Below, piece after piece: positions 1 through 64,000 of a DNA stretch of 64,000 nucleotides. The position numbers and the translations under genes were made by a program. This DNA is from Planctomycetota bacterium (GTDB taxonomy: Bacteria > Planctomycetota > B15-G4 > JADJEK01), in contig JBPOIU010000020.1 in the NCBI GenBank assembly GCA_052034255.1, forward strand, positions 777 to 64,776. The letters run 5' to 3'. Every line of letters begins with the position of its first letter. Within the stretch, counting starts at the first letter, position 1. Below the pieces are notes generated by a model. That model ran no database searches and had not been told where the DNA came from. It was given only the letters and a program-made list of their open reading frames with translations.

Positions 1-666
1 GTAGATCTCGGTCGCACCGTTCCAGGTCGAACGCGCCTCTTGGTGATCCAACACCAAGCGCGCCTCCTTGTCGGACGTCGGGAACTGGGTCTGCTCACAG
101 GCGCGAATCGTCGAGTCCGCGTCGAACAGGACGGTCCAGATCGTTCGCCGCTCGACCTGATCGTCCTTCAACACCTCGGTGGTCTGGCGCATCGACCTGA
201 TCGCGTCGATGCGCGCGCTCCCACCCAGGGTCTCGACGAAGCGCGCGAATCGCTTCGCGCCTTCGGTCGCCGATTCCGGAGTCGACCCGGGACGAGGGTC
301 TGCTCGCTCGAGCAGTTTCTCCGGAGCGCTCAAGAACCCCTCGCGACACCCATCCGACGCGAAGATGTAGATCCTTCCGTCGTGGATGGCGTAACGGTTG
401 ACGTCTCCGCGAGAACTCAACGGGCCCATGCGCGCGCAGGCTCCGCCCAGTTGAACCTCGTACCGGGCGACATCGGCCACGAACGCGTCGCGGTTCTCCG
501 TCGACACGAAACGGTACTCGTACGGCGCCTGGACGACCGTGTAGGCCTGGTCGCCGGCGATCGCGCGACCCGCGACCAACGCGACGGGATCCACCGGAAA
601 CAGCTCCGGGACCTGGCAACCGAGAGCGACGCACATCGACCAGATCGACGACGCAGCGATCCACAT
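1..666 (-). CDS. partial CDS (C-terminus runs off the window start); secreted YHS-like domain protein
   Basis: My own translation from the ATG at 666 (minus strand) has no stop through position 1. It was absent from the ORF track, presumably because it has no in-window stop. N-terminal signal peptide MWIAASSIWSMCVALGC. The pattern DPVAL..G.A..G..Y..YRFVSTENRDAF..D..RY..QLGGACARM...GDVNRYAIHDGRIYIF matches YHS-domain-like secreted proteins. Normal amino-acid composition, unlike the Arg-rich shadow ORFs. Confidence 0.5.
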   Translation of the reverse strand, partial: MWIAASSIWSMCVALGCQVPELFPVDPVALVAGRAIAGDQAYTVVQAPYEYRFVSTENRDAFVADVARYEVQLGGACARMGPLSSRGDVNRYAIHDGRIYIFASDGCREGFLSAPEKLLERADPRPGSTPESATEGAKRFARFVETLGGSARIDAIRSMRQTTEVLKDDQVERRTIWTVLFDADSTIRACEQTQFPTSDKEARLVLDHQEARSTWNGATEIY

Positions 667-782
667 CGTGTCAAGCCTCCGTTGCTTCGAAACGCGCGCT
701 CCAGGGCTCGACGACGCGAGCGTCCTGAGCAGTCGCAGAGACTACCCAGGACGCCCGTCAGTGTCCGCCGTTCAAGACGACG

Positions 783-2042
783 TCAGGTGCCGATGATCTC
801 GCAGAGTCCGTTCGAGAACACAGCGCCCTGCGGGCCCGCTGGGTCGGCTTGGACTGCGTGGTAGTCGAACTCGATGCCGCTCAGGTTTGCGTTGTCCGGC
901 ACCGTGAACGGAAGGACGAAGTCGCCCGCTCCGGCGCCGGCGCCGGGCATCGTGAACGGCACCACGACCCACGGCGAGTTCAGATCGATCAGCAGAGTCC
1001 CACCCGCCAGCGGGACCGAACCCTTCTGCGTGCCGAGGAACAGGACCGTCGGCGCTCCGCCGAGGAAGTCGCGGAACTCGAGCGCCGCGGCCGCGCCGGG
1101 GCACGGCGAGAACAGGCCGCGCAGCTGCGGTTCGAAACCGCCACTGCCGACCATGCTGGCGCCGTAGCTCTTGAACGTGCCGGAGCACGGCACCGCGTCT
1201 TGCGGGACCGCGATGCCGACCAGTTCACCGAGTGCGAAGTCCTGGTAGATCGTCGTGACCTGGCCCGTCGCGTCGATCGAGAACACGCCGCCGTTGCGGC
1301 CGCAGGTCAGCAGCGCTCCGTCGCGCGAGAGCTTGAGGTCGCTCGGGTGGACGAGCACGCCCGGTTGTTCGGCGAAGAGTTCGGCTTCCGCGGTGTCGAG
1401 GCGGAAACGCACGATGCGATTGCCGTTGTACATCGCGCAGAACATGTTGCCCGAGCCGTCGATCACGAGTCCGCCGGGCTGGTCGATCAACGGCGACGCC
1501 GAGAACAGCGACGCGTTCCACTGCGCGTCGTACTTGATGATCGTGTTGCCGTTCAGGTTCGCGACGTAGAGGTTGCCGTCGGCGTCGTACGCGAGTCCGT
1601 CGGGCCAATCGAGCAGGTCGTTCGACATCGCGTCGTCGACTAGCAACGTCTGCGTGCCATCCATCGCGACGTGGATGAGCTTGTTGCCCTTCATGTCCGA
1701 CATGATGAAGCCCGAGCCGTCGCGCGCCGGAATGCAGGTGACCGGCATCTCGAACAAGCCGCCCGCCGACAGCGGCGCGACCTGACCGTTCGGATCGATC
1801 TTCATCATCGCCGGCCAGCCGCGGTCCGGCATGTAGAGATACCCGTCCGGCATGAACGTGCCGTAGTGCGGGATCAGCATCGGGGTCGCCCAGTTGGTGG
1901 CGACCAACGTGTCGGCATCGAGCCGCACGATCGCGCCGACCGACGGCGCGGACAGGTAGTAGTCACGGTCGGACGCCGATGCGGTGGCGGCGACGAAGCC
2001 GAGGGCCAGACAGGACGCCGAGATCGACAACGAGTACTTCAC
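783..2042 (-). CDS. secreted NHL/SMP-30-like beta-propeller protein with the shared C-terminal domain
   Basis: GTG start at 2042 preceded by AGGAGG at 5-nt spacing. Signal peptide KYSLSISASCLALGFVAATASA. Propeller-like repeats (DGNLYVANLNGNTIIKYD, GLVIDGSGNMFCAMYNGNRIV). C-terminal 100 aa alignable to four other proteins in this window (ends SNGLCEIIGT). Confidence 0.7.
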   Translation of the reverse strand: MKYSLSISASCLALGFVAATASASDRDYYLSAPSVGAIVRLDADTLVATNWATPMLIPHYGTFMPDGYLYMPDRGWPAMMKIDPNGQVAPLSAGGLFEMPVTCIPARDGSGFIMSDMKGNKLIHVAMDGTQTLLVDDAMSNDLLDWPDGLAYDADGNLYVANLNGNTIIKYDAQWNASLFSASPLIDQPGGLVIDGSGNMFCAMYNGNRIVRFRLDTAEAELFAEQPGVLVHPSDLKLSRDGALLTCGRNGGVFSIDATGQVTTIYQDFALGELVGIAVPQDAVPCSGTFKSYGASMVGSGGFEPQLRGLFSPCPGAAAALEFRDFLGGAPTVLFLGTQKGSVPLAGGTLLIDLNSPWVVVPFTMPGAGAGAGDFVLPFTVPDNANLSGIEFDYHAVQADPAGPQGAVFSNGLCEIIGT

Positions 2043-2209
2043 GCGATCCTCCTTCGAGAGAGCGGTCGAGGTCGTCCCTCTGGAACGGCTCGTCGACGGA
2101 GGTCGTGCCAGGGGAAACCGCCGCGCCGCACGCGAAAGCGTCCCCGCTGCCACGCGCATGCACTGCCGTCCCGCCGGGTCGCTCGAGCCCGAAGCCCGCG
2201 CGGGGCGCG

Positions 2210-2644
2210 TTACGCCGGCTTCGTCACGGCGCGCAGCAGACTGCCGTCCTCGGACGACTTGAAGCCGCGCTTCTCGAGCCAACGCGCGACGGCTTCGCGC
2301 TGCGGATGCGACGCGCGCACGACGTTGTAGACGTAGTTGAGACCGCGCGCGCGCGCCTCGGCCGTCAGGTGCTCGAGGATGAACGTGCCCGCGCCGTGAT
2401 TGCGTTGATCGCTCGCCGTCGCGAGCAGGATCTCGCCCTCGCCCCAGACCACGTCGAGCCAGCCGAAGCCGACGACCTTGTCGCCGGACTCCGCGCGCCA
2501 CCACGTTCCCGGGACGAGATCACCGACCTTCAACTCCTTGAAGCGGCGATCGAACGTGCCGACCGGCGCATCGCCGACGATGCGCGCCTTGTTCGCGTCC
2601 CAGCGCGCCGGATCTTCTTTCACCCACTTCAATGCGGTCGCCAT
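2210..2644 (-). CDS. GNAT family N-acetyltransferase
   Basis: ATG at 2644 with GGAGGA 4 nt upstream. Acetyl-CoA binding motif region (RNHGAGTFILEHLTAEARARG). Confidence 0.7.
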   Translation of the reverse strand: MATALKWVKEDPARWDANKARIVGDAPVGTFDRRFKELKVGDLVPGTWWRAESGDKVVGFGWLDVVWGEGEILLATASDQRNHGAGTFILEHLTAEARARGLNYVYNVVRASHPQREAVARWLEKRGFKSSEDGSLLRAVTKPA

Positions 2645-2729
2645 CGCGTCCTCCGTTCGCAGGGGAGCCTCCGCGGAGGCTCCCACCTTGGAATCGTCCA
2701 GCGCGCCGACGCGCACACGCCGTGCCGCG

Positions 2730-4118
2730 TCATTCGTCGCCGAGGGTCGACTCGAGCAGGTTGAACTTGCTCGTCAGATCTCCGGCGTCGAACGCTTCGG
2801 TGAAGCAGGCCGCGACGTGCGCCGCGATCTCCTTCGTCGCGGGCGAGCCGCCGTTCTGCGCCGCGATCGCGGCGTAGCGCGTGATCGTTGCATCGTTCGG
2901 GAAGCGCGCGAGCGCAGCGATGAGATCGGGATCGTCGCTGCGAAGCGTGTCCTGCTTCGCGTGGAGCAGGGAGCCCGCGAACCGCACGGAATCCGTCCGC
3001 TCGAAGCCCATGCGATCGACGTCGGCCAGCGCGGGATCGTCGGTCATCGCGTACAGCGCAGCCAGCGTCTCGAGCGCGATCACGTCCCCGGCCTCACCGC
3101 GCCGCTTCAACTCATCACCGTGCCGCTCCAACATCTGCGCGCCATCTCCCACTCCGGCGTCGACCAGCATGCGCATCCATTCCCCGGTCAAGCGTGGACT
3201 GACGGGAAGGGCTGCGTCGTCGCCGATCAACCGCAACGTCGCGAGCAGCTTCTGCTGGTCCGCGGACAAGCCCGCCGACTTCGGACTCGCCAGCATGTCC
3301 TCCAACGATCGATCACGGCTGACGCGCACGTCCGCGTAGGCGAGCGCTTGTCGTACGCGCAGGTCGTCCACCGGCAAGCTCGCGCGCATCCGTTCGAGAT
3401 CCGCCTTCAAGTACTCGTGGTGGATCCCGCTGTTCCACCAGTCCCGCTTGAAGTTCAAGTCCAGCAGGATCAGTTCCTCCGCCGCCTCCACGTCGCCGGC
3501 ATCGACGGCTCGCAGCAACGCATCGCGGCGCGCGAACGACGACGGACCGAAGTGGATCCAGCACGCGGCCTTCTCGACCCGGGTGCTGTCCGGGATCGTC
3601 TCCAACGTGACGCGTCGCCAAGAGTCCACCGCGTCCCGCGGTCGATCGAGTAGCAACAGACACTCCGCGCGCAATGCGTGGATCACGTTCTGGCTCGATC
3701 CGAGCGAAGCGTCGTCGCTGAGGGTTCGATACAGCGCCTCCGCCTCGGGGATCCTGCCGGCGCGGTGGAGTTCGAGCGCCCATTCCATGGCAACCGGCGC
3801 GATGGCGGGGGCTTTGGCGTACGCCTCCTCGTGCAGCGCCATCGCGAGCTCGGGCTCCATGTCGAACAACGTGTTCCCGAGCACGAACGCGTGGGCCGCC
3901 GTGCGCCGGTCCTTCGCGACGACGTCGAGCAGAGCTTGCGTCGCCTCTTTCATGCGTCCTTGCAGCAACCGTCGCTCGTTCGCCTCGAGCACGGGTGCGT
4001 AGTCGGCTCGCGCCCGTTCCAATGCGTCGCGAAAGGTCGCGATCGGGTCGTCCGTCGCGCTCCACGTCAATGCCGCGAAAACGACCAACGATCCGGCGTC
4101 CATGAAATGCCCCCGCAT
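2730..4118 (-). CDS. hypothetical alpha-helical (TPR-like) protein
   Basis: Long ORF with normal composition. ATG at 4118 overlaps the stop of the upstream gene by 1 nt (TGATG). An alternative start lies at 4103. No confident family assignment. Confidence 0.45.
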   Translation of the reverse strand: MRGHFMDAGSLVVFAALTWSATDDPIATFRDALERARADYAPVLEANERRLLQGRMKEATQALLDVVAKDRRTAAHAFVLGNTLFDMEPELAMALHEEAYAKAPAIAPVAMEWALELHRAGRIPEAEALYRTLSDDASLGSSQNVIHALRAECLLLLDRPRDAVDSWRRVTLETIPDSTRVEKAACWIHFGPSSFARRDALLRAVDAGDVEAAEELILLDLNFKRDWWNSGIHHEYLKADLERMRASLPVDDLRVRQALAYADVRVSRDRSLEDMLASPKSAGLSADQQKLLATLRLIGDDAALPVSPRLTGEWMRMLVDAGVGDGAQMLERHGDELKRRGEAGDVIALETLAALYAMTDDPALADVDRMGFERTDSVRFAGSLLHAKQDTLRSDDPDLIAALARFPNDATITRYAAIAAQNGGSPATKEIAAHVAACFTEAFDAGDLTSKFNLLESTLGDE

Positions 4119-5146
4119 CAGCCGCGCGCGACGCGCGACAACACCGACCAAAGCGTCGTGCCCACGTTCGAGCGCCAATCATGCCAATCGCCGGCACGTG
4201 CTCGCCCGAACTTGTCGAGACGGAAGTCGAGGAAGGAATCGTCGAGCCCTTGCTCGATCGGGTACGCGCCACTGCCGGCGTGGATCCGGCGCAACAGCCG
4301 CAGGAAGCCGACGCGCTTCCAGTCCTCCATGTTGCCCGTGACGCGCGCAGCGGCCGGCATCGATAGCAGCGCGCGTTCGTCGTCGTCGAGCTGCGTTGCG
4401 ACGTCCCCGACGCGGAAGCCGGTCGCCCTACCCACCGCGTCGCGCTCCGTGACCAGACGCAACGCGCCGCTCACGCCCTCGGCGTCGGTGACCGCCGCGC
4501 GCTCGCCCCGCAACAGGAAAGACCCCGTCGCGTAGTCGCGCGGCTCGACGATCACGGCGTGGCGATCCCCGCTGAGCCGCAACGTGCGCGTTTCGTCGGC
4601 GCCGGATCGCGATCGTTCCGCGCGTTCGATGCGATCGGTCTGGAACACCGCCTTCACCATCGCGAACGCGTGATAGCGATACGCCGAGCGCTCGAATCGC
4701 GCATCGCGCAGCGCGCCCAGCAGCCCCGCCTCGCGCGCGCGCAGCATCGTGTCGTACCAGGGCAATTCGATGCAGTCCTCGGCGACCCACGCGCGGCGGA
4801 ACGCGGAGAAACGCGCAACGTGGCGGAACTGTTTCGGCAACAGGACCGGCGTGTCGATCAACAGATCGACGCGGCCGAGATCGAAGCGCGACAGTGCGCC
4901 GAGCACGACCGGCAACGCGGCCTTGCCGACCGCCACGTACACGAGATCGACGTCGCGCAGGCGGCTCGCGGTCATCTGCGCCGAGTCCTCGACGCGCACC
5001 GTCGATCCCGCGATCGACACCTCACGCGCATGGCGCGCGAACACGCCGAGAACCGAACACTCGCGGGACGCACGCAGGAACGCCGGGTAGGCGGTTTCGA
5101 CCACGCGTTTGCCCGCGCCGATGATCCAGACTCCGCGCGCACTCAT
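4118..5146 (-). CDS. NAD(P)-binding Rossmann-fold protein (putative oxidoreductase)
   Basis: Start MSARGVWIIGAGKRVVETAYPAF contains a GxGxxG dinucleotide-binding motif. ATG at 5146 overlaps the GMC oxidoreductase stop (ATGA). GGAG upstream. Confidence 0.55.
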   Translation of the reverse strand: MSARGVWIIGAGKRVVETAYPAFLRASRECSVLGVFARHAREVSIAGSTVRVEDSAQMTASRLRDVDLVYVAVGKAALPVVLGALSRFDLGRVDLLIDTPVLLPKQFRHVARFSAFRRAWVAEDCIELPWYDTMLRAREAGLLGALRDARFERSAYRYHAFAMVKAVFQTDRIERAERSRSGADETRTLRLSGDRHAVIVEPRDYATGSFLLRGERAAVTDAEGVSGALRLVTERDAVGRATGFRVGDVATQLDDDERALLSMPAAARVTGNMEDWKRVGFLRLLRRIHAGSGAYPIEQGLDDSFLDFRLDKFGRARAGDWHDWRSNVGTTLWSVLSRVARG

Positions 5147-6813
5147 CTCGACTCCTTCACGGTCAGTCGTTCGCGCAGATGCCGCGCGAGCCGAATCGAC
5201 AACGCCACGATCGTGAACGTCGGATTCGCGCAGCCGCTGGTCGGGAACACCGACCCACCGGCGCAATACACGTTGTCGACTCCATGCACCCTGAGGTCCG
5301 TGTCCACGACCGACGTCGCCGGATCACGTCCCATGCGTGTCGCTCCCAAATGGTGCGACGCGTCCTGATCGATCGGCCACGGCGTCGCGCTCTCGAGTTC
5401 GCCCTCGAGCGTCCCGAGCCCGCTGCGCTGGACCTCCTCGCGCAGCGCCGCGTGCAGCGCGATCAACGACCGGCGGTCGAGCTCGCTCGGGGCGTGCTGG
5501 ACGCGCGGCAATGGCTTGCCGTCTTCGTCCGAGTCCGCGCACAACGTCACGCGTTGCTCGGCGCGCGGCTCCATCTCCATGAAGTTGCGCAGGCGCACGC
5601 GGCGGATCTTCGGGCGCACGGACTTGACCAAGCGGAAGAACACGTACTGCAGGACGCGGTGGAGGTTCGCGAACACTAGACCGAGCACGGTGAGCCACCC
5701 GAGCAGCCCCTTGCGTTCGTTTTGCAACGCCGAGTCGTCGCCGGTCTCGGCGTAGTCACGCAACTCGATGACTTCGTCGCCCTTCGTGCTTAGGAAGCTT
5801 CGCAGCACGAACGTGGCGCGCTTCACGAGCAGGATGAACGCCTCGACGCCGCGATTGTCGGACCACGGGAACAGCGGCTCGAAGCGCACGTAGCTGTTCA
5901 GCACGCGGAGGCGCCTCTGCTCGTCCTCCCGCAGCCGCAATCCGGCGTAGCCCGCGAAGCCCTCGAACACGCACCCGAACCAATACGGCGCGGCCTCGAC
6001 CGGCTTTGCCAGCCGCAACACGCCGAAATAGTTCTTCGGGTGGTTCATGAAGCCGCGTCCGACCTGATCGCGCTCGTTGCCGAGTCCTTGTGGGCAATGA
6101 TCCCGCGACGCGAGCAACAAGCGCGCGTTCTCGATGCCACCACACGCGAGCACGAACGCGCGGGCACGCACCGAGGCGGTGCGGCCGTTCGACGCTCGGA
6201 TCGTCACCGAGTCGATGCGCGGCGCGCTCGCTCCGCCGTCCAGGCGCAGAACCGTGGCGTCGAGCCACAGGTCGACGGCTTCGCGTTCGAAGACCGCACG
6301 GTGTTCGCGGCCGAAATGCTGCGGCGTCGTGCGCGCGAGGAACACCTTCTCGTCCAAGCGCGCGAACACGGGCTGCAGCGGACTCTTCACCCGCAGTCGC
6401 GCGAAGCCCTGCGGCGTGAAGCACGCGCGCGGCGGGAATCGATAGCGCGCGGCCGCGGCCTCGTAGTCGCCGTCGAGTTCGGACCGACCGATCGGCCATC
6501 CCGGCGCGCCGATCCACGGCCGCTCCGCGAAGTCGATCGGATCGAGCGGACTCGACAACCCGGCCCACGTCGACGACGCGCCACCGAACACGCGCTCGCG
6601 CGAGTAGTCCTTGATCGTGATCCCGACGCTGTCGACCCGCCGCAAGCGGTCGCCGCGCACCGTAGTCTTGGTCGTGCCGGACTCGAGCACCGCGACGCGC
6701 AGTCCGGACGTCGCGAGTTCGGCCGCGACGGTCGTGCCGGCGGGTCCCGAACCGACGATGCAAACGTCGTAGTCGGGCAGCGGTCCTTCGTGCGCGGCAA
6801 GGTCGCGGATCAT
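5143..6813 (-). CDS. GMC family FAD-dependent oxidoreductase
   Basis: N-terminus DYDVCIVGSGPAGTTVAAELA (FAD-binding GxGxxG). C-terminal GMC signature (DTDLRVHGVDNVYCAGGSVFPTSGCANPTFTIVAL). Start placed at internal Met 92 of the track ORF. The upstream Arg/Gly-rich extension was rejected. Confidence 0.75.
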   Translation of the reverse strand: MIRDLAAHEGPLPDYDVCIVGSGPAGTTVAAELATSGLRVAVLESGTTKTTVRGDRLRRVDSVGITIKDYSRERVFGGASSTWAGLSSPLDPIDFAERPWIGAPGWPIGRSELDGDYEAAAARYRFPPRACFTPQGFARLRVKSPLQPVFARLDEKVFLARTTPQHFGREHRAVFEREAVDLWLDATVLRLDGGASAPRIDSVTIRASNGRTASVRARAFVLACGGIENARLLLASRDHCPQGLGNERDQVGRGFMNHPKNYFGVLRLAKPVEAAPYWFGCVFEGFAGYAGLRLREDEQRRLRVLNSYVRFEPLFPWSDNRGVEAFILLVKRATFVLRSFLSTKGDEVIELRDYAETGDDSALQNERKGLLGWLTVLGLVFANLHRVLQYVFFRLVKSVRPKIRRVRLRNFMEMEPRAEQRVTLCADSDEDGKPLPRVQHAPSELDRRSLIALHAALREEVQRSGLGTLEGELESATPWPIDQDASHHLGATRMGRDPATSVVDTDLRVHGVDNVYCAGGSVFPTSGCANPTFTIVALSIRLARHLRERLTVKESR

Positions 6814-6856
6814 CGGCGCGACAGGGTAGCAGCGGACCGCGCCGTCCGTGCTCGGA

Positions 6857-7378
6857 TCATGGGTCGGCGACGATCGGCTCCACGACCACCCACGACCACC
6901 ACGGGCCGGCCGAGCGCTCGAGCATGGCCGCCCACCACCACGACGACACGTCGACGAACACCTGGCCGGTGCTCTCGTCGACGATCCGCTCCCTGATGCG
7001 CCACGACCGGCCATCCTTGGATGCGACGAACGTGGCCCACAACCGCTCGCGGGCGTCGACGATCGGGCCCGTCGACCGGACGGCATGTCCGGTCGCGCGC
7101 AGGCAATCCGCCGCGGGGTGCAGCCGCCGCGTGGCCTCGGTCACGTACCGCAACACGATCTCCCGCGGGCCCGCACGGAACCGCGCGATGGCGCCGGGGA
7201 AGTCCGCGGCGAACGCGAGCTCGGTCCGCGACAACCGCAAGGGCGTCAATGCGACGTCGTCGAATTCCGTCGGCCACGCGGTCGGTGTCACGGACTCGAC
7301 GCGAAGGACGGCGTCGGAACCACCTGGCGCCCAGGTCAGTCCGCACGCGACGACGCAGCCGAGTAGGAACGCCCTCAT
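6857..7378 (-). CDS. exosortase-associated EpsI-like lipoprotein
   Basis: MRAFLLGCVVACG lipoprotein-type signal. About 173 aa. ATG overlaps the exosortase stop (ATGA). The position immediately 3' of an exosortase matches the EpsI arrangement. The family call is inferred from context and size. Confidence 0.45.
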   Translation of the reverse strand: MRAFLLGCVVACGLTWAPGGSDAVLRVESVTPTAWPTEFDDVALTPLRLSRTELAFAADFPGAIARFRAGPREIVLRYVTEATRRLHPAADCLRATGHAVRSTGPIVDARERLWATFVASKDGRSWRIRERIVDESTGQVFVDVSSWWWAAMLERSAGPWWSWVVVEPIVADP

Positions 7379-8208
7379 GCGAACCTCCCCAGCGGTCGGC
7401 GCGCGAGCCACAGCAAGCAGAACGCGAAGCCGGCGAAGACCGCGAGACCGACGCTCACGTGCGCGACTTCGGACACTGGAGTCGCCCCGCTCTCGAGCAG
7501 CGTCAGGACGACCGTGCGTGCGATGGTGGCGCATCCGGCGCACAGCGTCGCCCAGCCGGCGAAGCGCAGCGCGGCGCGACCTTCGAGACGCAAGCGCAGC
7601 GCCAGGGCGCAGGAAAACAGCGCGGAGGTCCACAGCGTCTTCACGCCGGAGCACGGCTCGTCGACGAGCACGCGCGTGCCGCGCAACAGTAACGCCGTGC
7701 CTTCGACTTGGACGTCGACGCCGGCGACGTTCAGCAGCTGCGCGGTGATCGCGCTGACGCACGTTCGCAGCGGATAGCCGAGGTAGAACTGCGCCGACGC
7801 GATCACGGGCAACGCCAACGCGCACGTCATCAGCCACGCCGGTCGACGCGCGACGGCGAGCCGCTGCGCGCGCGCCAACAGGACCACCGTCACGACCAAC
7901 GCCAGCGCGGCGATCAGCGGCGGTGCGACGCGCGCCAGGATCGCGTAGCCCACGACCGCGACGGCGGCGGCACGCGCCCGCGTCGGCGCCACCCGCCCCC
8001 CACTCGAGTCGACCGAAGCGAAGCCGACGGCGAGCCCCAACGCCGCGAGTCCACAGCGATCGTCGCCGACACCTTCGATCATGCGCCGCGCATACCAAGT
8101 GAGCGTCGGCCACGCCGCCACGCCGAGCATCAGCCACGGCAGCACGTGCTGGGCGTGGACGGTCCACGGCGCGCGACGCCTCGCGTTCACCCGTTCGCCG
8201 CCGCTCAT
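7375..8208 (-). CDS. exosortase family protein (dedicated, single-cargo type)
   Basis: 277-aa polytopic membrane protein. DEPCSGVKTLW resembles the exosortase active-site Cys motif (aCSG), followed by conserved Arg residues. ATGA overlaps on both sides. Immediately downstream of a PEP-CTERM cargo gene. Confidence 0.6.
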   Translation of the reverse strand: MSGGERVNARRRAPWTVHAQHVLPWLMLGVAAWPTLTWYARRMIEGVGDDRCGLAALGLAVGFASVDSSGGRVAPTRARAAAVAVVGYAILARVAPPLIAALALVVTVVLLARAQRLAVARRPAWLMTCALALPVIASAQFYLGYPLRTCVSAITAQLLNVAGVDVQVEGTALLLRGTRVLVDEPCSGVKTLWTSALFSCALALRLRLEGRAALRFAGWATLCAGCATIARTVVLTLLESGATPVSEVAHVSVGLAVFAGFAFCLLWLARRPLGRFA

Positions 8209-10628
8209 GCCCCACCGCCGCGGCGGGCGCGCACGAAGAACAGCGCCAAGCCGGCCAAAGCGAGCATCAGGTACGTCTCGGGTTCCGGCGCCGCGGAGAT
8301 CTCGGCGGAGGCCGGCTCGGGCGCGCTCAACCCGAACCTCGGGTATTGCGCGTCGGTCTCGAGCACGACCGCTCCGGTGACCGGAGTCACGAGCCGCGCC
8401 GCGATGGCGAGCTTCTGCGCCTGCTCCACGTGATCCGCGCGCGTCGTCCCGAGGAGCCGCAGGACGTCGTCGTACACCGCGAGCCGTCGCCAGATGTCGG
8501 CGGCGTGCTCGACGCGCAGGCCCGTCGCGCGCGCGGCGTCGTCCGCGCGCGCACAGACGAGGCGCGCGGGGGCCCCGGCGGTCTCGACGTCGACGAACGC
8601 GCTGGCGAGCGCTTGCCCGACGTCGGCATCGACGCGCTCGTCGACGTCGAGACCGGCTTCGCGGAATCCGCGCAACACGGAGTCGGCGACCGCCGTCGTC
8701 GCGATCGACACCACGCGCGGAGCGCGCGACGCCAGATCGAGCGCGATCGCGAGCTGCGACTCACCCTCGAGGCTCATCGCTTGCGGCGCGTGGACCCACA
8801 CGATCCGGGCGTCGTCGCGTGGTCCGATCAGATCCAACGCCAACGTCAGCGCCGCCGCGTTGTCGCGACCACCGACGCAGGGCACGACGCGCAAGCGCTG
8901 CGTCGCCTCGCGCACGCGCGTCGGCAGCGCCGGCGAGATTCCGCCGGTCGTCAGGAGCTCGGGGCGATCCCCGGCGAGCACGATCGCGACGTCGAAGCGC
9001 GGATCGATCGCGTCGAGCGCGTCGGCCACGGCCCGCAGTCGACCGTCCATGCCGCGCGAAGCATCGATCACGACGACGAATGCCGACGCACCCGGCACCG
9101 CCGACGTCGCCGCCTTCGCACTCCACGTCACTCCGGAGTCGTCGTTCCACAGCCGTGCGCGCGTGGGCTCCACCACCGCGATGCGAGCCACCGTCGGTCG
9201 CGCGGCGAGATCCGCGTGCGTGAGCGCACCGGTGAGTCGATCCTCCGCGTCCGCGCGCAGCGCCGGCGACATGCGCGCGACACCGAGCGCGCCGGCGATC
9301 ACGACGCTGTGACGTACGGGCGCGAACCCGTCGGCCGCGACCGCGAAATCGCCCTTCTCGAAACAAGGCAGTGCGACGTCGGCGAGCCCGGTCGGATCCG
9401 GGCTCAACGCTCCGATCACGTGCAGACGCATGCGCATGCGCCCTTGCGGCGGAATCGGGAAACACGACAGACGCACGCGCCGCGGACCATCGGACACGAC
9501 CAGAGCCGGATCGCGGCCGCGCGCGGTGACCTCGCGATACGCGGTACTCACGTTGCTCCGCGTGCCGAACGCCGCCTCGCGCGGCTGGCCATCGACCCAC
9601 AACGTCAGCCCCCCGACCACCGCGCGCGCCGGCAACAGGATGGTTCCGATCGCTTCCGCCGGCCACATCCGTGGATTCTCGAACTCGATCTCCCAAGTGG
9701 TCACGATCGTCGCAGCGACGGGATCGACGTGCGTGTCGTACGCGGAGCGCTGGAGGCGCACGGCGCGCTCGTGCGTCGCGAATCCATCACGAAGGACGGG
9801 CGACGCGAACCTGCCGTCGACGTCGAAGTTCTCGTCGAACCCGAACCGGCTCCGCGGTCCACGCGGCAGAGGTAGCGATTCGCCGAAGGCTTGGAACACG
9901 ACCCTGCTCAGGCGCTCGTCGCCGTTCCATTCCGCGTCGGTCAGGCAATACGCGATCGGGTCCGTGGCCGGCCGCAGGCCCTCCTCGAACACGCGCGCGA
10001 CGACGTCCGCACTGGAGTAGCGGCGGAGTTGGTCGATCGCGACGGCCCGCGTCACGGGGGTCCCGGTCGTCGCCGCATGCAGGCGCACGCGGGTCCACGT
10101 CCCGAGCGGATCGGCGAACACCATGGCCAGCAAGCCGGCGGCGCACCACCCCACGCGCGCGGCGATCGGGAGCGCCGGGTCCTCGCGATGCAGACGCCGC
10201 AGCCAGCCGATCAGCGTCAGCAACACGATGAACGGGGACAGCGACAGGAATCCGAGCCCGATGGCCAAGATCGCGACCGCGCTGATCGGCAGCATCGGTG
10301 TGAAGTACGCGGCGAAGAACAGGGTCACGCCGAGGACGACATGGGCCGCCGCGTGCTGCCGCGCCAGCACGGCGGGCGCGGCCCGATCGCACACGACGAG
10401 CCACGTCATCAGCGCCGCGATCGACGCATAACCGACGACGTGCAGTGTGGAGCGCAGCGGATCGAAGAACATCTCGGCGCAGATGTTCGAGGTGAGCTCG
10501 ACGACCAGCGCGAGGATCGGCAGGACGACGCCGCAAAGTACGGTCCAACCATCGCGGGTCGCGGTGGATTGGCGGTGATCGGCGATCGGGACGGGGGGCA
10601 CGGCGGCATCGGACACGGCGTTCTCCAT
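8205..10628 (-). CDS. PEP-CTERM protein with N-terminal 4-TM region, VIT domain and vWA domain (resembles the 'XrtN system VIT domain protein' architecture)
   Basis: C-terminus PEPETYLMLALAGLALFFVRARRGGGA is a PEP motif plus TM helix plus basic tail, i.e. a canonical PEP-CTERM sorting signal. vWA-like FVVVIDASRGMDG. VIT-like region after four N-terminal TM helices. Confidence 0.7.
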   Translation of the reverse strand: MENAVSDAAVPPVPIADHRQSTATRDGWTVLCGVVLPILALVVELTSNICAEMFFDPLRSTLHVVGYASIAALMTWLVVCDRAAPAVLARQHAAAHVVLGVTLFFAAYFTPMLPISAVAILAIGLGFLSLSPFIVLLTLIGWLRRLHREDPALPIAARVGWCAAGLLAMVFADPLGTWTRVRLHAATTGTPVTRAVAIDQLRRYSSADVVARVFEEGLRPATDPIAYCLTDAEWNGDERLSRVVFQAFGESLPLPRGPRSRFGFDENFDVDGRFASPVLRDGFATHERAVRLQRSAYDTHVDPVAATIVTTWEIEFENPRMWPAEAIGTILLPARAVVGGLTLWVDGQPREAAFGTRSNVSTAYREVTARGRDPALVVSDGPRRVRLSCFPIPPQGRMRMRLHVIGALSPDPTGLADVALPCFEKGDFAVAADGFAPVRHSVVIAGALGVARMSPALRADAEDRLTGALTHADLAARPTVARIAVVEPTRARLWNDDSGVTWSAKAATSAVPGASAFVVVIDASRGMDGRLRAVADALDAIDPRFDVAIVLAGDRPELLTTGGISPALPTRVREATQRLRVVPCVGGRDNAAALTLALDLIGPRDDARIVWVHAPQAMSLEGESQLAIALDLASRAPRVVSIATTAVADSVLRGFREAGLDVDERVDADVGQALASAFVDVETAGAPARLVCARADDAARATGLRVEHAADIWRRLAVYDDVLRLLGTTRADHVEQAQKLAIAARLVTPVTGAVVLETDAQYPRFGLSAPEPASAEISAAPEPETYLMLALAGLALFFVRARRGGGA

Positions 10629-10757
10629 CGAGGACGCTCGAGACTTTACCGCATAAAGTTCACGTCTTCGTCAACCGCGTGTCACGAGGCATTCGGGATC
10701 TTCGGCCTGCTTCGCTACCGTTCCGCGCTTTCGTTCCTCGTGCTACGCCGCCCGATC

Positions 10758-11936
10758 ATGCGTTCCTTCCGCGAACTCGCCCATCTCCCGCGATCCCTCT
10801 GGATGCTCAGCGCGGCGATCCTCGTGAATCGCGCGGGCACCATGGCGTTGCCGCTTCTGGTGCTGTGGCTGACCGAGCGTCGCGGCTACACGACGGACGC
10901 GGCGTCGAACGTGATGATCGCCTATGGCGCGTTCGCGCTCGCGGGCAGTCTTGGGTCGGGCTTCGTCTGCGATCGCATCGGCATCAAGCCAGTGCTCGTC
11001 GGCTCGCTCGTCGGAATGGCCAGCGTGCTGTTCCTGCTCCCCGCCTGCCACGAGCCGTGGGCGCTGTACCTCGCCGTCGGCGCGTGGGCGGTGTGCGGCG
11101 AGGGCTTTCGACCGGCGAGCTTCGCGGCGATCGACGCGCTCGCGCCGCCCGACCGCCGGCAATTGGCATTCGCGTTCGCGCGCACCGCGGTCAACCTGGG
11201 CATGAGCTTCGGTCCGCTGACCGGCTCGTTCTTGGCGCAATGGCGCTTCGACCTGGTGTTCGTCGTGAACGCGGCGATGGCGGCGCTCGCCGCGGTGCTC
11301 TTCCTCCGCATTCCGCTGCCGCGCAAGACGGTGCCGACCACGGCCGCGACCGGTGCCTCCGATGGCCGACGCGATCGCCGTCTGCCGCTGGTGCTGACCG
11401 CCGCGTTCTTCACCGCGTTGGTGTTCTTCCAGATCGACTCGACGCTGCCGCTGTTCATCACGCGTGACCTCGGCCTCGCCAAGCCGTGGTTCGGCGGCGT
11501 CGTCGCGCTGAACACGCTGCTGATCGTGCTGATCGAGATCCCGCTGAACTACCGCACGTCCCATTGGCCGATCCGCCGCACGCTGACGCTGTCGACGGCG
11601 CTGATCGGGCTCGGCTTCGCGGGGTACGCGTTCGCCGGTGGTCCCGTCGGCCTCCTGCTCCCGACCGTCGTCTGGTCGGTCGGCGAGATGCTGTGCTTCC
11701 CGACCCAATCGGCGCTGATCGCCTCGCTGGCGCCTCCGGGACGCTCGGGCCGCACGATGAGCCTGTACGTGTTCATGTTCGGCCTGGCACTCCCGGTCGG
11801 CGCCGGCATCGGTCCGCGCGCCTACGAGCGCTTCGGCGCGAACTCGGTGTGGATCGGTTGCCTCGTGCTCGGTGGAATCGCGACGTGGTTGCTTTCGCGC
11901 ATTCGGACGGAACCGCGCCCGCCCGCAACGGCGTGA
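10758..11936 (+). CDS. MFS transporter
   Basis: 12-TM-like hydrophobic profile with MFS loop motifs. ATG at 10758. The 5' extension of the track ORF was rejected because it overlaps the divergent PEP-CTERM gene. Confidence 0.7.
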   Translation: MRSFRELAHLPRSLWMLSAAILVNRAGTMALPLLVLWLTERRGYTTDAASNVMIAYGAFALAGSLGSGFVCDRIGIKPVLVGSLVGMASVLFLLPACHEPWALYLAVGAWAVCGEGFRPASFAAIDALAPPDRRQLAFAFARTAVNLGMSFGPLTGSFLAQWRFDLVFVVNAAMAALAAVLFLRIPLPRKTVPTTAATGASDGRRDRRLPLVLTAAFFTALVFFQIDSTLPLFITRDLGLAKPWFGGVVALNTLLIVLIEIPLNYRTSHWPIRRTLTLSTALIGLGFAGYAFAGGPVGLLLPTVVWSVGEMLCFPTQSALIASLAPPGRSGRTMSLYVFMFGLALPVGAGIGPRAYERFGANSVWIGCLVLGGIATWLLSRIRTEPRPPATA

Positions 11937-11952
11937 CGCCGAGGAGTCGACG

Positions 11953-12879
11953 ATGAAGCGCGTCGCCGTGCTGACGGTCACGCACGACAGCCGCGCCGTG
12001 ATCGACGCGTACTGCGCCGGCATCGACGCGTTGCGCGCCGACGGCTCGGTCGACGTCGAATGCGTGGTCGTCGACCAAGACTCCCACGACGACACGGTGG
12101 CGCGCCTCCGCGGCGTGACGATCGTGCGCAATCCGCGGAACACGGGCTTCGCGCGCGGATGCATCGACGCGATCGGGGCGCTGCGGGACTGCGCCGATGC
12201 GTTGCTCTTCCTCAACCCCGACGTGGCGCTGCCCCCCGCCGCGCTGCGGACGCTGCTGCAGGCGCTCGCAGCCGACAGGACGTTGGCCGCCGTCACTCCA
12301 CTGTTGCGCGGAGCCGATGGCGTGCCGCGGGTCCCGGCCCGCCCACTGGTGCACAAGAGCGACGCGTGGAGTTTCCTCTCCGGCACGCGGCGCGCGCGAC
12401 AACGTCGCATCGATCGATGGAGCGACGCGCACACGATCACGCCGCTGCGCGATGCGTACGCCGAAGGCTCGTGCTTGCTCGTGCGCCGCACGGCGTACGA
12501 CGCGGTCGGCGGCTTCGATCCGCGGTTCTTCGTCTACTTCGAGGACGTCGATCTGTGTCGCCGACTCGAGGCCGCAGGCGGACGCCTCGCTTTGGTGCCG
12601 GACGCGGTGGCGATCGAAGCGGCGTGCAAGGGCTCGCGTGCGGCCCGCGACTCGAATGCGCCGGGCGCCGAGGAACTCGCGCGCTACCTGCTGTTCCTCG
12701 ATGCCGAGGTCACGTACTTCGCGAAGTGGTACGGCGTGGAGTTCGCGCGCTTCGCGGCATGGATGCGCCGGACGCTGGCTCTGCGCCTGCAGCGCCGACG
12801 CCTCGTCGAACGGTTCGGATCCGCGACCGCGATCGAAGCCTGCGCTCGCGTCCTGCGCGAGGCCGTGGCTCGTCTGTAG
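11953..12879 (+). CDS. family 2 glycosyltransferase
   Basis: MKRVAVLTVTHDS...VVVDQDSHDDT...YFEDVDLCRRL (GT2 DxD and ED motifs). GAGGAG RBS 5 nt upstream of the ATG. Confidence 0.7.
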   Translation: MKRVAVLTVTHDSRAVIDAYCAGIDALRADGSVDVECVVVDQDSHDDTVARLRGVTIVRNPRNTGFARGCIDAIGALRDCADALLFLNPDVALPPAALRTLLQALAADRTLAAVTPLLRGADGVPRVPARPLVHKSDAWSFLSGTRRARQRRIDRWSDAHTITPLRDAYAEGSCLLVRRTAYDAVGGFDPRFFVYFEDVDLCRRLEAAGGRLALVPDAVAIEAACKGSRAARDSNAPGAEELARYLLFLDAEVTYFAKWYGVEFARFAAWMRRTLALRLQRRRLVERFGSATAIEACARVLREAVARL

Positions 12880-12894
12880 TCCGGAGCACGCGCA

Positions 12895-13617
12895 TCACGC
12901 GATGCGCACACCGGCGCGGACCACGACGTCCGACCCTTCCGCGATCAGTACGGAGCACGGCGGTCGCGCGAGCGCCGCACCCAGCGCGGCGCCGTAGAGC
13001 GCCGAGGCATCGACGTCGATCGTCGCGTCGCGCGCGGTCCACGTGCGCCAGCGCGGATGCTCGACCTGGTACTCATGCGTCGAGCCGTCGCGCCGTCGCG
13101 TGTAGCCCCAATAGTGCTCGGTGATGAATGCGGGCTCCTCGCCGTCGACGACCAAGGTCGGCGCGCCCTGTCGCCGCGCGGCGACGCGATCCCAGTGGCC
13201 GCGGTGCTTCCACGCGTAATCGACGCCGTCGGGCGTGATCCGATGCCGCGTCGGCAACGCCACGTACGGTTCGTCGTAGACGACGCGCGCGACCAGCGCG
13301 ATCGCGACGCGTGGCACGATTTCCTTCACGAACACGACGCCACGGCGCACGACGCCATCGACCGTGCGGCGGACGTAGAACCGCAGGTTGATCTCGTCGA
13401 AGTCGGTGTGGAACGGGATCGCGAGCCCCTTCAACCGCGTCTTCAGGAAACGAAACGCCACGAGGCTGACGACGTGGCGGCCTTGCCACGGATCGAGTTC
13501 GACTCCGCGCGGGACCAGCGGCGCGAGGACGGCTTCGTCGACGTCGTATTGGACGAGCACGAGGTCGCGCCAGGCGGCGCTCAGGAACACGGGGTGTTTG
13601 TGCGCGGAGTCGACCAT
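12895..13617 (-). CDS. DUF2071-like (YqjF-like) protein
   Basis: WRDLVLVQYDVDEAVLAPLVP...GRHVVSLVAFRF pattern. Start at internal Met with AGGGGA upstream. Convergent with the GT2 gene. Confidence 0.5.
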   Translation of the reverse strand: MVDSAHKHPVFLSAAWRDLVLVQYDVDEAVLAPLVPRGVELDPWQGRHVVSLVAFRFLKTRLKGLAIPFHTDFDEINLRFYVRRTVDGVVRRGVVFVKEIVPRVAIALVARVVYDEPYVALPTRHRITPDGVDYAWKHRGHWDRVAARRQGAPTLVVDGEEPAFITEHYWGYTRRRDGSTHEYQVEHPRWRTWTARDATIDVDASALYGAALGAALARPPCSVLIAEGSDVVVRAGVRIA

Positions 13618-13747
13618 CGGGATCCCCTGCGCGACCAAACTACCGCGGGATCGATCGGCAGCGGCCGCGAGCCAGCGGCGCGAAATGTCGCGGAGATGAA
13701 CGAACGCGCTGCTCCACGCGGGCGGACGGGAAACTACGATCCCGGCG

Positions 13748-14536
13748 ATGGGGCATGAACTCGCCATCGACACCAAGGGCCTCGCCAAGAACTACGGCGG
13801 CTTCGCGGCACTGTCGGGCATCGACCTCGAGGTCCGTCCCGGCGAAGTCCTCGGCTACATCGGGCCGAACGGATCCGGCAAGAGCACGACCGTCAAGATC
13901 CTCACCGGCCTGCTGCCGGCGTTCGACGGCGAGGCGCGCGTCGCGGGCTTCGACGTGCGCATGGCGCCGATCGAAGTGAAACGCCGCATCGGCTACGTGC
14001 CGGAGCAAGCGCAGCTCTACGACGCGCTGACGCCCCTCGAACTACTGACCTTCGTCGGCCGCATGCACGACCTCGACGAGCGCCATGCGCGCGCGCGCGG
14101 TTCCGCGCTACTCGAAGCGTTCGGCCTCCAGGACCGCACGCATTTGCGCATCGGCAGCCTGTCGAAAGGCATGAAGCAGAAGGTGCTGTTTTGCACCGCG
14201 CTGCTGCACGATCCGGCCGTGCTGTTCCTCGACGAGCCGCTGTCGGGACTCGACGTCAACGCGGTCATCCTGGCCAAGGAGTTGATCCGCCAACTCGCCG
14301 ACGCGGGCAAGGCGGTGTTCTATTGCTCGCACGTCATGGACGTCGTCGAACGCGTCTGCGATCGCATCGTGTTGATCGCGCACGGGGCCGTCGTCGCGCA
14401 GGGCACGTTCGCCGAATTGGCGCAGCGCGCGGACGAGACGCGGCTCGAAGCCGTGTTCTCGCAGTTGACCGGCGGCGGCGGCGAGGCCGAGCAAGCGCGC
14501 CGCATCGTCTCGGTCCTGCGCGAGACCGCGCCGTGA
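13748..14536 (+). CDS. ABC transporter ATP-binding protein
   Basis: Walker A GPNGSGKST, ABC signature LSKGMKQK, Walker B LFLDEP. Confidence 0.9.
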   Translation: MGHELAIDTKGLAKNYGGFAALSGIDLEVRPGEVLGYIGPNGSGKSTTVKILTGLLPAFDGEARVAGFDVRMAPIEVKRRIGYVPEQAQLYDALTPLELLTFVGRMHDLDERHARARGSALLEAFGLQDRTHLRIGSLSKGMKQKVLFCTALLHDPAVLFLDEPLSGLDVNAVILAKELIRQLADAGKAVFYCSHVMDVVERVCDRIVLIAHGAVVAQGTFAELAQRADETRLEAVFSQLTGGGGEAEQARRIVSVLRETAP

Positions 14537-16197
14537 CCGCGAGCGGTCCACCGACTCGACCATCGAAGCGCGATGCCGGGCCGCGGTCGCGACCGCCATG
14601 GATCGCGCGGTTCGCGCTCACGACGCTGCGACGCCTCGCGCCGCTGTTCCGTCCGTTTCGCATCGAGCCGGGGAAGCTCATGGCGTTGCTCGAGCTGCGA
14701 TTCGCTCTCGACGCACGTGCAACGCGTTCGTTGGCGGAAGGTCGCACGGGCGTCACGCTGGGACAGATGCTGCTCGGCGCACTGTTCGTCGCGTTGTTCA
14801 CGACGATGGTCGTGCTCGTGGCGCCGACGGCGGGCATTGCCGTCGGGGTCGTCGCGGCCGCACTGTGGCTCGCGATTCCGACGATGCTGCTCGGGGCCTG
14901 GCTCGACGTGTTGCTCGATGGCGCGGCCGAGTCCGTGATCGCGCCGACCCCGATCGGCGATCGCACGATGCTCGCGGCGCGGCTGCTGTTCCTCGCGACG
15001 TACGCCACGGCGACCGTCGGCTCGATCGTCGCGTTGCCGCTCGCCGCCGGTTCCATCCGGCACGGCGTCTGGCCATTCCTCCCGATCGGCATCGTCGCCA
15101 CCGTGAGCTCGAGCATCGCCGCGGTGCTGGTCTTGCTGCTCGTGTTCCTCGTGCTCGCGCGCCTCGTCCCTGGCGATCGATTCCGCGTTTGGGCCCTGCG
15201 CACTCAATTCGCGACCGCGATCGCGTTCCCGTTGGCTTGGCAGATCGTGCCGCGTTTGCTGTCGAGGATCGACGGGTCGGCGCCGCACTGGGTCTTGATG
15301 GCGCTGCCGCCGTGTTGGCCCGCCGGGCTCGCCTCGTGGTGTGCCGGCGAAGACGTTCCCTTGCGCGGCCTGCGGGTCACGTTGACGTTCGCGTTCCCCC
15401 TGGTCTTGTTCGTCCTGGCGCTCGCGCTCGCGAATCGCCGCTTCGCTGCGGCGACGTCGTCGCCGCAAACCGAGTCCCACCAGCCCGCGCCGTTCCGCGC
15501 GAATTCATTGACCCGCCTGGTCTCCCACATCTGTTCGGACGCCGACGAACGCGCGGGATTCGAGTTCGCTCGCGTGCTGACGCTGCGCGAACGCTCGTAC
15601 GTGGTCCAAACGATGCCGGGCACGATCATGGCCCTCGTCCTATTCGGAGCCTCGGTGTTCGTCGTGGATCGCGACGTCCTCACGACGCCGCAGTGGGCTC
15701 TCATCGGTGTCCTGCCGCTGCTGCTCGCGATCCCTTTGCCCGTCGGTCTGTGGACCACGCGCGCGACCGAATCGCCCGACGCCGCGTGGATCCGGGACAT
15801 CGCGCCGCACGCCGACGATCGCCCGATACGGTCCGGGATGTTCAAGCTCCTGCTCGTGCGCTGGTGCGTGATCCCGAGCCTGATCGCATTCGTGGCCTGC
15901 GCCGCGATCGCCGCTTGGCGCGGCGCACTGTTCTCCGCGGCCGCCGCGCTCGTCGCGTTCCATGTCGACGTGTTCGCGTGCAAGCTGCTCGACGTCCATC
16001 GACCGTTCCGCGCGCCGTATTCGACCGAGAAGCTGGGCAACGGCGCGCCGTCGCTCGTGTTCATGCTGCACACACTGCTCGTGCTCGGCGTGGGCTTCGG
16101 GTTGATCGCGGCGCATCGCTCGCCGATCGTCCTCGCGGTCGCCGGCGTAGTCCTCGTCGCGCTCGCTCCGCTGCGTTGGCGAGCGCTGCGGTCGTGA
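14533..16197 (+). CDS. polytopic membrane protein, putative ABC-2-type permease partner
   Basis: GTG start overlaps the ATPase stop (GTGA). About 554 aa with many hydrophobic helices. No soluble domain recognised. Confidence 0.5.
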   Translation: MTASGPPTRPSKRDAGPRSRPPWIARFALTTLRRLAPLFRPFRIEPGKLMALLELRFALDARATRSLAEGRTGVTLGQMLLGALFVALFTTMVVLVAPTAGIAVGVVAAALWLAIPTMLLGAWLDVLLDGAAESVIAPTPIGDRTMLAARLLFLATYATATVGSIVALPLAAGSIRHGVWPFLPIGIVATVSSSIAAVLVLLLVFLVLARLVPGDRFRVWALRTQFATAIAFPLAWQIVPRLLSRIDGSAPHWVLMALPPCWPAGLASWCAGEDVPLRGLRVTLTFAFPLVLFVLALALANRRFAAATSSPQTESHQPAPFRANSLTRLVSHICSDADERAGFEFARVLTLRERSYVVQTMPGTIMALVLFGASVFVVDRDVLTTPQWALIGVLPLLLAIPLPVGLWTTRATESPDAAWIRDIAPHADDRPIRSGMFKLLLVRWCVIPSLIAFVACAAIAAWRGALFSAAAALVAFHVDVFACKLLDVHRPFRAPYSTEKLGNGAPSLVFMLHTLLVLGVGFGLIAAHRSPIVLAVAGVVLVALAPLRWRALRS

Positions 16198-16237
16198 CGC
16201 ACGGGAGCGCCACGACCGCAGCGGGTTCGACGGCGGA

Positions 16238-16795
16238 TCAGGCCGGGACGAACGGCAGCTTCGCGACCGGCACCGTCGCGCCGCTGATCGAGAGGTTGCC
16301 GTAGAACCACTTGTTGCCGTCGAGCGTGCTGTCGTCGATCGCTTCGCCGCCGAGCGTCGCGAGCTTGGCCGATTTCAACACGCCTTGCGCGTCCTTCTTC
16401 AAGGTCAGGCGACACGTGACGAAGCCCTCGACCTTCGCGCCGGGCATCGGCAAGTCGACCGACACCCACCAGTCGGACGCCAGCACCTCGTCGGCGCCGA
16501 ACGTCGATCCGGTGTCGGAGAAGGTCTCCGACCACGTGCCGTTCGCGCTCTTCGTCCACACCGAGTACGTGTATTTGTCGTCCTGCTCGTCCCACGCGAA
16601 GTGCATGTAGAACGTCTGCGTGACCTTCGCCTTCGCGACCGTGCCGAGCCCCGGCGTCATCGCGACCCCGCTGGCCTTGACCTTCATCTTCATCCAAGCG
16701 CCGTCGAGGGCTTGCCCCGACGCGTCGGATGCGACTCCGAGCGCACACGCGAGCGCCAACAGAACGACCGCGACACAGCGACGTAGGACGAACAT
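16238..16795 (-). CDS. small secreted hypothetical protein
   Basis: Signal peptide MFVLRRCVAVVLLALACALGVA. Balanced composition. No recognised domain. Confidence 0.5.
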   Translation of the reverse strand: MFVLRRCVAVVLLALACALGVASDASGQALDGAWMKMKVKASGVAMTPGLGTVAKAKVTQTFYMHFAWDEQDDKYTYSVWTKSANGTWSETFSDTGSTFGADEVLASDWWVSVDLPMPGAKVEGFVTCRLTLKKDAQGVLKSAKLATLGGEAIDDSTLDGNKWFYGNLSISGATVPVAKLPFVPA

Positions 16796-16933
16796 GCTCG
16801 ACTCCTTGGGTGAGGATCGCCGCCCAGCACGCCACGCGCGCGAACGGTCGATCGAAGGCAGAAGAGGTTCATCCGGACGCCGAATCCGGCGTCACGCGAG
16901 CTCGCGATTTTTGTTGGGGACGATCCGACCGCT

Positions 16934-18412
16934 TCAGGCGAGCAGCGCGGGGATCACCTTGCCGGCGACGTCGGTCAGGCGGTAGTCGCGGCCTTGATGC
17001 TTGTAGATCAGCCGTGTGTGGTCGAAGCCGAGCAGGTGCAGCATCGTCGCGTGGAGGTCGTGGACCTCGACCGGGTTCTCGACGATGTTGTACGAGTAGT
17101 CGTCGGTCTTCCCGTACGTGATGCCGGGCTTGATGCCGCCGCCGGCGAGCCACACGGTGAAACAGCGCGGATGGTGATCGCGCCCGTAATTCGTCTTCGA
17201 CAGTTCGCCCTGGCTGTAGACCGTGCGGCCGAACTCGCCGGCCCACAACACCAGCGTGTCGTCGAGCAGGCCGCGGCGCTTCAGATCGCGCAACAGCGCG
17301 CCCTGCGCGCGATCGACCGCGCCGCATTGCGCGCGCATCTCGTTGGGCAGGTTGTTGTGCGCGTCCCAACCGCGCATGTAGAGCTGGATGAAGCGGACTC
17401 CGCGCTCCGCCATGCGCCGCGCCAGCAGACAGTTCGCCGCGAACGAGCCCGGCTTCTTCACGTCCTCGCCGTACATCGCGAGCGTCGCCTCGTCCTCGTC
17501 GGAGAAGTCGACGAGGTCCGGCACCGACATCTGCATACGGAACGCCATCTCCTGTTGCGCCAGACGTGCGGCCGTTTCGGGATCGTTCGTGCGGTCCTGT
17601 TCGACGCCGTCGAGTTGCGCCACGAGGTCCAGCATGCGGCGACGATCGGCGCGCGAGACGCCGTTCGGATCGCGCAAGAACAACACCGGATCGGCACCCG
17701 CGCGCAGCCGGCAACCCTGGTGCTCGCTCGGCAGGAAGCCGGAACCCCAGAAGCGCGCCGACAACGCTTGCATGTTGCCGATGCCTTGCGTGATCAGCAC
17801 GACGAACGTCGGCAGGTTCTTGTTCATGCTGCCGAGGCCGTAGCCGACCCACGAACCGAACGACGGCCGCCCCGGCTGCTGATTGCCGGTTTGGAAGAAC
17901 GTGATGCCGGGCTCGTGGTTGATCGCGTCGGTGTGCATCGAGTGGATGAAGCACAACTCGTTCGCCAGCGACGCCGTGTGCGGGATCAACTCGGACAGCC
18001 AGACGCCGTCCTGCTGGTTCGCATAGCGCTGGAAGCGAAACGCCGTCGGAGCCACCGGGAACCGCGACTGTCCCGACGTCATGCCGGTCAAGCGCTGGCC
18101 TTGGCGAATCGAGTCCGGGAGATCCTGGTTGAAGCGTTCGACCAGCGTCGGCTTGTGGTCGTAGAGGTCGAGCTGGCTCGGCGCGCCTTCCATGTGGAAG
18201 TAGATCACGCGCTTCGCCTTGCTCCGATGGTGCGGACCGAGGACCGGGGCCGCCTGCTCGCGCGCGAACGCACTGCCGCCGCACAACTCGGCGAACGCAG
18301 CCGCACCGAGCGCGGACGACGCCGTGCGCAGCGTGTTCGAGAAGAACCGTCGACGCGTGAGCTTCAGTCCATCGTCGAACGCGGATTCGGAGCCTGGGTT
18401 CATCCGGTTCAT
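16934..18412 (-). CDS. DUF1501 domain protein (sulfatase-like fold) with Tat signal
   Basis: TRRRFF twin-arginine motif and the alkaline-phosphatase-like core typical of DUF1501. ATG at 18412 overlaps the upstream PSCyt gene stop (ATGA). Confidence 0.8.
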   Translation of the reverse strand: MNRMNPGSESAFDDGLKLTRRRFFSNTLRTASSALGAAAFAELCGGSAFAREQAAPVLGPHHRSKAKRVIYFHMEGAPSQLDLYDHKPTLVERFNQDLPDSIRQGQRLTGMTSGQSRFPVAPTAFRFQRYANQQDGVWLSELIPHTASLANELCFIHSMHTDAINHEPGITFFQTGNQQPGRPSFGSWVGYGLGSMNKNLPTFVVLITQGIGNMQALSARFWGSGFLPSEHQGCRLRAGADPVLFLRDPNGVSRADRRRMLDLVAQLDGVEQDRTNDPETAARLAQQEMAFRMQMSVPDLVDFSDEDEATLAMYGEDVKKPGSFAANCLLARRMAERGVRFIQLYMRGWDAHNNLPNEMRAQCGAVDRAQGALLRDLKRRGLLDDTLVLWAGEFGRTVYSQGELSKTNYGRDHHPRCFTVWLAGGGIKPGITYGKTDDYSYNIVENPVEVHDLHATMLHLLGFDHTRLIYKHQGRDYRLTDVAGKVIPALLA

Positions 18413-21400
18413 CCTCGCGTGATCGTCGCGTCGAGATTGAGCAATGCGCTCGCCAACATCGTCCACGCCGCGAGCTCCGCGGGATCGCGGCCCTCCGCGC
18501 GGGGCAGGACGCCGACCGCCAGCAACGCCTCGGCGTCGGCCGGGGCCGCGCCGTAGCGCGCGCGGAAATCGCGCAGCGCATCGGACAGCGCCGCGGCCTG
18601 CCGCACGGACGGCGCGTTGCCGGTGCAGCGCCGGAACATCGTCTCGATCCGCACGACGTCGTCGTCGGCTTCCGCCAGCGTGCGCTGTGCGAGCCCGCGC
18701 GCCGCTTCGACGAACTGCTCGTCATTCCACAGCGCGAGTGCTTGCAGCGGCGTGTTCGTCGTCGTGCGCTTCACGGTGCACGATTCCCGCGTCGGCGCAT
18801 CGAGCGCGAGCAGCGTCGGCGGCGGCGCCGCGCGCTTCCAGTACGTGTAGAGCGAGCGCCGCCACAGCTCGTCCCCGTCCCCACGCTGGTACGCACGCGT
18901 GTTCGAGGCCGGCATCGCCACTTCCTGCCATAGGCCTTCCGGCTGGTACGGGCGCACCGACGGGCCGCCGACGCGCTCGACGAGGAGGTCGGCGACGTAG
19001 AGCGCTTGGTCGCGAATCGCTTCGGCCGACAGCCGCTTGCGCGGAAAGTAGGCCAACCAGCGATTGTCGGGGTCGCGCTCGCGGACGTCCGCACGGACTC
19101 GCGCGCTCTGCCGATAGACGCGGCTGTTCAGGATGGTCGCGATCAGCCGCTTGACGTCGTAGCCGTGCTCGACGAAATCGACGGCGAGCCAGTCCAGCAA
19201 CTCGGGATGACTGGGGTATTCGCCCTGGAGTCCGAAGTCCTCGGTCGTCTTCACCAAGCCCGTGCCGAAGATCTGGTCCCAGATCCGATTGACGAACACG
19301 CGCGCGACCAGCGGATTCTGCGGCGACGTCAGCCAGCGCGCGAGCCCGACGCGATCACGCGGCACGCCCTCCGGCCACGTGCCGAGCGCGGCGGGAACGG
19401 CGCGTTCGACGCGTTGCTGCGGGTCGGGCTTGTCATAGAGCCCGCGCATCAACACGAAGGTCTCGCGCGGCATCGGGCGCTCTTTCATCACCATCGTGCG
19501 CGGGACTTCGGCGCGCAGTTGCTCGAGTTCGCGATCGAGCGCCGTGATCTTCGCGACGCCGTCGCGATACGCGGTCGAGAACGCCGTACGCCACGCGCGC
19601 TCGAAGCGTTGCGCCAAGTGCGCGTCCTGCGCCGCGGTGTCGACCAGCGCCGTCAACAACTCGCCGCGGAGTTCGCGTTCGGGTCGAATCGTGCGCCAGA
19701 AGAAGCCGGCCTCGCCACCGCTGTTCGCGACCTTCAGGGTCAGCAAATGGCGCCCAGCCGGCAGTTCGAACTCGACCGCGTCCTGATCCCGCGCCAAGCC
19801 GCGATCGGTGCGATTCGCCGCGATCTCGACACCATCGAGGAACAGCTTGAAGCCGTCGTCCGAGCCGAGACGCGCATCGACCTTGCGCGTCGACGGCACG
19901 AACAACTCCTTCGCGACGTAGCTGACGTTGGTGCCGCCCGCGAGGTCGCCGTTCAGCCGATCGTCGCGGAACTCCGGCACGGGTCGCCAACTCTGATTGC
20001 CGAAGCCGAAGTTCTTGCCGCGATCGAGCGTCGTCTCGGCCTCGGGCCCGAACGCGGTCGTGAACGCGAGCTCGCCCGAGTCGGCCGGGAACGGACCGAC
20101 CAGGTGCCACGCCGTCGCCGCGACGGGCAGCATGTCGAACGCCGCCGGATCGAACGCGCCGATGCCGATGCGCACCCGACCGAACGTGTGTTGCGCATAG
20201 ATCGAGCGGTAGTGCAGCCGAACCTGGACTTCGGTGCCCCCGGCGAACCCGAACGGCTCTTGCGCGAGGAACCACGCCAAACGCCCATCGGTGCGGTTGT
20301 GCGCGTCGACGGCCCAACCGTCGGCCGTGTCCGGTCGCAACGCGTTCACCACGCCGAAGTCGCCGTTCTCCTGCTCGAAGTCGGCCCACGCCCACGCCAA
20401 CGGCACGGTGACGGAACGCGTCGGATCGGCACTCGACGTCGCGACCACCTCGATGCCGGACAGCACGCCATTGCCGTTGAACGCCCGTCCGACCCGCCCA
20501 TTCGGCAGGTCCGGATCGGGCAGGACTTCGAGCTGCAGCAAACGCAGATCGGTGGCGTCGGTGTGCAACGTCAGTTCGTGCACGTCTTGATCCGGATTCG
20601 TCCCGGACGCGAACACCGAACCGTCGTCGCGCACGGTCAGCGTCGCGCCGCCCGTCGACGCCGCGCGGACGACCGTCACCGGTTCGAGGCGCACGCCGCT
20701 CGCGGCGCGCACCGCGTTGACGAACGACACGCGTTCGACCGCTTCTTCGGGTGCCGCCTCGTCGAGTTCGCGCTGCAGCGCCTCACGCCGCGCCGTACGC
20801 TCGGCGAGCTGGCTCTCCTGGTCCGCTGACGGAACCTCGATGAACGGCTCGAACGCACGATTCGGATCGGGCAATTGCGAGTACAGCCCGGGCTCTTCGA
20901 TCGAATTGAAGAACGCGATCAACCCGTAGAAGTCGCGCTGCGAGATCGGGTCGAACTTGTGGTCGTGGCAGCGTGCACAGCCGAGCGTCAGCCCGAGGAA
21001 CACCGATCCGGTCGTCGCCACGCGATCGACGGCGTACTCGACGAGGTACTCCTCGGCGATCGCTCCGCCTTCGTCGGTCGTCACGTGGTTGCGGTTGAAA
21101 CCGCTCGCGACGATCTGCTCGCGCGTCGCGCTCGGCAACAGGTCGCCGGCCAACTGCTCGGTGATGAAGCGGTCGAACGCCATCCCATCGTGGAATGCCC
21201 GCAACACCCAATCGCGCCAAGCCCACATCTGGCGGCCGGCGTCGGTATGGATGCCGGACGTGTCGGCATAGCGCGCTTGGTCGAGCCACGGCGTCGCCAT
21301 GCGCTCGGCGTAGCGCGAGACGTACGGCTCGTCGTGCAACAGTCGCTCGACGAGTCGCTCGAATGCATCGGTCCGATCGTCGGCGAGGAACGAGTCGAGC

Positions 21401-22080
21401 TCCGCCGGCGTCGGCGGCAAGCCCGTGATGTCGAGAAACGCGCGCCGTGCCAACGTCGACCGCTCGGCGTCCGGACTCGGCGCAATGCCTTCGCGCTCGA
21501 GCCGCGCCAACACGAACGCGTCGATCGGCGTCGACGGCCACGCCGTGTCCACCACCGCGGGCGGCTCGACGCGCGCCGGCGGAGCGAACGCCCAATGCGG
21601 TTCGTACACCGCGCCTTGCGCGATCCAGCGCTCGATGACGTCGAGTTCATGACTCGTCAGCGGCGGCTTGTGCGCGTCGACCGGCGGCATGCGACGGTCG
21701 ATGTCGTCGGTCGTCAACCGTTGCCACAGCACGCTCGACGTCGGCGAACCGGGCACGACCGCAGCGCCGTGCTCGCGCGCGGCGGTCGCGTCTTCGGCGC
21801 GGTCGAGGCGCAAGTTCGCGGCGCGCTTGCCCTGGTCCTGCCCGTGACATTGGAAGCACTTGTCCGACAGGATCGGCCGCACGTCGCGCCCGTAGCGCAC
21901 GAGTTCGTCGGGCGGCACGAGATGCGTCGGCGCTTCGTCGCGCGGTCGCTCGGCGCCGGGTTGGGGCGCGACGAGGCGCGGGACGGGCAAAGCGCCGTCC
22001 TTGCGGTCGGTGGCGAACGCCGACGCGAGCACGAGGCTCGCAGCCGGCAGGAACGCGAAGATCCGGGTGGTTCGCGTCAT
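18409..22080 (-). CDS. PSCyt (planctomycete cytochrome c) / DUF1549 / DUF1553 domain protein
   Basis: Signal peptide MTRTTRIFAFLPAASLVLASAFA. Haem-binding CFQCHG. Long DUF1549 and DUF1553 regions (GLTLGCARCHDHKFDP). This is the canonical partner of DUF1501 in Planctomycetes and Verrucomicrobia. Confidence 0.85.
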   Translation of the reverse strand: MTRTTRIFAFLPAASLVLASAFATDRKDGALPVPRLVAPQPGAERPRDEAPTHLVPPDELVRYGRDVRPILSDKCFQCHGQDQGKRAANLRLDRAEDATAAREHGAAVVPGSPTSSVLWQRLTTDDIDRRMPPVDAHKPPLTSHELDVIERWIAQGAVYEPHWAFAPPARVEPPAVVDTAWPSTPIDAFVLARLEREGIAPSPDAERSTLARRAFLDITGLPPTPAELDSFLADDRTDAFERLVERLLHDEPYVSRYAERMATPWLDQARYADTSGIHTDAGRQMWAWRDWVLRAFHDGMAFDRFITEQLAGDLLPSATREQIVASGFNRNHVTTDEGGAIAEEYLVEYAVDRVATTGSVFLGLTLGCARCHDHKFDPISQRDFYGLIAFFNSIEEPGLYSQLPDPNRAFEPFIEVPSADQESQLAERTARREALQRELDEAAPEEAVERVSFVNAVRAASGVRLEPVTVVRAASTGGATLTVRDDGSVFASGTNPDQDVHELTLHTDATDLRLLQLEVLPDPDLPNGRVGRAFNGNGVLSGIEVVATSSADPTRSVTVPLAWAWADFEQENGDFGVVNALRPDTADGWAVDAHNRTDGRLAWFLAQEPFGFAGGTEVQVRLHYRSIYAQHTFGRVRIGIGAFDPAAFDMLPVAATAWHLVGPFPADSGELAFTTAFGPEAETTLDRGKNFGFGNQSWRPVPEFRDDRLNGDLAGGTNVSYVAKELFVPSTRKVDARLGSDDGFKLFLDGVEIAANRTDRGLARDQDAVEFELPAGRHLLTLKVANSGGEAGFFWRTIRPERELRGELLTALVDTAAQDAHLAQRFERAWRTAFSTAYRDGVAKITALDRELEQLRAEVPRTMVMKERPMPRETFVLMRGLYDKPDPQQRVERAVPAALGTWPEGVPRDRVGLARWLTSPQNPLVARVFVNRIWDQIFGTGLVKTTEDFGLQGEYPSHPELLDWLAVDFVEHGYDVKRLIATILNSRVYRQSARVRADVRERDPDNRWLAYFPRKRLSAEAIRDQALYVADLLVERVGGPSVRPYQPEGLWQEVAMPASNTRAYQRGDGDELWRRSLYTYWKRAAPPPTLLALDAPTRESCTVKRTTTNTPLQALALWNDEQFVEAARGLAQRTLAEADDDVVRIETMFRRCTGNAPSVRQAAALSDALRDFRARYGAAPADAEALLAVGVLPRAEGRDPAELAAWTMLASALLNLDATITRG

Positions 22081-22252
22081 GCAGCGGTGCGGCGAAGAGA
22101 TGCAACCGCTCGCGACGCACAGACCCGATGCGTGCGCAGCGGATGCCCGTGGTCGCCGTTCGTGCCACGGGCGCGGCGCAGGATAACCCGATCGCGTCGC
22201 CGATTGCGACGCGCAATCGAACGAAGATGCGCGAAAGGGGGAAGGGGTTCGA

Positions 22253-25200
22253 TCAACGCGCGCGCAAGCGCAGCGCTTCGAGATTCGCGATGTACGCCGC
22301 CGCGCGACTCGTCGCTTTGACGCGCAGCGTCGCGACACCTGCTTGCGAGAACTCGAGCACTCCGAGCTCGCGTTCGCGGAACTCGGTCCAACTCGGCGTG
22401 GCTTCGGTCGTGAACGCGAACGTCGTCGCGTCGCACTCGACCACGAGCTGCGATCCCACCTGATCCTCGGGCGCCGCGTAGCGCAGCGCTACGTCGTACG
22501 CGCCCGCGCGCGGCACATGCAGCGCGAACGTGAACGCGGTGTCGACGTCGCTCCAGCTGCCGATGCACTCGTCCTCACGCTCCGCGTGCGTGCCCTCGAT
22601 TTCCGCATCCAGCGCCGCGATCACCAGCTCCTCGCCCGCGGCCGTCGGCAGCGCGAACTCGAGCGGCGCCGCACGCACGACGACGGGCTTCGACGAGCGC
22701 GTCAACGCGGCCACGCCGGCCGCGCCGCGGTCGGTGTACGACGCGCGCAGCACGTAGATGCCGTGCGCGTCCTTCGCCGTCTCGGGCGCCGCCGGGATCA
22801 CGACCGTGCCGTCCTTCCCACGCAGACCGTCGTCGGAGCCCAATGCCGCGATGGCGTCGACCATGTTCGCGATCGACGGCTCGGGAACGTGGAGGTGTGG
22901 CGGCATCGCGACCGAGCCGTAACGCCCCGCGCCTCCGGCACGCACCTTCGCGATCAAGCGAGCGATCTCTTCGGCGCGTCGCGACTCGTCGAGCGCGCGC
23001 AGCGCGTCCGCGACTTGCCGGTAGGCCGGGCCGACCGACGGTTGTTCGGGGTGGTGACAGGCGATGCAGCCGCTCCTCTTCAGCAGCGCCGTGCCCTTCA
23101 ACCGGGGATCCATGCCCGGCAACAGCGGATCGGGCTCGACGTCCGCGGCGTCGTCGGGATCACCGCTTTCGACGTAGACCGCGACCAGGTCCGCCCGCCG
23201 CAGCGCGTCTTCGGCAGCCAGCGGCCCGCCGTTCGCGCGGCCGTCCTCGACGTCCGACACCTCGACCGTGTACGTGAGCGGCGCGTCCCAGCGGAACGTC
23301 GCCGGCGCGAACAGCGTCACTTCGGGAGCGGTGTTGCCGGCGACGATCGACGTCATCGCCTTGCCCTCACGCCCCGCAGCGTCCGTCACGGTCAGCGAGA
23401 CGTCGTAGGCGCCGGGCTTCGCATACTCCTTGCGCGGCGAGGCCTCGGACGACGCGGTGCCGTCGCCGAAATCCCACGCGTAGCGCAGCCGCGCGTCGTC
23501 CCCGTCGGGATCGTGCGTGCCGGCGCTGGAGAATCGCACGGCCAACGGCAGGCCCCCGGTCGTCGGCGTGGCGTCGATCGCCACCTTCGGGCGCTTGTCG
23601 AAACTGGAGAAGCGCACGCGCAGCAGGCGGCCGTCGACGTTGTCCCACCAATTCGTGCCGTAGTCGAGGATCCACAACGCGCCGTCCTTCCCGAGCTCGA
23701 CGTCGATCGGATGCGGGATCGACACGTGCGCGAGGAAGCGGTGCACGCCGTCCAACTCGCCGGCCTCGTCGAACTTCAGCCAGAAGAAGGTCGCGCGGGC
23801 CCAGTCGTAGAACAGCATCACGCGGTCGAACCACGCCGGGAACTGGCCGCCGTGCAGCGACTGGTGGATCCAGGGTCCAGCCATCGCGTTGCGGCCACCA
23901 TCGTTCAGCTCGGGCAGCGTCGACGAACGGCCGTACGGATAGGCGAAGAACGGCCGCGTTGGCGACGGCAAGCGTTCGAGCCCGGTGTTGCGCGGCGAGT
24001 CGTTGACCAGCAGATCGGCGAAGCTCTCCCCGCGCTCACCGCTGGCGAAATCGCGATCCCGATAGAACCGGCCACCGCGCGCGAACGGCCAACCGAAGTA
24101 GCCCGCACGTCGCGCACGGTTCAGCGTGTCGACGCCGCGCGGATCGCCGTGCCCGTCGTCACCGGCGTCCGGCCCGACGTCGCCCCACCACACGTCGCCG
24201 GTCAGCGGATCGACGCTGATGCGATACGGATTGCGGCAGCCCTTGACGAAGATCTCCGGGCGCGTGAACGCTGTGCCAGGCGGCCACAGATTGCCGTCGG
24301 GGATCGCGACCGTGCCGTCCTCGTTCGGCCGGATGCGCAGGATCGAACCGCGCAAGTCGTTCGAATTGCCCGCGGAGCGCTGCGCATCCCATTCCGTGCG
24401 GTCCTCGCGCTCGTCGATCGGCGCGAAGCCGTCGGATGCGAACGGGTTCGTGTTGTCGCCGGTCGACAGGAACAACTCACCGCTTCGCGCGAACGCCAAC
24501 GACCCACCTTCGTGACACGTCGTTTCGTCGCGATCGGTTCCGACTTCGAGCAGCACGCGCTCGTCGACGAGCTTCGCCGCATCACCGTCGCCTTGCAGCG
24601 TGAACCGCGACAGGCGATTCAACGCTGGTTCGCGCGGCGACCAATAGACGTAGACGAATCGATCCACGCCGTGGTTCGGCCCGACCGCCAAGCCGAGCCC
24701 GCCGCATTCGTTCGCGTGCGTGCCGGACTCGTCGCGGCACGCGACCTCGAAGCGATGGATCACGCGCACGCGATCGCTCGCCGCCGAGTAGAGCTTCAGC
24801 GCGCCCTTGCGCTCGAGCACCAGCACGTCGCCGCTCGGCAAGGGTGCGATCTCGATCGGGTCCTCGAGGCCGTCGAGCACGACGTCGACGTCGAAGGCGT
24901 CGTCGTCGGGACGCGTGACCTCGACTCCGCGCAAGGGCGTTCCCATCGCCGCGAACGCGCGCGCCAACACGCGGCGCACTGGCGCGGAACGATGGACCTC
25001 GGCGGTTCCGCCGAGCCCGAGCGCGACGCAGCCGCCGCCGTCGTACGTGCGTTCCCACGCGACCGGCGTGCGGCCGTACGCGTCGCCGAGTTCGAGCAAG
25101 GGGTGCGTGCGCGAGTCCGGCTGCGCCTGCACGAGCGGTTGCGCGAACACGCATTCCGCGAGCGACGGATCCGCCGCGGCGACGGTGGCGATCTCGTACT

Positions 25201-25642
25201 GGCCAAACGGCCACTCGGTCGTCGACAGCGCGCCGAAGAGCCGGCGCGACCACCACCATTCCGATTCTGCGCGCAGCGCGCCGTCGAGCGCCAGCACGTA
25301 CCCGCCGCGCTCGACGAAGCGCGTCAGGGCTCCCCGCGCCACGTCGTCGAAGCGCTGCGTCGCCGGGCATGCGAGCACGAGCCCCGCGCGCGCGCCGAGC
25401 GTCGCGTCGCACAACGCGGCCGCGTCCGCCACGAACTCGAGCGGGAGGCCGCGCGCCGTCGCGGTCGTTTGCAGTGCTGCTTCCAGCGCGATCCACTCGC
25501 CGTCGTCGACGGCGCGGTCGCCGACGAACACCAGTACCGGCGGCGGCGGCGGCAACGGAGATCCGTCGTCGCCGCACCCGAGTGTCAGCGTTGCGAGCGT
25601 CAGCAGTGTGGCGAACGGAGCTGCAAGCGCGCGGCGGAGCAT
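22253..25642 (-). CDS. lipoprotein with ThuA-like domain, glucose/sorbosone dehydrogenase beta-propeller, PKD domain, CxxCH cytochrome c domain and C-terminal carbohydrate-binding-like domain
   Basis: Lipobox LTLGC. ThuA-like N-terminus. Dehydrogenase-propeller motifs HEGGSLAF and GYFGWP. PKD YAWDFGDGT. Haem site SGCIACHH. The architecture matches the PVC-type 'membrane-bound dehydrogenase plus haem-binding' proteins. Confidence 0.75.
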   Translation of the reverse strand: MLRRALAAPFATLLTLATLTLGCGDDGSPLPPPPPVLVFVGDRAVDDGEWIALEAALQTTATARGLPLEFVADAAALCDATLGARAGLVLACPATQRFDDVARGALTRFVERGGYVLALDGALRAESEWWWSRRLFGALSTTEWPFGQYEIATVAAADPSLAECVFAQPLVQAQPDSRTHPLLELGDAYGRTPVAWERTYDGGGCVALGLGGTAEVHRSAPVRRVLARAFAAMGTPLRGVEVTRPDDDAFDVDVVLDGLEDPIEIAPLPSGDVLVLERKGALKLYSAASDRVRVIHRFEVACRDESGTHANECGGLGLAVGPNHGVDRFVYVYWSPREPALNRLSRFTLQGDGDAAKLVDERVLLEVGTDRDETTCHEGGSLAFARSGELFLSTGDNTNPFASDGFAPIDEREDRTEWDAQRSAGNSNDLRGSILRIRPNEDGTVAIPDGNLWPPGTAFTRPEIFVKGCRNPYRISVDPLTGDVWWGDVGPDAGDDGHGDPRGVDTLNRARRAGYFGWPFARGGRFYRDRDFASGERGESFADLLVNDSPRNTGLERLPSPTRPFFAYPYGRSSTLPELNDGGRNAMAGPWIHQSLHGGQFPAWFDRVMLFYDWARATFFWLKFDEAGELDGVHRFLAHVSIPHPIDVELGKDGALWILDYGTNWWDNVDGRLLRVRFSSFDKRPKVAIDATPTTGGLPLAVRFSSAGTHDPDGDDARLRYAWDFGDGTASSEASPRKEYAKPGAYDVSLTVTDAAGREGKAMTSIVAGNTAPEVTLFAPATFRWDAPLTYTVEVSDVEDGRANGGPLAAEDALRRADLVAVYVESGDPDDAADVEPDPLLPGMDPRLKGTALLKRSGCIACHHPEQPSVGPAYRQVADALRALDESRRAEEIARLIAKVRAGGAGRYGSVAMPPHLHVPEPSIANMVDAIAALGSDDGLRGKDGTVVIPAAPETAKDAHGIYVLRASYTDRGAAGVAALTRSSKPVVVRAAPLEFALPTAAGEELVIAALDAEIEGTHAEREDECIGSWSDVDTAFTFALHVPRAGAYDVALRYAAPEDQVGSQLVVECDATTFAFTTEATPSWTEFRERELGVLEFSQAGVATLRVKATSRAAAYIANLEALRLRAR

Positions 25643-25770
25643 GCGGCGCGGATCATAGATCACGCTGTCCGAATCCGATGGCGGCCGGTCGGGAACGCGC
25701 GTTGGATTCGGCGTCGGGACCTTCGAACCCACGCCGAAGACTCGCGTGCTCGCGTCAGGGCGGCAGGGCG

Positions 25771-27999
25771 TCAGGGCGTCAGCGGATGATTCGGCCCGGC
25801 GGCGAGGCGGCGCAGCGACCGCTGGATCTCCGCCCGCACGCTGGGCGGCAGATCGGCGTCCGCGGCGCGGGCGGTCAACTCCGCCTCGATCCGCGGCCGA
25901 TCCTCGCAGTACGTGAACCAGCCGAGCGCTTCGGCGACCGTCGCGCGCAGATCGGCGGGCTCTTCCGCGCGCGCCAACACCGCGAACAGGCCTTGCACTG
26001 CGGTCCGCGCCCGCGCGTTGCGGAAGCTGCGCGCCGCATTCAAGCGCTCCTTCGGCTTCTTCGTCGGATCGGCCAGATCGGCGAGCGATGAGTCGACCAG
26101 GCGGAACACGAACGGCTCGATCTCGCCAAGACGCTTCAGGCGCGCATCGGACTCCGGCAACGACTTCCGCAGCGCGGCGAACGCCGCTTCGATCGGCTCC
26201 TTGCGGTAGCAATGCAGCGCGTCGCGCGCGTTGAACATCACGCGCTCCGACGGGTCGTCGAGGGCGAGCTCGAGCACGGCCGCCGCCGTTTCGTCCAGCC
26301 CACGCTCACCGGTGAGGATCACCGCGAAACGTCGCACCAGCTCGTTCGGATCGGTGAGCGCCGTCACGAGCGCGCGATCGAGAGCAGGACCGCGGCGAGC
26401 GGCCAACCGCCGCAGCGCCTGCAGCCGGACGACGTGACTCGCGTCGGCGGCGACGATCGTCGCGAGCCGCGCGTCGTCGATCGCGTCGCGCTCGCCGAGG
26501 CGCGCGATCGCGACTTCGCGCAGCACGGGATCGGCGGATTCGAGAGCCACACGCAGCGCGTCGACGTCGACGTCGCGAGCCAGCGCGGCGACCAAGGCCG
26601 GCGCCGGCGTCGCGGCGAAATGAGCGGTCGGATCGCCGAGCAGCATCGATTCGAGCTGCACGCGCTGGCGGTGCCACTGGCCGATGCGGACGCCTTGTCC
26701 GAGTTGCCCGATGAACTCGTGCAACCACAGGTCTTGCAGCACGTTGACGGAGTTCGCGACGACCGCCACCGCGTCGCTCGCACTGAACAGGTAGGCGCCG
26801 GCGATGTACGGCGATTCGATGAAGCGGCCGTTGAAGCACTCGTCGAGCACCAGCATGCGCGCGTGCGTTCCGGAGCCCTGTGCGTCCTCGACGTGCAGAT
26901 CGCGGTTCTTGTCGTCGGCGTCGTCCGCAGCGACCACGACCGGATCCGCGACGCCGTCGAACCACGATTCGGGCAACGCGTACTTCTGCATCAGCTCGAG
27001 CTTCGCGGCGTCCACGGCCGCCGGGTCCTTCTTCGCCGCGGAACGCAACCGCGAGCGCAACACGCTCTTCACCGCGTCGACGCGCGCCTCCAACGTGCCT
27101 GCCGGAACGTCGCCGATCAGGAACTGCAGATCGGTGTCCCCGTGAGCATGGAACAGCGCGAGGTCGAGCGTGCGATCGCGCAGGGCGACGATGACGCGTT
27201 CCTTCATGCGCTCGCCGATCTGATGGTGCAGCGTGTCGATGCGCCCACCCGGCCGATCCAACTGCGGGAACACCTGCTGCAGCGTGTCGACCTGCGCACG
27301 CCAGGCTTCGAGCGATTCCGAGTGGTAACCGTGCCCGGCGACCGACAGCGCGTGATCGAGCCGGCGCGGCACGTCCTTCCCCGTGATGCACTTGCGCAGG
27401 AAGCGCGCGATCGTGGCGGTACGCTCGGCGTTCGCCGGCCCGGGCACGATGCGCGCGCTGTAGATCTCCTTGTCGACGCGCTGCGCGGAGTCGGGGAGCA
27501 GCGCCACGTAGTGCAAGCGCGGGTCCTCGGGATCGCGTTCGGCAGGCGCGAAGCGGAGGTCGAAGTCCTCGTAGAAGCGGTCGCTCGGCACCGAGCTCCG
27601 CAACCGTGGGAACACGACTTGGTCCATCTTGAACGCGCTGGTCAGATGCTGCGCGTCGCGCACCATCGGCACGGGGACGTCGCCGATGAACACGACCCCT
27701 TCGAGCGGCGGATGCGTGCCGTCGCCGCGCCACAGCCCCTCGAGGCGCTCACGTAACGCGAACGGCTCGTCGAACGTCTCGACGATCAACCAAGTCGGCA
27801 GCGCGTCCGCGCGCTCGATCGCGGCGCGATAGGCATCGACGGGGATCGGATCCGCGGCGTAGGTCGCTTCGTCGACGACGATCGCGAACGACGTCGTCGC
27901 TCCGTCGATGGCCGTGGGTTCGACGACTTGCCCGGAGAAGGCCGACGTCGCCGCACACCACCAGGCCACGGTTCCGAGCACACTCGCATGGGCAGTCAT
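25771..27999 (-). CDS. secreted protein with putative clan-CD (C25/caspase-like) peptidase domain and C-terminal HEAT repeats
   Basis: Signal peptide MTAHASVLGTVAWWCAATSAFSG. Candidate His/Cys dyad at FHAHGDTD and LVLDECFNGRF. C-terminal repeated LxxALxDPxxxVRxxA HEAT/PBS-lyase-like units. The peptidase call is tentative. Confidence 0.45.
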   Translation of the reverse strand: MTAHASVLGTVAWWCAATSAFSGQVVEPTAIDGATTSFAIVVDEATYAADPIPVDAYRAAIERADALPTWLIVETFDEPFALRERLEGLWRGDGTHPPLEGVVFIGDVPVPMVRDAQHLTSAFKMDQVVFPRLRSSVPSDRFYEDFDLRFAPAERDPEDPRLHYVALLPDSAQRVDKEIYSARIVPGPANAERTATIARFLRKCITGKDVPRRLDHALSVAGHGYHSESLEAWRAQVDTLQQVFPQLDRPGGRIDTLHHQIGERMKERVIVALRDRTLDLALFHAHGDTDLQFLIGDVPAGTLEARVDAVKSVLRSRLRSAAKKDPAAVDAAKLELMQKYALPESWFDGVADPVVVAADDADDKNRDLHVEDAQGSGTHARMLVLDECFNGRFIESPYIAGAYLFSASDAVAVVANSVNVLQDLWLHEFIGQLGQGVRIGQWHRQRVQLESMLLGDPTAHFAATPAPALVAALARDVDVDALRVALESADPVLREVAIARLGERDAIDDARLATIVAADASHVVRLQALRRLAARRGPALDRALVTALTDPNELVRRFAVILTGERGLDETAAAVLELALDDPSERVMFNARDALHCYRKEPIEAAFAALRKSLPESDARLKRLGEIEPFVFRLVDSSLADLADPTKKPKERLNAARSFRNARARTAVQGLFAVLARAEEPADLRATVAEALGWFTYCEDRPRIEAELTARAADADLPPSVRAEIQRSLRRLAAGPNHPLTP

Positions 28000-28108
28000 C
28001 GACGAGAGTCTCCACGAACTCCGGGTGCCCGGCCGCAAGGGTCGGGCATCGATCCGAATCCGTCGGGATATGGAGCTCGCGCCCATATCCCGACGGTTCG
28101 GGTGCGCG

Positions 28109-29671
28109 TTACGGCAGACGGATCTCGATCGCGTCCGCCGCACCGAGGTTCGCCGCGTTGTGGAACGGGTCGTCCACCAACAGCACGAACATCGCGGACA
28201 GGTTCAAGCCGTTGACTCCCGGCGGCACGGGCAAAGCGATCGGCGGCTGGACGCCGAGGGCCGAACCGCCCGGGTTCGAGATCCCGTTCAGGAAGATGAA
28301 GAACGGGAAGTTCGGATCGAGCCACAACCCGGGAGTCGCATCGCCCGGGATTTGCAGCGGCGCCGGCGGGTTGCCGGTCAAGAACGGCTGCATCAGCAGG
28401 ACCATCCCGTTGCCCGTCAACGATCCGTTCGGCGACTGGAAGCCGAGCGTGATCGTGTCGCCCGCGAACACCGGATAGATTCCCGCCGGATTCGGCACGA
28501 ACAGACCGTTGATCGCGACTTGCATCGCCGCGTCGGTGCCGTTGCCCGGGTACGCCGGTCCCAGCACGGGGACGACCGCGACGCAACGCGGCGTCCCGAA
28601 GTCGACCGCGGCCAAGGTGTCGGTGTAGACCGTCGCTTGCTCGGCCCCCGCGATCGTCCCGCTGTGATCGGAGTCGGTCAGCACGTACAAGCGGTCGGGC
28701 GCGCCGTCCTCACCGACGTACAGCGAGCCGTCCTGCGCGACGTCGCACTGCCACATCGTCGATCCGGCGCCCGCGAAGAAGAACTGCGAGAACTCGCCCG
28801 CGCCCTGCGCGTCGCCGCTCGCATCGGCGTCCTTGATCTTCCAGCACAGATCGTTGCCGTGGTCGAGGACGTACACCTCGTCGGTCGGCGTGCGCGCGAA
28901 CCCGAAATGGAACGCATTGCCCGCTTGGGCCGGCGCGATGAAGTACGCGTTGACCTCGTTCGGCTGATCGATGACGCCGCTGGCGTCCAGATCCACGAGG
29001 CGATACACGCCGCGCTTCGGCGTCGCGGTGATGCCGTTCTCGAGGTACAGGACCGTGCCATCCGACAGCACCAGCACGTCGTTCGGGATCGAGTCCCCGA
29101 CCGCACCGCCGGGCGCCGGCTTGAAGAACACCGTCGCCTCGCCGACGTCGTTGTAGTCGTCATCGGAGTTCAGATCGTCGAGATGGAACACGAGGTCCTC
29201 GCCCGTCACCACCGACGAGATGATCTGGTTGTTGCTCGCGACCCAGACCCGCCCGCTCGGCTCGACGTACAGCGAGTTGCCGGACACCATGCGCACGTTC
29301 GACGCGTTGCCGCCGACCGTGCCGTCGAACACGACGACCGCCTCGCCGACGTCGTTGGCGTCGCCGTCTTGATTGAGGTCCTCGAGGCGGAAGATCCGAT
29401 CCTCGGTCGTATCACTGACGAACAGTCGACCGAACGCGTCGAACGCCAAGCCGGTCGGATCCGATAGCGCGATGGCACCGACGGTGTCGTCGTAGAACGC
29501 TGTGAGGTCTCCGGCGTCGTTCACGTCGCCGTCGCCGTTGTTGTCCACGCACAGCCACAGCTTGTCGCCGGCGGTGTCGGACACGATCGTCGGCTGGATC
29601 GTCGCCGCGGATGCGGAACTCAGGATCGCGGCGGTCGCGAGCGCGACCCCGTGGACTCGACATCGGTTCAT
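28109..29671 (-). CDS. secreted repeat (beta-propeller-like) protein with Ca-binding-like DLNxDGDxNDxGE motifs and the shared C-terminal domain
   Basis: ATG at 29671 with GGAGAG at 5-nt spacing. Signal peptide. Five or more repeats of D(N/L)NxDGDxNDxGE...F. C-terminal 100 aa alignable to the other four proteins. Confidence 0.65.
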   Translation of the reverse strand: MNRCRVHGVALATAAILSSASAATIQPTIVSDTAGDKLWLCVDNNGDGDVNDAGDLTAFYDDTVGAIALSDPTGLAFDAFGRLFVSDTTEDRIFRLEDLNQDGDANDVGEAVVVFDGTVGGNASNVRMVSGNSLYVEPSGRVWVASNNQIISSVVTGEDLVFHLDDLNSDDDYNDVGEATVFFKPAPGGAVGDSIPNDVLVLSDGTVLYLENGITATPKRGVYRLVDLDASGVIDQPNEVNAYFIAPAQAGNAFHFGFARTPTDEVYVLDHGNDLCWKIKDADASGDAQGAGEFSQFFFAGAGSTMWQCDVAQDGSLYVGEDGAPDRLYVLTDSDHSGTIAGAEQATVYTDTLAAVDFGTPRCVAVVPVLGPAYPGNGTDAAMQVAINGLFVPNPAGIYPVFAGDTITLGFQSPNGSLTGNGMVLLMQPFLTGNPPAPLQIPGDATPGLWLDPNFPFFIFLNGISNPGGSALGVQPPIALPVPPGVNGLNLSAMFVLLVDDPFHNAANLGAADAIEIRLP

Positions 29672-29829
29672 GGATCTCTCCGTCTGGCAAGACCGTGGTG
29701 TGGGTTCGAAGCTCCGCGCCCTAGCGGCCATCGGGCGCGGGAAGTAGGCCGACGTTGTAACCGAAGTCGGGTCGCGCGGGCGAGAGGTCGCGTCGATGGG
29801 TGCGGCGCGTGGGTTCGCGCAGTGAACGG

Positions 29830-31119
29830 TCACTCGAGTCGCATGAACACGGCCTTCAAGTACTCGCTCTCGGGGAAATCCGACGCGACCGGGTGATCCG
29901 CCGCGGCGCCGGTGCGCGCGAGGATCTGCATACGGCGCGCATCGTGCAGCACGCGCCCTTCCGCGTCCGGTGGACGCTCGGCGCCGGCCTGGCGCGCGGC
30001 CGACAACAACAGCTTCATGAACTCCGCTTCGGGCAACAAACCCGCGCACGAGCACGACAGCAGCAAGCCGCCGGGCTTCACGAGCCGCATCGCGAGTCGA
30101 TTCAGATCGAAGTGCTTCTTCGTGCCGTCTTCGATTTCCTGCCGCGTGCGGATCAACTTTGGCGGATCGAGCACGACGACGTCGTAGCGCACGCCGTGCA
30201 GGATGCGATCGCGCATGTACGTGAACGCATCGGCCTGCACGCAGTGGATGCGCACCTGATTGAGGTTCGCGTTGTCCTTCGCAACGGCGAGCGGCTCTTC
30301 GTCGAGATCGACCGCGGTGACTTCGGCCGCCTTGCCGAGCGTTTTCGCCGACACCGCGAAACCACCGGTGTAGCAGCACAGGTCGAGCACGGACTTGCCG
30401 GCGCTCCAGTTCGCGATCTGGCGGCGATTGTCGCGTTGATCGCAGAAGAAGCCGGTCTTGTGCGAGCCTTCGAAGCGCACGCGGTAACGCACCCCGTGCT
30501 CTTCGATCGTCACCTGCGGCGGCAGGCCTTCGGACGCGATCGGTTGCGGCTCGTAGCCTTCTTGGCTCAGGAACTGCGGTGACGCGCGCACCAGCGTGTG
30601 CTTCGTGCCGAGCTTCGCGCCGATCCGTGCCAGGAGTTCCGGAGCACGTTGGAACCAGCCGAGTGAGAAGCACTCGGCGGACAGCACGTCGCCGAGGCGA
30701 TCGACGACGAGTCCGGAGAAGCCGTCGGACTCGGCATGGATCACGCGGTACGAGTCGGTCACGTCGTCGAGTTGCAGCACGTCGCGGCGCAGCGCGATCG
30801 CACGGTCGATGCGCGCGTCGATGAACGCGTCGTCCGGCAACGCGTCACCGTGCTTCAGCAGGCGCACCGCGACTTCGGACCGCGGATTCCACAGCCCATA
30901 ACCCAGCACGCGCCCCTCTTCGCTCTGCACCAACACCCAATCGCCGGGTTGGGCCTTGCCCGTGACGTCGGCGACGCGCTTGCGATAGATCAGCGGGAAC
31001 GCGCCTTGGGTCTTCACGATCGCGGTCGGGATCGGCGCGCGTGGATTCGGCACCAACGGACGCGCGGAGGTCGGGCGGGATCCGGTTTCGGGCTCGGGCT
31101 TCTTGCGACGTTCGGGCAT
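29830..31119 (-). CDS. rlmI: 23S rRNA (cytosine1962-C5)-methyltransferase RlmI
   Basis: PUA-like N-terminus, SAM-MTase motifs VLDLCCYTGGFAV and VVLDPP. C-terminal catalytic Cys region SCSCAG is typical of RlmI. Confidence 0.8.
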   Translation of the reverse strand: MPERRKKPEPETGSRPTSARPLVPNPRAPIPTAIVKTQGAFPLIYRKRVADVTGKAQPGDWVLVQSEEGRVLGYGLWNPRSEVAVRLLKHGDALPDDAFIDARIDRAIALRRDVLQLDDVTDSYRVIHAESDGFSGLVVDRLGDVLSAECFSLGWFQRAPELLARIGAKLGTKHTLVRASPQFLSQEGYEPQPIASEGLPPQVTIEEHGVRYRVRFEGSHKTGFFCDQRDNRRQIANWSAGKSVLDLCCYTGGFAVSAKTLGKAAEVTAVDLDEEPLAVAKDNANLNQVRIHCVQADAFTYMRDRILHGVRYDVVVLDPPKLIRTRQEIEDGTKKHFDLNRLAMRLVKPGGLLLSCSCAGLLPEAEFMKLLLSAARQAGAERPPDAEGRVLHDARRMQILARTGAAADHPVASDFPESEYLKAVFMRLE

Positions 31120-31126
31120 GGTCCAG

Positions 31127-31708
31127 TCAGTCGATTCCGTCGAACAGTGCGCCTTGCTTCGGCGGCAACAGGCGGCGAGCACGCAGCGTCTCCAGGACGA
31201 GCGGCAGCTGCTGATCGCGCTGCGCCGGCAACGGAGTCACGCGTTCGGTCAGGCCGAAGCTCTCGACCAATTGGCCGACGCGGTCGTGGATGTCGCGCTG
31301 GAAGCGGCGCGACGTCGAACGCATGCGGTCCTTCGTGACCTCGTCGTCGACGATCGGCACCCAGAACAACGCGTCGTACGTGCGACTCCAATGCTCGAGG
31401 AACGCCCGGAGCCACGGTTGTTCGCCGAACGCCCGCACCAAGTACGCGTAGTTGTCGAGCACCGCGCGATCGCAGATGACGAGTTCGGTGCGCCGCTGCG
31501 CTTCGAGTTCCTCCTGCCACTGCGTCGACAGGATCCACAGTTGGCTCTCGAGCGTCGTGCCTTCGTTGATCGGGAAGGGCGAGCGCCGCGAGTGCTCGAC
31601 GGCGACGTCGGCATCGACGCCAGCGGCGCGCAGTTGCGCCGCGACGGTGAACGTCAGCACGGTCTTGCCGACTCCGTGGGTTCCGATGAAGGCGATCTTT
31701 CCGGACAT
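31127..31708 (-). CDS. P-loop NTPase / AAA-family ATP-binding protein
   Basis: Walker A IAFIGTHGVGKT. About 193 aa. Sits immediately upstream of rlmI on the same strand. Confidence 0.55.
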   Translation of the reverse strand: MSGKIAFIGTHGVGKTVLTFTVAAQLRAAGVDADVAVEHSRRSPFPINEGTTLESQLWILSTQWQEELEAQRRTELVICDRAVLDNYAYLVRAFGEQPWLRAFLEHWSRTYDALFWVPIVDDEVTKDRMRSTSRRFQRDIHDRVGQLVESFGLTERVTPLPAQRDQQLPLVLETLRARRLLPPKQGALFDGID

Positions 31709-31821
31709 CGGGCGGGAGCTTATCAGCCCATCGAAACGGGATCACGTCGACGAAAGCGCGCCACGCGTCGAGGCCCGGCGATACCGTGCGCGTCCTCCCT
31801 GTTGCGCCGAGGAGCGCTCCG

Positions 31822-34329
31822 ATGCTGCGCGTCACGACCTTGCTCACCGGACTCGTCGCGTTGGTCGCGCTCGACGCCAACGCGCAAGGAACACGCGCCG
31901 ACTACGCGCGCGCCGCCGCGCTGCAGGATGCGACGGCGCGCGCCGTCGACGGCGCGCTCGGGCGGCCGCGCTTCATCGGCAACGGCGATCGGTTCTGGTA
32001 CCGCGTACGCACCGGTGCGGACGCGACGCGCGTCGTGGTCGTCGACCCGGAGCGCGGGACGCGCGAACTCGCGTTCGATCCGTTGCCCCTCGCCCGCCAA
32101 CTCGCGGAACTCACGAGCCTCGCGGTCGACGGCGAAGACCTCGCGCTCGAGCGGCTCGAGTTCGACGACGACCTGCGCTTCGCGCGCTTCACGTTCGGCG
32201 GCGCGCGGTGGTCGTTCGAGCGCGCGACGCGCACGCTCACGCGCCTCCCCGCCGATCGTGCCGCACCCGGGATCGATCCGCGGCAGGCGCCGTTCTCGAG
32301 GCCCGGTGGCGACGGCGTGTCGCTGGTGTTCGAGAATCCGACCGCCGAAGCGGTCACGCTGATCTGGGTGGATCCCGATGGCGGTCGGCGCAGCTACGGC
32401 TCGTTGGCGGCCGGTGGCACGCGCGGGCAATCCACGTACGTGGGACACGTATGGATCGTCGTCGACGCGCGCGGGGAGGATCGCGTCGCGTTCGTCGTCG
32501 CCGAGGACATCGATCGATTCGTCGTTCCGACCGACGCGGTGCGGGAGTCCGCTGTGCCGGATCGGAGTCCGGCGAGCCCGCCCGGGAGCGCGACGGATCC
32601 ACATGTCGAGGACGGTGCGCTCCTCGTCCGCGCGGAGGACGGCACGACGATGCGGCTCGACGCAGGCCTGGGCCAACGCTTCCGCGACGACCTGTATCCG
32701 TCGGCGACGGGATCGCATCTCGTCGCGATGCGCGCGCCGATCGTCGAGGAGCGCCGGATCCCGTTGATCGAGTCCTCGCCGTCCGACCAAGTGCAGCCGA
32801 AGTGGCGCACGATCCCGTACGCGAAGCCAGGCGATCCACTGGAGATCGGCGTGCCGGCGTTGTTCCGCCGCACCGCGCGCGGACTCGAGGAGATCCCGAT
32901 CCAACCCGCCGACGTGTTCGCCTCGCCGTGGGCGATCGACGACGTGCGCTGGGCGCGCGATGCATCGCGCTTCACCGTCCGCTACGTCGCGCGCGGCCAC
33001 TCCGCGCACCGCCTGATCGCGATCGACGCGGAGAGCGGCGTCGCGACCACGCTGCTCGAGGACGCGTCGGCGACGTTCGTGGACACCACGCAGAAGACGT
33101 TCCTGCATTGGATCGACGACGGCGACGACGCGTTGCTTTGGATGAGCGAGCGCTCGGGCTGGAACGGGCTCGAACTCGTGGACGCGCGCACCGGAGCTCG
33201 CACGTCGATCACGCCGCCCGGCATCGTCGTGAAGCGCGTGGTGCACCGCGACGACGGAGCGCGCCGCGTGTGGTTCATCGCCTGCGGCCTGCACGCTGCG
33301 GAGGACCCGTATCACGAGCACCTGTGCGCCGTCGGCTACGACGGCTCGAGTTTCGCGCAGCTCACGAGCGGCGACGCGACCCACGACATCACCTTCACTC
33401 TGTCGCGGCGGTTCTTCGTCGACGTCGCATCGCGCGTGGATCTGCCGCCGGTGGCGGAGTTGCGACGCACGGTCGACGGCAGTCGGGTGGTCGCGTTGGA
33501 ACGCGCGGACTGGACGCGACTCCTGACGACGGGTTGGCGACCGCCCGAACGTTTCGTCGCCAAAGGTCGCGACGGCACGACCGACATCTGGGGCATCCTG
33601 ATCCGACCGTCGCAATTCGATCCGGCCCGCAAGTACCCGGTCGTCGAGCAGATCTACGCCGGCCCCCACGATGCGCATGTGCCGAAGGAGTTCGCCGCGT
33701 TCTCCGGCGCGCGCCGGATGGCCGAGCTCGGCTTCATCGTCGCGCAGATCGACGGCATGGGCACCAATTGGCGCAGCAAGGCCTTTCACGACGTGTGCTG
33801 GCGCAACCTCGCCGACGCCGGGCTCCCCGACCGCATCGCTTGGTTGCGGGCCGCGGCGGCGACGCGCCCCGAGATGGACCTCACCCGGGTTGGCATCTAC
33901 GGCGGCTCGGCGGGCGGGCAGAACGCGCTCGCCGCGCTGCTGCATCACGGCGACTTCTACTCCGTCGGCGTGGCGGACTGCGGCTGCCACGACAACCGCA
34001 TGGACAAGGTGTGGTGGAACGAAGCGTGGATGGGCTACCCGATCGGCCCGTGGTACGCCGAGAACTCGAACGTCACGCACGCCGCCGCACTGACCGGGAA
34101 GCTGCTGCTGATCGTCGGCGAACTCGACGCGAACGTCGACCCGGCCTCGACGATGCAGGTCGTGAGCGCGCTGATCGCGGCGGACAAGGACTTCGACCTG
34201 CTGGTCATGCCGGGAGTCGGCCACGGTGCCGCCGAATCGGAATACGGCTCGCGCCGACGGGCCGACTTCCTGGTGCGCCATCTCTGGGGGGTCGAGCCGC
34301 GAGCCCCCGAGGCCGCCGCCGCGCGCTGA
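31822..34329 (+). CDS. S9 family peptidase (DPP-IV-like propeller plus prolyl oligopeptidase alpha/beta hydrolase domain)
   Basis: Signal peptide. C-terminal catalytic region GIYGGSAGG (GxSxGG nucleophile elbow), ELDANVDP and GVGHG (His). N-terminal about 300 aa of unknown function. Confidence 0.8.
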   Translation: MLRVTTLLTGLVALVALDANAQGTRADYARAAALQDATARAVDGALGRPRFIGNGDRFWYRVRTGADATRVVVVDPERGTRELAFDPLPLARQLAELTSLAVDGEDLALERLEFDDDLRFARFTFGGARWSFERATRTLTRLPADRAAPGIDPRQAPFSRPGGDGVSLVFENPTAEAVTLIWVDPDGGRRSYGSLAAGGTRGQSTYVGHVWIVVDARGEDRVAFVVAEDIDRFVVPTDAVRESAVPDRSPASPPGSATDPHVEDGALLVRAEDGTTMRLDAGLGQRFRDDLYPSATGSHLVAMRAPIVEERRIPLIESSPSDQVQPKWRTIPYAKPGDPLEIGVPALFRRTARGLEEIPIQPADVFASPWAIDDVRWARDASRFTVRYVARGHSAHRLIAIDAESGVATTLLEDASATFVDTTQKTFLHWIDDGDDALLWMSERSGWNGLELVDARTGARTSITPPGIVVKRVVHRDDGARRVWFIACGLHAAEDPYHEHLCAVGYDGSSFAQLTSGDATHDITFTLSRRFFVDVASRVDLPPVAELRRTVDGSRVVALERADWTRLLTTGWRPPERFVAKGRDGTTDIWGILIRPSQFDPARKYPVVEQIYAGPHDAHVPKEFAAFSGARRMAELGFIVAQIDGMGTNWRSKAFHDVCWRNLADAGLPDRIAWLRAAAATRPEMDLTRVGIYGGSAGGQNALAALLHHGDFYSVGVADCGCHDNRMDKVWWNEAWMGYPIGPWYAENSNVTHAAALTGKLLLIVGELDANVDPASTMQVVSALIAADKDFDLLVMPGVGHGAAESEYGSRRRADFLVRHLWGVEPRAPEAAAAR

Positions 34330-34551
34330 TCGACTCCGTTCGACAGCCGTCGCATCCGGCGACGCCTCTCGAACGGATTCGATCCGGCACAAGGTGTCCG
34401 AGGCGGCGCCCCGGTCGCGAAGCGAACGACCCTGGACTGTCCCACCCATGCGCCGACGGCGTCACGAGTTCGGAACTAATCTCGAAACGGCGGGAGAGAC
34501 GATCTGGACTCCGGATAGCTTGGTCGTTTTCCATTCGAGCCGGAGCACGTC

Positions 34552-36360
34552 CTGAGCCTTCCTTCCCCCCCGTCCGCGTTCGCCTCGCTCGGACTCTCTC
34601 CTCCCGCGCTCGAGGCCCTCGCGCGACTCGGCTTCCAAACGCCGACCCCCATTCAACTTCAAGCGATCCCCCCGGCGCTGGCCGGGCACGACGTGATCGG
34701 CGGCGCCGCGACCGGCACCGGCAAGACGGCGGCGTTCCTCCTGCCCCTGATCGACCGACTCGCAGGCAAGCGCGGGACACGCGCCCTGGTGCTCGCGCCC
34801 ACGCGCGAGCTCGTCATGCAGATCCTCGAACAAGTGCATGCCCTCGGCGGCAAGCGCCACTACCGCGGCGCGTGCATCATCGGCGGCGAAGCCATGGGCC
34901 CGCAGGTCCGCGCGCTGCGTGAGCAGTACGAGATCATCGTCGCGACGCCCGGTCGCCTCTGCGACCACCTGAACCGCGGCAACGTGCGCCTCGACCAGAT
35001 CGAGGTGCTCGTGCTCGACGAAGCCGACCGCATGCTCGACATGGGCTTCCGCGCGCAACTCGATGCGATCCTGAGCCGCGTCCCGCGCGCACGCCAGACG
35101 CTGCTGTTCTCGGCCACCATCGGTGGCGAGGTCGGCGGCTTCGCGAAACGTCACCTGAAGGACCCCGTCCGCGTCGAAGTCGCGAAGAGCGGCACGATGG
35201 CGCGCAAGGCCACGCAGGCCGTCTACCACGTCCACGAAGCCGACAAGCCGGCGCTGCTGCTGTCGTTGCTGGCGAAGGACGAGGATTCGACGCTCGTCTT
35301 CACCCGCACGCAACACCGCGCGGACAAGCTCGCGAAGACGCTGGCGCGCGTCGGCATCAACGTCGCGCGGATCCACGGCGGGCGGTCGCAAGCACAACGC
35401 AAACACGCGCTCGAGGGCTTCCGCGCCGGCGCGTACCGCGTGCTGGTCGCGACCGACATCGCCGCGCGCGGCATCGATGTGGTCGGAATCGGGCACGTCG
35501 TGAACTTCGACCTCTCCCATTCGCCGGAAGACCACGTCCACCGCGTCGGACGCACCGCGCGTGCGGAAGCGTCCGGCCATGCATCGACGCTGGCGTCGGC
35601 ACCGGAAGGCAAGCTGCTGCGCGACATCGAGCGCTTCACGCGCACGCAGTTGCCTCGCTGCGAGCTGCCGGCCGACCTCGCGCATTGGCGCGCCGAGATC
35701 GAGCGCACGTTGACCGAGGCGCGCACGAACGCGAGTTCGCGACCGTCGTCCCGGGCACACGGCGGTGGCCACGGTCCGAGCCATGGCGGCGCGCACGGCA
35801 AGTCGCGTGGCGGTCGTTTCGGCAGCAAGGGCGGTTTCGCCTCGCGCGGCGATCGGGCCGATCGGGCCGACCGCGAAGGCTTCGGCGAACGCGGTTCGTA
35901 CCGGGATCGCGACGCATTCGACGACCGCTCGCACGCCGAGCCGCGCCGGCCGCACCGCGACGACTCCGCTCCGCGTCCGACGTCGTCGCACGGCGGCGCG
36001 CGGCGGCCGTATCGCGCCGAGCCGGCAGCGCAGGGTGAACGCGACGCGCACGCGCCGCGCTCCGAACGCGCTCCGCACGCCCCGCGCCCGCAACGCGACT
36101 CCGACGCTCGGCCGTCGCGCAGCAAGTGGGCTCCGCGCAAGCCGCGCGGAGACTTCGCGCCGCGCCCGCCGCGCGGCGATTCGACCTCGAACCCGCGATC
36201 CGGGGATGCTGCGCCACGGCACCCGGATTCCGGTTCCGCGCCACGACCGCACCACGGTGGTCGGCACGGTCCGCACAAGTCGTCCTCTTCGCAAGGGTCG
36301 TCCCGCGGCTTCACGCCCGCGCGCGACCGTAATCCCCATCGCAAGAGAGGTCACGCCTGA
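34552..36360 (+). CDS. DEAD-box ATP-dependent RNA helicase with Arg/Gly/Ser/His-rich C-terminal tail. Start codon unresolved (putative CTG).
   Basis: Q-motif FASLGLSPPALEALARLGFQTPTPIQ, motif I AATGTGKT, DEAD (VLDEAD), SAT, HRVGRTAR. The Q-motif lies upstream of the first canonical start (GTG 34693). No ATG/GTG/TTG occurs between the in-frame TAG at 34516 and 34693. GGAG lies 6 nt upstream of CTG 34552. Confidence 0.75.
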   Translation: MSLPSPPSAFASLGLSPPALEALARLGFQTPTPIQLQAIPPALAGHDVIGGAATGTGKTAAFLLPLIDRLAGKRGTRALVLAPTRELVMQILEQVHALGGKRHYRGACIIGGEAMGPQVRALREQYEIIVATPGRLCDHLNRGNVRLDQIEVLVLDEADRMLDMGFRAQLDAILSRVPRARQTLLFSATIGGEVGGFAKRHLKDPVRVEVAKSGTMARKATQAVYHVHEADKPALLLSLLAKDEDSTLVFTRTQHRADKLAKTLARVGINVARIHGGRSQAQRKHALEGFRAGAYRVLVATDIAARGIDVVGIGHVVNFDLSHSPEDHVHRVGRTARAEASGHASTLASAPEGKLLRDIERFTRTQLPRCELPADLAHWRAEIERTLTEARTNASSRPSSRAHGGGHGPSHGGAHGKSRGGRFGSKGGFASRGDRADRADREGFGERGSYRDRDAFDDRSHAEPRRPHRDDSAPRPTSSHGGARRPYRAEPAAQGERDAHAPRSERAPHAPRPQRDSDARPSRSKWAPRKPRGDFAPRPPRGDSTSNPRSGDAAPRHPDSGSAPRPHHGGRHGPHKSSSSQGSSRGFTPARDRNPHRKRGHA

Positions 36361-36467
36361 ACTCTGCACCCAATTCGCCCGCGTCCGCGTCTCGCGATCC
36401 TGATCGGCCTTGGACCTGGAGCTGGTTCACGTGGCTCCCCGGCGAGGGGCTCACGCTGGCTTGGATC

Positions 36468-37214
36468 GTGCTGATCCATGTCACGTCGATCGTCGGATTG
36501 ATCCTCTACCCCTGGCCCGGGATCTCGATCGCGGTGGCCGCCTACGCGCTCTACTTCCTCGGCGGGCTCGGCACGACGGTGGCCTACCACCGCGCGCTCG
36601 CCCACCGCGCGCTGAAGCTCCATCCGATCGTCGAGTGTCCCCTGGTCGCATTCGCGATCTTCAATGGTTCGGGCACGCCGGCCACGTGGTCGGCGAATCA
36701 CCGCAACCATCACGCGAATGCCGACACCGTGCGCGACATCTCGAGTCCGCGCATCGGCGGCTTCTGGTGGTCGCACCTGCGCTGGCTGTGGCAAGCGTCG
36801 TGCAGCCCGGTCGACCGCTGGGCTCCGGATCTCGACACGCCGTACTGGCGGTTCTGGACCCGCGCGCAGGTTCCGATCCTCGCGCTGTCGTTCTTCGGTG
36901 GCTTGCTGATCAGCCCGGCGGCCTTCTTCTGGCTCGGCGCGATCCGACTGACGGTGTCGCTGCACGCGCAGTGCTTCGTCAACTCGCTCGCGCACATGAA
37001 GAAGGGTGTCGCGCCGGGTGAGGACTCGAGTCAGAACCTCGCGTCGCTCGGCCTCGTCCATTCCTTCCAGGGCGAGAACTGGCATCGCAACCACCACGCG
37101 GAACCCAACAGCGCGCGACTCGGTCGCGGCTGGGCGCAAATCGACCTCGGCTGGGTCTTGATCGTGACGCTCGAGAAGCTCGGGCTCGCGACCAAGGTTC
37201 GTCGACCGAACTGA
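36468..37214 (+). CDS. membrane fatty-acid (acyl-CoA/acyl-lipid) desaturase
   Basis: Three His boxes HRALAH, HRNHH, HRNHH, with two TM hairpins before the first box. GTG start. Confidence 0.75.
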   Translation: MLIHVTSIVGLILYPWPGISIAVAAYALYFLGGLGTTVAYHRALAHRALKLHPIVECPLVAFAIFNGSGTPATWSANHRNHHANADTVRDISSPRIGGFWWSHLRWLWQASCSPVDRWAPDLDTPYWRFWTRAQVPILALSFFGGLLISPAAFFWLGAIRLTVSLHAQCFVNSLAHMKKGVAPGEDSSQNLASLGLVHSFQGENWHRNHHAEPNSARLGRGWAQIDLGWVLIVTLEKLGLATKVRRPN

Positions 37215-37235
37215 ACGCCGCGGCGGCGCGCCGCT

Positions 37236-37739
37236 TCAAGTTCCCGCGGGAACGGCTGCGGTGGGCATCGTCGACGGGCTCGGAGACGCCGCGGACGTGG
37301 CGCCTTTCGTCGCGTCGACTGCGAGGATGCGGCGCTTGACGTCGCTCGTCGACACGCCCTGCGTGTACGGCACGTACTTCATGCGGATGCCGTGTTCCTG
37401 CAGGAACGCTTCGTCGATGCCGAGCTGGCGCACGAGCGAATCGCCGGTCCAGTCGTCGCCGTGCAGGATGAAGTCGGGGCGCAGCAGTTCCATGTAGACG
37501 CGCTGCATCGCGTGCGACTCCATGACGAACGCGAGGTCGACGTAGCGACACGCGCGCACGACTTGGAGGCGCTCGAGCTCGTTCATCACGGGCTTGCCCT
37601 TGTACGAGGTCGTGAACGCGTCGCTGTTCAGCGCGACGATCACGTAGTCCGCGATCTCCCGCGCGCGACGCAGCAGATTCACGTGTCCGGCATGGAAGCA
37701 GTCGAACGTGCCGCCGACGTAGATGCTCGTCTTCTTCAT
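37236..37739 (-). CDS. cytidylyltransferase-like (nucleotidyltransferase HxGH family; TagD/ECT-like)
   Basis: MKKTSIYVGGTFDCFHAGHVNLL contains the HxGH motif. About 167 aa. Convergent with the desaturase. Confidence 0.7.
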   Translation of the reverse strand: MKKTSIYVGGTFDCFHAGHVNLLRRAREIADYVIVALNSDAFTTSYKGKPVMNELERLQVVRACRYVDLAFVMESHAMQRVYMELLRPDFILHGDDWTGDSLVRQLGIDEAFLQEHGIRMKYVPYTQGVSTSDVKRRILAVDATKGATSAASPSPSTMPTAAVPAGT

Positions 37740-37878
37740 GACCGTGCTCCGACGGGAGAACCCGCGAGTCTCATCGGACCCGCCGGAGCGCAACCTTGAG
37801 CCGAACGGGGACGGAGGCGCGTCTGTCCCCGTCAGCCCGACCGCGAGCCCAACGGGGACGGAGGCGCGTCTGTCCCCG

Positions 37879-40800
37879 TCAGCGCTTGCGGCGGCGGGCT
37901 GCGTCGTCGAACAGCGAGTACGCGACGGGCGTCACGACCAGCGAGAGCAGCAAGCTCAACGCTTGGCCGCCGACGATGACTTTCGCCATGTCCGCGCGGT
38001 TCGCGGCCCCCGGTCCCTCGCCCAGTGCGATCGGGATCATCGCCGCCACCAGCATCAGCGTCGTCATGAGGATCGGGCGCAGCCGCACCCGGTTCGCCTC
38101 CAGCACGATCCAATCCCGCACGATCGTCTGCTTTGCCCGTGCGGTCGAGGCCGACTCCGCCCGCGCGCGCACGGCGGCCGGAACCAGCTCCGGTCGCGCG
38201 GCGACGCGCTCGCGCAGCACGTTCGTGTGGTCGATCTGCAGGATGCCGTTCTTCTTGACGATGCCGAACAGCAGGAACAGGCCGAGCACGGAGAACAGCG
38301 TCAGCGGCTGCCCGAGCGCGATCAGCGAGATCAGCGCGAACGGGATCGTCAGCGGCACCGCGAGCAGGATCGTGATCGGATGCACGAAGCTCTCGAACTG
38401 CGCCGCGAGCACCATGTACATGAAGACCAGCGACAGGCCGAACGCGAGGAAGAACGCGCGCACGGACTCCGCTTGGTTGCGCGCACGGCCGACCGCCTCG
38501 AACCGATACGTCGGCGGCGCGTCGAGCTTCGCGAACGCCTCGAGGAACTTCTGCGACGCAGTGCCCGTCGGCATGCCGTTCACGTTGGCGACGATCGAGA
38601 TCTTGCGCGCCAGCCGCGCGCGGTCGATCTGCGCGGGCCCGAGCGCTTCGAGCGGCGTCGCCAGGTTCTCGAGCCGCACGAGAGTTCCCGTCTCCGAGCG
38701 CAATCCGATCGCGCCCAGCGCGCGGGCATCGTCGCGATCCGCGCCTTCGGCACGCAACCAGACGTCGTACTGCTCGCCGGTCGACCCATCCTTGAAGTCC
38801 GAGACGATCTCGCCGCCGACCAACGTCCGCAGCGAGGTGGACACGTCTTGCATCGTCACGCCGAGGTCGCTGGCGCGTTCGCGGTCGACATGCACGCGAA
38901 GTTCGGGCTTGCGCGTCGACAAGGTCGTGTCGACGTCGACGAGCCCGGGCAGCGCGCGCAAGCTCGCGACGATCTGCGCGGCATAGTCGTTCAGTCGCTC
39001 CAGATCCGGACCCGTCAGTTGGAACTCGAGATCCGCGTTCGCGGCGCCGCTCTGCGCGACTTTCGCCGGCTCTTGGACGCTGGTGCGCAGATCCGGGTAA
39101 TCGGCCATCATCGCGCGCACGCGCGACATGACGTCCTGCTGCGAGTACTCCGTGCGCCGTTGCTCCAGATCCTCGATGCGCACGAAGATCGTGCCTTTGC
39201 TGATCGGCCCTTCGCCCGGCGCCTGCCGCCCGGACGTGTCGCCGATCTCCGTCAACACCGACGTCACTTCGGGCCACGCGGCGAGGCGGCGCTCGATGCT
39301 GCCGAACACGTCGCTCGCCTTTTGCAGCGACCAACCCTCGGGCGTCGTGATCGCGAGTTCGAACTCCGATTGATCGTCCTTCGGCACGAAGTTGAACCCG
39401 GTGAGCGCCAACAGGCCCGGCCAGTCGAGCGCCGCCAAACGCTGCGCGCGCGCCGGATCGGAGAACGACAGCCAGCGCGAGAACGGCAACGGGAACACGC
39501 TCGCCGTCGAGACGACGGTCGCCAACACCACGAGCAAGCGATGTCGCAACGACCACGCCAAGAGGCCGAGGTACGGCGCCTCGACGATCCGCTCGTAGAT
39601 CGTCCTGCGCCCGCCTTCACCGCGCCGCGCCACCGGCTTCAGGAGCCGCGCCGACAGCATCGGCGTCAACGTCAGGCTGACCCCGAGCGACACGATCGTC
39701 GCCACCGCGCACGTGATGCCGAACGACTGCAAGAACCGCCCGACCACGCCCTCCATGAACGCGATCGGCAGGAAGATCACGAACAACGACAACGTCGTCG
39801 CGACCACCGCCAGCGTGATCTCCTTCGTGCCCTCCTCGGCCGCGGTGCGCGGATCGGCGCCTTCTTCTTCCATCCAGCGGAAGACGTTTTCGATCACGAC
39901 CACGGCGTCGTCGACGACGACGCCGATCATCAAGACCAGCGCGATCAGCGTGATGTTGTTGAACGTGAGGTCGAACGCGCGCATCACCGGGAACACGGCG
40001 ACGATCGACACCGGGATCGCCAGCCCGGCGACGAGCGTCGTGCGCCAGTCGCGCAGGAACAGCAGGATCGTGATGACGACCAGCGCTGCGCCGAGCACGA
40101 GGTGGACTTGCACCTCATGCAGCGACGCCTTGATGAAGCGCGACTGATCGCGCAGCACCGTGGCCTCGACATCGGCGAAGCCCTCGCGCGCGAGCCCCGC
40201 GGCGAGGTCCGACAGCCGCGCTTTCACGCGATCGATGACCTCGACCGAGTTGGTGCCGCTCTGCTTCATCACGACCAGCGTCACCGCCGGCACGCCGTCC
40301 AAGCGCGCCAATGAACGCGGCGGCTCGATCCCATCCTCGACGCAGTGCGCGCCGCCGAGGTCGCGGATGCGGATCGGATAGCCGTCGCGGTTGACGACGA
40401 TCAACTCGGCGAGCTCCGCCGGCACCAGCACGCGGCCCGCGGTCCGCAATACGAGTTCGCGCGTGCGTTGCTCGACGCGGCCACCCGGCAACTCGACGTT
40501 CTGTTGCGACAGGGCGCGCGCGACGTCGGCGATCGACACGCCGAGCGCTTCGAGCTTGCGCGTGTCCACGGTGACGTGGATGGCGCGCTTCTCGCCGCCG
40601 ACCACCGTCACCGACCCAACGCCGTCGATCCCGGACAAGAAGTCCGCGATGCGCTTCTCCGCGACCTCGGTCAGCTCGCGCAAGCTGCGGCGTCCCGCCA
40701 GCGCGATCGTCATGACCGGCGACGCGTCGACGTCGAACTTCTCGATGATCGGCGTACGCGTCCCGCTCGGCAGGCGCGACAGGATCGTGTTGACCTTGCT

Positions 40801-41127
40801 CTGGATCTCCTGCTGCGCGACGTCGCGGTTCTTCGACAGCAGGAACTGCACCACCACCGCGCTGACGCCCTCGGTGGTCGTACTGCGCAAATCGTCGATC
40901 CCGGCGATCGTGTTGACCGCCTCTTCGATCACCTTCGTGACGCCGATCTCCATCTCTTCGACCGACGTGCCGGGGCGGCTCGTCGTGATGGTCACGACCG
41001 GGACGTCGACGTTCGGCAACAGATCGACGCCGATGCCCTTCAGCGCGATCAGCCCGAGCACGACGGGCAGCGCGACCAGCATCACGGTGAACACCGGCCG
41101 CCGAATGCACAGCGATGCGAGGTTCAA
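37879..41127 (-). CDS. RND efflux transporter permease (HAE1/AcrB-like)
   Basis: 1082 aa. N-terminus (M)NLASLCIRRPVFTVML is typical of AcrB-family proteins. 12 TM helices plus two large periplasmic loops. TTG start overlaps the membrane-fusion-protein stop by 2 nt. Confidence 0.9.
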   Translation of the reverse strand: MNLASLCIRRPVFTVMLVALPVVLGLIALKGIGVDLLPNVDVPVVTITTSRPGTSVEEMEIGVTKVIEEAVNTIAGIDDLRSTTTEGVSAVVVQFLLSKNRDVAQQEIQSKVNTILSRLPSGTRTPIIEKFDVDASPVMTIALAGRRSLRELTEVAEKRIADFLSGIDGVGSVTVVGGEKRAIHVTVDTRKLEALGVSIADVARALSQQNVELPGGRVEQRTRELVLRTAGRVLVPAELAELIVVNRDGYPIRIRDLGGAHCVEDGIEPPRSLARLDGVPAVTLVVMKQSGTNSVEVIDRVKARLSDLAAGLAREGFADVEATVLRDQSRFIKASLHEVQVHLVLGAALVVITILLFLRDWRTTLVAGLAIPVSIVAVFPVMRAFDLTFNNITLIALVLMIGVVVDDAVVVIENVFRWMEEEGADPRTAAEEGTKEITLAVVATTLSLFVIFLPIAFMEGVVGRFLQSFGITCAVATIVSLGVSLTLTPMLSARLLKPVARRGEGGRRTIYERIVEAPYLGLLAWSLRHRLLVVLATVVSTASVFPLPFSRWLSFSDPARAQRLAALDWPGLLALTGFNFVPKDDQSEFELAITTPEGWSLQKASDVFGSIERRLAAWPEVTSVLTEIGDTSGRQAPGEGPISKGTIFVRIEDLEQRRTEYSQQDVMSRVRAMMADYPDLRTSVQEPAKVAQSGAANADLEFQLTGPDLERLNDYAAQIVASLRALPGLVDVDTTLSTRKPELRVHVDRERASDLGVTMQDVSTSLRTLVGGEIVSDFKDGSTGEQYDVWLRAEGADRDDARALGAIGLRSETGTLVRLENLATPLEALGPAQIDRARLARKISIVANVNGMPTGTASQKFLEAFAKLDAPPTYRFEAVGRARNQAESVRAFFLAFGLSLVFMYMVLAAQFESFVHPITILLAVPLTIPFALISLIALGQPLTLFSVLGLFLLFGIVKKNGILQIDHTNVLRERVAARPELVPAAVRARAESASTARAKQTIVRDWIVLEANRVRLRPILMTTLMLVAAMIPIALGEGPGAANRADMAKVIVGGQALSLLLSLVVTPVAYSLFDDAARRRKR

Positions 41128-42413
41128 GGCGAGTCCTTGCGCGCCGGCCCCGCATCCTCGGCAGCGGTCCGAGGCGCGATCGGCGGACCGTCCAATGCGC
41201 TGGCCGGCTTGACCTCGACCTCGGTCCGATCGGCGATCTTCGTCAGTCCGCTGACGATCACCGGTGCGACGCCCGAGAAGCCCTCGACGACCTCCACCAT
41301 CTCGCCGGATCGCATGCCGATGCGCACGCGATGCAACACGGCGCGACCGTCCTCCACGGTGAACACCTTCGATTCACCGACGTACGTCGCGACCGCGGCG
41401 AGCGGCACGAACGTCACGTCGGCCTCGACCCGCGTCTCGATCGCCGCGCGCGCGAAGCCGCCCGGACGCAGCGCGCCGTTCGCGTTCGCGATGCGGACCT
41501 CCACGCGGAAGGTCCGCGACCGCGCGTCGATGGTCGGCGCGACGCGCGCGACCGTGCCCACGACCGCGTCGGGCGAAGCGTCGGCCCGCACCTCCACCGC
41601 TTGGCCGACGGCGACTTCGCGGGCGTAGCGCTCCGGCACGTCGGCGATGAGGTCGATCGGGTCGTGGACGACCAACGCGAACAGCGGGTCCCCCGCGCGC
41701 ACGAACTCGCCGACGTCGACGAACCGTCGCGCGACCGCGCCGCGCAAATCGGGCGGCGCGTGGACCACGGTGTCGGCGAGGCGCTGCTCGGCGGTCTTGC
41801 GCTCGGCTTCGCGTGTGCGGGCTTCCGCGAGTAGCGCACGTGCGATCGTGATCTCCAGCTCGTGCGTCGCGATCGCGACTTGCCACTGGGTTTCGAGATC
41901 GGCGAGATCCTGATCGGAGATGACGGGCGGATCCTGGTGGAACAGCGTCGTGCCGCGGTCGTACTTCGCGCGCTCGTTCTTCACTTGCAGCGCGGCGCGA
42001 GCGACGGCCGGGACCGCGTCGACGTCGAGTTCGCCGGACGGGAACGCGTCGAGCCCGATCTTGCGCAACGTCTGGAGGACCATCGCTGCGCGCTCGGCCG
42101 ACTCGAGCTCGTACTCGACCGGATCGAGGCGCGCGAGCACCGCTCCCGGCTCGACGACGTCCCCGAGGTCGTGTTGCAGCGCGAGCACGCGACCGTCGAC
42201 CTCCGCGGAGACCGTCGCCTCACGCGCGCCGCGCAGCGTGCCGACGACGTCGACCCGACGCGTGATGCGGCGCAACTCGCTTCCTTCGACGGTGACGACC
42301 ACCTTCGAGTCGGCGGCCGCCGACTTCGCCTGATTCGCCGGGCGTGAACAGGCCGCCAGCGCGAGGATCCCGCATGCCACCCATCGCTTCCACGCGCTCG
42401 TCATTCCGGCCAT
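41124..42413 (-). CDS. RND efflux membrane fusion protein (periplasmic adaptor), lipoprotein
   Basis: Lipobox LALAAC. Coiled-coil, biotinyl/lipoyl-like and beta-barrel adaptor regions. Directly upstream of, and coupled to, the RND permease. Confidence 0.8.
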   Translation of the reverse strand: MAGMTSAWKRWVACGILALAACSRPANQAKSAAADSKVVVTVEGSELRRITRRVDVVGTLRGAREATVSAEVDGRVLALQHDLGDVVEPGAVLARLDPVEYELESAERAAMVLQTLRKIGLDAFPSGELDVDAVPAVARAALQVKNERAKYDRGTTLFHQDPPVISDQDLADLETQWQVAIATHELEITIARALLAEARTREAERKTAEQRLADTVVHAPPDLRGAVARRFVDVGEFVRAGDPLFALVVHDPIDLIADVPERYAREVAVGQAVEVRADASPDAVVGTVARVAPTIDARSRTFRVEVRIANANGALRPGGFARAAIETRVEADVTFVPLAAVATYVGESKVFTVEDGRAVLHRVRIGMRSGEMVEVVEGFSGVAPVIVSGLTKIADRTEVEVKPASALDGPPIAPRTAAEDAGPARKDSP

Positions 42414-42550
42414 CCATCCGAAGATCCGCCACGAGTCCGGCACGGTAGCAGCCGACCGCGCCCGCCGTGCGGGCCACCGCAAAACGACACGGGCCCCGGA
42501 TCCTGAAGATCCGGAGCCCGCGTCGCGCGCTTGCGCGCATCCCGCGTGGA

Positions 42551-44164
42551 TCAGGGCGCGAACACGAGCTCGAGGCCGTTGCTGAGGCCGACGCCCGCCG
42601 CCGCCGCGGGATCCGGAACCAACATCTGCAGCACGAGTTGGACGCCCGCGACTCCCGTCGGGGTCGTCGTCGGCAACGTGATCGCGCCGGAGCCGTCGAG
42701 CGGCAACACGATCGACGTCTGGAACGGGAACGCGCGCAGCGTGCCGTTCGCGTACGGAACGTTCGACGGCGGACCGACGTGGATCAACAGCGTCGCGGGA
42801 GCGAGCGGCTTGCCGTCCTCGTAGCGCAGCGTCAGCGGCGTTCCGGAGACCAGCGGGCCGGCGCCGCGCAGCTTCGCGAAACCGTTCGACGCCGCGTTCG
42901 CGCCGGTGTGGATGTTCCAGTCACCGCCATAGTTGTGGAACGCGAGCAGCGCGCCTTCGTCACTCGCGAATGCGCTCTTGCGGCCGACCAGCAGATGGAT
43001 GCCCGAGGTGGCCACCGCGGAACCGAGCTCCGCGTAGGGCGCCGCGACGAGATCGGGGAACGGCGCCTCGAGCGTCTCGCGCTCCGGCCAGTTCGGGAAC
43101 ACGAACTCGAAGCGCACGACGTCCTCGCTCGACGCCAGGTATGCCGACTGACCGAGCAGCGCGACGCCCTGACCGAAGTCGTCGCTCGGGCCACCGGCGA
43201 TCGGCAACAGCTTGCCCTTCTGCGTCCACGTGCCGATGAGGTCGAACACGTAGCCGGCGCCGCTCGCCTCGCTGTCGAAGTTCCACGCGCCCGGCGCGCC
43301 GACGATGACTCGCGTGCCGTCGATCGCGCACGACGCGCCGAAACGGCGATCGGTGACCGGATCGAGCGGGTTCAGCTCGGCCTGGATCGTCCACACCACG
43401 CCCGGGCCGGACGTGTCGCGCAACACGATGACCGCGCGACCGGAGTTGGTCCGCGGCGGCGCCACATTGTCGAAGTCCGGCGAGCCGATGACCGCGCGGT
43501 TGCCGCCGAAGTCGACCGACGAGCCGAAGTGCTCGTTCACTTGCGGACTGGTCGGAACGATCTTGCCGGTCTGCGTCCACGTGCTCGAGATGTTCTCGAA
43601 GCCGTACGCCGAACCCGAGTCCGACAGCGGCGCGTTGTCGTTCGGCGCGCCGACGACGAGATGCGTCACCTGCGCCGCGACGGCCGAGCCGAACCGATCG
43701 CCGGCCGCGGTGTCGTTGCCGTAGACCTTCTGGTCGAGCACCCAGAACGGCACGCCCATGAACACGATGCGCTGGTAGACGTAGACGGCGCCGGCATCGA
43801 CGCCGAGATCGTCATCGCCCGGCGCACCGACGTACACCGTCGTCCCCACCACGGCGACCGACGTTCCGAACTGGTCGCCCGCTTGGCCATCGCTCGCGAC
43901 GAGTCGCAGGCCGGCGCTCCATGCCCCGCCGACGTAGTCGTGGATGTAGACGCATCCTCGACTCGCGTCCTCGCCCGGCGCACCGACGATCGCGCGATCG
44001 CCGTCGACCGCGACGGACGCGCCGTACAGCGCATCGTCGTCGAGATCCGACGGCTCGATCGTGACCGGATAGACCAGCGGCCGCACGGTCTGGGCCGAGA
44101 CCGTCGCGACCAGACACGAACACACGGACGCGAACGTCCACAACACGCGCAGCGACGACTTCAT
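42551..44164 (-). CDS. secreted FG-GAP-like repeat beta-propeller protein with the shared C-terminal domain
   Basis: ATG at 44164 with GGAGAG at 7-nt spacing. Signal peptide MKSSLRVLWTFASVCSCLVATVSA. Repeats of the type FG(A/S)SVA..GD.AIVGAPGDD. C-terminus ends SNGLELVFAP. Confidence 0.75.
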   Translation of the reverse strand: MKSSLRVLWTFASVCSCLVATVSAQTVRPLVYPVTIEPSDLDDDALYGASVAVDGDRAIVGAPGEDASRGCVYIHDYVGGAWSAGLRLVASDGQAGDQFGTSVAVVGTTVYVGAPGDDDLGVDAGAVYVYQRIVFMGVPFWVLDQKVYGNDTAAGDRFGSAVAAQVTHLVVGAPNDNAPLSDSGSAYGFENISSTWTQTGKIVPTSPQVNEHFGSSVDFGGNRAVIGSPDFDNVAPPRTNSGRAVIVLRDTSGPGVVWTIQAELNPLDPVTDRRFGASCAIDGTRVIVGAPGAWNFDSEASGAGYVFDLIGTWTQKGKLLPIAGGPSDDFGQGVALLGQSAYLASSEDVVRFEFVFPNWPERETLEAPFPDLVAAPYAELGSAVATSGIHLLVGRKSAFASDEGALLAFHNYGGDWNIHTGANAASNGFAKLRGAGPLVSGTPLTLRYEDGKPLAPATLLIHVGPPSNVPYANGTLRAFPFQTSIVLPLDGSGAITLPTTTPTGVAGVQLVLQMLVPDPAAAAGVGLSNGLELVFAP

Positions 44165-44387
44165 CTCCGTACTCTCCATAAAGTTGAATCGCGGCGCGCA
44201 CGGCGTGCATCGAAGAAGCGGCACGCGTCCGGACGCGTGGACCCATTGCCTGGGCCCACGGTCCGCGACAGCAGCGGCGCGAATCCCGTTGGGGCGTCAA
44301 GCCCACATCCGCGCGCGCGGCGGCGGATCACGGCGAAAATCGAGTCGATTTCGCGAATCCTGCGGGGGTCGGAGCCGGCACGGCATC

Positions 44388-46862
44388 ATGGATCGCGTGA
44401 CGACCATCGACGAAGACTCGCCCATCGACGCCGTGCTCGAGCGCCTGCCGCAACTCCACCGGCTGGCGCACGCGTTGACGCACGACCCCGCCGCTGCCGA
44501 CGACCTCGTGCAATCGACGGTCGAGATCGCGCTGCGCAAGCCGCCCACGTTGCGCGCGGCATGGCCTTCGTGGCTCGGGCGCGTGATGACCAACCTGGCC
44601 CGACAACGCGGCCGCGGCGAGGTTCGCCGCCGCTGGCGCGAACGCCTGGTCGCGGCGCCCGAAGCCCTCGAATCGACCAGCGCCCTGGTGGAGCGCCACG
44701 ACATCCGCGTGCGCTTGATGCACGCGGTGCGCGCCCTCGACGAGCCGTACCGCCGCGCGGTCCTGCTGCGCTACTTCGAGGACTTGCCGGTGCGGGCGAT
44801 CGCCGCGCGCGACGGCATTCCGCACAAGACCGTCGAGTCCCGCCTGACGCGTGGGCTCGCGAAGCTGCGCGAACGACTCGATCACGAGCACGCGGGCGAT
44901 CGCCGCGCCTGGCTCGTCGCGCTGGCTCCGTTCGCAAAGGCCATGCACACCCCCCTCACGCTTGCCGGAGTCGTGGTCATGAAGTCGTTCGCCGTCTCAT
45001 TGGGCGTGTTGACTCTGGTGTGCACCTCGTGGTGGATGCTGCAGGACGACGAGCCCGCGACCCCGCCGACGCCCCCGACCGCCGCCGCGGCCGAACGCAA
45101 CGAAGCTCACGACGCCACGCCCACTCCGTCGGCGCCGCCGAATGAGATCGCTCGCACCGAGACGCCCACGGAACCGGCGAGCGAAGCACCGGCGGTTCCT
45201 CTACTGCGCGGCCTCGTGCTCGACACCGAAGGCAAGCCCGTCGGCGGCGTCCGCCTGAGCGTCGCCGTCCGGGACGCCACCGCGCTCGAGTTCACGCTGG
45301 TCAGCGACGCCGACGGCCGTTTCTCGCTCCCGGCGCGTGAGGCCGCTCTGGACATCGCGGCAGCGGACCCGCGGTACACGACTGTTCTCGAAGCGGCGAT
45401 CATGCGCACACCGAACCTCACGCAGCCGCGCGAAGTGCACGTGATCGTCGCGGCGAACACGCGCATCGAAGGTCAGGCGGTCGACCCGTCGGGCACGCCG
45501 ATCGCGGAGGTCGCGGTCGAACTCGCGCCTCCGGACGCGGTCCGGGCGTTGTTCGCCATCGATCTCAGCGCCAATCGTGCCCGCACGCTGACCGCGTCGA
45601 CCGACGCGAATGGCCGCTTCGTGTTCGAAGCCGCGCCGGCCGTCGCGGGCTCGCTGTGCTCGGGGACGAAATCGGGGTACGTCGCGGCGACGGAGGTCGT
45701 GCGGACGTTCCCGCGCAGCGATCTCCGACTCGTGCTGAGCCGGCCCACCGATCAAGCGACGCTGCGCGGCATCGTCTACGACCCGACGGGGATTCCGCTC
45801 GAAGCGGCCTACCTCGCGCTCGGCTCGCTGCCGACGCGCTCCGACGCGAACGGCATGTTCACGTTCGAATACCCGCGCGCGGAGCCACCGGAACGCCTGC
45901 TCGCGGTCGCGCCCGGGCTGAGCGCCAAAACGTTGGAGCGCCCCGCCGAGGAATGGCCGGCCTTCGTCGAACTGCGGTTCGAAGGCGCCGCGCCGAGCAT
46001 CGACGGTGTCGTCTACGGCCCCGACGGCCAGCCGAAGCCGGGCGCGAACGTGTGGATCGACGAGCCGACCGTGTTCGGCCAAAGCAACGGCAACTTCTGG
46101 CTCGCCGAGTGCATCACGAGCGGGTCGACGGCGATGCAGCACGGCGCCACGACCGACGCCGCGGGCCGCTTCCGGATCGAGGGTCTCGTCCAGCGAGAGT
46201 ACGGACTGCGCGCCGTCATTCCCGAACTCGCTTGGCAGATCGACGCGGGACGCGCGCAGGCCGGCGACGCGGGCGTCGAGATCCGCTTCCCCACTGCGAG
46301 CTTGCACGAACGGATCGAAGGCCGCGTGCAGGATGGTCGAGGCCACCCCGTCGCCGACATCGACGTACGCGTCACGGCGATGCTGCCCGTCGCCGCGGAC
46401 CCCGTGTCGCTGCAACGCTTCTTCGACAGTGTGGTCGGGTCCACCTCGCGTTCCCGCGCCGACGGCCGATTCACGCTGAACGACGTCCCGATCGGCGCGC
46501 AGATCGAGGCGATCGGACCGGGACTCGAAATGGACCCGACGTGGACGGTGCCGACCACGCTGCCGGATCCGATCGTGCTGCAGGTGTACCGGCGCTTCGC
46601 GTTCCGCGTCGAGCTGACATCGACGCCACCCGGCGCCGCGTACGTCGCATTGCGCGACGTCGACGACCGCGAGGTGCCGATGACGCGCTTCTCGCCCGGT
46701 CGCGTGGACGTCCTGCCGCGCGTCGCGCTCGTCGACGGCCGCTCCGAGCGCATGACGACCCAAGACCGCGCGACCCAGTTATTGGTACTCGACGAGCGGT
46801 TCGCCGAGCTCGTGCGCATCCCCATCACGTACGCCGGGGACGAAGTCACGGTCGTGCGCTGA
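44388..46862 (+). CDS. ECF sigma factor fused in frame to a TM helix and about 600 aa of periplasmic CarboxypepD_reg-like repeats
   Basis: Sigma-70 region 2 (DDLVQSTVEIALRK) and region 4 (YRRAVLLRYFEDLPVRAIAARDGIPHKTVESRLTRGLAKLRERL). About 30 aa downstream lies the TM helix MKSFAVSLGVLTLVCTSWWML, then five units of the type LRGxVxDxxGxPxxgaxVxv...dGrFxf. No stop separates the sigma and membrane parts. Confidence 0.7.
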   Translation: MDRVTTIDEDSPIDAVLERLPQLHRLAHALTHDPAAADDLVQSTVEIALRKPPTLRAAWPSWLGRVMTNLARQRGRGEVRRRWRERLVAAPEALESTSALVERHDIRVRLMHAVRALDEPYRRAVLLRYFEDLPVRAIAARDGIPHKTVESRLTRGLAKLRERLDHEHAGDRRAWLVALAPFAKAMHTPLTLAGVVVMKSFAVSLGVLTLVCTSWWMLQDDEPATPPTPPTAAAAERNEAHDATPTPSAPPNEIARTETPTEPASEAPAVPLLRGLVLDTEGKPVGGVRLSVAVRDATALEFTLVSDADGRFSLPAREAALDIAAADPRYTTVLEAAIMRTPNLTQPREVHVIVAANTRIEGQAVDPSGTPIAEVAVELAPPDAVRALFAIDLSANRARTLTASTDANGRFVFEAAPAVAGSLCSGTKSGYVAATEVVRTFPRSDLRLVLSRPTDQATLRGIVYDPTGIPLEAAYLALGSLPTRSDANGMFTFEYPRAEPPERLLAVAPGLSAKTLERPAEEWPAFVELRFEGAAPSIDGVVYGPDGQPKPGANVWIDEPTVFGQSNGNFWLAECITSGSTAMQHGATTDAAGRFRIEGLVQREYGLRAVIPELAWQIDAGRAQAGDAGVEIRFPTASLHERIEGRVQDGRGHPVADIDVRVTAMLPVAADPVSLQRFFDSVVGSTSRSRADGRFTLNDVPIGAQIEAIGPGLEMDPTWTVPTTLPDPIVLQVYRRFAFRVELTSTPPGAAYVALRDVDDREVPMTRFSPGRVDVLPRVALVDGRSERMTTQDRATQLLVLDERFAELVRIPITYAGDEVTVVR

Positions 46863-47066
46863 CGCGCGCGGCGGTCACGCGCCGAGCCCGCGCGAACGCG
46901 AGCTCAGAGGCCGTGAAAGAATCCCCCGCGAGCGGCGGAACGAGCGAGAACGGCGAGCGCGAGGAGGATGGCCGAGGCGACTCAAGGGAAAGAGTCGGTG
47001 AGGCCATCCGACGAAGCGATCGTCGTTCGCAGCTGTTCCGACGCCGCGGGGGCCCAATTCATGAGA

Positions 47067-47119
47067 TTCACGGCCTCTCAGAGGCCGTGAACGTGAATCA
47101 ATCAGTTTGATTCACGTTC
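47067..47119. repeat. adjacent perfect palindromes in the convergent intergenic region, overlapping the BatD stop codon
   Basis: TTCACGGCCTCT-c-AGAGGCCGTGAA (12-bp arms) is directly followed by GAACGTGAATCAA-tcag-TTGATTCACGTTC (13-bp arms). A third half-site CAGAGGCCGTGAA lies at 46905..46917. Lower GC than the flanking DNA. Confidence 0.5.
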
Positions 47120-48652
47120 TCCTAGCGCGTCGTCCAACGCCGCGAGCCAAGCGCGCGCCTCGCCTGCTGCCGCGGGAACGGCGGGACCGCCGTAGCGTGC
47201 CGCCACGCAGCGCGCCAACCAATCCCCGACGCGCACCGCGAGTTCGTCCGGCACGCCGCGCGCGCGCAGCTTGGACGCGAGATCGGGGCCATGCACCGAC
47301 GGCGCGGGCACGGCGAGTCGTGCGGCGAGCCACGCAACCACGGCGCGCTCCGCGTCGCGGTCGAGCGCGGCCTCGCAGCGTGCGAGTTCCGCGCCCCGAT
47401 CGATCGCGACCGGCGGTTCGACACGCAGTCGAACCGCTGGCGACGCGCGGCCGCCAGGCCGCGACCCGGACGCATGCGTTCCGTCGCTCCGCGTCGACGG
47501 CGCCGCGCCCGCGTCCGCGCCGCCACGATGTCCGAGCGTCCGCCACACCAGAGCGAGCACCATCGCGACGAGCACGCCGACGACCCACGGGGTCCCGAAA
47601 CTCGAGCCGTCCCCAGCTTCCGCCGAAACCTCGTCGACGAACTCCCCCGCGTCGTCCGCGACGCCAGGCGCTTCGAGATCCAACCGCGTCGCGCCCGATG
47701 CGTGCGGTCGAACGATCAGCGGCAGCGGCGCGGTCGCGGCTTCGACGTAGCGACCACCGTCCGCTGGATCGAACCACGCGCAACGCAGCGGCGGAATCTC
47801 GCGGACGTCGGCGTCGGTGGCGACGAGCGTCCAATCGAAGCGCCGACCGTCGACTTCGTCGCGGACCAACACGCCGCGCACGTGGAAACCGGACAACTTC
47901 CGCGCATCCGGTGGCACGACGTCGGCGAGATTGCCTTCACCGCTCAGTGTTCCGGACAGCACCAGCTCGTCCCCGACGGCGACGTCGCGCGCCGTCGTCG
48001 TCGCGGACCACGAGAACCGGCCGATCGCGCCGCAAAACGTGTCCGGCACGCCCGCGGTGGGCAGCGGCTTGACCTGGACGACCTCGGATGCGCCATCGAT
48101 GGCGGTCTCCACGCGATCGACGGGGGTGCGCCCGCGGAACAGGTCCTCCTCGAACCGCGTCGCCGATGCGAACTCGAGTCGCGGCGCCGTCCACGTCAGC
48201 GCTCCGGGCTCTCGCGCGATCACCGCGAACGGGACTTCGAGCACGAGATACGGCAAACCGTCGACGATCCGCACGCCACGCCGCGCCGCGGGAACCACGT
48301 CGTCGTTGCAGCCGATCGTCGCGCTCTCGCCGCTCGGGACGAGTCGTCGGATCGTCAGGCGCTCCGAGGACGCGCTCGACGCGGCGCTCGACAGATCGCT
48401 CGCGATCACGCGGACCGGCACGTCCGCCGCGCGTTGGAACATCGGCACCAAGCGGTCACGCACGAGCGACGGCTCCAGCCCGCACCGCACCGTCACGACG
48501 AACGACTCGCCGACGAACACGGAGCGCGTCCCGGCGTCGAGCGCGACGAAGCCACGCGCGTCGCCGCCGCACGCGACGCCGTGGCCGACCGCGCCGATCG
48601 CCAGCGAAAGCGTCACGAGCCATCGACGCAGCCCTTGCCTCGCCGCGATCAC
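47102..48652 (-). CDS. BatD-like protein (Bat operon)
   Basis: GTG start at 48652 overlaps the TPR gene stop (GTGA). Signal/TM helix near the N-terminus and a TM helix near the C-terminus (WVVGVLVAMVLALVW). Last gene of the MoxR/vWA operon. Confidence 0.55.
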   Translation of the reverse strand: MIAARQGLRRWLVTLSLAIGAVGHGVACGGDARGFVALDAGTRSVFVGESFVVTVRCGLEPSLVRDRLVPMFQRAADVPVRVIASDLSSAASSASSERLTIRRLVPSGESATIGCNDDVVPAARRGVRIVDGLPYLVLEVPFAVIAREPGALTWTAPRLEFASATRFEEDLFRGRTPVDRVETAIDGASEVVQVKPLPTAGVPDTFCGAIGRFSWSATTTARDVAVGDELVLSGTLSGEGNLADVVPPDARKLSGFHVRGVLVRDEVDGRRFDWTLVATDADVREIPPLRCAWFDPADGGRYVEAATAPLPLIVRPHASGATRLDLEAPGVADDAGEFVDEVSAEAGDGSSFGTPWVVGVLVAMVLALVWRTLGHRGGADAGAAPSTRSDGTHASGSRPGGRASPAVRLRVEPPVAIDRGAELARCEAALDRDAERAVVAWLAARLAVPAPSVHGPDLASKLRARGVPDELAVRVGDWLARCVAARYGGPAVPAAAGEARAWLAALDDALGERESN

Positions 48653-49347
48653 CAATCCCGCTCCCCGGTCGCGGGACGTGTCGCGCGCACGCGTTGCCGC
48701 AGCGCACGCTTCATGCGCTCCTTGGTGTCGAGCCGATCCAACAGCTCGAGGACACGCTGCGGCGGCAGTTCGTCGAGCGCCGCATCGAGATCGCGGTTCT
48801 CCGCGCGCGGATCGTTCGCCGGCGGCGGATCGGGTTCCCGTTCGGGCGGCGGCGTCTCGCGCTCGCGCCGCATGCGTTCCAGGTCGGCGATCCGACGCAA
48901 CGCGCGTTCGACGTTGCGGCGCGCCTGCGGCCAGTCGGCCCGCGTGATCGCGGCTTCCTGCCACCGCTCGCGCGCACGCACGGCCTGCGCCAGCGCGATG
49001 TCGAGCGCGAAACTCTCGGCCTCCGGACCGCTCGCTTGCGCCAACGATTGATCGCAGCGTGCGAACGCGACGCTGCCTTCGACGAACCGACAAAAGCCCG
49101 TGAAGGCGTCCGGCGCGCGGGCGGCCGCTGCTTGCGCGGCGGTCTCTGCTTGCGTCAACGCTCCGGCGCGCAGCGCGGCCAACGCGAGATTCGCGTGCAA
49201 CTCCGCCGGGGCGTCTTCGCCCGCGCGCTCGATCGCCGCACGGAACTCGACGGCCGCTTGCTCGAACCGCCCCGCGCGATACGCGTCCAAGGCAGTCACG
49301 AACGACGCCGCGGCCAACGCGACGCTCCACGCGAACACGGAGTTCAT
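48649..49347 (-). CDS. TPR-repeat protein (BatC-like)
   Basis: Signal peptide MNSVFAWSVALAAASF. TPR-like helices. ATG overlaps the BatB stop (ATGA). Confidence 0.6.
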   Translation of the reverse strand: MNSVFAWSVALAAASFVTALDAYRAGRFEQAAVEFRAAIERAGEDAPAELHANLALAALRAGALTQAETAAQAAAARAPDAFTGFCRFVEGSVAFARCDQSLAQASGPEAESFALDIALAQAVRARERWQEAAITRADWPQARRNVERALRRIADLERMRRERETPPPEREPDPPPANDPRAENRDLDAALDELPPQRVLELLDRLDTKERMKRALRQRVRATRPATGERDW

Positions 49348-50360
49348 CGCGGACTCCGCTCGGCCCAGGCCGCCTCGATCCACCATGCGACGGCGGCGAG
49401 CAGGGTCAACGCGAGCAGCGCCGACACCCCTTCACCGCCGTCCGCAGTCGCGACGCGAGCCGACGGCATCGCGCCGGTCCGCAAGACGTCGACGACGGCG
49501 TCGAGCGGATCGTTCCCGTCGACGAAGCGGCCTCCGCCCGCCTTCGCGAGCGCGACCAAACCCGAGCGATCGAAACGAGTGACCACGTCGTCGCCGCTTC
49601 CATCGCGCACGAAGCGTGCTGTGCCGGCTGGCCCGTGCTCGACCACCGAGATCTTCGCACCGAGCGCCGTGCCGAGCCCGACGCACGACACGGTGACGCC
49701 ACCCTCCGCGCACCAGCGCGCGGCGTCCGCGCCACGCCCCGCCAGATCCTCGCCATCGCTGAACAGCAGGATCGTCCGCGGCGTCTTCGCGGCGCGCGTC
49801 GGACCGAAGGCGCCCGCCGCGGCCTCCAAGGCCGTCGCGAAATCGGTGCCGCCTCGCCGCGGCAGGTCGGTCCCGACGTCGTCGAGCAGCTCGTGGAACG
49901 TCGCCCGGTCGTGCGTCAGCGGAATCGACGTCTGCGCATCGCCGGCGAACGTGACCAACGCGAAGCGGGCATCGTCGCGCGCGTCGACCAAGCGATGCAC
50001 GAGAGTTCGCGCGCGTTCGAGTCGACTCGGCGCGAGATCCTGCGCGAGCATCGAACGCGAGACGTCCAGCACGATCACCACGTCGGCGAACGCGGTGTCG
50101 GCGTCCGCCGGCTCGAAGCGCCGCGGCGGCGCCGTGGCGACGATCCACGCGGCGACGGCGCCGAGCGTGAACATCGCGATGCGTGCACGATGCATCCGGC
50201 GGCGCGGCGGCAGCGCGGCGGCGACGCGCGCGCCCACCGCGTCGCGCTTGCGCGCGTCTTGAGCCCGCAGCGCGCTCCACCACGCCCCGGCAAGCACGCC
50301 GATGATCGCGACTCCGAGTGCGAGCGTCGCCTCGTCCGCCACCAGACCCGGGGCGTTCAT
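49344..50360 (-). CDS. vWA domain protein (BatB-like)
   Basis: N-terminal TM helices. vWA MIDAS VIVLDVSRSM (DxSxS) and TFAGDA. C-terminal TM helix. ATGA overlap with the BatA stop. Confidence 0.8.
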   Translation of the reverse strand: MNAPGLVADEATLALGVAIIGVLAGAWWSALRAQDARKRDAVGARVAAALPPRRRMHRARIAMFTLGAVAAWIVATAPPRRFEPADADTAFADVVIVLDVSRSMLAQDLAPSRLERARTLVHRLVDARDDARFALVTFAGDAQTSIPLTHDRATFHELLDDVGTDLPRRGGTDFATALEAAAGAFGPTRAAKTPRTILLFSDGEDLAGRGADAARWCAEGGVTVSCVGLGTALGAKISVVEHGPAGTARFVRDGSGDDVVTRFDRSGLVALAKAGGGRFVDGNDPLDAVVDVLRTGAMPSARVATADGGEGVSALLALTLLAAVAWWIEAAWAERSPR

Positions 50361-51370
50361 GTCACGCCCTCCAGCACCCAAACCCGCATGGCGCGCGCGA
50401 GCGCGAACAGCGCCAACGCGCACGCGGCGAACCACGCGCCGCGATCTTCGTAGACGCGCCGCGGCAGAGTGGCCGCCGCGTCTTCCAATGCATCGATCGC
50501 CGCGTAGACGTCACTGAGTGCCGACGCGTCGCGAGCGGCGTAGAAGCGACCGCCGGTGAGGCTCGCGATGCGCTCGAGCGGGCGCGTGTCGATCGCTTCG
50601 AACGTTCCGGCGCCGACGACCGTCGGCGCATAGCGTCCGAGCCCGGCCGCGATCGCATCGACACGCACGTCGAGCGCGGCACACAACTGCGCCGCGTGAA
50701 CCGGTGTGATCTCGTCCTTCGCGTCCGGCGTACCGACGTTCTCCTCGCCGTCGGTCAGCAGGATCACGACCTTCGAGCGCTCACTCGCGCGCCGCAGCAG
50801 AGCGGCGCTGCGCGCGAGCGCGGCGCCGATCCCGGTCGCGTCCTCCTCGCCATCGGCTTCGACCCAGCGGATCCCGTCCAACGCGGCGCGCAGCGCGCGG
50901 TGATCGAGCGTGCACGGTGACACGACGTCGGGGAAGCGCGCGAACGTGACGATGCCGATGCGGTCGTTCGGACGCGCGTCGATGAACCGCCGCGCGGCGT
51001 CCTTGACCACGGCGAGCCGTGGCCGCTCGGGATCGAGGTCCTTCGCGGTCATCGACGACGACACGTCGAGGCACAGCACGATGTCGATCCCCTCGTGCCG
51101 CGTCGTCTCCTCGACGCCGATCCGCGGCCGCGCCAACGCCGCGAAGATGAACACCAGCGCGACGCACTCGACGAGACGCGGCCACGGCGCGAGTCGCGTG
51201 CGCCAGGTCGCCGGCAGGTCATCGAGGAACGGAAACGGCGCGAACGGCACGGCGGCAGGCCGACCGCGCGAACGCAGCCACAGCGCGAGAGGGGCCAACG
51301 CGCAAGCCCACAGGAACTGCGGCGCGCCGAAGCGCAGATCGAGAAGATCGGGCAGATCGGGCAGGTTCAT
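50357..51370 (-). CDS. vWA domain protein (BatA-like)
   Basis: N-terminal TM helix. vWA MIDAS IVLCLDVSSSM. LLTDGEEN. C-terminal TM helix. ATGA overlap with the upstream gene. Confidence 0.8.
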   Translation of the reverse strand: MNLPDLPDLLDLRFGAPQFLWACALAPLALWLRSRGRPAAVPFAPFPFLDDLPATWRTRLAPWPRLVECVALVFIFAALARPRIGVEETTRHEGIDIVLCLDVSSSMTAKDLDPERPRLAVVKDAARRFIDARPNDRIGIVTFARFPDVVSPCTLDHRALRAALDGIRWVEADGEEDATGIGAALARSAALLRRASERSKVVILLTDGEENVGTPDAKDEITPVHAAQLCAALDVRVDAIAAGLGRYAPTVVGAGTFEAIDTRPLERIASLTGGRFYAARDASALSDVYAAIDALEDAAATLPRRVYEDRGAWFAACALALFALARAMRVWVLEGVT

Positions 51371-52281
51371 GCCCGGAGCTCCCGCGCGGCGAACCACGAC
51401 GTGAAGAACGCCCGCAGCGTTGCCGACGCGTCCTCCGCCTCCGCCTGCGTGGCCCCGTGCTCGGCGAACTTCACGCGATCGGCGAGCCGAAGCAGGCGGC
51501 CCAACTCCGCGCTGCCGACTTCGACGGTGGCCGTGGTGATCACGCCGTCGCCGGTCAACTCCTCCGTGGTCCGCTCGAGCGCTGGGATCCCGCCTTCGAC
51601 CTCGAGGCACTCGCGCGCGAGTCGGGCCCACGCGGCGATCGCCGCGCTCGGAACCGTTGCGTCGACGGCTGCCGCATTGCCGAGCCAGACGTCGACGCGC
51701 GAGCGTTCGCCGGCCGCCCGCGTGTCGCCCCGACGGCGGCCATGGGCTCGCACGAGCAACGCGAACACCAGCGCGAGACCGACGCCGAGCATGACCCACC
51801 AGCGCGCGTGCGACGTCGGCTCGGGGAATGGCTCTCCGGGCAACTCGGGAACGCCCGCGTCGTCCGCGGGAAGCGACGAGGTCACGCGGAGCTCGAGCCC
51901 GTGACCGAGCGCGGGGATGACCTCACCGTCGCCGTTCTGCGCTCCCCAACGCGGCTTCTCGATCCGCACGACGTCGCGCTCGAACGCATAGGCGTCGAAG
52001 CGGATCGTCTCGACCACGACACCGTCGTCGACGCGCGACGCGCGGTCGGTCTCGCGCACGACGAGCGGCGCGAGAGCCGCGTCGTCCCACGGTTGCGGGC
52101 GCAGCGACTCCGTGAAGCGTCGCTCCACTTCGAGCGTGAACCGCTCACCGAACTCGACCGCGGTGACGTCGGGCACGATGCGCAGTCGCTGCGACACTTC
52201 CGGTAGCGGATCGATCACCACCGTCAGCACGACGAAGGCGCCTTGGAGCAACGCCAGCGGGCGATCGCGGCGCAGCGTCAT
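51367..52281 (-). CDS. hypothetical membrane protein of the MoxR/vWA operon
   Basis: N-terminal and central TM helices (ALLQGAFVVLTVVI; WWVMLGVGLALVFALLV). ATGA overlaps on both sides. In Bat operons this slot often holds a DUF4381-like protein. Confidence 0.5.
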   Translation of the reverse strand: MTLRRDRPLALLQGAFVVLTVVIDPLPEVSQRLRIVPDVTAVEFGERFTLEVERRFTESLRPQPWDDAALAPLVVRETDRASRVDDGVVVETIRFDAYAFERDVVRIEKPRWGAQNGDGEVIPALGHGLELRVTSSLPADDAGVPELPGEPFPEPTSHARWWVMLGVGLALVFALLVRAHGRRRGDTRAAGERSRVDVWLGNAAAVDATVPSAAIAAWARLARECLEVEGGIPALERTTEELTGDGVITTATVEVGSAELGRLLRLADRVKFAEHGATQAEAEDASATLRAFFTSWFAARELRA

Positions 52282-53198
52282 CGCTTCGCTCCGCGCACTT
52301 CGCGCATGCGGAAGAAGCGCATCAACGCCGGGCCGACGACGTCCTTGCCTTCGACCGCGGGCACGGGCACGTCGAGGACGTCGACGCGCGCGCGGCGCAG
52401 CGCGGCATCCGTCTCCTCCCGCCAGCGCGCGACGCGCGCGGCGTACGCGGCACGGACGCGCGCGCTGCTCCAGTCGACGAGTTTCGACTTCAGTCCTGTC
52501 ACCGCGCGCATGCGCGCGAGGCCGAGCGCGGGCGCCTCGAGCTCGGGCAACAGCAATCGCACCGCGACCACGTCGTGGCGCCGCGCACACAGATCGAGCG
52601 CCGCACTCGGCTCGAATCCGAGGAAGTCGGAGACGACGAACACGACCGCGTGTCGGCGCAGCGTGCGCGCGACGCGATCGAGAGCCGGCGCCATGTCGAC
52701 GGTCGCACGCGCCTCGGGGGCGGCCAGCACGTCGCGAACGACGCGCAGCGCGTGACCGCGGCCATTGGCCGGTCGCACCAGCGTGGGCACGCCGTCGCCG
52801 GCCAGCACGAGCCCGACCTTGTCGTGGTTGCGCGCGGCCGTCAGCGCCAACGTCGCGCAAACGCGTGCTGCGATCTGCCGCGCCGACCACGGTCCGAAAC
52901 CGCCGCGCATCGTCGGCGACAAGTCGAGCACGAACACGACCGTCAGTTCGCGCTCGTCGACGTACTTCTTGACGAACGGGCGACCGACGCGCGCGGTGAC
53001 GTTCCAATCGACCTGGCGCGGATCGTCGCCTTCCGCGTACTCCCGGACTTCGTCGAATTCGACGCCGGCGCCGCGGAACACCGAGGCATAGCTGCCCGCC
53101 ATCGAACCGGAGACGAGGCGCGTGGCGTGCACCTCGATGCGGCGGACTTCCGCGAGCAGCGCGAACAGTTCGTCGTCGACGTCCTGCGGTGCGGTCAT
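52278..53198 (-). CDS. DUF58 domain protein (MoxR partner)
   Basis: DUF58 core (GxYxSvFRGxGxEFdEvReYxxGDDxRxvDW). Located between MoxR and the vWA genes. Confidence 0.8.
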   Translation of the reverse strand: MTAPQDVDDELFALLAEVRRIEVHATRLVSGSMAGSYASVFRGAGVEFDEVREYAEGDDPRQVDWNVTARVGRPFVKKYVDERELTVVFVLDLSPTMRGGFGPWSARQIAARVCATLALTAARNHDKVGLVLAGDGVPTLVRPANGRGHALRVVRDVLAAPEARATVDMAPALDRVARTLRRHAVVFVVSDFLGFEPSAALDLCARRHDVVAVRLLLPELEAPALGLARMRAVTGLKSKLVDWSSARVRAAYAARVARWREETDAALRRARVDVLDVPVPAVEGKDVVGPALMRFFRMREVRGAKR

Positions 53199-53205
53199 GG
53201 CGACC

Positions 53206-54195
53206 TCACGGCACGGGGACGTGGTCGAAGACTTGGCGGACGACGTGCTCCGACGTCACGCCTTCGGCTTCGGCTTCGTAGGTCGTCAACACCCGATGGC
53301 GCAGCACGTCCATGCCGACGGTCTTCACGTCGTGCGGCGTGACGTAGCCGCGGCCCGCGAGGAACGCTTCCGCCTTCGCGGCCTGCGTCAGCGCGATCGA
53401 CGCGCGCGGCGATGCGCCGTACAGGATCAGCGGCTTCAACGCCGTGAGCCCGGCGTGCTCCGGCTCGCGCGTCGCGAACACCAGGTCGACGACGTACTCA
53501 TGGATCTTGTCGTCGACGTGGATCTCGTCGAGCAGCGCGCGCGCCTCGAGGACTCGTTGCGGCGTCGTGACTTGTCGCACGCTCGGCTTGAGCCCCGTCG
53601 TCGCCATGCGCTGGATGATCCGCTTCTCGTCGGCGCGCGTCGGATAGCCGACGACGAGCTTCAGCATGAAGCGATCGATCTGTGCTTCGGGCAACGGATA
53701 GGTGCCTTCGTGCTCGATCGGGTTCTGGGTGGCGAGCACGAGGAACGGCGACGGCAGCGCACGCGTCTCGCCCGCCAGCGAAACCTGGCGTTCCTGCATC
53801 GCTTCGAGCAGCGCGGATTGGACTTTGGCCGGCGCGCGGTTGATTTCGTCGGCCAGCACGAAGTGGCCGAAGATCGGGCCTTCACGCACCGTCCACTCGC
53901 CGGACTTCTGGCTGTACACATGCGTCCCGAGCAGGTCGGACGGCAGCAGGTCCGGCGTGAACTGCACGCGATGGAACGTGCCGCCGATCGCTTGCGCCAG
54001 CGACTGGACCGCCAGCGACTTCGCCAGGCCGGGCACGCCCTCGAGCAGGACGTGACCGTCGGCGAGCAGTCCGATCAACAACCCGTGGAGCAGGGCCGAC
54101 TGGCCGACGATGACGCTCTCGACTTCCTGCGTGATCGCGCGCAGGAACGGACTCTCGCGTTGGATGCGGTCGGTGACCGCTTGGACATTCGTCAC
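53206..54195 (-). CDS. MoxR family AAA+ ATPase
   Basis: VIVGQSALLHGLLIGLLADGHVLLEGVPGLAKS (Walker A), LADEINRAPAKVQSALLEAMQE, ATQNPIEHEGTYPLPEAQIDRF. GTG start chosen at 54195. The longer 5' extension was rejected because it would run into the divergent gene. Confidence 0.85.
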   Translation of the reverse strand: MTNVQAVTDRIQRESPFLRAITQEVESVIVGQSALLHGLLIGLLADGHVLLEGVPGLAKSLAVQSLAQAIGGTFHRVQFTPDLLPSDLLGTHVYSQKSGEWTVREGPIFGHFVLADEINRAPAKVQSALLEAMQERQVSLAGETRALPSPFLVLATQNPIEHEGTYPLPEAQIDRFMLKLVVGYPTRADEKRIIQRMATTGLKPSVRQVTTPQRVLEARALLDEIHVDDKIHEYVVDLVFATREPEHAGLTALKPLILYGASPRASIALTQAAKAEAFLAGRGYVTPHDVKTVGMDVLRHRVLTTYEAEAEGVTSEHVVRQVFDHVPVP

Positions 54196-54400
54196 GAAAC
54201 AGCACTCCGCTCGCGGGGATCGGGAGCCTACCCGGCGGAAGCCGCGCGACGGCAAGCCGGCGGCGGATCGATACGCGTGCTGCGCGACCCGGCGCGACGA
54301 ACGCGCGGCCGGACGACTTTCTCCACGAGCGGCTGTCCAGGTGCTGCTAGAAGAACGGGCATCCGCGCCACTCTCCCTGCGCTTTTTCCCAGGTGCCCGC

Positions 54401-56584
54401 ATGCGTCACATCCGTTGGATCGTCCTGACGATCGCGAGTTGTTTGGCGTCGCGTCCTGCGACGGCCTGCCCGCAGGATCGGCCCGCGCAACCGGGCGGAC
54501 TGCCCGCGGGCGTCACGCGCGAACAGATGTGGCCGGCCCCGACCGCGGCCGACTGGAACCTGCCCTGCCTCATCCAATGGCAGCGCAGCTGGGACGACGC
54601 GGTCGCGATCTCACGCCAGACGAAGCAGCCGATCCTCGTCTGCGTGAACATGGACGGCGAGATCGCCAGCGAGCATTACGCCGGCGTCCGTTACCGCCAG
54701 CCCGACATCGCGAAGCTGTACGAACCGTACGTCTGCGTGATCGCGTCGGTGTATCGCCACACGCCGCGCGACTACGACGAGCAGGGCCGCCGCATCCCGT
54801 GCCCGCGATTCGGCACCGTGACCTGCGGCGAGCACATCGCGATCGAACCGCTGCTGTTCGAGAAGTTCATGGACGGTCGCCGCATCGCGCCCCGCCACAT
54901 CATGGTCGAGCTGGACGGCAAGGAAACCTACGACGTGTTCTACGCGTGGGACACGCAGTCCGTATTCGACTCGATCAAGAACGGCATCGCGGATCGCAAG
55001 CAGGAGACGACGCCCCTGGTGCGCGGCGATCGACCGATCCTCGATCGCGTCGCGAGCCACGACAGCGTCGACAAGGCTGCGGTCGAGGCGGCGTTCGCGC
55101 AGGCCGACGCCGAACAGCGCAAACGTCTGCTCGAGGCCGCGCTCGCGCATCCCGAAGCCGCCCCGACCGACCTGATTCGCCTCGGCGTGCTCGATCTCGA
55201 TCCGCGGATCCAGGAGCTCGCGCGCCAGGCTCTCGCGGCAACCTCGTCCGAAGGCGCCGTCGACCTCATCGCCGAGACGTTGAGCGCGCCGATCCCGGCC
55301 GCCGATCGCGACGCGTTGGTCGGCACGCTCGATCGCATCGGCGAAACGTCGCTGCGCGCGAAGTCGTTCGCGAACGTCCACAAGGGCTTGTCGACGCGCT
55401 CGGGCGCCGTGGACGTGGACGCATGGACGCGCGCGTTGGCGGAGGCCCCACCCGCCGATGCGAGCGGCGCCGCGTATTCGCCGGCGTTCGATCAGCAGGA
55501 TCGCGTCGTCGAAGGCAAGGACGCCGAGGCGAAGGTCGCGCTCGCGGAGGACTTCCTGAAGCGCGCCGAGGACGTCGAACCGAAGATCGCGCGCGCGTTG
55601 GTGCAAGACGCGCAGCGGTTGGCGCTCGATGCCGAGGCGCTCGGCGCGAAGGGATGGCGAGTCAACGCGGTACTCGCCGTTTGCGCGCATTCGCTCGGTG
55701 ACGCCGAGCAAGCGCGGACGCGCGCGGAGGCCGCCGTTTCGTCGATGCCGACCGACGTCCAGGACTGGAACGCGATGGCGGTGCTCGCGCTGTTCGCGCA
55801 GGCGCGGCAGAAGGCGATCGCCGAGGCCGTGGTCGCGAAGCGCGATTGGCCGCCGCAATGGCTGACCGACCTGAACGCCGCATACGGAGTCCTCGCGCGC
55901 CACCCCTACGGCTCCGATGCGCACGTCGCCGCGCACTACGACTTCCTGCGGTGGTTCAAGGCCCGTCGCCAAGCGAATCAAGTCCTCGACGCGGGCCTCG
56001 ACCGCTTCAGCGACTCGTGGCTGCTGCACGAACGCCTACGCACCCGCGTCCTGGAAGAACAAGGACTCGACGGACTCGAGCCCACTTACGCGAAGTGGCT
56101 CGAAGCCGGCACCGTGACCGGCGGCAAGCTCTGGTACGCGGGCTTCGCGTCCTCGGTCGCGGCCGAGTACGAGCGCCGCTTCGGCGATCTCGATGCCGCG
56201 CTGCGCGTGTACGACCACGCGATCGCGCTGTACGACCGCGCGCGCGAGGCCGATCCGACGTTGGCGGAAGCCGCGGATACGCAGGCGGCGATCGCGATCG
56301 GCGCCAAGGCGCGCGTGGCGCTCGAGCGCGGCGACGACGTCAACGCATTGACGTGGGTCGTGGCTTCGCTCGAACGCAAGGAGTCGGCCGGCGCGACGCA
56401 GGACGGCCTCAACCTGACGACGATCGACACCGCGAAGATGCTGCGCGCGCGCCTGCGCGAGACGAAGCAGGACGCCGCCGCGGCGACGCTCGAAGCCAAG
56501 CTGCGCTCGATCGATCCGAAGTTGCTCGAACTGCCGGCCTACGAACGCGAGGTTCCACCACCACCGCCGCCCGCGGGACCTTGA
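54401..56584 (+). CDS. large secreted hypothetical protein
   Basis: Signal peptide MRHIRWIVLTIASCLASRPATA. AGGTG RBS. About 727 aa, alpha-helical C-terminal two-thirds. No confident family. Divergent from the MoxR operon. Confidence 0.5.
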   Translation: MRHIRWIVLTIASCLASRPATACPQDRPAQPGGLPAGVTREQMWPAPTAADWNLPCLIQWQRSWDDAVAISRQTKQPILVCVNMDGEIASEHYAGVRYRQPDIAKLYEPYVCVIASVYRHTPRDYDEQGRRIPCPRFGTVTCGEHIAIEPLLFEKFMDGRRIAPRHIMVELDGKETYDVFYAWDTQSVFDSIKNGIADRKQETTPLVRGDRPILDRVASHDSVDKAAVEAAFAQADAEQRKRLLEAALAHPEAAPTDLIRLGVLDLDPRIQELARQALAATSSEGAVDLIAETLSAPIPAADRDALVGTLDRIGETSLRAKSFANVHKGLSTRSGAVDVDAWTRALAEAPPADASGAAYSPAFDQQDRVVEGKDAEAKVALAEDFLKRAEDVEPKIARALVQDAQRLALDAEALGAKGWRVNAVLAVCAHSLGDAEQARTRAEAAVSSMPTDVQDWNAMAVLALFAQARQKAIAEAVVAKRDWPPQWLTDLNAAYGVLARHPYGSDAHVAAHYDFLRWFKARRQANQVLDAGLDRFSDSWLLHERLRTRVLEEQGLDGLEPTYAKWLEAGTVTGGKLWYAGFASSVAAEYERRFGDLDAALRVYDHAIALYDRAREADPTLAEAADTQAAIAIGAKARVALERGDDVNALTWVVASLERKESAGATQDGLNLTTIDTAKMLRARLRETKQDAAAATLEAKLRSIDPKLLELPAYEREVPPPPPPAGP

Positions 56585-56606
56585 CGATCGGGGACAGCGG
56601 GACACG

Positions 56607-56649
56607 AACGCGACGCGGCACGAGCCGGGGGCTCGAGCCGCGTCGCGTT
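56607..56649. terminator. bidirectional terminator hairpin between convergent genes
   Basis: AACGCGACGCGGC ... GCCGCGTCGCGTT form a 13-bp perfect stem, extended by an inner CGAGCC/GGCTCG helix. Lies in the 78-bp gap between 54401..56584 (+) and 56663..59113 (-). Confidence 0.6.
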
Positions 56650-56662
56650 CCCGTCCGTCCGG

Positions 56663-59113
56663 TCAATACGTGATGCGCACGTGCTCGACGTTCGACAGGT
56701 TCGCCTTCGTGCCGCTCGACACGATGGCTTGGAATGCGACGTCGAACGGCGCCGGCAAGTTCGGCGGCAGCGGCAGCGCGAGGCTGCTCGGCGCGCTGGC
56801 CCACGGCAACACCAAGATCGGCAGTCCCGTCTGGATGAACAGCGTGCCGTAGTCGCCGAGTTCGGCCTGGCCGTCGAAGCCGATGACGAGCAGCGTCGCG
56901 AGTGCCGGCGTCCCGGTCACGTCGAACGTCAGCGTGCCGCCCGAACCCGCGAAGCCGGTGATCTGCAATCCGACGTTCGTGAACTCGAATGCGCCCATGT
57001 CGAGCCGGCGCACGCCATCGAGATTGCCGTCGGTGAAGCGCGGTGCTCCACCGGCGTCGGCGCCCGTGGCGCTCGCGCTCGGCGTCGCGGTCTCGACGCA
57101 CGGCGAACTCGCGAGCAGGCGCAGATCGCCGCTCGTGGCCGCGACGAATTGCGGGTTCCCGCCGATGTTGCCGTTCGAGCCTTGGAACTGCGCACTACGC
57201 GAGGAATGGACGCGCGCCGCGCTCAACCCGACCGTCTCGGCGCCGGCCGTGCCGAACACGATCGAGTCGAGGACGTCGCCGGTCCAGCCCGTGGCGACGA
57301 TGCCGGCGCCGTTGCCGCCGTGGACGGTCGCGTTGCGCACCGTGAACGAACCGCCCGACAAGCGCAGTCCGGCGTCGTTGCAGCGATCAGCGACGAAGTC
57401 GCGCGCGTCGCCGGACAGCGCCGACACGCGAATCCCGTCGTGCGCGCCGAAGTCGGCGCGGACGCCGCGCGCTGAAACCGCACTCGAGTCGAGGTTGACG
57501 CACGGCGTGAAGCCGACACCGGCGTAGCGCACGCGCAGCCCGGCGATCGAGCCGCTGCTGCCCGCGGCGTACGACACACCGCTCCACGTGTCCGTCAGGC
57601 CGACCGTGGGACCGTCGCCGTTCGTGTCGCCGCCGAACTCGTCGTCCTTCAGTGTCGTGAACACGACCGGCTCCGATCCGTCCGCGACGACGTGCATCGT
57701 GCCGGACACCGCGGTCGAGCCGTGGCCTTCCCATTTGAAGATCGCGCCGCGCTCCAGCGTCAGCGTCTGGCCCACGGGAACCGTCAGCGTCGTCGCCATC
57801 ACGATGCCGCCGTTCACGACGTTGCGCTTCGAGATCGTGGTCGGCTGCGTGACCACGCCGTTCGTCACGCGCAAGAACTGGCCGGGCTGCGTGCCGAGCG
57901 CCACGCAATCGACGAACGCCGAGACCGCGGTGATCGGCAGGTTGTTGACCGCCGTGTTGAAGTTGTCCTGGAACGCGCAGCGCAGGAACGTCGGCGACGC
58001 CGGCTGTCCGTTGAAATCGATCGCGGAGTGCTGGCCATCGCGCAGCAAACAGTCCGTGACCGTGATGTCGGCGCCGAACAGTTCGAGCGCCGCCGTGAAT
58101 CCGACGCCGGTGTACCGCACGACCGTGTTGCGCAGCGTGCTCGCACTCGCGGTCGACTGGAACGCGAGTCCGCTCCACGTGTCGGTCGCGCCGACCGACG
58201 GGCCGTCGTTGTTCGTGTCGCCGCCGTATTCGTCGTCCGGCAAGTACGTGAACACCACGGGGTCGTTCTGCTCGCCGTCGGTGATCAGCGTGCCGCTGAT
58301 CGCGAATTGGACACCGAACGTGACCTTGACGACGACACCCTCCTGCAGCGTCAGCGTGGCGCCGCTCGGCACGCTGAACGTCGACGGGAACACGAGCGCG
58401 TCGTTCAACAGGTCGTCGGTCGTGATCTCGATCGCACCGGTCATCGTCGAGGCGCCGACGCGCACGTAGTTGCCGACGCCGGTCCCCGTCGCCGTGTTGC
58501 CGGAGAACTGGGGCAGCGCGTCGAGCGTGACGCCGGTGATGCTCGGCTGACTGCCGGAGTTCGTCAGCGTGCAGGACGTCACGATCGGCAGCGCGCCGTT
58601 GTTCAGCCGCAGCAGGCCGTGCTTCCCGTCGCGCAACACGCTGCGCGTGAGGGTCAAGTTCGACTGGTCGATGTCGATCGCGGGAGCGAAGCCGACGCCG
58701 CAGAAGCGCACGTCGACGCGATCGAGCACGCTCGCGTCGGACGCCGGTCCGAAGCCGAGGCCGCTCCATTGATCGGGCTGGCCGAGCGACGGTCCATTGC
58801 CGTTCGTGTCGCCGCCGGCCGAGTCGTCCTGCTGCGACGTGAACACGATGGGTTGCGCCAGCGTGCCGATCGCCGACAGCGTGCCTTGGACGTTCAACCC
58901 GCTGCCGTTGAACTTCAGGATCGCGCCGGGCTGGATCGTCAGCGTCTGGCCGACCGGAACGGTCAGTGTGCCGCTCGCGTGATAGACGCTCCCCGAGGTC
59001 AGCGGCCCACCCGAGCCGTCGAACACCGAACCGGACAATGGCACTTGCGCGCGAGCGAACGCGGACAGCGCGACGACAACGAGCGAGGCGAGAACGGGAC
59101 GGGGAGCGTGCAT
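56663..59113 (-). CDS. secreted right-handed parallel beta-helix repeat protein with the shared C-terminal domain
   Basis: Signal peptide MHAPRPVLASLVVVALSAFARA. Many imperfect 22-25-aa beta-helix coils (Gly/Asn/Thr/Val-rich; motifs such as RVRYAGVGF and CLLRDGQH repeated). C-terminus ends SNVEHVRITY. Confidence 0.7.
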   Translation of the reverse strand: MHAPRPVLASLVVVALSAFARAQVPLSGSVFDGSGGPLTSGSVYHASGTLTVPVGQTLTIQPGAILKFNGSGLNVQGTLSAIGTLAQPIVFTSQQDDSAGGDTNGNGPSLGQPDQWSGLGFGPASDASVLDRVDVRFCGVGFAPAIDIDQSNLTLTRSVLRDGKHGLLRLNNGALPIVTSCTLTNSGSQPSITGVTLDALPQFSGNTATGTGVGNYVRVGASTMTGAIEITTDDLLNDALVFPSTFSVPSGATLTLQEGVVVKVTFGVQFAISGTLITDGEQNDPVVFTYLPDDEYGGDTNNDGPSVGATDTWSGLAFQSTASASTLRNTVVRYTGVGFTAALELFGADITVTDCLLRDGQHSAIDFNGQPASPTFLRCAFQDNFNTAVNNLPITAVSAFVDCVALGTQPGQFLRVTNGVVTQPTTISKRNVVNGGIVMATTLTVPVGQTLTLERGAIFKWEGHGSTAVSGTMHVVADGSEPVVFTTLKDDEFGGDTNGDGPTVGLTDTWSGVSYAAGSSGSIAGLRVRYAGVGFTPCVNLDSSAVSARGVRADFGAHDGIRVSALSGDARDFVADRCNDAGLRLSGGSFTVRNATVHGGNGAGIVATGWTGDVLDSIVFGTAGAETVGLSAARVHSSRSAQFQGSNGNIGGNPQFVAATSGDLRLLASSPCVETATPSASATGADAGGAPRFTDGNLDGVRRLDMGAFEFTNVGLQITGFAGSGGTLTFDVTGTPALATLLVIGFDGQAELGDYGTLFIQTGLPILVLPWASAPSSLALPLPPNLPAPFDVAFQAIVSSGTKANLSNVEHVRITY

Positions 59114-59194
59114 CGGACGAACTCCTGGCGGGCATGCCTTGGCCTGGAGTTGCGCGAGCCGAGCGCGCCTGGACCACGAAATCGCGAAGGAACG

Positions 59195-59554
59195 CTATTT
59201 CGTCGCGGCCTTCGCCAGTTCGAGGTACTTGCGGTACGTGACGCGCGACAACAGCTTGTTCTGCACGACGTGGATCGCGCTCGCAACTTCTTGACGATCC
59301 ATGGGATGAAGTTCGGGCAAGTCGAAGAAGAAGCCGGCGCACTTCGCGGCCGCGGCCCAACAGTCGGCCTCGGCGGGCGTCATGCCGGCGCCCAGCACGA
59401 ACTCCCGATCGCGCTCGAGATCGGGATCGCCGGCGGCCGCGCCCTTGTCGTCGTCCGCGGTCGCGATCGGCATGAGACCGACGGCGCCGGCGGCGAGCAG
59501 CAACGCGCGACGGGTCGGGTCCATCAAGACATCGTCCATGGGTCGGTTCTCCAA
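59195..59554 (-). CDS. small Tat-signal hypothetical protein
   Basis: DPTRRALLLAAGAVGL twin-arginine signal. 115-119 aa. Immediately upstream of, and on the same strand as, the beta-helix protein. Start at 59554 or 59539. Confidence 0.45.
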   Translation of the reverse strand: MENRPMDDVLMDPTRRALLLAAGAVGLMPIATADDDKGAAAGDPDLERDREFVLGAGMTPAEADCWAAAAKCAGFFFDLPELHPMDRQEVASAIHVVQNKLLSRVTYRKYLELAKAATK

Positions 59555-59632
59555 CGGAGCGGCGGTTCGCGCGGCAGTTTATGGTGTGCCCGCGTCGCCG
59601 TGTACGCACGCCGGCCCACCCTCGGAGATGCG

Positions 59633-60322
59633 ATGACTTCCCGCCCTCGGTTGCGCGCGATGACTCCGCTGCTCGTCGTGTCCGATCTGCAGCGTTCGAT
59701 CGACTTCTACGTCGACAAGCTCGGCTTCACCGACGCGAACTCGTGGGGCGAGCCCCCGTGCTTCGCGATGATGCATCGCGACGGGCTCGACCTGATGTTG
59801 AGTCGTGCGGAGCAGCCCGAGCACGTCGCGCCGCATGGTCGATTCGGCGTCTGGGATCTGTTCCTCAGCGTCGGCGACGTCGCGGCCGAGCGCGCGGCGT
59901 TGCTCGCGGGCGGCGTGGCGATCGACAAAGGCCCGACCGACACGTTCTATGCGATGCGCGAGATCGAGATCCTCGACCCCGACGGGCACCGCGTCTGTCT
60001 GGCGCAGGACATCAGCGGCGAGGCACTCGTGAACGCCGACACGTACGCCGGCACGCTCGACCTCGGGCCGAAGCAACTGCGTCTCGTGCTGAAGGTCTCG
60101 CGCGCCGGCGACGGCTTCGTCGCGCGGCTCGACAGCCTCGATCAGAACGCGATGAACTTGCCGATCGATCGCATCACGATCGAAGGCGCGTCGATGCGGT
60201 TCGCGATGGACGCGATCGGCGCGAGCTTCGTCGGCACGCTCGACACTGGCTGCACGCGCATCGATGGCCGGTGGACGCAGCGTGGTTCGTCGTGGCCGCT
60301 GGTGTTCACGAAGACCGTGTGA
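59633..60322 (+). CDS. VOC (glyoxalase/bleomycin-resistance) family protein with C-terminal extension
   Basis: LVVSDLQRSIDFYVDKLGFT ... EIEILDPDGHRVCLAQ (VOC fold) plus about 100 extra C-terminal residues. GGAG 6 nt upstream of the ATG. Confidence 0.7.
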   Translation: MTSRPRLRAMTPLLVVSDLQRSIDFYVDKLGFTDANSWGEPPCFAMMHRDGLDLMLSRAEQPEHVAPHGRFGVWDLFLSVGDVAAERAALLAGGVAIDKGPTDTFYAMREIEILDPDGHRVCLAQDISGEALVNADTYAGTLDLGPKQLRLVLKVSRAGDGFVARLDSLDQNAMNLPIDRITIEGASMRFAMDAIGASFVGTLDTGCTRIDGRWTQRGSSWPLVFTKTV

Positions 60323-60438
60323 ACTCGAGCGGACTAGGTCGTGGCGCATGGGAACGCGGCATGCGACACTCCGCGCCCGCGTCGGGCCGCCTCCACGCGC
60401 CCGACGAGCCCCTCCCACACGACCCAGGAGTGTTCCCA

Positions 60439-62157
60439 ATGTCCGTGCTCTCCCCCGTTCGCGCCGTGTTGATCGGCGCGACGTGCGTGCTTCCGACTGC
60501 CCAGGCCCAATCCGTGCTCTTCACCGCCGCGGGCGACAGCGCCAACGACACCTTCGGTCAATGCGTCGACATCGTCGGTGACGTCAATGGCGACGGCTTC
60601 GCCGATCTGATCGCCGGCGCCTGGCGCGACGATCCCTCCGGCAAGAGCGACGCCGGCACGGTGCGCGTGATCTCCGGCAAGACCGGGCTGACGTTGTTCA
60701 CGATCCCCGGCGATCTCGCGAACGATCACATGGGATTCGGATCGAGCGGCGCCGGCGACGCGAACGGCGACGGCTTCGCCGACATCTGCGCCGCGGCGGA
60801 CGAAGCCGACGTCGGTGGCTTCGTCAACATCGGCGCGGCGAAGATCGTGTCCGGCGCGACCGGCGCGACGCTGTTCTTGATCCAAGGCGACAACGGCGCC
60901 GACCTGTTCGGTTGGTCGTCCGCGTACGCCGGTGACTGCAACGGCGATGGTCGCGGCGACACCGTGCTCGGCTCGCTGCAAGACGACACGACGGGCAAGA
61001 CGAACTGCGGTTCGGCCGCGGTCCATTCGGGCGCGAACGGCGCTCTGCTGTGGAAGGCGTTCGGCGGACTCGCGAACGACACGCTCGGCGATGCGGTCGG
61101 CGGAGTCGGCGACGTGAACGGCGACGGCTTCGACGATGTGATCGCGGGCGCGCCCAGCGCCGATCCGGCAGGCGCGAGCTCCGGTCAGGCGCTCGTCTTG
61201 TCCGGCGCGAATGGCGCCGTGTTGTTGACGATCAACGGGAACTCGGCGAGCGACGGGCTCGGCGGCTCGGTGTCGGGTGCCGGCGACGTCGACCTCGACG
61301 GCGTGCCGGACATCGTGGTCGGCATCCCGGGCGAGGACAACACCGGCGCGAACTCCGGCAACGTGCGCGTCGTGTCCGGCGCGACCGGAGCCGTGCTGTG
61401 GTCGTTCGACGGCGACTCGGCCAGCGACAACCTCGGCGTCGCGGTGCGCGGCGCGGGTGACGTCGATGGCGACGGCTACGCCGACATCGTCGCCGGAGCG
61501 AACGGTGATGACGACAATGGCGCGGCGTGCGGCGCGCTGCGCGTCTGGTCCGGCAAGACCGGCTCCGTGCTCGCGACCTTCTATGGCGACGCGGCGGGCG
61601 ACGGCCTCGGCATCTCCGTCGGCGCCGGCGGCGACGTCGATGGCGACGGCTTCGACGACGTCTGCGCCGGAGCCACCGGCGACGACGACGGCGGCGCGGC
61701 CTCCGGCACGATGCGCGCGTTCTCGTTGATCCCGACGGGAGTCGACACGTTCGGAACCGGTACCCCCGGTTGCGGCGGAACCACTCGCCTGAACGGCAAT
61801 CGCGTGCCCAACGTCGGCGCCGCCGACTTCGCATTGATCGGCGACAACGCCCCGCCCGCCACCGTGGGCTACTTGCTCGTCGGCGATGCGGCTGACGTGC
61901 CCGGTACGCTCGGATTCGGCAGCAACGCGCTCATCCACGTGGCCCTGCCGCCGCTGAGCAGCTTCTTCTTCCTCGGCAACTCGTTCGCCGACGCAAAGGG
62001 TTCGCACGTCGCACCGGTCCCGCTGCCGGCGTTGCCGCAGCTCGCGGGCTTCCAGGCGACGTTCCAAACCCTGTGGGTCTGGCCGACGCCGTGCCCCAAT
62101 CTGGGACCGTTGAACGCCAGCTCGTCGAACGGCGTCACGATCACGATTCAACCGTGA
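60439..62157 (+). CDS. secreted FG-GAP repeat (integrin-alpha-like 7-bladed propeller) protein with the shared C-terminal domain
   Basis: AGGAG RBS. Signal peptide. Seven repeats of the type GDVNGDGFADLIAGA / DxDGDGxxD. C-terminal 130 aa ending SNGVTITIQP. Confidence 0.8.
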   Translation: MSVLSPVRAVLIGATCVLPTAQAQSVLFTAAGDSANDTFGQCVDIVGDVNGDGFADLIAGAWRDDPSGKSDAGTVRVISGKTGLTLFTIPGDLANDHMGFGSSGAGDANGDGFADICAAADEADVGGFVNIGAAKIVSGATGATLFLIQGDNGADLFGWSSAYAGDCNGDGRGDTVLGSLQDDTTGKTNCGSAAVHSGANGALLWKAFGGLANDTLGDAVGGVGDVNGDGFDDVIAGAPSADPAGASSGQALVLSGANGAVLLTINGNSASDGLGGSVSGAGDVDLDGVPDIVVGIPGEDNTGANSGNVRVVSGATGAVLWSFDGDSASDNLGVAVRGAGDVDGDGYADIVAGANGDDDNGAACGALRVWSGKTGSVLATFYGDAAGDGLGISVGAGGDVDGDGFDDVCAGATGDDDGGAASGTMRAFSLIPTGVDTFGTGTPGCGGTTRLNGNRVPNVGAADFALIGDNAPPATVGYLLVGDAADVPGTLGFGSNALIHVALPPLSSFFFLGNSFADAKGSHVAPVPLPALPQLAGFQATFQTLWVWPTPCPNLGPLNASSSNGVTITIQP

Positions 62158-62262
62158 CCGGAGCCCAAGTTCCGGACGACTCCCGACCGATGAAAAAGGC
62201 GGATTGACGCGCGCGCGGAGCCGCTAGACTCCCCGGCTTCGCGCCAAGCGCCGAAACGACGC

Positions 62263-62337
62263 TCCCTGGTAGCTCAATGGTAGAGCACCCGGCTGTTAAC
62301 CGGGTTGTTGTAGGTTCGAGCCCTACCCGGGGAGCCA
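62263..62337 (+). tRNA. tRNA-Asn: tRNA-Asn (anticodon GTT), CCA encoded
   Basis: Cloverleaf folded by hand. Acceptor stem TCCCTGG/CCGGGGA with one G-U pair. Anticodon stem CCCGG/CCGGG with loop CTGTTAA, giving anticodon GTT. T-arm GTAGG-TTCGAGC-CCTAC. 3' GCCA. Confidence 0.85.
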
Positions 62338-62362
62338 ATTCAAGCCGCCACGAGCGGCATCG

Positions 62363-62396
62363 AGCCCGTCGGCCGCCGGCCGGCGGGCTCTTTTCG
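62363..62396 (+). terminator. rho-independent terminator after the tRNA
   Basis: 12-bp GC-rich stem AGCCCGTCGGCC / GGCCGGCGGGCT (one G-U pair), 3-nt loop, followed by CTTTTCG. Confidence 0.6.
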
Positions 62397-63057
62397 TGGG
62401 CGCGCACGTAAGCGGCGCAACGGGCGAGAGATGTGGCGGCTGGCTCCGAGGCACCATCGTTCAGTTTCGCTGTTCAATGCAGCGCGCCAGAGAGTCCGCC
62501 CGCAGGGCGAAAACGGCGCTCTCGGACTCTCTCCCGAGGTGCAGAGAGCGTGCACTTAACAGCCGAGCGCGCGTCAGGACTGTGCTGTTAAGCGCTTCGA
62601 TTCGAGTCCCGAGTGGTGCCAATTTCGGGTCGGGCGTTCTCCGGTGTTTACGCCGTCAAAACCATGGTTTCCGGCAACACCGGACCAAACAGGGGGTGAT
62701 GCGAAATATCGCGCTCCGCTAAACAGCCGGGCCGCCGGGAGTCCGGACGGCGCAGTCGGAGTCAGCCCATTTCTGTTGAGCGGACGGTACAAATTTCGCA
62801 GCGGTGGTGACTGGTGTCGGCCGCGGATTGGACGGAGCGACGAATCGCTGAACGGTGGTCTACGGCGCGCTGGGAGGCCGGGAATGCCGGCTTCGGCGGT
62901 CCCGCGGTCGCGGCAGAAGTCGGTGGCGAGGCCGCCGGAACGCGCAGGGACGTGGACCGTGAGGGCCGCGTGAACGGTCACGGCCGGCGACCTGAGCCCC
63001 GTAGAAGCATCCCGGAGCACGTCAGAGCCACTCTGCCGGTGACGCACGGCGGCAGGT

Positions 63058-63365
63058 TCAGCATCGTGCGTCGAGCGTTGCAATCAGCCGGGTGAGCTCG
63101 GCGGCATCGAAGCCCGGCGCGACCGCGACGCGCACGCCGGACGTGAGCGTCACGTCGAAGCTCTTCGGAGATTCCAGGGCGGCGGTTTCGCGCGTCGACG
63201 TCAGACCGACGAAACCCCGCGGTGCGTCCTGGACAGAATGCGGTGGTAGTAGGCCAGCCGCCAGATCGGCTCGCCGCTGATCTCCGACAGAGATCTGAAG
63301 CTCAGCCCCCCGCGCTCCCGTCGCTTGAGCAGGGCGAGCATGCGCTCGCGGATCGTTGTCGCCAT
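63058..63365 (-). pseudogene. IS66-family tnpA (orf1)-like gene remnant, frameshifted
   Basis: The ATG at 63365 (GGAGGA 7 nt upstream) encodes MATTIRERMLALLKRRERGGLSFRSLSEISGEPIWRLAYYH, then a stop after 56 aa. A second frame continues to ...FDVTLTSGVRVAVAPGFDAAELTRLIATLDARC, matching the conserved C-terminus of IS66 Orf1 proteins (IEIxLxGGxRVRVdxxVDxAALrRVLxAL). No tnpB or tnpC follows. Confidence 0.4.
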
Positions 63366-63527
63366 CGTCGTGTCCTCCGACGAGGAGCGTCGACGATCGG
63401 GTCAGGGGCGGGAAGGTGCGCTTGGCCGAACGCGTACGGCTCACCTGCACCCTGATGAGAACTCGGTAGTGGAAGGCGAGCCGCCAGGTCGGCTCGCCGC
63501 TGACTTCGCCGAGCGCTCTGAAGGTCG

Positions 63528-63683
63528 GTCACTCGCATTTGCGTCGCTTAAGCAGCGCGAGTATCCGCCCGCGGAACTTCGTGGCCGTCGCCGGTACCCC
63601 AGATGCGGACTCTGGGTCGGAGCTTCTGGCGGGGAACTTGTCCTCCCCGGACGCGGTCGAAATGGCCGGTTTTGAATTCGACA
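63528..63683 (-). pseudogene. tandem duplicated copy of the tnpA-like 5' region, truncated by an in-frame stop
   Basis: MSNSKPAISTASGEDKFPARSSDPESASGVPATATKFRGRILALLKRRKCE*. The 130-bp segment 63466..63594 is an imperfect direct repeat of 63244..63372. GGAGG RBS 3 nt upstream. Confidence 0.35.
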
Positions 63684-63689
63684 TACGCC

Positions 63690-63714
63690 TCCGTGTGCCA
63701 TGAACTCACACGGA
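63690..63714. promoter_or_regulatory. perfect palindrome TCCGTGTG-N9-CACACGGA immediately 5' of the duplicated HTH-like ORF (candidate operator)
   Basis: 8-bp perfect inverted repeat with 9-bp spacer. It overlaps the RBS of the minus-strand ORF at 63683. It sits at the transition to AT-richer DNA. Confidence 0.35.
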
Positions 63715-63782
63715 CTATCGTTATCGTTTTCTGGACAATCACTTGCACGCACAAGACCGCGTCTATTTACACACCGAAGATG

Positions 63783-63915
63783 TGGTTAATTGAAAGCACG
63801 GACGGACGGTTACACTTGTCTAATGCGCAGACTGCGTCGAATGCGGTTCGACGCACGACCACGCTGGTTCACAAGAACGAGTTGTGGATAATTGAAACGA
63901 ACCCCAGACGGTTAC
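63783..63915. repeat. two direct copies of a bipartite motif TGGnTAATTGAAA-N13-ACGGTTAC, about 100 bp apart, in the AT-rich window end
   Basis: 63783..63813 tggttaattgaaagcacggacggacggttac and 63885..63915 tggataattgaaacgaaccccagacggttac. Local GC is far below the window average. Confidence 0.4.
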
Positions 63916-64000
63916 CATGAGCCCGCTGAACGCGCTACTGTACATATACTTTAAGTACGCGATCTGCCGGCGGCGGCCATAGTATTGTAACACTGTTGAT

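Follow-up and report, generated by a model that had tools for sequence, protein, structure and literature searches.

Organization of the Locus

The window, that is the whole stretch of 64,000 nucleotides that was analyzed, contains three consecutive minus-strand genes, which encode a cargo protein with a C-terminal sorting signal, a predicted exosortase and a small accessory protein. The features of this cassette are as follows, beginning with the first gene.

8205..10628 (-), cargo gene, 807 aa (ORF list)
10119..10577 (-), N-terminal bundle of five TM helices, cargo residues ~18-170 (hydropathy, AlphaFold)
9291..9758 (-), VIT beta-sandwich, cargo residues ~291-446, Pfam match 304-403 (profile, AlphaFold, Foldseek)
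8580..9083 (-), vWA domain with degenerate MIDAS, cargo residues ~516-683 (profile match, secondary structure, Foldseek)
8208..8294 (-), PEP-CTERM signal, cargo residues 779-807, with APEPETY, the TM helix LMLALAGLALFFV and the basic cluster RARRGGGA
8205..8208 (-), ATGA overlap of cargo stop and exosortase start (read from the sequence)
7375..8208 (-), XrtQ-like exosortase gene, 277 aa (ORF list, HMM matches)
7375..7378 (-), ATGA overlap of exosortase stop and accessory gene start (read from the sequence)
6857..7378 (-), accessory gene, 173 aa (ORF list)
7103..7132 (-), invariant accessory motif T83-R84-x-L86-H87-P88-A89-x-D91-C92 (alignments A4 and A1)

The three-gene module that an earlier note on this DNA had described is real, as all three minus-strand ORFs are present and both junctions read ATGA. 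In related loci, the four-nucleotide overlap between the cargo and exosortase genes recurs in 40 of 85 cases, and that between the exosortase and accessory genes in 24 of the 67 loci in which the latter two are split. The 64-kb window holds one PEP-CTERM tail and one exosortase, and neither an EPS locus nor a PrsK/R/T locus was found near the cassette within it. The downstream genes for a GMC oxidoreductase and a 342-aa protein are lineage-specific neighbours outside the conserved unit.

The Cargo Protein and Its Sorting Tail

The first gene encodes an 807-aa polytopic membrane protein with a VIT and a vWA domain, both presumably facing the periplasm, and a C-terminal PEP-CTERM signal. The earlier count of four N-terminal TM helices has to be corrected to five, which were obtained by hydropathy (segments 29-45, 64-80, 97-113, 120-136, and 155-171) as well as in the AlphaFold model (helices 18-47, 61-79, 85-123, 131-149, and 155-170), a model of moderate confidence only (pLDDT 73, pTM 0.47). 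Four to seven N-terminal hydrophobic segments, mostly five or six, occur in 49 of 72 cargos, namely those with enough N-terminal sequence. The VIT-like region seen earlier is recognized by the Pfam model PF08487 with 38.8 bits, above the gathering threshold of 26.5. The vWA region fails Pfam, where VWA_3 reaches only E 0.21, but the vWA assignment was upheld by a profile match of cargo positions 504-768 to ITIH4 (E 2.9e-16) and also to ITIH1, and by a Foldseek search with the cargo model, which returned ITIH1 (E 3.2e-16) together with many vWA domains, including those of CMG2, TEM8, and TFIIH p44. The secondary structure of this region in the AlphaFold model alternates between beta and alpha elements. 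Its MIDAS motif reads D522-A-S524-R-G (DASRG) and is degenerate compared to DxSxS, and a ligand-binding function of the cargo is therefore uncertain. DxS alone is kept in 28 of 49 cargos of the long type, to which the window protein belongs, and D[VI]SGS in 23 of 23 cargos of the short type. The best NCBIfam matches of the cargo were the XrtN-system VIT protein TIGR04477 (97.1 bits, E 7.8e-28), the MSEP-CTERM model (49.8 bits; cargo residues 28-137 on its TM region), and TIGR02921 (23 bits; residues 330-396), all of them under cutoff.

The C-terminal end of the cargo is tripartite, with PEP abutting the TM helix, which is followed by the basic cluster. The tail narrowly missed the two general models, scoring 15.8 bits on TIGR02595 (cutoff 16) and 18.1 bits on PF07589 (cutoff 20.7). 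A tail HMM built from other lineages only (leave-clade-out), however, gave the cargo a significant score of 27.4 bits (E 5.6e-8), whereas the runner-up among 525 window ORFs had 5.2 bits. The cargo alignments show no variation at P781, E782, P783, and R800, and a tail consensus VPTIPEPE is conserved across phyla in the related loci.

The Exosortase

The 277-aa protein passed both the family model PF09721 (Exosortase_EpsH; 78.3 bits, cutoff 25.7) and the exosortase/archaeosortase signature TIGR04178 (29.9 bits, cutoff 23), and hydropathy revealed at least six hydrophobic segments. Cys186 (nt 7651-7653), which belongs to the CSG motif pointed out earlier, as well as Arg231 (7516-7518) and His250 (7459-7461) are invariant; together with P185 and G188 they are retained throughout an alignment of 11 sequences with 28-68% identity (A2). 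Cys, Arg, and His are the suspected catalytic triad of exosortases (Haft 2023, bioRxiv 10.1101/2023.06.07.544157). The protein can thus be assigned, by its sequence, to the exosortase/archaeosortase superfamily, as had been suggested.

Concerning the subfamily, XrtQ (NF012182) ranked first for the window exosortase with 129.7 bits, under its curated cutoff of 270, and lower scores were obtained on XrtT (52.7 bits, cutoff 250), XrtN (45 bits, cutoff 200), and XrtA (33.6 bits, cutoff 208); none of the subfamily models run on this protein reached its curated cutoff. XrtQ was also the top-ranked model for 33 of 33 related exosortases scanned (13 + 10 + 10). The window enzyme is closest to XrtQ, not to XrtN, as a divergent form below the XrtQ cutoff.

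Conservation of the Cassette

The exosortase profile retrieved 80 loci from reference genomes of about ten phyla, and every one of them shows the order of cargo, exosortase, and accessory domain. In all of them a cargo homologue lies directly upstream of the exosortase and the accessory domain directly downstream, and the flanks are unrelated; the cassette is also kept in four independent metagenomic contexts with differing flanks. Of 90 loci examined, 70 encode the accessory domain as a gene of its own, and in the other 20 it forms one protein with the exosortase. Five such fusions, P0100, P0110, P0113, P0131, and P0135, reach 297-322 bits on the XrtQ model, above its cutoff, and the gene of the bona fide XrtQ P0113 (322 bits) immediately follows that of a 669-aa VIT+VWA protein. 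In dedicated systems, enzyme and target occur one-to-one and are encoded by consecutive genes (Haft 2023, bioRxiv 10.1101/2023.06.07.544157). The cassette is very probably such a dedicated one-enzyme/one-target exosortase system, and the cargo-first layout with one cargo per exosortase, which the earlier note had read from this single locus, is well supported by the synteny comparison and by the one tail and one exosortase of the window. That there is one cargo only is suggested by the conserved adjacency and the clade-specific tail, the count of tails covering the 64-kb window.

The Accessory Protein

At its N-terminus, the product of the third gene has a signal-anchor helix (residues 2-19), which a linker modelled with low confidence joins to a periplasmic domain, an alpha/beta sandwich of residues ~41-170 whose fold would be Mog1/PsbP/DcrB-like. 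Among the curated models, only XrtT (NF033770) recognizes the protein, over profile positions ~290-450 of 472, and the C-terminal region of XrtT is matched by 53 of 53 accessory homologues. The protein is a free-standing homologue of the C-terminal periplasmic domain of XrtQ and XrtT. Within its motif, no variation occurs at T83, R84, L86, H87, A89, D91, and C92, and hardly any at P88 (53 sequences in alignment A4; also A1); further invariant positions are F60, P61, G62, E130, D143, S145, W147, and W149. No Pfam model covers the accessory domain, whose sequences fall into about 1,000 clusters and carry the invariant RxLHPAxDC; it is the most useful lead from this locus.

Proposed Mechanism and Alternative Explanations

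Very likely, the cassette constitutes a self-contained dedicated exosortase system of an XrtQ-like clade, which consists of three translationally coupled genes. The cargo would be inserted into the inner membrane via its five N-terminal TM helices, with VIT and vWA facing the periplasm, and the PEP-CTERM signal as a sixth, C-terminal helix would recross the membrane and leave RARR in the cytoplasm, an orientation suggested by the number of helices and by the positive-inside rule. Judging from what is known of the family, Cys186, Arg231, and His250 of the exosortase would recognize the PEP abutting the last helix and remove this helix, whereby the tail might be cut by transpeptidation onto a putative acceptor. 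The accessory protein would be anchored by its one N-terminal helix and display the Mog1/PsbP/DcrB-like domain in the periplasm. Because about one fifth of the related loci, like bona fide XrtQ, have this domain fused to the C-terminus of the exosortase, we infer that it is an obligate partner of the exosortase, physically and functionally. After loss of the tail the cargo would keep its N-terminal membrane anchor, and thus the likely outcome is not secretion; rather, a VIT-vWA adhesin or binding protein of the cell envelope would be matured or anchored.

It is unlikely that the third gene encodes a lipoprotein of the EpsI family, as had been considered in the earlier note. The gene does occupy the EpsI position, and EpsI-like regions are "fused with or adjacent to" exosortases (Haft 2006, PMC1569441), which makes for a positional analogy; in addition, VVAC is present at residues 9-12 of the window protein. 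However, 0 of 53 homologues match the EpsI model TIGR02914, nor do they match any Pfam family at E<=1, and we take the DUF3485/EpsI family to be among the Pfam families scanned. All of these homologues match the XrtT C-terminal region instead. Of the PDB chains matched by the accessory-domain model, none was annotated as EpsI. The lipoprotein label was rejected, since a canonical lipobox ([LVI][ASTVI][GAS]C) occurs in only 9 of 116 stand-alone homologues, Cys12 is found in the window sequence only (alignment A1), the semi-conserved Cys marks the start and not the end of the hydrophobic stretch, and the anchor helix lies inside the fused homologues, as their ninth TM segment. Rather, the accessory protein is predicted to be a signal-anchored periplasmic protein. 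Quite unlikely, too, is a general, XrtA-like housekeeping exosortase that processes many PEP-CTERM targets throughout the genome and lies next to the cargo incidentally. Classical PEP-CTERM systems are indeed one-to-many (Haft 2006, PMC1569441), and our count of tails and exosortases covers the 64-kb window, but the low XrtA score, the absence of EPS and PrsK/R/T loci nearby, the adjacency of cargo and exosortase in all 80 loci, which span several phyla and differ in their flanks, the start/stop overlap in about half of the loci, and a tail flavour of the clade's own argue against it.

Alternatively, the cargo might stay uncleaved, with the PEP-CTERM helix as a permanent docking helix in a stable membrane complex of cargo, exosortase, and accessory protein, for instance a receptor or adhesin. 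Since five N-terminal anchors are present, removal of the tail would be needed neither for membrane retention nor for release. We nevertheless regard this as very unlikely, because the three putative catalytic residues are invariant in an otherwise divergent alignment and the PEP and basic cluster of the cargo are invariant as well, a pattern that is expected of an enzyme-substrate pair (Haft 2023, bioRxiv 10.1101/2023.06.07.544157). Highly improbable is the assignment to the XrtN system, in which exosortase N acts with a VIT-domain PEP-CTERM target and which the earlier note had brought up. TIGR04477 is the best NCBIfam hit of the cargo, the part list is the same, and fused relatives can be aligned with XrtN past its exosortase core (for example, P0100 residues 47-394 with profile positions 32-365 of 406). 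The XrtN subfamily was rejected on the scores, as the enzyme stays at 45 bits on XrtN (cutoff 200) compared to 129.7 on XrtQ, and the cargo at 97 bits is far under the TIGR04477 cutoff of 250; with XrtQ also first in every related exosortase scanned, the ranking points to an enzyme that lies within or next to XrtQ and not in the XrtN clade.

Comparison With Known Systems

The cassette belongs, as a divergent member, to a sorting system that is widespread and has its entries in databases but is not known from experiments; in the literature searched, no mention of XrtQ, XrtN, or XrtT was found. XrtQ shares the putative catalytic residues with the window exosortase, its cutoff-passing proteins carry the accessory domain, and P0113 has a VIT+vWA neighbour, so that both parts that the window encodes as adjacent genes are present. 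In contrast, the cutoff-passing XrtQ proteins are fusions of 445-530 aa, whereas the window accessory protein is separate and its gene ATGA-coupled. For the cargo, the comparison comprises one bona fide XrtQ locus (L090), whose cargo belongs to the short type (669 aa) and matches vWA strongly, while the window cargo is of the long type with five TM helices and a degenerate MIDAS. XrtT is also a fusion protein, and the window exosortase resembles it little in the exosortase domain, with its 52.7 bits against a cutoff of 250.

XrtN (TIGR04476 with TIGR04477) is a sister system built of the same parts. It likewise pairs a dedicated exosortase with a VIT protein of ~800 aa that has a PEP-CTERM-type tail, and in fused relatives the accessory domain can be aligned in part to the C-terminal extension of XrtN; however, XrtN is a fused protein of 406 positions, and the window proteins miss both XrtN models widely. 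The XrtK/MSEP-CTERM system (TIGR04286) and TIGR02921 are similar to the window cargo in the multi-TM N-terminus, the VIT region, and the C-terminal sorting signal, but the cargo is far under their cutoffs (150 and 200) and its tail is PEP, not MSEP. Integral-membrane PEP-CTERM proteins have been described as one small exceptional family (Haft 2006, PMC1569441). In the XrtA system, too, a small accessory protein comes after the exosortase (EpsI after EpsH; TIGR02914, TIGR02602), and the two are fused in some lineages, whereas XrtA systems are one-to-many and located inside EPS loci, and the window system is one-to-one without an EPS locus.

ITIH heavy chains undergo C-terminal cleavage and covalent transfer to a glycan, and the marine proteobacterial proteins of TIGR03788 are single targets of a dedicated sortase. 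ITIH1, ITIH4, and TIGR03788 share with the cargo the succession of VIT, vWA, and a C-terminal helical region; cargos of relatives match TIGR03788 weakly, and the vWA portion of P0145 matches it strongly. The ITIH proteins differ from the cargo by their low identity (12-16%) and lack of TM helices, and the processing enzymes are others, with an exosortase in the window. By analogy, a VIT-vWA protein that matures by C-terminal processing may thus be a mechanistic parallel to the cargo. In Flavobacterium johnsoniae, deletion of xrtF and deletion of the adjacent gene for a small system-associated protein result in the same biofilm/colonisation defect (PMC10936215), and this pair offers a functional analogy for the window exosortase and its accessory protein.

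A Cassette of Three Overlapping Genes on the Minus Strand

The cassette consists of three genes, which were called as open reading frames as follows:

8205-10628, minus strand, cargo gene, 807 aa
7375-8208, minus strand, exosortase gene, 277 aa
6857-7378, minus strand, accessory gene, 173 aa

On the reverse strand, the cargo/exosortase junction reads GCATGAGCG and the exosortase/accessory junction reads GCATGAGGG. Thus, both are ATGA stop/start overlaps, as described in the earlier note. The GC3 value is ~0.87 in all three genes, as is typical for real genes in this window of ~69% GC. A scan for promoters and terminators yielded no promoter-like site and a single terminator-like site within the exosortase gene, which is fewer than expected by chance. 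The exosortase (277 aa) is 19 residues longer at its N-terminus than its 61-69% identical relatives (258 aa), and the window gene and these shorter relatives alike show a 4-nt overlap with the cargo stop. Since alternative GTG/ATG starts exist downstream, the exact start of the exosortase is uncertain.

The 64-kb window contains one PEP-CTERM tail and one exosortase, and no EPS or PrsK/R/T genes were found near the cassette. The upstream flank encodes an MFS transporter, a GT2 glycosyltransferase, a DUF2071 protein, and an ABC ATPase. Other features of the window are:

4118-5146, minus strand, 342-aa protein with no Pfam match, ATGA-coupled to the GMC-type oxidoreductase gene
5143-6813, minus strand, GMC-type FAD oxidoreductase, 556 aa, beginning 43 nt past the cassette
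16934-18466, minus strand, DUF1501 protein, adjoining the PSCyt1/PSCyt2/PSD1 protein
18409-22338, minus strand, PSCyt1/PSCyt2/PSD1 (DUF1549/DUF1553) protein, 1309 aa
22253-26212, minus strand, 1319-aa multidomain protein with ThuA, glucose/sorbosone dehydrogenase, PKD, and DUF5077 domains
31786-34329, plus strand, 847-aa DPP-IV/S9 peptidase

The oxidoreductase and 342-aa genes were considered as cassette members and rejected, as they are conserved only in the close relatives (loci L002-L004). In L002 the stop of the accessory gene is overlapped by the oxidoreductase start, and in the lineage of the window these two genes and the cassette may share a transcript. The DUF1501 and PSCyt/PSD1 gene pair is typical of Planctomycetota and points to this phylum, as do the "Planctomycetes bacterium" labels of relatives with 64-67% identity. 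The S9 peptidase matches the eukaryotic VHL beta domain near its N-terminus (PF01847, E 1.2e-8), which is an unusual combination.

The Cargo Is a Membrane-Anchored VIT/vWA Protein With a PEP-CTERM Tail

The VIT domain of the cargo passes the Pfam threshold (38.8 bits versus 26.5), and the vWA match in Pfam is weak (E 0.21). Despite this score the vWA domain proposed earlier is real, since a cargo-family profile aligns with human ITIH4 (E 2.9e-16) as well as ITIH1 across the VIT and vWA regions, and a Foldseek search with the AlphaFold model of the cargo (pLDDT 73) retrieved ITIH1 at E 3.2e-16, followed by many canonical vWA domains. The PEP-CTERM tail likewise holds, although the generic models narrowly missed it, with 18.1 bits versus 20.7 in Pfam and 15.8 bits versus 16 in NCBIfam, i.e., short by 0.2 bit. 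Among relatives, the P-E-P motif and the tail arginine are invariant. A tail HMM trained on 78 sequences from other lineages, with the window and its close relatives left out, scored the window tail at 27.4 bits (E 5.6e-8), the next-best of the 525 window ORFs reaching 5.2 bits.

Hydropathy and the AlphaFold model agree on five N-terminal transmembrane helices, not the four counted in the earlier note. From these five helices and the basic RARR cluster past the C-terminal helix, we infer that the VIT-vWA part faces the periplasm.

Two types of cargo occur in the related loci. Short cargos (~680 aa) have a single N-terminal hydrophobic segment, and the D[VI]SGS MIDAS motif is kept in 23 of 23. 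Long cargos (~800 aa), among them that of the window, have 4-7 transmembrane segments (mostly 5-6); their MIDAS motif is relaxed, and 28 of 49 lack its second serine (column aligned to window residues 522-526; loci L010-L089). In the window the motif is degenerate (DASRG). Relaxation of the metal site thus correlates with gain of the membrane anchor.

The Exosortase and Its Accessory Domain Resemble a Split XrtQ

Both the Exosortase_EpsH model (78.3 bits) and the signature model for exosortases/archaeosortases recognise the 277-aa protein above their cutoffs. Cys186, which belongs to the CSG motif noted previously, Arg231, and His250 are invariant when it is aligned with proteins of 28-68% identity to it, so that its identity as an exosortase was borne out. 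Cys/Arg/His is the suspected exosortase triad (Haft, bioRxiv 10.1101/2023.06.07.544157). Among the subfamily models, XrtQ is clearly on top with 129.7 bits, followed by XrtT (52.7), generic EpsH (49), and XrtN (45), and none of the cutoffs of the named subfamilies was attained. XrtQ also ranked first for all 33 related exosortases scanned, and those taken from the loci reached 107-219 XrtQ bits, under the cutoff.

For the 173-aa accessory protein there was no Pfam match. In NCBIfam it matches one model alone, that of exosortase T (positions 308-444 of 472), and all 53 homologues in the accessory alignment behave likewise. None of the 53 matches the EpsI model (TIGR02914), which argues against the EpsI-like identity suggested earlier. 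An exhaustive profile search with the domain gave 1,013 representative clusters (~1,000, counted at 50% identity). About half of the best 150 of these representatives are stand-alone proteins of 170-250 aa, and about half are proteins of 420-550 aa with the domain at the C-terminus. Five of the long proteins pass the XrtQ cutoff with 297-322 bits; therefore, bona fide XrtQ has the accessory domain fused, and the window version is split. Taken together, these profile comparisons place the window system as a below-cutoff XrtQ relative in split form and, by the tests run, as a member neither of XrtN, to which it had been provisionally linked, nor of EpsI.

The third gene had also been read as a lipoprotein. 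This reading fails, as Cys12 occurs in the window sequence alone, only 9 of the 116 stand-alone homologues carry a canonical lipobox, the semi-conserved cysteine lies upstream of the hydrophobic run, and the helix is an internal ninth transmembrane segment in fused enzymes. The semi-conserved residue is Cys8 (window 7355-7357), where the anchor helix begins, within the pattern C-[AV]-x-A-A-x-x-P-L-L in stand-alone and fused forms; a cysteine within the first 35 residues was found in 85 of the 116 stand-alone forms. Invariant residues of the domain include T83, R84, L86, H87, A89, D91, C92, E130, D143, S145, W147, and W149, with RxLHPAxDC as an invariant motif. Two of the 53 aligned homologues weakly match TIGR04533 ("cyanoexosortase B system-associated protein"; E 0.0014), a hint that the partner proteins of exosortases may form a wider superfamily.

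The Cassette Is Conserved Across Unrelated Neighborhoods

The whole neighborhood is common to close relatives (61-69% identity), which, taken alone, says little about whether the cassette is a unit. Distant exosortases (28-35% identity) come with the same three genes and overlapping ends in three unrelated neighborhoods. A word-indexed search for exosortase homologues underestimates the family with 14 matches; a pattern-based genome scan gave 156. Scanning 185,579 species genomes with an exosortase profile led to 80 loci from Verrucomicrobiota, Acidobacteriota, Gamma- and Betaproteobacteria, Melainabacteria, Planctomycetota, Bacillota-labelled MAGs, Desulfomonilaceae, Bdellovibrionales, and Armatimonadota. 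Among the carriers are Peristeroidobacter soli JW-3 (L084) and Exilibacterium tricleocarpae R142 (L053). The lineage of the window is missing from the GTDB species representatives, among which the best match has ~40% identity. In all 80 loci, a cargo HMM match is located immediately upstream of the exosortase and an accessory HMM match immediately downstream. Of the 90 loci examined, 20 have the accessory domain fused in frame to the exosortase and 70 have it as a separate gene. The 4-nt cargo/exosortase overlap occurs in 40 of 85 loci, and the tail consensus common to the loci is VPTIPEPE-hydrophobic-RRR. The bona fide XrtQ P0113 is also adjoined by a VIT+VWA protein (669 aa). An apparent triple fusion of vWA, exosortase, and accessory domain (P0145, 937 aa, from the representative library) was set aside as a probable artefact of a frameshift or of assembly, because a Gly/Arg-rich junk linker stands where the PEP tail belongs.

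A transglycosylase or alpha-2-macroglobulin gene was considered as a fourth component and rejected, being present in 8 of 90 loci plus one alpha-2-macroglobulin locus and absent from the window. The transglycosylase gene directly follows the cassette in L005 (3137-4477), L090 (the locus of P0113; 7404-8669), L033, L066, L068, L072, and L080. These loci belong to the short-cargo branch and are, among the genome loci, mostly Betaproteobacteria-labelled MAGs. In L007 (6845-14299), alpha-2-macroglobulin and PBP1c-like genes follow the cassette. In this clade, such neighbors tie the cassette to functions in the periplasm or cell wall.

Proposed Mechanism and Relation to Known Systems

The analysis establishes the three parts and how they are conserved, the relation between fused and split forms, and the flavour of the tail. 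Building on these results, the exosortase would cut off the C-terminal helix of the cargo at the PEP motif, possibly via transpeptidation, with the accessory domain acting alongside it in the periplasm. The cargo would stay anchored through its N-terminal bundle, so that the system would mature an envelope VIT-vWA protein and not serve secretion. A small partner that an exosortase cannot do without has a functional precedent in Flavobacterium johnsoniae, where deletion of xrtF or of its adjacent gene gives identical phenotypes (PMC10936215).

We consider it improbable that the accessory domain is a second reactive center and not a passive chaperone. Its invariant periplasmic H87/D91/C92, along with E130/D143/S145, would then form a catalytic or covalent-intermediate site, to which the exosortase hands over the new C-terminus of the cargo for ligation to an acceptor in the envelope. 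Eukaryotic ITIH heavy chains mature by cleave-and-transfer, and the cargo held by five N-terminal helices would be a bacterial counterpart of this maturation. If true, the accessory family of ~1,000 clusters, which has no Pfam model, would be the "transferase half" so far missing from dedicated exosortase systems. Cleavage by the exosortase next to an accessory partner is the reading that we prefer.

To our knowledge, no exosortase that targets a VIT-vWA protein has been studied by experiment, and we know of no exosortase reaction whose acceptor and chemistry are established. For reconstituting exosortase activity, three genes with one substrate come close to the simplest possible system: the substrate is known, its enzyme is encoded next to it, and Rosetta-stone fusions identify the obligatory partner domain. 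The accessory domain has no stand-alone family model, so such proteins are annotated as "hypothetical"; this family is the most useful lead, and the finding in the window is otherwise ordinary. A literature search on XrtQ, XrtN, XrtT, and MSEP-CTERM returned nothing relevant, and no paper naming or describing the XrtQ, XrtN, XrtK, or XrtT dedicated systems was found in the library searched. The cassette works like, and is related to, these four systems, which are known as curated database models; the NCBI XrtQ model covers no more than a small part of this clade, which is found in about ten phyla.

Follow-up and report, generated by a model that had tools for sequence, protein, structure and literature searches.

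Much of bacterial signal transduction runs through ECF sigma factors, of which the fused, one-component forms are the least understood. IutY of P. putida is the only fused form that has been taken apart in experiments, and its description called it unique. IutY is a single polypeptide with a sigma domain, one transmembrane (TM) segment, and a periplasmic domain, and it is activated by sequential Prc and RseP proteolysis (PMC5411451). Its activity requires RseP cleavage, and only variants without the TM segment are RseP independent (PMC5411451). Release from the membrane has also been proposed for planctomycetal ECF57 and for actinobacterial ECF52 and ECF53 (10.1101/2019.12.11.873521 supplement; PMC8999054). 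Therefore, a protein that combines a sigma factor, a single TM segment, and a periplasmic domain is of a kind already known. A preliminary description of the locus studied here implied that a tethered sigma factor is new. This was overstated, because IutY is established and ECF57, ECF52, and ECF53 have been proposed. Here we describe this gene, the family that it belongs to, and a conserved start signal inside its reading frame. The features are collected in Table 1.

Table 1. Features of the locus. Positions are those of the window, the whole 64-kb stretch of DNA that was analysed.
Feature	Position	Strand	Description
Secreted FG-GAP repeat protein	42551..44164	-	537 aa from ATG 44164; divergent; Pfam FG-GAP_2, 188 bits
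Element GAATCC-N8-CGTCAAGCCCACATCCG	44281..44311	+	Intergenic; spans 107 to 77 nt before the start codon; conserved
Full CDS, 824 codons plus stop	44388..46862	+	Membrane-anchored ECF sigma factor fusion
Sigma region 2	44442..44618	+	Residues 19-77
Sigma region 4	44709..44882	+	Residues 108-165
Motif LRERLD..H(G/A)GDRRAW..AL.P(L/F)	44865..44936	+	Residues 160-183; family specific
Internal SD-like GGAG	44967..44970	+	GGA, a rare codon, for Gly194 and the G of Val195; 8 nt before ATG 44979
Internal in-frame ATG (Met198)	44979..44981	+	Candidate second start; 627-aa sigma-less product MKSFAVSLG...
Transmembrane helix	44985..45041	+	Residues 200-218; N-in/C-out; ends in conserved Trp215; from hydropathy
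Periplasmic stalk, Pro/Thr/Ala/Glu rich	45042..45197	+	Residues 219-270; from composition; predicted disordered
Five tandem CarboxypepD_reg (transthyretin-like) beta-sandwich domains	45201..46565	+	
Sixth C-terminal beta-sandwich	46572..46859	+	Residues 729-824; without the GRF motif

Gene structure and domain organization

The open frame runs from a TTG at 44184 to the stop codon at 46860-46862. Translation from the ATG at 44388 gives 824 amino acids, and in an alignment the 824- to 825-aa orthologues from three independent assemblies share this start. The single forward-strand frame of 824 codons that had been reported without a break is therefore borne out by both the ORF listing and the orthologues. 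Genes of this type currently carry no annotation beyond "sigma-70 family RNA polymerase sigma factor," which conceals the membrane-sensor part and a possible second product.

The ECF sigma domain is about 165 aa long (residues ~12 to 167) and consists of sigma2 and sigma4. Pfam Sigma70_r2 matched residues 19 to 77 with 30.4 bits (cutoff, 24), Sigma70_r4_2 matched residues 108 to 160 with 46.3 bits (cutoff, 25.7), and NCBIfam TIGR02937 (sigma70-ECF) scored 61 bits (cutoff, 42.9). A Pfam scan of the 824-aa protein found no r1 or r3 match. The presence of regions 2 and 4 and the absence of regions 1.1 and 3 place the protein in the ECF group (group 4) within the sigma-70 family. Both domains also resemble solved ECF sigma factors in sequence and fold. 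The original assignment to this class, with regions 2 and 4, is supported by Pfam and TIGR02937 scores that all exceed their cutoffs. Neither a second sigma gene nor a CarboxypepD_reg paralogue was found elsewhere in the window.

Adjacent to sigma4 is a motif that matches no Pfam family and that, the sigma core aside, shows the strongest conservation in the protein. In an alignment of 78 family sequences, R161 was present in 78/78, L164 in 76/78, W175 in 70/78, and L179 in 58/78. The motif includes a short helix (residues 172 to 185), for which an AlphaFold model gave a pLDDT of ~77 at residues 171 to 180, and it is followed by a linker to the TM helix. Because the length of this linker varies, we consider the motif to be a distinct element and not part of the anchor. 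A degenerate DNA pattern for ERLD-x4-GDRRAW identified 71 loci, and a hydrophobic segment followed the motif in every long-enough ORF among them, save for one metagenome match (L080).

Class I and zinc-binding anti-sigma domains are helical, have roughly 70 or more residues, and often contain HxxxCxxC. Here, sigma4 and the TM helix lie only about 30 residues apart, and we found no fused or cognate anti-sigma of the class I or zinc-binding type. Neither a Cys/His zinc-finger motif nor a Pfam match at an E value of ≤10 was found in residues 165 to 275, in agreement with the earlier remark that no anti-sigma zinc finger lies between the sigma and TM parts. There is no Cys in residues 1 to 211, and no anti-sigma gene was found among the neighbors in seven genomic contexts. 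An alternative is that HGGDRRAW..AL.PL is itself a built-in miniature anti-sigma that folds back on sigma2/sigma4 and blocks core binding. Activation would then lift this autoinhibition, with or without proteolysis. The exceptional conservation of the motif (R161 and W175 above all) and its moderately confident AlphaFold helix would suit such a role, and short regulatory C-terminal extensions occur in other ECF groups. However, its ~15 to 25 residues are far below the size of any described anti-sigma domain, and the motif could equally be a membrane-interface helix, a protease recognition site, or an RNA polymerase contact. We regard an autoinhibitory motif as improbable, but it could change the mechanism proposed below.

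Residues 189 to 218 are the sole stretch with a Kyte-Doolittle 19-residue mean above 1.6. The orientation of the TM helix was read from the net positive charge upstream and the acidic residues downstream of it. W215 was conserved in 61/78 aligned sequences. The distance from sigma4 to the TM helix had a median of 29 residues among the 114/120 homologues in which both could be placed, which, with the hydropathy profile, fits the initial placement of one TM helix about 30 residues past sigma4. We considered that the segment might instead be a signal peptide cut by signal peptidase, but the conserved Trp at its outer end suits a membrane anchor. A lipoprotein reading was rejected, because the clade-specific Cys212 has V/L at -1 and thus no lipobox.

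Beyond the TM helix, the stalk had a pLDDT below 50 at residues 215 to 260 of the AlphaFold model. Pfam CarboxypepD_reg (PF13620) then matched in five stretches with 109 bits (cutoff, 32.3). The five domains span approximately residues 272 to 349, 350 to 452, 456 to 531, 538 to 634, and 639 to 726. This score and the transthyretin-like beta-sandwich fold make these domains members of PF13620, and they confirm the tandem CarboxypepD_reg repeats that had been proposed outside the cytoplasm. The D(A/T)(D/N)G(R/M)F motif occurs at residues 307, 406, and 486, with the variants DAAGRF at 589 and ADGRF at 690. A natural variant of the gene has a stop in place of the W571 codon (46098-46100), which would truncate the rod. 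The preliminary description had counted five beta-sandwich units. All five are present, but the count was incomplete, since the AlphaFold model adds a sixth (strands with pLDDT above 90). This last unit (residues 729 to 824) had no Pfam match at an E value of ≤10, and it was conserved end to end in nearly all of the 150 best relatives. As a sensor module, such a rod of transthyretin-like domains has not previously been tied to sigma signaling.

Distribution of the fusion family

An exhaustive protein search returned 1,743 clusters at an E value of ≤1e-30, and almost all of the best 150 were end-to-end matches of about 810 to 900 aa. A word-index search gave 139 matches, and both Sigma70 and CarboxypepD_reg were recorded for nearly all of the 120 listed. 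The 71 loci found with the DNA pattern comprised 41 from GTDB species-representative genomes and 30 from metagenomes. Family members that could be named were nearly all from uncultured Planctomycetota (metagenome-assembled genomes), often with several copies per genome. The design of sigma, TM helix, and sensor without an anti-sigma domain is no oddity but a very large family in uncultured Planctomycetota.

The preliminary description had left room for an assembly error, in which a missing stop or a frameshift joined a sigma gene to a membrane protein gene. It reasoned that orthologues always split into two adjacent genes would favor this explanation, and it suggested a search for orthologous fusions. 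That search found the unbroken fusion in hundreds of relatives. High-GC DNA has few stops, which makes long open frames easy and has produced many spurious ORFs here, and some database relatives are indeed short (177 to 323 aa). However, the same unbroken gene of 824 to 825 aa is present in three independent assemblies (L001 to L003), with conserved synteny and from three sequencing runs, and the 41 plus 30 further loci and hundreds of end-to-end clusters also argue against an artefact. We give this explanation practically no credence. The fusion is a genuine conserved gene.

The short sigma-only relatives were also considered as natural split versions and were rejected as artefacts after the contigs of two of them were inspected. 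Both contigs belong to long-read assemblies of an error-prone kind. One still contains the downstream part, but in a shifted frame, and neighboring genes such as FtsK are fragmented too. In the other, the family alignments continue beyond the called stop.

The internal start signal and the upstream region

An internal ATG had been noted at 44977, with a GGAG at a spacing of 11 nt, and this ribosome-binding site had been judged poor. The ATG is actually at 44979-44981, and the spacer is 8 nt, which is the commonest spacing at real starts in sister contigs. Furthermore, comparison among family members points to selection on this signal. In the 78-sequence alignment, the column of Met198 contained Met in 44/78 and Val in 17/78. 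A GGAG or GAGG preceded the TM-proximal Met by 5 to 11 nt (mode, 8) in 16/26 members, compared to 20/281 other in-frame ATGs (Fisher P = 1e-10). When GTG was counted along with ATG, 36/64 members had a Shine-Dalgarno (SD) sequence and a start codon at the TM boundary, whereas an SD preceded 7% of other in-frame ATGs. Clustering at 60% identity left 23/39 clusters with the SD and start (P = 8e-14 against a 10% background).

The Gly codon at -4 was GGA in 25/29 cases, against a background of 13.8% overall and 13% before a G. The SD core was also retained where the peptide differs (E-G or E-V) and where the ATG has become GTG. The same rule found an SD at 23/59 real gene starts in these lineages and at only 6/69 of the sigma gene's own 5' starts. 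On one 5'-truncated contig (P0299), the gene caller picked the ATG equivalent to Met198. Therefore, an SD and start codon inside the ORF are conserved beyond what amino acid conservation explains. GANTC methylation was considered as the cause of the GGAGTC sequence and rejected, because the SD core persists in members with GGAGCC, GGAGTA, or GAGGGC, where there is no GANTC site. Because about 14/64 members lack both the start codon and the SD at the TM boundary, and 14/64 have an ATG without an SD, the internal start is not a defining feature of the family.

The internal GGAG-N8-ATG might not be a working start. It could be a relic of an ancient event that fused a sigma gene to a membrane-protein gene downstream of it, or a translational pause site, in which case only the full-length protein would be made. 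The MK.K and hydrophobic stretch that follow the Met resemble the N terminus of a signal-anchor protein, the low-complexity linker of variable length before it resembles translated former intergenic DNA, and the full signal is missing in 28/64 members. However, a relic would not keep a rare synonymous GGA codon (25/29 versus 14% expected) across clusters below 60% identity, and it would not swap ATG for GTG while the SD stays. Also, the internal signal is about as frequent as the signal at real gene starts, and it is hard to see what a pause would serve when the TM segment has yet to be translated. We see a nonfunctional signal as possible but doubtful. Our preferred interpretation is that it works: a conserved SD and start codon at the membrane anchor suggest a second, sigma-less membrane product. 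If used, the internal start would let a single ORF fix, in a new way, the ratio of a tethered regulator to its sensor, and it would explain how such proteins do without an anti-sigma factor.

The element upstream of the sigma gene (Table 1) is the only long block conserved with the loci of ~60%-identity orthologues (L001 and L002), and it occurs once in the window. Related elements, (A/T)TTCC-N8/9-CGCCAAC after GGAAC or GAAAC, are found in several other clades at 36 to 44 nt upstream of the start. This conservation makes the element a candidate autoregulatory ECF-type promoter or operator. It does not match canonical -35/-10 spacing in the clade of the window. Only single k-mers (CGCCAAC, GAATCC, and GTCAAG) were enriched in the upstream regions. 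We keep the promoter claim weak because an unbiased bipartite (-35/-10) enumeration of these regions gave nothing above shuffled controls.

The divergent FG-GAP gene has the same arrangement in L001 to L003, which makes it a feature of the close clade only, and no FG-GAP gene was found beside distant family members whose neighborhoods were inspected. It is possibly a target of the sigma factor. Other neighbors include RND efflux genes and a Bat operon, and the neighbors of distant members are unrelated to these.

Proposed activation and comparison with known systems

Activation by proteolytic release is plausible because of the IutY precedent and the proposals for ECF57, ECF52, and ECF53. We lean, with modest confidence, toward a one-component, membrane-anchored ECF sigma factor that combines proteolytic release, autoregulation, and, in many members, an internal second start. 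The membrane tether would keep the sigma domain from productive transcription. The periplasmic rod would sense a signal, which might be binding of a ligand or polysaccharide or damage to the envelope, and would then be trimmed. A site-2 protease would next cut inside the membrane and free the sigma domain, as for P. putida IutY. Once free, the sigma factor would probably use the conserved upstream element to transcribe its own gene, and the divergent FG-GAP gene might be a further target in this clade. Many members, including this one, may also initiate translation at the internal SD and ATG where the TM helix begins, which would yield a sigma-less protein of anchor plus rod, probably in excess over the sigma-bearing form.

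ToxR and CadC are membrane-bound one-component activators. By analogy, the sigma factor might never be released but recruit RNA polymerase at the membrane, with the rod modulating it by conformation or oligomerization. The preliminary description had also named action from the membrane as an option. There is no anti-sigma domain, only ~30 residues lie between sigma4 and the membrane, and the conserved juxtamembrane helix could pass on a conformational signal. However, a sigma factor has to sit deep inside the RNA polymerase holoenzyme, which a tether of ~30 residues makes sterically demanding. Also, the one characterized protein with such a layout, IutY, needs RseP cleavage. Action from the membrane therefore seems to us unlikely.

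A more specific form of our proposal is a device with two products. The weak 5' start would give few sigma-tagged copies and the strong internal SD and ATG many sigma-less ones, and the two would coassemble in the envelope. The sigma-less form would protect the tagged copies or dilute them and so take the place of an anti-sigma factor, and release would report damage to, or occupancy of, an assembly encoded by the sigma factor's own gene. This idea is tentative, and we would not bet on it.

Comparison with described systems separates what is shared from what is particular to this family. Its logic is that of sigmaE-RseA pairs: a sensor in the periplasm is held by a single-pass anchor, and cleavage at site 1 and site 2 is probable. 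However, the sigmaE-RseA type consists of two proteins, with a cytoplasmic anti-sigma that binds the sigma factor. Here, a covalent tether replaces binding, and no anti-sigma remnant would be left to degrade after cleavage.

ECF57 (Jogler 2012, Casas-Pastor 2021) is like the fusion family in being restricted to Planctomycetes, in having a TM-containing extension at the C terminus, and in lacking an anti-sigma, and CarboxypepD_reg domains have been noted in the context of its subgroup s3 (10.1101/2019.12.11.873521 supplement). However, the TM helices described for ECF57 number about 2, and some of its subgroups have WD40 or homeodomain-like extensions. Its sigma2 and sigma4 also contribute one Cys each to a pair that is fully conserved (10.1101/2019.12.11.873521 supplement). 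The protein studied here has one TM helix, a CarboxypepD_reg rod, and no Cys in its sigma domain. Within residues 1 to 170 of the alignment, only one column had 5 or more Cys (9/78), and there was no conserved Cys column. Judged by the ECF57 description, then, the Planctomycetes restriction and the TM extension are shared, and the conserved Cys pair is not.

ECF52 and ECF53 (for example, SCO4117 of Streptomyces coelicolor) likewise have a sigma domain, a TM segment, and a proline-rich extracytoplasmic region, there with a putative carbohydrate-binding domain. Unlike the fusion family, they carry a zinc-finger anti-sigma-like segment between sigma and TM, and they belong to a different phylum and have different sensor domains.

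The closest parallel is IutY (ECF243; aerobactin cell-surface signaling), with which the family shares a cytosolic sigma domain, a TM segment directly after it, a large periplasmic domain, and no separate anti-sigma. However, the periplasmic part of IutY is an anti-sigma domain of the FecR type, and IutY works with IutA, the TonB-dependent receptor next to it. A Pfam scan found no FecR domain in the fusion protein, and no neighboring receptor gene was found in the seven contexts. Therefore, the architecture is of the IutY type without the FecR domain and TonB-dependent receptor partner, and the trigger must differ from that of IutY. Also, IutY stood alone as described, whereas the fusion family contains well over a thousand clusters.

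In-frame internal starts give two isoforms of CheA (CheA-L and CheA-S), IF2 (alpha and beta), and ClpB. The fusion gene resembles these in having an SD and start inside the ORF, in frame, with an N-terminally truncated second product predicted. It differs from them in that its internal start is deduced from comparative sequence statistics. Our literature searches turned up no case in which an internal start divides a sigma domain from the membrane sensor that belongs to it. Therefore, the device of sigma factor and anchor in one protein is already known, whereas the conserved internal start appears to be a new feature.

Domain layout and spread of the sigma fusion

The sigma gene at 44388-46862 (+) lies in a frame that is open from TTG 44184 up to the stop at 46860-46862. 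Translation from ATG 44388 gives 824 residues, and the same start is used by 824-825 aa orthologues called in three independent assemblies (L001-L003), with which conservation begins just upstream of this ATG. Both Pfam sigma domains were above their cut-offs, as was TIGR02937, the NCBIfam general ECF model (61 bits against 42.9), and alignment of the sigma part with M. tuberculosis SigE and SigH, whose structures are solved, spanned both domains. A hydropathy scan found a single hydrophobic stretch, residues 189-218. Its flanks, read from the sequence, are net positive before and acidic after; therefore, an N-in/C-out topology fits. D(A/T)(D/N)GRF-type motifs are at residues 307, 406, 486, 589, and 690. 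An AlphaFold2 model built from a 78-sequence family alignment had a mean pLDDT of 84.7 and a pTM of 0.62. Therefore, everything in the preliminary description's outline is present: one 824-codon frame with an ECF sigma domain, a transmembrane (TM) helix after it, and five tandem CarboxypepD_reg-like units carrying the motif. The protein qualifies both as a genuine ECF sigma factor and as a CarboxypepD_reg repeat protein.

Features of the window and of the protein encoded by the sigma gene
Feature	Position	Strand	Basis or remark
RND efflux pair, upstream of FG-GAP gene	37879-42482	(-)	
Secreted FG-GAP repeat protein, 537 aa	42551-44164	(-)	Pfam FG-GAP_2, 188 bits
Bat-like (Bacteroides aerotolerance-type) operon	47102-51799	(-)	Converges on sigma gene
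tRNA-Asn (GTT)	62263-62337	(+)	Rfam, ARAGORN; sole RNA gene found in window
Sigma70_r2	residues 19-77		Pfam
Sigma70_r4_2	residues 108-160		Pfam
CarboxypepD_reg	five stretches		Pfam, 109 bits vs cut-off 32.3
Sigma domain	residues 12-167		AlphaFold2, confident
Helix	residues 172-185		AlphaFold2, moderately confident
TM segment			AlphaFold2, low confidence
Disordered stalk	residues 215-260		AlphaFold2
Six beta-sandwiches	between residues 272 and 824		AlphaFold2, confident

An assembly error had been raised as a way to explain the fusion. Orthologues at 99%, 61%, and 60% identity, from three different sequencing runs, all have this gene unbroken, with a divergent FG-GAP gene on one side and a convergent Bat-type operon on the other. 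Orthologous fusions, a check that had been proposed, were plentiful. A word-index search returned 139 homologues; among the 120 listed, nearly all had Sigma70 and CarboxypepD_reg recorded together, lengths reached ~1,385 aa, every source name was "sigma-70 family RNA polymerase sigma factor," and all hosts were Planctomycetota MAGs, one Kofleriaceae entry excepted. An exhaustive HMMER search gave 1,743 clusters (50% identity) with an E of ≤1e-30, the best 150 of which were almost all end-to-end matches of ~810-900 aa. When the conserved motif that follows sigma region 4 (sigma4) was turned into a degenerate DNA pattern, this matched 41 loci in GTDB species-representative genomes (Planctomycetota MAGs in nearly every case, some with two copies) and 30 further loci in JGI metagenomes. 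The fusion of sigma factor, TM helix, and periplasmic beta-sandwich array (rod) is neither an artefact nor rare.

Two loci each matched the strict motif pattern in isolates SMAG_U10131, GW928_bin.9, GFS_1590, PMV_8.5, and binchicken_co97_508. Loci L017 and L032 are both on contig CAYJMF010000010.1, and one same-contig pair of members is ~2 kb apart. Multiple members per genome suggest that the family has expanded by paralogy within genomes; the same has been reported for planctomycetal ECFs that carry C-terminal extensions (PMC7671368).

Two short relatives, considered as natural split versions, were inspected and rejected. Both belong to long-read assemblies: one has its downstream part in a shifted frame, among neighbouring genes that are fragmented as well, and for the other, family alignments continued beyond the called stop. 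Two complete-looking genes, L026 (281 aa) and P0133 (285 aa, on a 1.66-Mb contig), end soon after the TM helix; they encode the sigma domain, motif, TM helix, and a ~60-residue tail without the rod, and are either real minimal forms or assembly errors. In addition, the Trp571 codon (TGG, 46098-46100) is evidently a stop in some strains with an at least 90% identical protein. Several assemblies in that cluster, from different runs, have the gene in two pieces of 570 aa (1-570) and 242 aa (from Met583), with loss of the outer 2.5 domains of the rod.

A candidate internal start signal at the membrane boundary

Sigma4 and the TM helix are separated by a median of 29 residues in the 114 of 120 homologues in which both could be placed. 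With only about 30 residues available, no anti-sigma domain is possible there. The reported lack of an anti-sigma zinc finger was borne out: we found none in this segment, no Cys at all in residues 1-211 of the window protein, and no Pfam match in residues 165-275. Instead, the family alignment revealed a strongly conserved motif immediately after sigma4, LRERLD..HGGDRRAW..AL.PL (R161 in 78/78 sequences, W175 in 70/78, and L179 in 58/78). It may act as an autoinhibitory helix, lie as a helix at the membrane interface, or mark a site for protease recognition; autoinhibition of the sigma factor by this motif is an alternative to control by proteolytic release. Next comes a low-complexity linker whose length varies greatly, and after it the block G-x-(L/V)-(L/V)-M-(K/N)-x-K, ~20 hydrophobic residues, and a conserved Trp.

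Because the M-K-x-K block and hydrophobic stretch resemble the N terminus of a signal-anchor protein, we examined the DNA there for a start signal. The preliminary description had put an internal ATG at 44977, with GGAG at 11 nt, and judged it poor. Neither the coordinate nor the judgement held: the ATG is 44979-44981, GGAG is 44967-44970, the spacer is 8 nt, and Shine-Dalgarno-like GGAG/GAGG (SD) sites at this boundary are enriched across the family. An SD 5-11 nt before the TM-boundary Met was found in 16 of the 26 loci having that Met, compared with 20/281 other in-frame ATGs of the same genes (Fisher p=1e-10) and 9.7% of all codon positions. When metagenome loci were included, 36/64 members had SD plus a start codon (ATG in 29, GTG in 7), as did 23/39 single-linkage clusters at 60% identity (binomial p=8e-14 against 10%). 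In nearly all cases the spacer was exactly 8 nt.

Synonymous positions carry the signal. Four codons ahead of the Met, Gly is encoded by GGA in 25/29 cases and never by GGC, whereas the background in the same genes is 13.8% GGA (13% before G) and 51% GGC. GAGG is retained where the peptide differs (E-G or E-V in place of G-V), and at two loci GTG replaces ATG behind an intact GGAG-N8. Among 59 called gene starts in family contigs, 23 have an SD under this rule, mostly with 6-8 nt spacing; therefore, the host organisms do use SD sites. The sigma gene's own start has one in approximately 6/69 members (start codons were inferred here for most loci), compared with 39% of other gene starts. In the window (44368-44390), GGAG is 13 nt from that start.

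The simplest reading of these sequence patterns is that many members, including the window gene, would also make a 627-aa sigma-less protein from Met198, whose production would probably be more efficient than that of the full-length protein. The signal is common rather than universal: about 14/64 members have none. We consider the internal start the most interesting part of the analysis. It makes a new regulatory arrangement directly testable.

Gene neighbourhood and a candidate promoter

The FG-GAP/sigma/Bat gene order is kept only in a close clade, and four distant members are flanked by unrelated genes. None of the seven contexts examined had an anti-sigma gene. Therefore, the sigma fusion fits a self-contained regulator. 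The FG-GAP gene, a candidate regulon member, is divergent from the sigma gene, and the pairing is kept in 60%-identity orthologues but absent beside distant members. The Bat-like operon, syntenic in L001-L003, encodes a large protein without Pfam matches, a TPR protein, and two vWA proteins (one with a BatA N-terminal domain); the orthologous loci also have a DUF58 protein. The RND pair is an AcrB-family pump (1082 aa, 796 bits) and an HlyD-type membrane-fusion protein.

Upstream of the sigma gene, conservation with the 60%-identity orthologues includes a single long block, GAATCC-N8-CGTCAAGCCCACATCCG at 44281-44311. CGCCAAC occurs in several other clades, 36-44 nt before the start codon (8 upstream regions, 0.7 expected), preceded by ATTCC and, in the largest clade, also by GGAAC or GAAAC. 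This element looks like an ECF-type autoregulatory promoter, which we treat as a lead. The window's clade shows non-canonical spacing, and nothing significant came out of an unbiased bipartite search of upstream regions.

Proposed release and relation to known systems

The evidence best supports a model in which a one-component, membrane-tethered sigma factor would be freed by regulated proteolysis. The six beta-sandwiches and 50-residue proline-rich stalk could span the periplasm, and the rod could bind envelope polymers or proteins or report their damage. Alternatively, the sigma factor might act from the membrane without release. Proteolytic release, which the preliminary description had suggested, is reasonable and already has precedent. 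The closest experimental one is IutY of P. putida, in which one TM segment immediately follows the sigma domain and leads to a periplasmic domain; it is activated by Prc and RseP, and truncation of its periplasmic part causes constitutive, RseP-dependent activity (PMC5411451). By analogy with truncated IutY, the Trp571-stop variant could be a constitutively released sigma factor, or it could be a pseudogene. Release is also predicted, in reviews and in the reclassification of ECFs, for ECF52, ECF53, and planctomycetal ECF57 (PMC8999054; supplement of 10.1101/2019.12.11.873521).

We file the window protein as an ECF sigma factor with a membrane-spanning regulatory extension, a kind already known. 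Its mode of working would be most like that of IutY, yet it is outside that system, having neither a FecR domain nor a TonB-dependent receptor partner. By taxon and layout, ECF57 is the closest group in the literature; its description includes about two TM helices, an invariant pair of Cys residues (one each in sigma2 and sigma4), and WD40 extensions in some subgroups. By that description, the window family is set apart by its lack of conserved Cys and its one TM helix. What adds interest to the architecture is the size of the uncharacterised family, the absent anti-sigma element, and the statistically strong internal start.

Follow-up and report, generated by a model that had tools for sequence, protein, structure and literature searches.

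The window (the whole 64,000-nucleotide stretch of planctomycete DNA that was analysed, with a GC content of about 69%) contains five genes, here called p1 to p5, whose products were compared at their C-termini.

p1 gene: 783-2042, minus strand; signal peptide and NHL/SGL beta-propeller (Pfam)
p2 gene: 28109-29671, minus strand; signal peptide and Ca-motif propeller, for which Pfam gives only weak propeller and EF-hand-like matches
p3 gene: 42551-44164, minus strand; signal peptide and FG-GAP_2 propeller (Pfam)
p4 gene: 56663-59113, minus strand; signal peptide and beta-helix (Pfam)
p5 gene: 60439-62157, plus strand; signal peptide and FG-GAP propeller (Pfam)

All five were judged to be real genes. 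GC3 is about 0.9 in each, against only about 0.5 in upstream extensions of the reading frames, and a GGAG-type ribosome-binding site precedes the proposed start codon in p1 to p5. Direct reading of the translations placed a Sec-type signal peptide at the N-terminus of every one of the proteins. PSCyt1, PSCyt2, PSD1 and DUF1501 genes are neighbours within the window, and the nearest homologues of p2 come from Planctomycetota MAGs, Saltatorellus ferox Poly30 and Engelhardtia mirabilis. An identical copy of the p3 protein occurs on two Logan contigs only. Elsewhere in the window, a VIT-domain protein (8205-10628) ends in a PEP-CTERM-like tail that scores 15.8 bits with TIGR02595, for which the cutoff is 16.

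Tails of the five proteins

An earlier note on this DNA had aligned the C-termini of all five proteins as copies of one domain of about 100 aa. When the tails were compared pairwise, p1 and p3 shared 28% identity over 127 aa (Smith-Waterman z = 10, with none of 500 shuffles scoring as high), and the remaining nine pairs had z values from -0.9 to 2.0, near those of tail-versus-passenger controls. Because most pairwise comparisons were unconvincing, 1.84 billion representatives were searched exhaustively with HMMER from an alignment (A2) of the p1, p3 and p5 tails only; p2 and p4 were kept out of it to serve as tests. A database-only HMM was then made from the best 150 tails in the database, none of them from the window, and was run against all ORFs of the window. 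The tail regions are as follows.

p1 tail: 786-1190, minus strand; type A, full length, 135 aa (database-only HMM E 1e-41, 137 bits; hhalign 99.9%)
p3 tail: 42554-42916, minus strand; type A, 121 aa (database-only HMM E 5e-24; hhalign 99.3%)
p5 tail: 61732-62154, plus strand; type A, 141 aa with insertions (database-only HMM E 1.6e-19; hhalign 98.7%)
p4 tail: 56666-56947, minus strand; probable divergent, N-terminally shortened copy, about 94 aa (HMM versus shuffles, hhalign)
p2 C-terminal 150 aa: 28112-28561, minus strand; the tail position of its homologues, with no detectable similarity

Among the window ORFs the database-only HMM found p1, p3 and p5 only, everything else having an E-value of 0.6 or more. 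These three scored 65 to 137 bits, and their shuffles reached at most 13 bits (p5 scored 70 bits, its best shuffle 10.6). That a model free of window sequence recovers them shows that the p1, p3 and p5 tails are clearly homologous and that their resemblance is not driven by composition, the outcome that the earlier note had singled out for a shuffling control.

The p4 tail is a probable divergent member of the same family. It scored 11.0 bits on the 150-sequence HMM (one of 2000 shuffles was as high) and 16.5 bits on a broader HMM (none of 2000), and was not reached by the database-only HMM at E<10 in the search of window ORFs. Comparison of the p4 tail with the family by hhalign gave 82% (P = 1e-5) over 76 columns, and ten passenger segments used as controls gave 0.1-5.7%. 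With phmmer, the p4 tail and those of P0113 and P0043 align in register, and a jackhmmer search started from the p4 tail converged on the tail-domain family. Most of the Gly-rich N-terminal hairpin, YGxGxxGSGGxxPxL, is missing from the p4 tail, and the conserved Asp is absent too. P0073 was considered as a p4 orthologue with a canonical tail and set aside, BLASTP finding no passenger similarity. Just upstream of the p4 tail, residues 664-711 give a sub-threshold match to choice-of-anchor Q.

Membership of the p2 tail, by contrast, is unsupported, and by sequence it cannot be placed in the family. Its scores on the two HMMs, 0.6 and -0.8 bits, equal those of its own shuffles, and the database-only HMM did not reach it at E<10 among the window ORFs. 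By hhalign it gave 1-2% against the type A family, inside the range of the passenger-segment controls, and 1-6% against every tail type. A jackhmmer search from the p2 tail returned three near-identical orthologues and no others, and the AF2 model, made from an alignment of just these 3 near-identical sequences, has a pLDDT of 38, too low to be usable. Among homologues of the p2 passenger, the tail type of p2 itself was found only in P0151-P0153.

The proposal of a tail common to five proteins thus holds for p1, p3 and p5, probably extends to p4, and fails for p2. The length of about 100 aa was too short, the measured domain being about 125-135 aa, and the span 61765-62157 given for it lies within the p5 copy, which is longer. 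The note had also called the passengers completely different. Within the window this overstates the case, since p3 and p5 are both of FG-GAP type and propeller-like folds account for four of the five; across the database it is borne out, as described below.

Fold, position and distribution of the domain

With the p1 tail as target and alignment A4 as input, AF2 returned an all-beta model of 10 strands (pLDDT 98.0, pTM 0.90). According to this model the domain folds on its own into an Ig-like beta-sandwich of 10 strands and about 125-135 aa, a beta-sandwich being what the earlier note had proposed to test for by structure prediction. The model superposes on Ig/MG/FN3-like sandwiches, which places it in the Ig-like fold class, and its structural matches in the PDB are generic only (Ig-like, MG-domain and transglutaminase-barrel). 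The family consensus reads YGxGxxGSGGxxPxL...lGGA...PxxGGtLLV...GxaGxG...iPxDPxLxG...Q-x4-D...SNGLe, and that of the 150-tail HMM is SCAGGLEAYGAGLAGSGGFVPRLSGSGCPALGAAVTLEIEDGLGGAPALLLVGLAKASVPFLGGTLLVDPP...GVAGAGSLSLPLTIPNDPALVGLSLYLQALVLDPGAPKGVSLSNGLEVTIGS.

Library searches were empty. In Pfam (2025) and NCBIfam r20 the last 100-150 or so residues of p1 to p5 had no match at E<=1, nor did the family consensus or tail types B to E; no PDB sequence matched the tail domain at E<=10; Pfam's CBM and dockerin models gave no match to it; and a search of the literature did not find the domain described. As the earlier note had proposed, the domain therefore appears to be undescribed. The note's further statements, that the tails are not PEP-CTERM and lack the character of a T9SS CTD, are also upheld by these empty searches, the T9SS models of Pfam and NCBIfam included, and the five C-termini have neither a TM helix nor a basic tail.

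The database search yielded 2671 cluster representatives (50% identity) at E<=1e-3, of which 127 fall at E<=1e-10. Among the best 150 of the 2671, all but one (149) have a domain envelope that stops within 0-5 aa of the C-terminus, and none has two significant domains in tandem. The lone exception, P0080, carries the domain right after the signal peptide, with the passenger downstream. Neither linker-type composition upstream of the domain nor conservation of the terminal residue was found. The N-terminus is hydrophobic in 85 of 96 full-length members. Pfam matches in 88 full-length members fall into 48 families, none of which covers the tail. The passengers include three FG-GAP types, BNR, NHL/SGL/Vgb_lyase, Kelch, galactose oxidase, CHRD and HEAT, as well as peptidases (subtilase S8, M14 and M28). 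The earlier note is supported in that a real C-terminal module recurs on Sec-exported proteins whose passengers vary.

Of 26 tail-bearing ORFs in the loci that were fetched, 25 have the domain running right up to the stop codon (the exception is in L021). Tail genes are often clustered: L003 has a tandem set of three, and L005 and L015 have two each. The prediction of many more copies genome-wide is supported by the 2671 representatives and by these tandem tail genes in related genomes. From the extra tail genes in the locus flanks, together with the three to four copies in the 64-kb window, we infer that a genome may carry on the order of a hundred copies or more.

All matches with an organism name are from Planctomycetota, and 19 of 20 loci from GTDB species representatives are titled Planctomycetota, Saltatorellus ferox among them (the other is titled "uncultured bacterium"). 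As far as sampled, by the p2 full-length search, cluster look-ups and one genome scan, the family thus appears to be limited to this phylum. The genome scan used a narrow alignment biased to tails with G[LT]AGSGGFV, the broad alignment having no conserved stretch of 7-10 columns. In a word-indexed homologue search, the p3 tail gave no matches and a 48-sequence tail alignment gave three.

Tail types in a shared C-terminal slot

Homologues of the p2 passenger were used to examine what occupies the C-terminal slot. The 55 homologues end in differing modules of about 110-150 aa, which were sorted into the following types.

Tail type B (n=15): YCGPAvaNSsG...GNLCLgG.IGR...W.FQaWyRD...SNFsD
Tail type C (n=6): YCTaGTS..GC...LCVK...QaQ.WYRDPP...TNLs.ALEF
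Tail type D (n at least 4): GDG...CPCGN...GC.NS...GDGLRC
Tail type E (n=11): short, A-like
Tail types F (n=2), A (n=1) and p2's own (n=3)

Several of these types are linked by hhalign (E-A 97.6%, A-C 92%, A-B 72%, B-C 97%, B-D 97%, C-D 88%), and the alignments show that the linked types have in common a Q-x4-D...[ST]N near the C-terminus. Related tail types (A, B, C, D and E) are thus shown, by these sequence comparisons, to replace one another repeatedly on homologous passengers. The slot of P0202 holds ...VVPEPAGWLLVLISLVHLAALSRTR, a VPEP-TM-RTR arrangement that reads as PEP-CTERM, and its C-terminus weakly matches an NCBIfam PEP-CTERM family (E 7e-4, sub-threshold). With the choice-of-anchor Q match of p4, this suggests that the slot is one in which recognised sorting signals occur in relatives. 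The interchange of tail types, and of PEP-CTERM, in one slot makes a localisation role plausible. C-terminal repeats in P0200 and P0203 that looked dockerin-like by eye were discarded, as Pfam gave no confirmation of them.

Proposed function of the tail domain

The reading we prefer, tentatively and at a little short of even confidence, is that the tail would be a common localisation handle that a single shared partner reads once Sec has exported the protein. The passenger would be exported by Sec via its signal peptide, and the tail would fold as a beta-sandwich. The folded tail would be recognised by a single partner, which might be a machine of the outer membrane for export or attachment or else a receptor on the cell surface, and this partner would direct the passenger to the cell surface or retain it there. 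In its logic the tail would resemble the T9SS CTD or dockerin, with homology to neither. The localisation role is suggested by the position of the domain and the architecture of the proteins that bear it. Conserved neighbours of tail genes were sought across the window and 20 loci; apart from orthologous synteny, a generic ABC ATPase was all that appeared, and no partner gene was found.

Known C-terminal systems offer partial likenesses. Like the T9SS CTD (PF18962/TIGR04183), the tail domain is a single terminal beta-sandwich on Sec-exported, unrelated passengers, with many copies per genome; unlike it, the tail domain has no sequence match to PF18962, TIGR04183 or TIGR04131, and no T9SS CTD is among its best structural matches. 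The domain shares its C-terminal slot with PEP-CTERM/exosortase signals (TIGR02595/PF07589), but these consist of a motif of about 25 aa, a TM helix and a basic tail, whereas the tail is a 135-aa soluble beta-sandwich with neither helix nor basic tail. On sequence grounds, PEP-CTERM sorting coexists with the tail domain in the same genome. Dockerin, CBM and SLH modules are likewise single terminal modules on diverse secreted proteins and, as P0080 suggests for the tail domain, may stand at either terminus; they localise proteins by a common partner, and the tail domain matches them in neither sequence nor fold. By fold, the closest known domains are MG and Ig-like beta-sandwiches (CD109, A2M, C3/C5 and the C-terminal barrels of transglutaminases).

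One alternative is that the five tails resemble one another in composition, being Pro/Gly/Leu-rich at high GC, with no homology between them. This is true of p2, and most pairs of tails are not significantly similar; as an account of the family it is scarcely credible, given the distance of p1, p3 and p5 from their shuffles, a p4 tail that beats 1999 or all 2000 of its own, and a family that AF2 folds at a pLDDT of 98. We also consider it highly improbable that the tails are diverged members of a described sorting family (T9SS CTD type A/B, PEP-CTERM, MYXO-CTERM or GlyGly-CTERM). The empty library searches, which cover the T9SS and CTERM models at E<=1 and PDB sequences at E<=10, argue that the tail is neither a T9SS CTD nor PEP-CTERM, and the absence of a TM helix and a basic tail points the same way. 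T9SS CTDs are roughly 70-100 aa with 7 strands, smaller than the domain described here at about 135 aa and 10 strands. The host is a planctomycete, and two papers describe T9SS as a system of Bacteroidota only (PMC5445135, PMC10515386). Secreted proteins that end in a beta-sandwich nonetheless follow the T9SS CTD architecture in outline, and a T9SS-like CTD has been proposed in another PVC bacterium, Akkermansia muciniphila, where the final domain of the sulfatase Amuc0953 was likened to a T9SS CTD and a comparable surface-translocation system was suggested (PMC13524802). That host, also of the PVC group, belongs to a different phylum, Verrucomicrobiota.

A more serious competitor, and one to which we give substantial though less than even weight, is that the domain is an ordinary Ig-like module with a structural, adhesive or ligand-binding task (a stalk, glycan or protein binding, oligomerisation), C-terminal by habit of the lineage and uninvolved in sorting or export. 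Ig-like beta-sandwiches are very common non-sorting modules of secreted proteins. The generic nature of the structural matches suits this explanation, as do the lack of a linker and of a conserved terminal residue and the lack of a partner gene adjoining tail genes. Many passengers are adhesin-like propellers (FG-GAP, BNR, NHL), on which an Ig-like stalk would be natural, and P0080 bears the domain N-terminally. Plain Ig-like modules, however, usually occur internally and in tandem too, and the tail domain is terminal in all but one of the best 150 of 2671 and never in tandem there; its passengers span peptidases and oxidases and belong to no one functional class; and in a homologous passenger the slot holds a PEP-CTERM sorting signal. 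The architecture of P0080 is easier to reconcile with a module for binding or anchoring than with a C-terminal signal that translocation strictly requires. We regard as unlikely, though by no means far-fetched, the stronger form of the localisation reading, in which the tail and types B to E would be the cargo signal of an independent post-Sec secretion or attachment system in Planctomycetota, a functional analogue of T9SS. If that form were true, each genome would encode on the order of a hundred substrates or more, and orthologous cargos could swap their tail types.

How folded proteins are transferred to the unusual planctomycete cell surface is poorly understood, and we know of no C-terminal-domain cargo signal described for Planctomycetota. 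The tail domain appears to be a new and very large family whose behaviour resembles that of known C-terminal localisation domains, and from this analysis a function as a sorting tag is plausible. The tail HMM can list candidate cargos and provides a base for phylogenetic profiling to seek the machinery, and Saltatorellus ferox and Engelhardtia mirabilis are two cultured hosts suited to proteomics. Should the domain prove to be only a structural Ig-like module, it would still be a new domain family, one that annotates thousands of proteins now called "hypothetical".

C-terminal modules on homologous passengers

Tail modules have been swapped repeatedly among proteins that share the passenger of p2, the Ca-motif propeller protein at 28109-29671 (-). 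Across 55 homologues of p2 (P0151-P0205), six or more distinct C-terminal modules follow the homologous propeller passenger, namely the beta-sandwich tail (type A) and types B to F, with B, C and D rich in Cys; one homologue, P0202, ends in a PEP-CTERM. DxNxDG repeats resembling dockerin were spotted by eye in two further homologues, P0200 and P0203, and Pfam gave no confirmation of these dockerin-like repeats.

In the type A family alignment a Gln followed five residues on by Asp (Q-x4-D) is near-invariant, and the same spacing is also present in types B-D, in the form FQaWyRD. The alignment also shows a conserved Ser in the N-terminal GSGG of type A. Adhesin repeats with intramolecular ester bonds were among the weak Foldseek matches.

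Position and clustering of type A tails

Among the best 150 of 2671 family members, only P0080 (479 aa) carries the domain at its N-terminus, where it occupies residues 27-159, immediately behind the signal peptide and ahead of a propeller-like region. Either an uncommon rearrangement produced this layout, or the layout is evidence that a free C-terminus is dispensable for the module.

In the related locus L003, from a metagenome-assembled genome labelled Phycisphaeraceae, three genes in a row (1261-5927, +) each encode a C-terminal tail of type A (E 1e-33 to 1e-38), a sign that tail-bearing genes have expanded locally in tandem.

Other genes of the window and apparent PEP-CTERM-type sorting

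The window also encodes the following:

16934-22338 (-), DUF1501 protein adjoining a 1309-aa PSCyt1/PSCyt2/PSD1 protein, a gene pair typical for Planctomycetota and Verrucomicrobiota
22253-26212 (-), multidomain protein of 1319 aa with ThuA, GSDH (glucose/sorbosone dehydrogenase), PKD and DUF5077
25771-28143, HEAT-repeat protein, next after the 1319-aa protein
31786-34329 (+), S9 prolyl oligopeptidase/DPP-IV-like protein
44184-46862 (+), 892-aa fusion of ECF sigma-70 regions 2 and 4 with several CarboxypepD_reg and Big-like repeats
49344-54402 (-), aerotolerance Bat-like operon: MoxR AAA ATPase, DUF58, BatA/VWA, VWA
8205-10628 (-), VIT-domain protein of 807 aa with a PEP-CTERM-type tail, C-terminus ...PEPETYLMLALAGLALFFVRARRGGGA

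The N-terminus of the S9 peptidase-like protein matches the VHL beta domain (PF01847, E 1.2e-8), an uncommon feature for a bacterial peptidase. The ECF sigma-70 fusion gene adjoins, in divergent orientation, the gene for p3 (the FG-GAP_2 protein at 42551-44164, -), and this arrangement is also found in the related locus L001. The Bat-like cluster sits in the GC-richest part of the window (about 72%).

The VIT-domain protein scored 15.8 bits against TIGR02595, for which the cutoff is 16, and 97 bits, under the family cutoff, against the XrtN-system VIT family. The genome thus appears to combine sorting of the exosortase type with the beta-sandwich tails.

Follow-up and report, generated by a model that had tools for sequence, protein, structure and literature searches.

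A tRNA-Asn gene at the probable border of a strain-variable segment rich in mobile DNA, from an uncultured planctomycete

The question raised by this locus is whether the DNA that follows its tRNA-Asn gene belongs to a genomic island. A preliminary description of the window, by which we mean the whole stretch of 64,000 nucleotides (64 kb) analysed here, had proposed an island boundary at this gene, and the proposal is supported by two comparisons: with a sister metagenome contig (L159), and with a more distant MAG (L155/L156) in which a fragment of the tRNA adjoins the same DNA. We consider it likely that in this uncultured planctomycete a segment rich in mobile DNA and variable between strains is anchored at tRNA-Asn, and that the window contains its tRNA-proximal edge. 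The edge is an ordinary one, though clearly documented; the present evidence raises no new biological question, and its value lies in marking a variable region linked to tRNA-Asn in a phylum that has received little study.

The features of the locus are collected in Table 1. ARAGORN and Rfam agree on the tRNA-Asn(GTT) gene that had been placed at the start of the segment, and all 75 of its 75 nucleotides are the same in L159; the gene is also identical in L092. A GC-rich hairpin with a U tract stands directly after the gene, as in a Rho-independent terminator. Eleven of its 13 stem pairs are GC, its folding z-score is −3.0, and three stem pairs are altered on both sides in the relative L155, which agrees with the strong terminator reported earlier. 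Both the tRNA gene and the terminator are functional housekeeping elements, and an intact tRNA gene stands at one end of the segment. An island that integrates in a tRNA gene restores its target and leaves behind a displaced piece of the gene (PMC4383910); in Klebsiella, the tRNA genes for Asn are known as hotspots (PMC4891358).

Table 1. Positions of the features at and beyond the tRNA-Asn gene, in window coordinates.
Feature	Position	Strand	Basis or remarks
tRNA-Asn (anticodon GTT), intact	62263–62337	+	ARAGORN; Rfam RF00005, 69.3 bits
Segment conserved across three alleles, candidate att identity segment	62313–62369		tRNA T-loop to 3′ end plus 32 nt
Intrinsic terminator of the tRNA gene	62362–62395	+	13-bp stem 62362–62390, then TTTT
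Non-coding block (spacer), about 670 bp	62370–63040		at least three deeply diverged alleles with common conserved sequence islands
Hairpin 1	62490–62531		arms GAGAGTCCG 62490–62498 and CGGACTCTC 62523–62531
Hairpin 2	62552–62595		arms TTAACAGC 62556–62563 and GCTGTTAA 62584–62591
Hairpin 3	62641–62683		arms CCGGTGTT 62641–62648 and AACACCGG 62676–62683, around AAACCATGGTTT 62659–62670
IS66 tnpB stub, about 8 codons (MLNLPPCV)	63041–63064	−	ATG overlaps tnpA stop (ATGCTGA)
IS66-family tnpA pseudogene, copy 1	63058–63365	−	homologues and gene order in intact relatives
Left inverted repeat of IS66-family element (GTACGCGTTCGGCCAAGCGCACC...)	63414–63437	−	outer tip 63437
Fragment of second, divergent IS66 tnpA	63446–63613	−	about −25 to about codon 52; abuts inverted repeat of copy 1
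20-nt word TCGAAATGGCCGGTTTTGAA	63657–63676		repeat associated with IS21-family element in L155
Fragment matching DNA immediately 5′ of IS4-family transposase gene	63680–63758	−	87% over 79 nt, L001 11710–11788
Low-GC tail (GC 0.50), two 36-nt direct repeats	63760–64000		repeats 63778–63813 and 63880–63915

Comparison with sister genomes was the check that the preliminary description had itself named, and the identity profile against L159 is discontinuous at the 3′ end of the tRNA gene. The two are 99–100% identical over 58901–62369, that is, to 32 nt past the tRNA, and then only 69–86% at 62370–62800, 96–98% at 62801–63100 and 80–91% at 63101–63437; past 63437/8, the tip of the IS66 left inverted repeat, there is no homology. 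Since two otherwise near-identical strains carry different alleles from 62370 onward, a position inside the terminator hairpin, recombination at the tRNA gene or beside it has replaced the downstream DNA. In independent samples (L163, L164) the same tRNA is followed by the L159-type allele; for the window-type allele the window is the sole source, L092 ending 25 nt after the tRNA. A gene neighbouring the tRNA and bearing an FG-GAP match gave, in GTDB genomes, paralogue-level matches only (at most 45%), none of them beside tRNA-Asn, and its orthologues at 61–64% identity are not syntenic.

The same position recurs in the third allele. The window, L159 and L155 all diverge at one nucleotide, immediately after a conserved block of 57 bp whose start lies in the T-loop of the tRNA. 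Within that block identity is 98% between the window and L159, 89% between the window and L155 and 91% between L159 and L155; it falls to 69–74% on the far side in all pairs, and to 42% on the tRNA 5′ side in L155. There the same non-coding block adjoins a tRNA-Asn of which only the final ~25 nt are present, no tRNA was detected at the junction in L155/L156, and the genes adjoining the fragment look like ordinary metabolic genes of native GC. A search of L155 for a truncated tRNA returned terminator look-alikes only.

These observations can be set against the islands of tRNA genes as defined for Islander (PMC4383910). The locus shares with them the intact tRNA at the edge, the abrupt change of history past the tRNA 3′ end and the strain-specific low-GC cargo, and the tRNA 3′ fragment in L155 resembles the displaced fragment by which such islands are marked. 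It differs in that no integrase or displaced fragment is visible at the locus itself, that relatives have the 1.1 kb next to the tRNA in common, in the form of diverged alleles, and that the sharpest boundary, where homology is lost absolutely, falls at the IS66 end (63437) and not at the tRNA. The most likely route to this arrangement would be that related elements integrated repeatedly, in a site-specific manner, at the ~57-bp segment, the non-coding block then representing the conserved arm of an old integrated element.

Alternatively, the region could be ordinary intergenic DNA that has accumulated IS insertions, the identity cliff arising through gene conversion or through homologous exchange with a divergent donor, with no tRNA-directed integration at all. 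The mosaic is of a kind that such exchange would leave, a 96–98% segment lying between divergent ones, and tnpA has many paralogues able to convert it. Every mobile gene actually seen encodes a DDE transposase; neither the window nor 9.3 kb of L159 showed a tyrosine integrase, no tyrosine or serine integrase occurs in the gene lists of L155, L156, L159 and L160, and the tRNA 3′ end was not found a second time, as an att repeat, in the window, which ends 1.66 kb after the tRNA, or in the 9.3 kb of L159. Homologous exchange has acted as well, as the middle segment of the mosaic shows, and could alone produce the cliff. Nevertheless, 62370–62800 has no known paralogue able to convert it, the three alleles split at the same nucleotide past the 57-bp block, and L155 keeps the tRNA 3′ fragment only, with its sharp drop on the 5′ side. 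We therefore regard an origin free of tRNA-directed integration as unlikely, and retain the integrated-island reading.

The non-coding block itself contains no convincing ORF, as had been stated for about 650 bp of it: GC is flat over the three codon phases (0.66/0.66/0.66, without codon periodicity), and neither Pfam nor NCBIfam gave a match. The three inverted repeats noticed earlier all exist, at coordinates that had been 7–12 nt off. The epithet 'hairpin-rich' holds only weakly beyond chance, since hairpin 1 alone clearly beats shuffles (z −3.05) and the spacer as a whole folds at z −0.44 on the plus strand and −2.3 on the minus strand. Across three alleles otherwise ~25% apart, GACTCTCTCC.GAGGTGCAGAGAGCG.GCACTTAACAGCCGAG and CCAAACAGGGGG.GATGCGAAATAT are near-invariant, and in the palindrome at 62552–62595 the arms are invariant and the loop is scrambled between alleles. 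The anticodon-arm word GGCTGTTWA occurs in the spacer at 62556–62564 and 62720–62728, both on the minus strand; its three occurrences, against 0.04 expected, all lie in the tRNA/spacer region.

Such islands might mean that the block is functional and under selection, as a small RNA, as arm sites for a recombinase or as an origin of transfer. The invariant islands and palindrome arms and the repeated word would fit. An Rfam scan for a structured ncRNA, proposed beforehand as a check, gave no family in 62400–63050 at E ≤ 10; the tRNA is the sole Rfam match, the remaining hits being far under gathering scores and overlapping the tRNA, its 5′ flank or the terminator. The RNAalifold covariation term for the alleles is unfavourable (+3.7), folding energy on the plus strand is not unusual overall, and a promoter-like site was not found. 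With only three alleles, moreover, constraint is inseparable from recombination history. A functional block is in our judgement improbable, and its reading as a structured RNA was rejected for want of covariation support. The spacer was likewise rejected as the decayed interior of an IS66 element: it has no tnpB or tnpC residue, no right inverted repeat and no likeness to the segment between tnpC and the inverted repeat of L096. By eye, a second decayed tRNA-Asn 3′ half was suspected at 62584–62625 (GCTGTTAA...TTCGAGTCC...GGTGCCAATT), and was discarded as a tRNA remnant, since local alignment was no better than shuffles, Rfam was blank and the anticodon stem does not form. The enrichment of GGCTGTTWA is a separate matter and holds despite that rejection.

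Beyond the block lies a gene reported earlier as a frameshifted IS66-Orf1-like gene, and both parts of that report stand. Relative to its homologues, tnpA copy 1 has a 2-nt insertion at 63220–63221, and the repaired protein of 101 aa has 13 homologues at 65–80% identity, 11 of them full length. Direct HMM support is weak (NF047595, E 0.0016–0.014): of 14 family members, 8 match NCBIfam models for IS66 TnpA, and weakly. A profile built from the family recovers genuine IS66 TnpA genes that are followed by DDE_Tnp_IS66, and the intact relatives L096 and L158 carry the same tnpA type in the order tnpA-tnpB-tnpC, with TnpB at 105 bits and TnpC at 345 bits, each over the NCBIfam cut-off. The IS66 assignment is right, given this gene order. 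The window's tnpA is homologous to that of the IS66 family (NF047593/NF047595, NF033819, NF033517), whose three-gene order, ATGCTGA overlap and terminal inverted repeats the intact relatives share. The subgroup differs from the rest of the family in being divergent, with no Pfam match and 16–19 bits to the NCBIfam TnpA models, and its inverted repeats start GTACGCG, those typical of the family starting GTAAGCG. A family of ~100 aa that has no Pfam match and is 'hypothetical' wherever a source names it can accordingly be recognized as the TnpA of a divergent IS66 subgroup.

Compared with a complete IS66, the window copy is a remnant, frameshifted and cut within tnpB after 8 codons. The intact TnpB of L096 begins MLSLPPSVRIFLAREPVD, with the identical overlap with tnpA, and 11 array loci lose their homology to the window at 63041–63048. 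Beyond these ~8 codons, tblastn with L096 TnpB finds nothing in 62300–64000, and with L096 TnpC it gave no significant match in the spacer or in the whole 64-kb window. The outer end is better defined: alignments to L001–L011, L096, L097, L155–L160 and L162–L164 all stop at 63436–63440, so that the tip of the inverted repeat is placed by more than 15 unrelated loci. The matching right inverted repeat follows tnpC in L096 (2262–2281), and none is found between the tRNA and tnpA in the window. As a candidate, GTAAGCGGCG at 62408 agrees at only 10 of 23 positions; the sequences flanking it, GCGCGCAC and GGCTCACC, are not duplicated, both points being read directly from the letters. Of two terminal inverted repeats and an 8-bp target duplication, the left repeat alone is present. 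The order of events was probably that an IS66-family element settled beside the older block, reading towards the tRNA; that a deletion then took the whole of tnpC, the right end and all but the first 8 codons of tnpB, leaving a lone left inverted repeat and tnpA; and that the remaining tnpA was frameshifted afterwards. The lone IS end at 63437 forms the second, absolute breakpoint.

A solo tnpA could instead be a domesticated DNA-binding regulator, not a pseudogene, for the ~100-aa family keeps its ORFs open at numerous loci lacking both tnpB and tnpC. This is hardly credible here: in addition to the frameshift in the window copy, the L155 copy carries 13 inserted nucleotides and the L159-type copy carries 21 in the helix-turn-helix region, and tnpA substitutions show no third-position excess. 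We thus keep to a pseudogene. It is likely that 62400–64000 encodes no working protein, and for annotation it is best called non-coding or pseudogene throughout.

Past 63437 each genome examined carries different content. In the window there follow a scrap of another IS66 tnpA, an IS21-type repeat, the 5′ end of an IS4-type element and then DNA of 50% GC. The scrap had been described as a tandem 130-bp partial duplicate with a premature stop. The stop is real, an in-frame TGA at 63529–63531. The duplication is not, because 63446–63609 (164 nt) is 71% identical to copy 1 and the fragment is 75–78% identical to tnpA copies in L001, L002, L096 and L097; being nearer to copies in other genomes, it comes from a second, divergent element and not from a recent tandem duplication. 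The word TCGAAATGGCCGGTTTTGAA is unique in the window, against 0 expected, and its 14-nt core is present four times within or close to the IS21-family element of L155. For the IS4-type fragment, the gene in L001 matches NCBIfam transpos_IS4_3 at 296 bits, and the ends of the L001 element could not be defined. An IS66-like end at 63955 (GTACGCGATCTGCC) was set aside as within chance expectation, the similarity stopping after 14 nt.

The relatives show what may stand in this place. L159 carries beyond the break an IS4 remnant, a cassette of 53% GC and IS481-like transposase genes. L155/L156 carry, just outside the IS66 end, an Rhs-associated-core toxin tip and then a small ORF, likely an immunity gene from its usual position. 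This resembles the orphan toxin/immunity cassette regions of Rhs loci, a feature of polymorphic toxin loci, and at other loci Imm32 and Imm53 genes surround a tnpA of this type; the likeness concerns the relatives only, no toxin or immunity gene being visible in the window. The low-GC cargo thus differs among relatives, with a HEAT-repeat gene in one and the Rhs toxin tip in another. One further possibility, which we hold to be very doubtful, is that the 670-bp block, with its invariant islands and anticodon-arm-like half-sites, and the lone IS66 end form a maintained docking module framing a site of cassette exchange. If it were true, low-GC cargo (the Rhs toxin tip with its likely immunity gene, the HEAT-repeat gene and others) would be swapped between planctomycete strains, and the fragments would be parts of a working system, not inert debris.

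The final stretch of the window bears out the low-GC terminus with direct repeats given in the preliminary description. Its GC compares with 0.69 for the window, making it the sole stretch below 0.58 in the 64 kb; its two 36-nt repeats are 75% identical, and a 15-nt core occurs twice against 0.03 expected. The tail is probably the start of foreign cargo, and at the equivalent position the relatives carry cassettes of GC 0.53–0.59.

The tRNA-Asn gene of the window and the DNA on both sides of it were compared with the near-identical sister L159, a 13.8-kb JGI contig reached via protein P0006. The two strains are about 99–100% identical upstream and differ by 15–30% directly downstream, a step that ordinary divergence cannot produce; the DNA downstream has been exchanged. 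The exchange begins just past a block spanning the tRNA T-loop to 32 nt after the gene. Contigs L163 and L164, from other samples, have the L159-type allele attached to this same tRNA, and the IS66 repeat is precisely where several contigs stop. Past this repeat, L159 carries an IS4-family 3′ remnant, a cassette of 53% GC whose HEAT-repeat gene encodes 539 aa, genes for IS481-like transposases and, after these, PhoD; a tyrosine integrase and a second tRNA 3′ end are both absent from this part. A 90-nt tRNA-Gln called by ARAGORN at L159 2705–2794 lies antisense inside the PhoD gene and is probably a false positive.

The preliminary description had taken the tRNA-Asn edge for a likely integration hotspot or island boundary. 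Its observation holds apart from slight errors in coordinates; all the elements it lists are there. The island-boundary interpretation is supported by the sister-genome comparison it had proposed, since L159 diverges past 62369 and has no homology past 63437/8.

Features around the tRNA-Asn gene and identity of L159 to the window
Feature	Position	Strand	Remarks
Two genes, tRNA and 32 nt after	58901–62369		L159 identity mostly 99–100% per 100 nt; 96% and 98% in two windows
tRNA-Asn(GTT)	62263–62337		
GGCTGTTWA copies	62291–62299; 62556–62564; 62720–62728		first in the tRNA itself; other two inverted, in the non-coding block
Terminator	62362–62395		13-bp GC-rich hairpin, then T run; folding z = -3.0
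Segment past the exchange point	62370–62800		L159 identity 69–86%
Middle segment	62801–63100		L159 identity 96–98%
tnpA copy 1	63365->63058	minus	about 100 codons, frameshifted
Segment up to the IS66 repeat	63101–63437		L159 identity 80–91%
Left inverted repeat of copy 1	outer tip at 63437		from alignment ends of >15 loci
DNA outside the IS66 repeat	past 63437/8		L159 identity none
tnpA copy 2	63446–63609	minus	partial, in-frame stop
20-nt word	63657–63676		core repeated in and around IS21-family element of L155
IS4-type segment	63680–63758		87% identity to L001, directly 5′ of an IS4-family transposase gene
36-nt direct repeats	63778–63813; 63880–63915		core TGTGGnTAATTGAAA

Two more distant NCBI MAG contigs, L155 and L156, match window 62340–63438 at 77% (blastn), and a multiple alignment carries the match back to 62313. 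No tRNA gene was found in a search of the two; at the 3′ end of the tRNA they share 23 of 28 nucleotides with the window, vs 21 of 50 in the 50 nt before. Only a piece from the T-loop to the 3′ end is attached, and the L155-type relative carries exactly the block from the T-loop to 32 nt after the gene, without the remaining tRNA. This 57-bp segment (62313–62369) is conserved in all three alleles, and over 62370–62800 the three are about equidistant from each other (69–83%).

Site-specific integration in a tRNA gene leaves comparable traces (PMC4383910), and the pattern of the window and L155 at the tRNA 3′ end is similar to it; Asn tRNA genes serve as hotspots elsewhere (PMC4891358). Because of the exchange point, the relative with the tRNA fragment and this likeness, we read the DNA from 62370 onward as the inner arm of an element integrated long ago. 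IS66, IS4 and IS21 elements would later have colonised and eroded this arm, and the lone IS66 end would act as a second breakpoint, beyond which the cargo differs in every genome compared. We infer the integration step at the tRNA gene; neither an integrase nor a far att site is visible in the window or L159. Homologous exchange alone is the main rival to integration; that this process has been at work too is shown by the 96–98% segment in the middle of the profile. The feature is of an ordinary kind, a variable region linked to a tRNA and strewn with dead insertion sequences.

Directly outside the IS66 remnant, L155 (7955–9829) and L156 (7577–9328) carry an orphan toxin tip with an Rhs-associated core (TIGR03696, 53 bits) and, after it, a small ORF placed where an immunity gene would be expected; GC in this region is 0.54–0.59. 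In L155 an IS21-family element with TGGCCGGTTTTGAA repeats at its borders interrupts the Rhs region, and IS481-like genes lie farther out. L155 1754–3757 encodes a 667-aa IS481-like transposase with a C-terminal extension of ~310 aa, the first 38 residues of which score 35.8 bits on NCBIfam IS66_ISAeme5_TnpA, above its cut-off of 28; a further protein, which matches rve weakly, follows. Homologous DNA occupies the same relative position in L159/L160.

The IS66 call for copy 1 proved correct. Taken directly, profiles identify IS66 TnpA only weakly (NF047595, E 0.0016–0.014, far under cut-off), and a hit of the same low strength comes from 8 of 14 family members. The frame-repaired 101-aa TnpA has 13 relatives at 65–80% identity, 11 spanning the whole protein; none contains a Pfam domain and the named ones are all labelled hypothetical. 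A family profile finds distant soil-metagenome relatives that score above the NCBIfam threshold for IS66 TnpA and precede DDE_Tnp_IS66 transposases. Decisively, in the intact elements of L096 (=L161) and L158 the window-type tnpA overlaps (ATGCTGA) a gene with 105 bits on IS66_TnpB, followed in L096 by a gene with 345 bits on transpos_IS66. This divergent TnpA subgroup, missed by current domain libraries, is the one modest novelty of the feature. The inverted repeats of the element begin GTACGCGTTCGGC, and alignments to >15 loci with unrelated flanks all end at 63436–63440. The reported frameshift is a 2-nt insertion at 63220–63221, tnpB is reduced to about 8 codons, and tnpC and the right inverted repeat are absent from the window; copy 1 is a dead remnant.

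Copy 2 abuts the inverted repeat of copy 1. It had been described as a tandem partial duplicate with a premature stop; it is indeed partial and has an in-frame stop, but its identity is 71% to copy 1 vs 75–78% to copies in other loci, and it is a scrap of another, different element rather than a tandem duplication.

The ~670 bp downstream of the terminator match no Pfam, NCBIfam or Rfam family, and codon-phase GC is flat (0.66/0.66/0.66 vs 0.67/0.55/0.89 in the neighbouring gene), in agreement with the reported lack of a convincing ORF. The three inverted repeats exist 7–12 nt away from where they had been placed, and only the first stands out clearly from shuffled controls. Within this non-coding block, some sequence islands are nearly invariant among the alleles of the window, L159 and L155, and one palindrome has a scrambled loop and invariant arms. 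The tRNA-Asn anticodon-arm sequence GGCTGTTWA occurs 3 times in the window vs 0.04 expected, all of them retained in the alleles of L159 and L155. This could point to sites bound by protein, a lead from three alleles only. An RNA structure is unsupported because the covariation term is unfavourable across the three alleles.

The low-GC tail with direct repeats is also as described. GC is 0.50 in the last ~300 bp vs 0.69 for the window, the sole stretch below 0.58 in 64 kb. Besides the IS4-type segment and the 20-nt word, 63614–64000 is low-GC DNA. One copy of the 36-nt repeat occurs at L001 11911–11946, about 125 nt from the IS4-type 5′ segment, just as in the window; the repeat may be a subterminal binding site of the IS4-type element, whose ends are not definable in L001. 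At 63955–63971, GTACGCGATCTGCCGGC is similar to the tip of the IS66 inverted repeat and points outward to the window end; this hint of a further IS66 copy past 64000 is within chance expectation.

Upstream of the tRNA, the gene at 60439–62157 codes for an FG-GAP repeat protein of 572 aa that looks secreted (Pfam FG-GAP, E 1e-26) and has hundreds of paralogue-level relatives in Planctomycetota MAGs. Judged by where the relatives come from, the organism is a planctomycete. In L092, a more distant sister contig whose FG-GAP protein is 90% identical, a tRNA-Asn identical to that of the window plus 25 nt lies at 9704–9803, and the contig stops just ahead of the terminator hairpin; such a break would fit repeats or variable DNA farther on.

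Window-type tnpA also occurs in planctomycete-like metagenome contigs (L002 5000–13500; L006–L011, e.g. L009 4500–13500) in tandem cassettes of 2.0–2.2 kb, each made up of tnpA, a shortened stub of tnpB, a C-terminal IS481-like transposase part and, after these, small genes that vary and include members of the Imm32 and Imm53 immunity families. Rhs cores are absent within 10 kb of these arrays, which resemble an immunity-gene array with a repeat unit composed of IS fragments.
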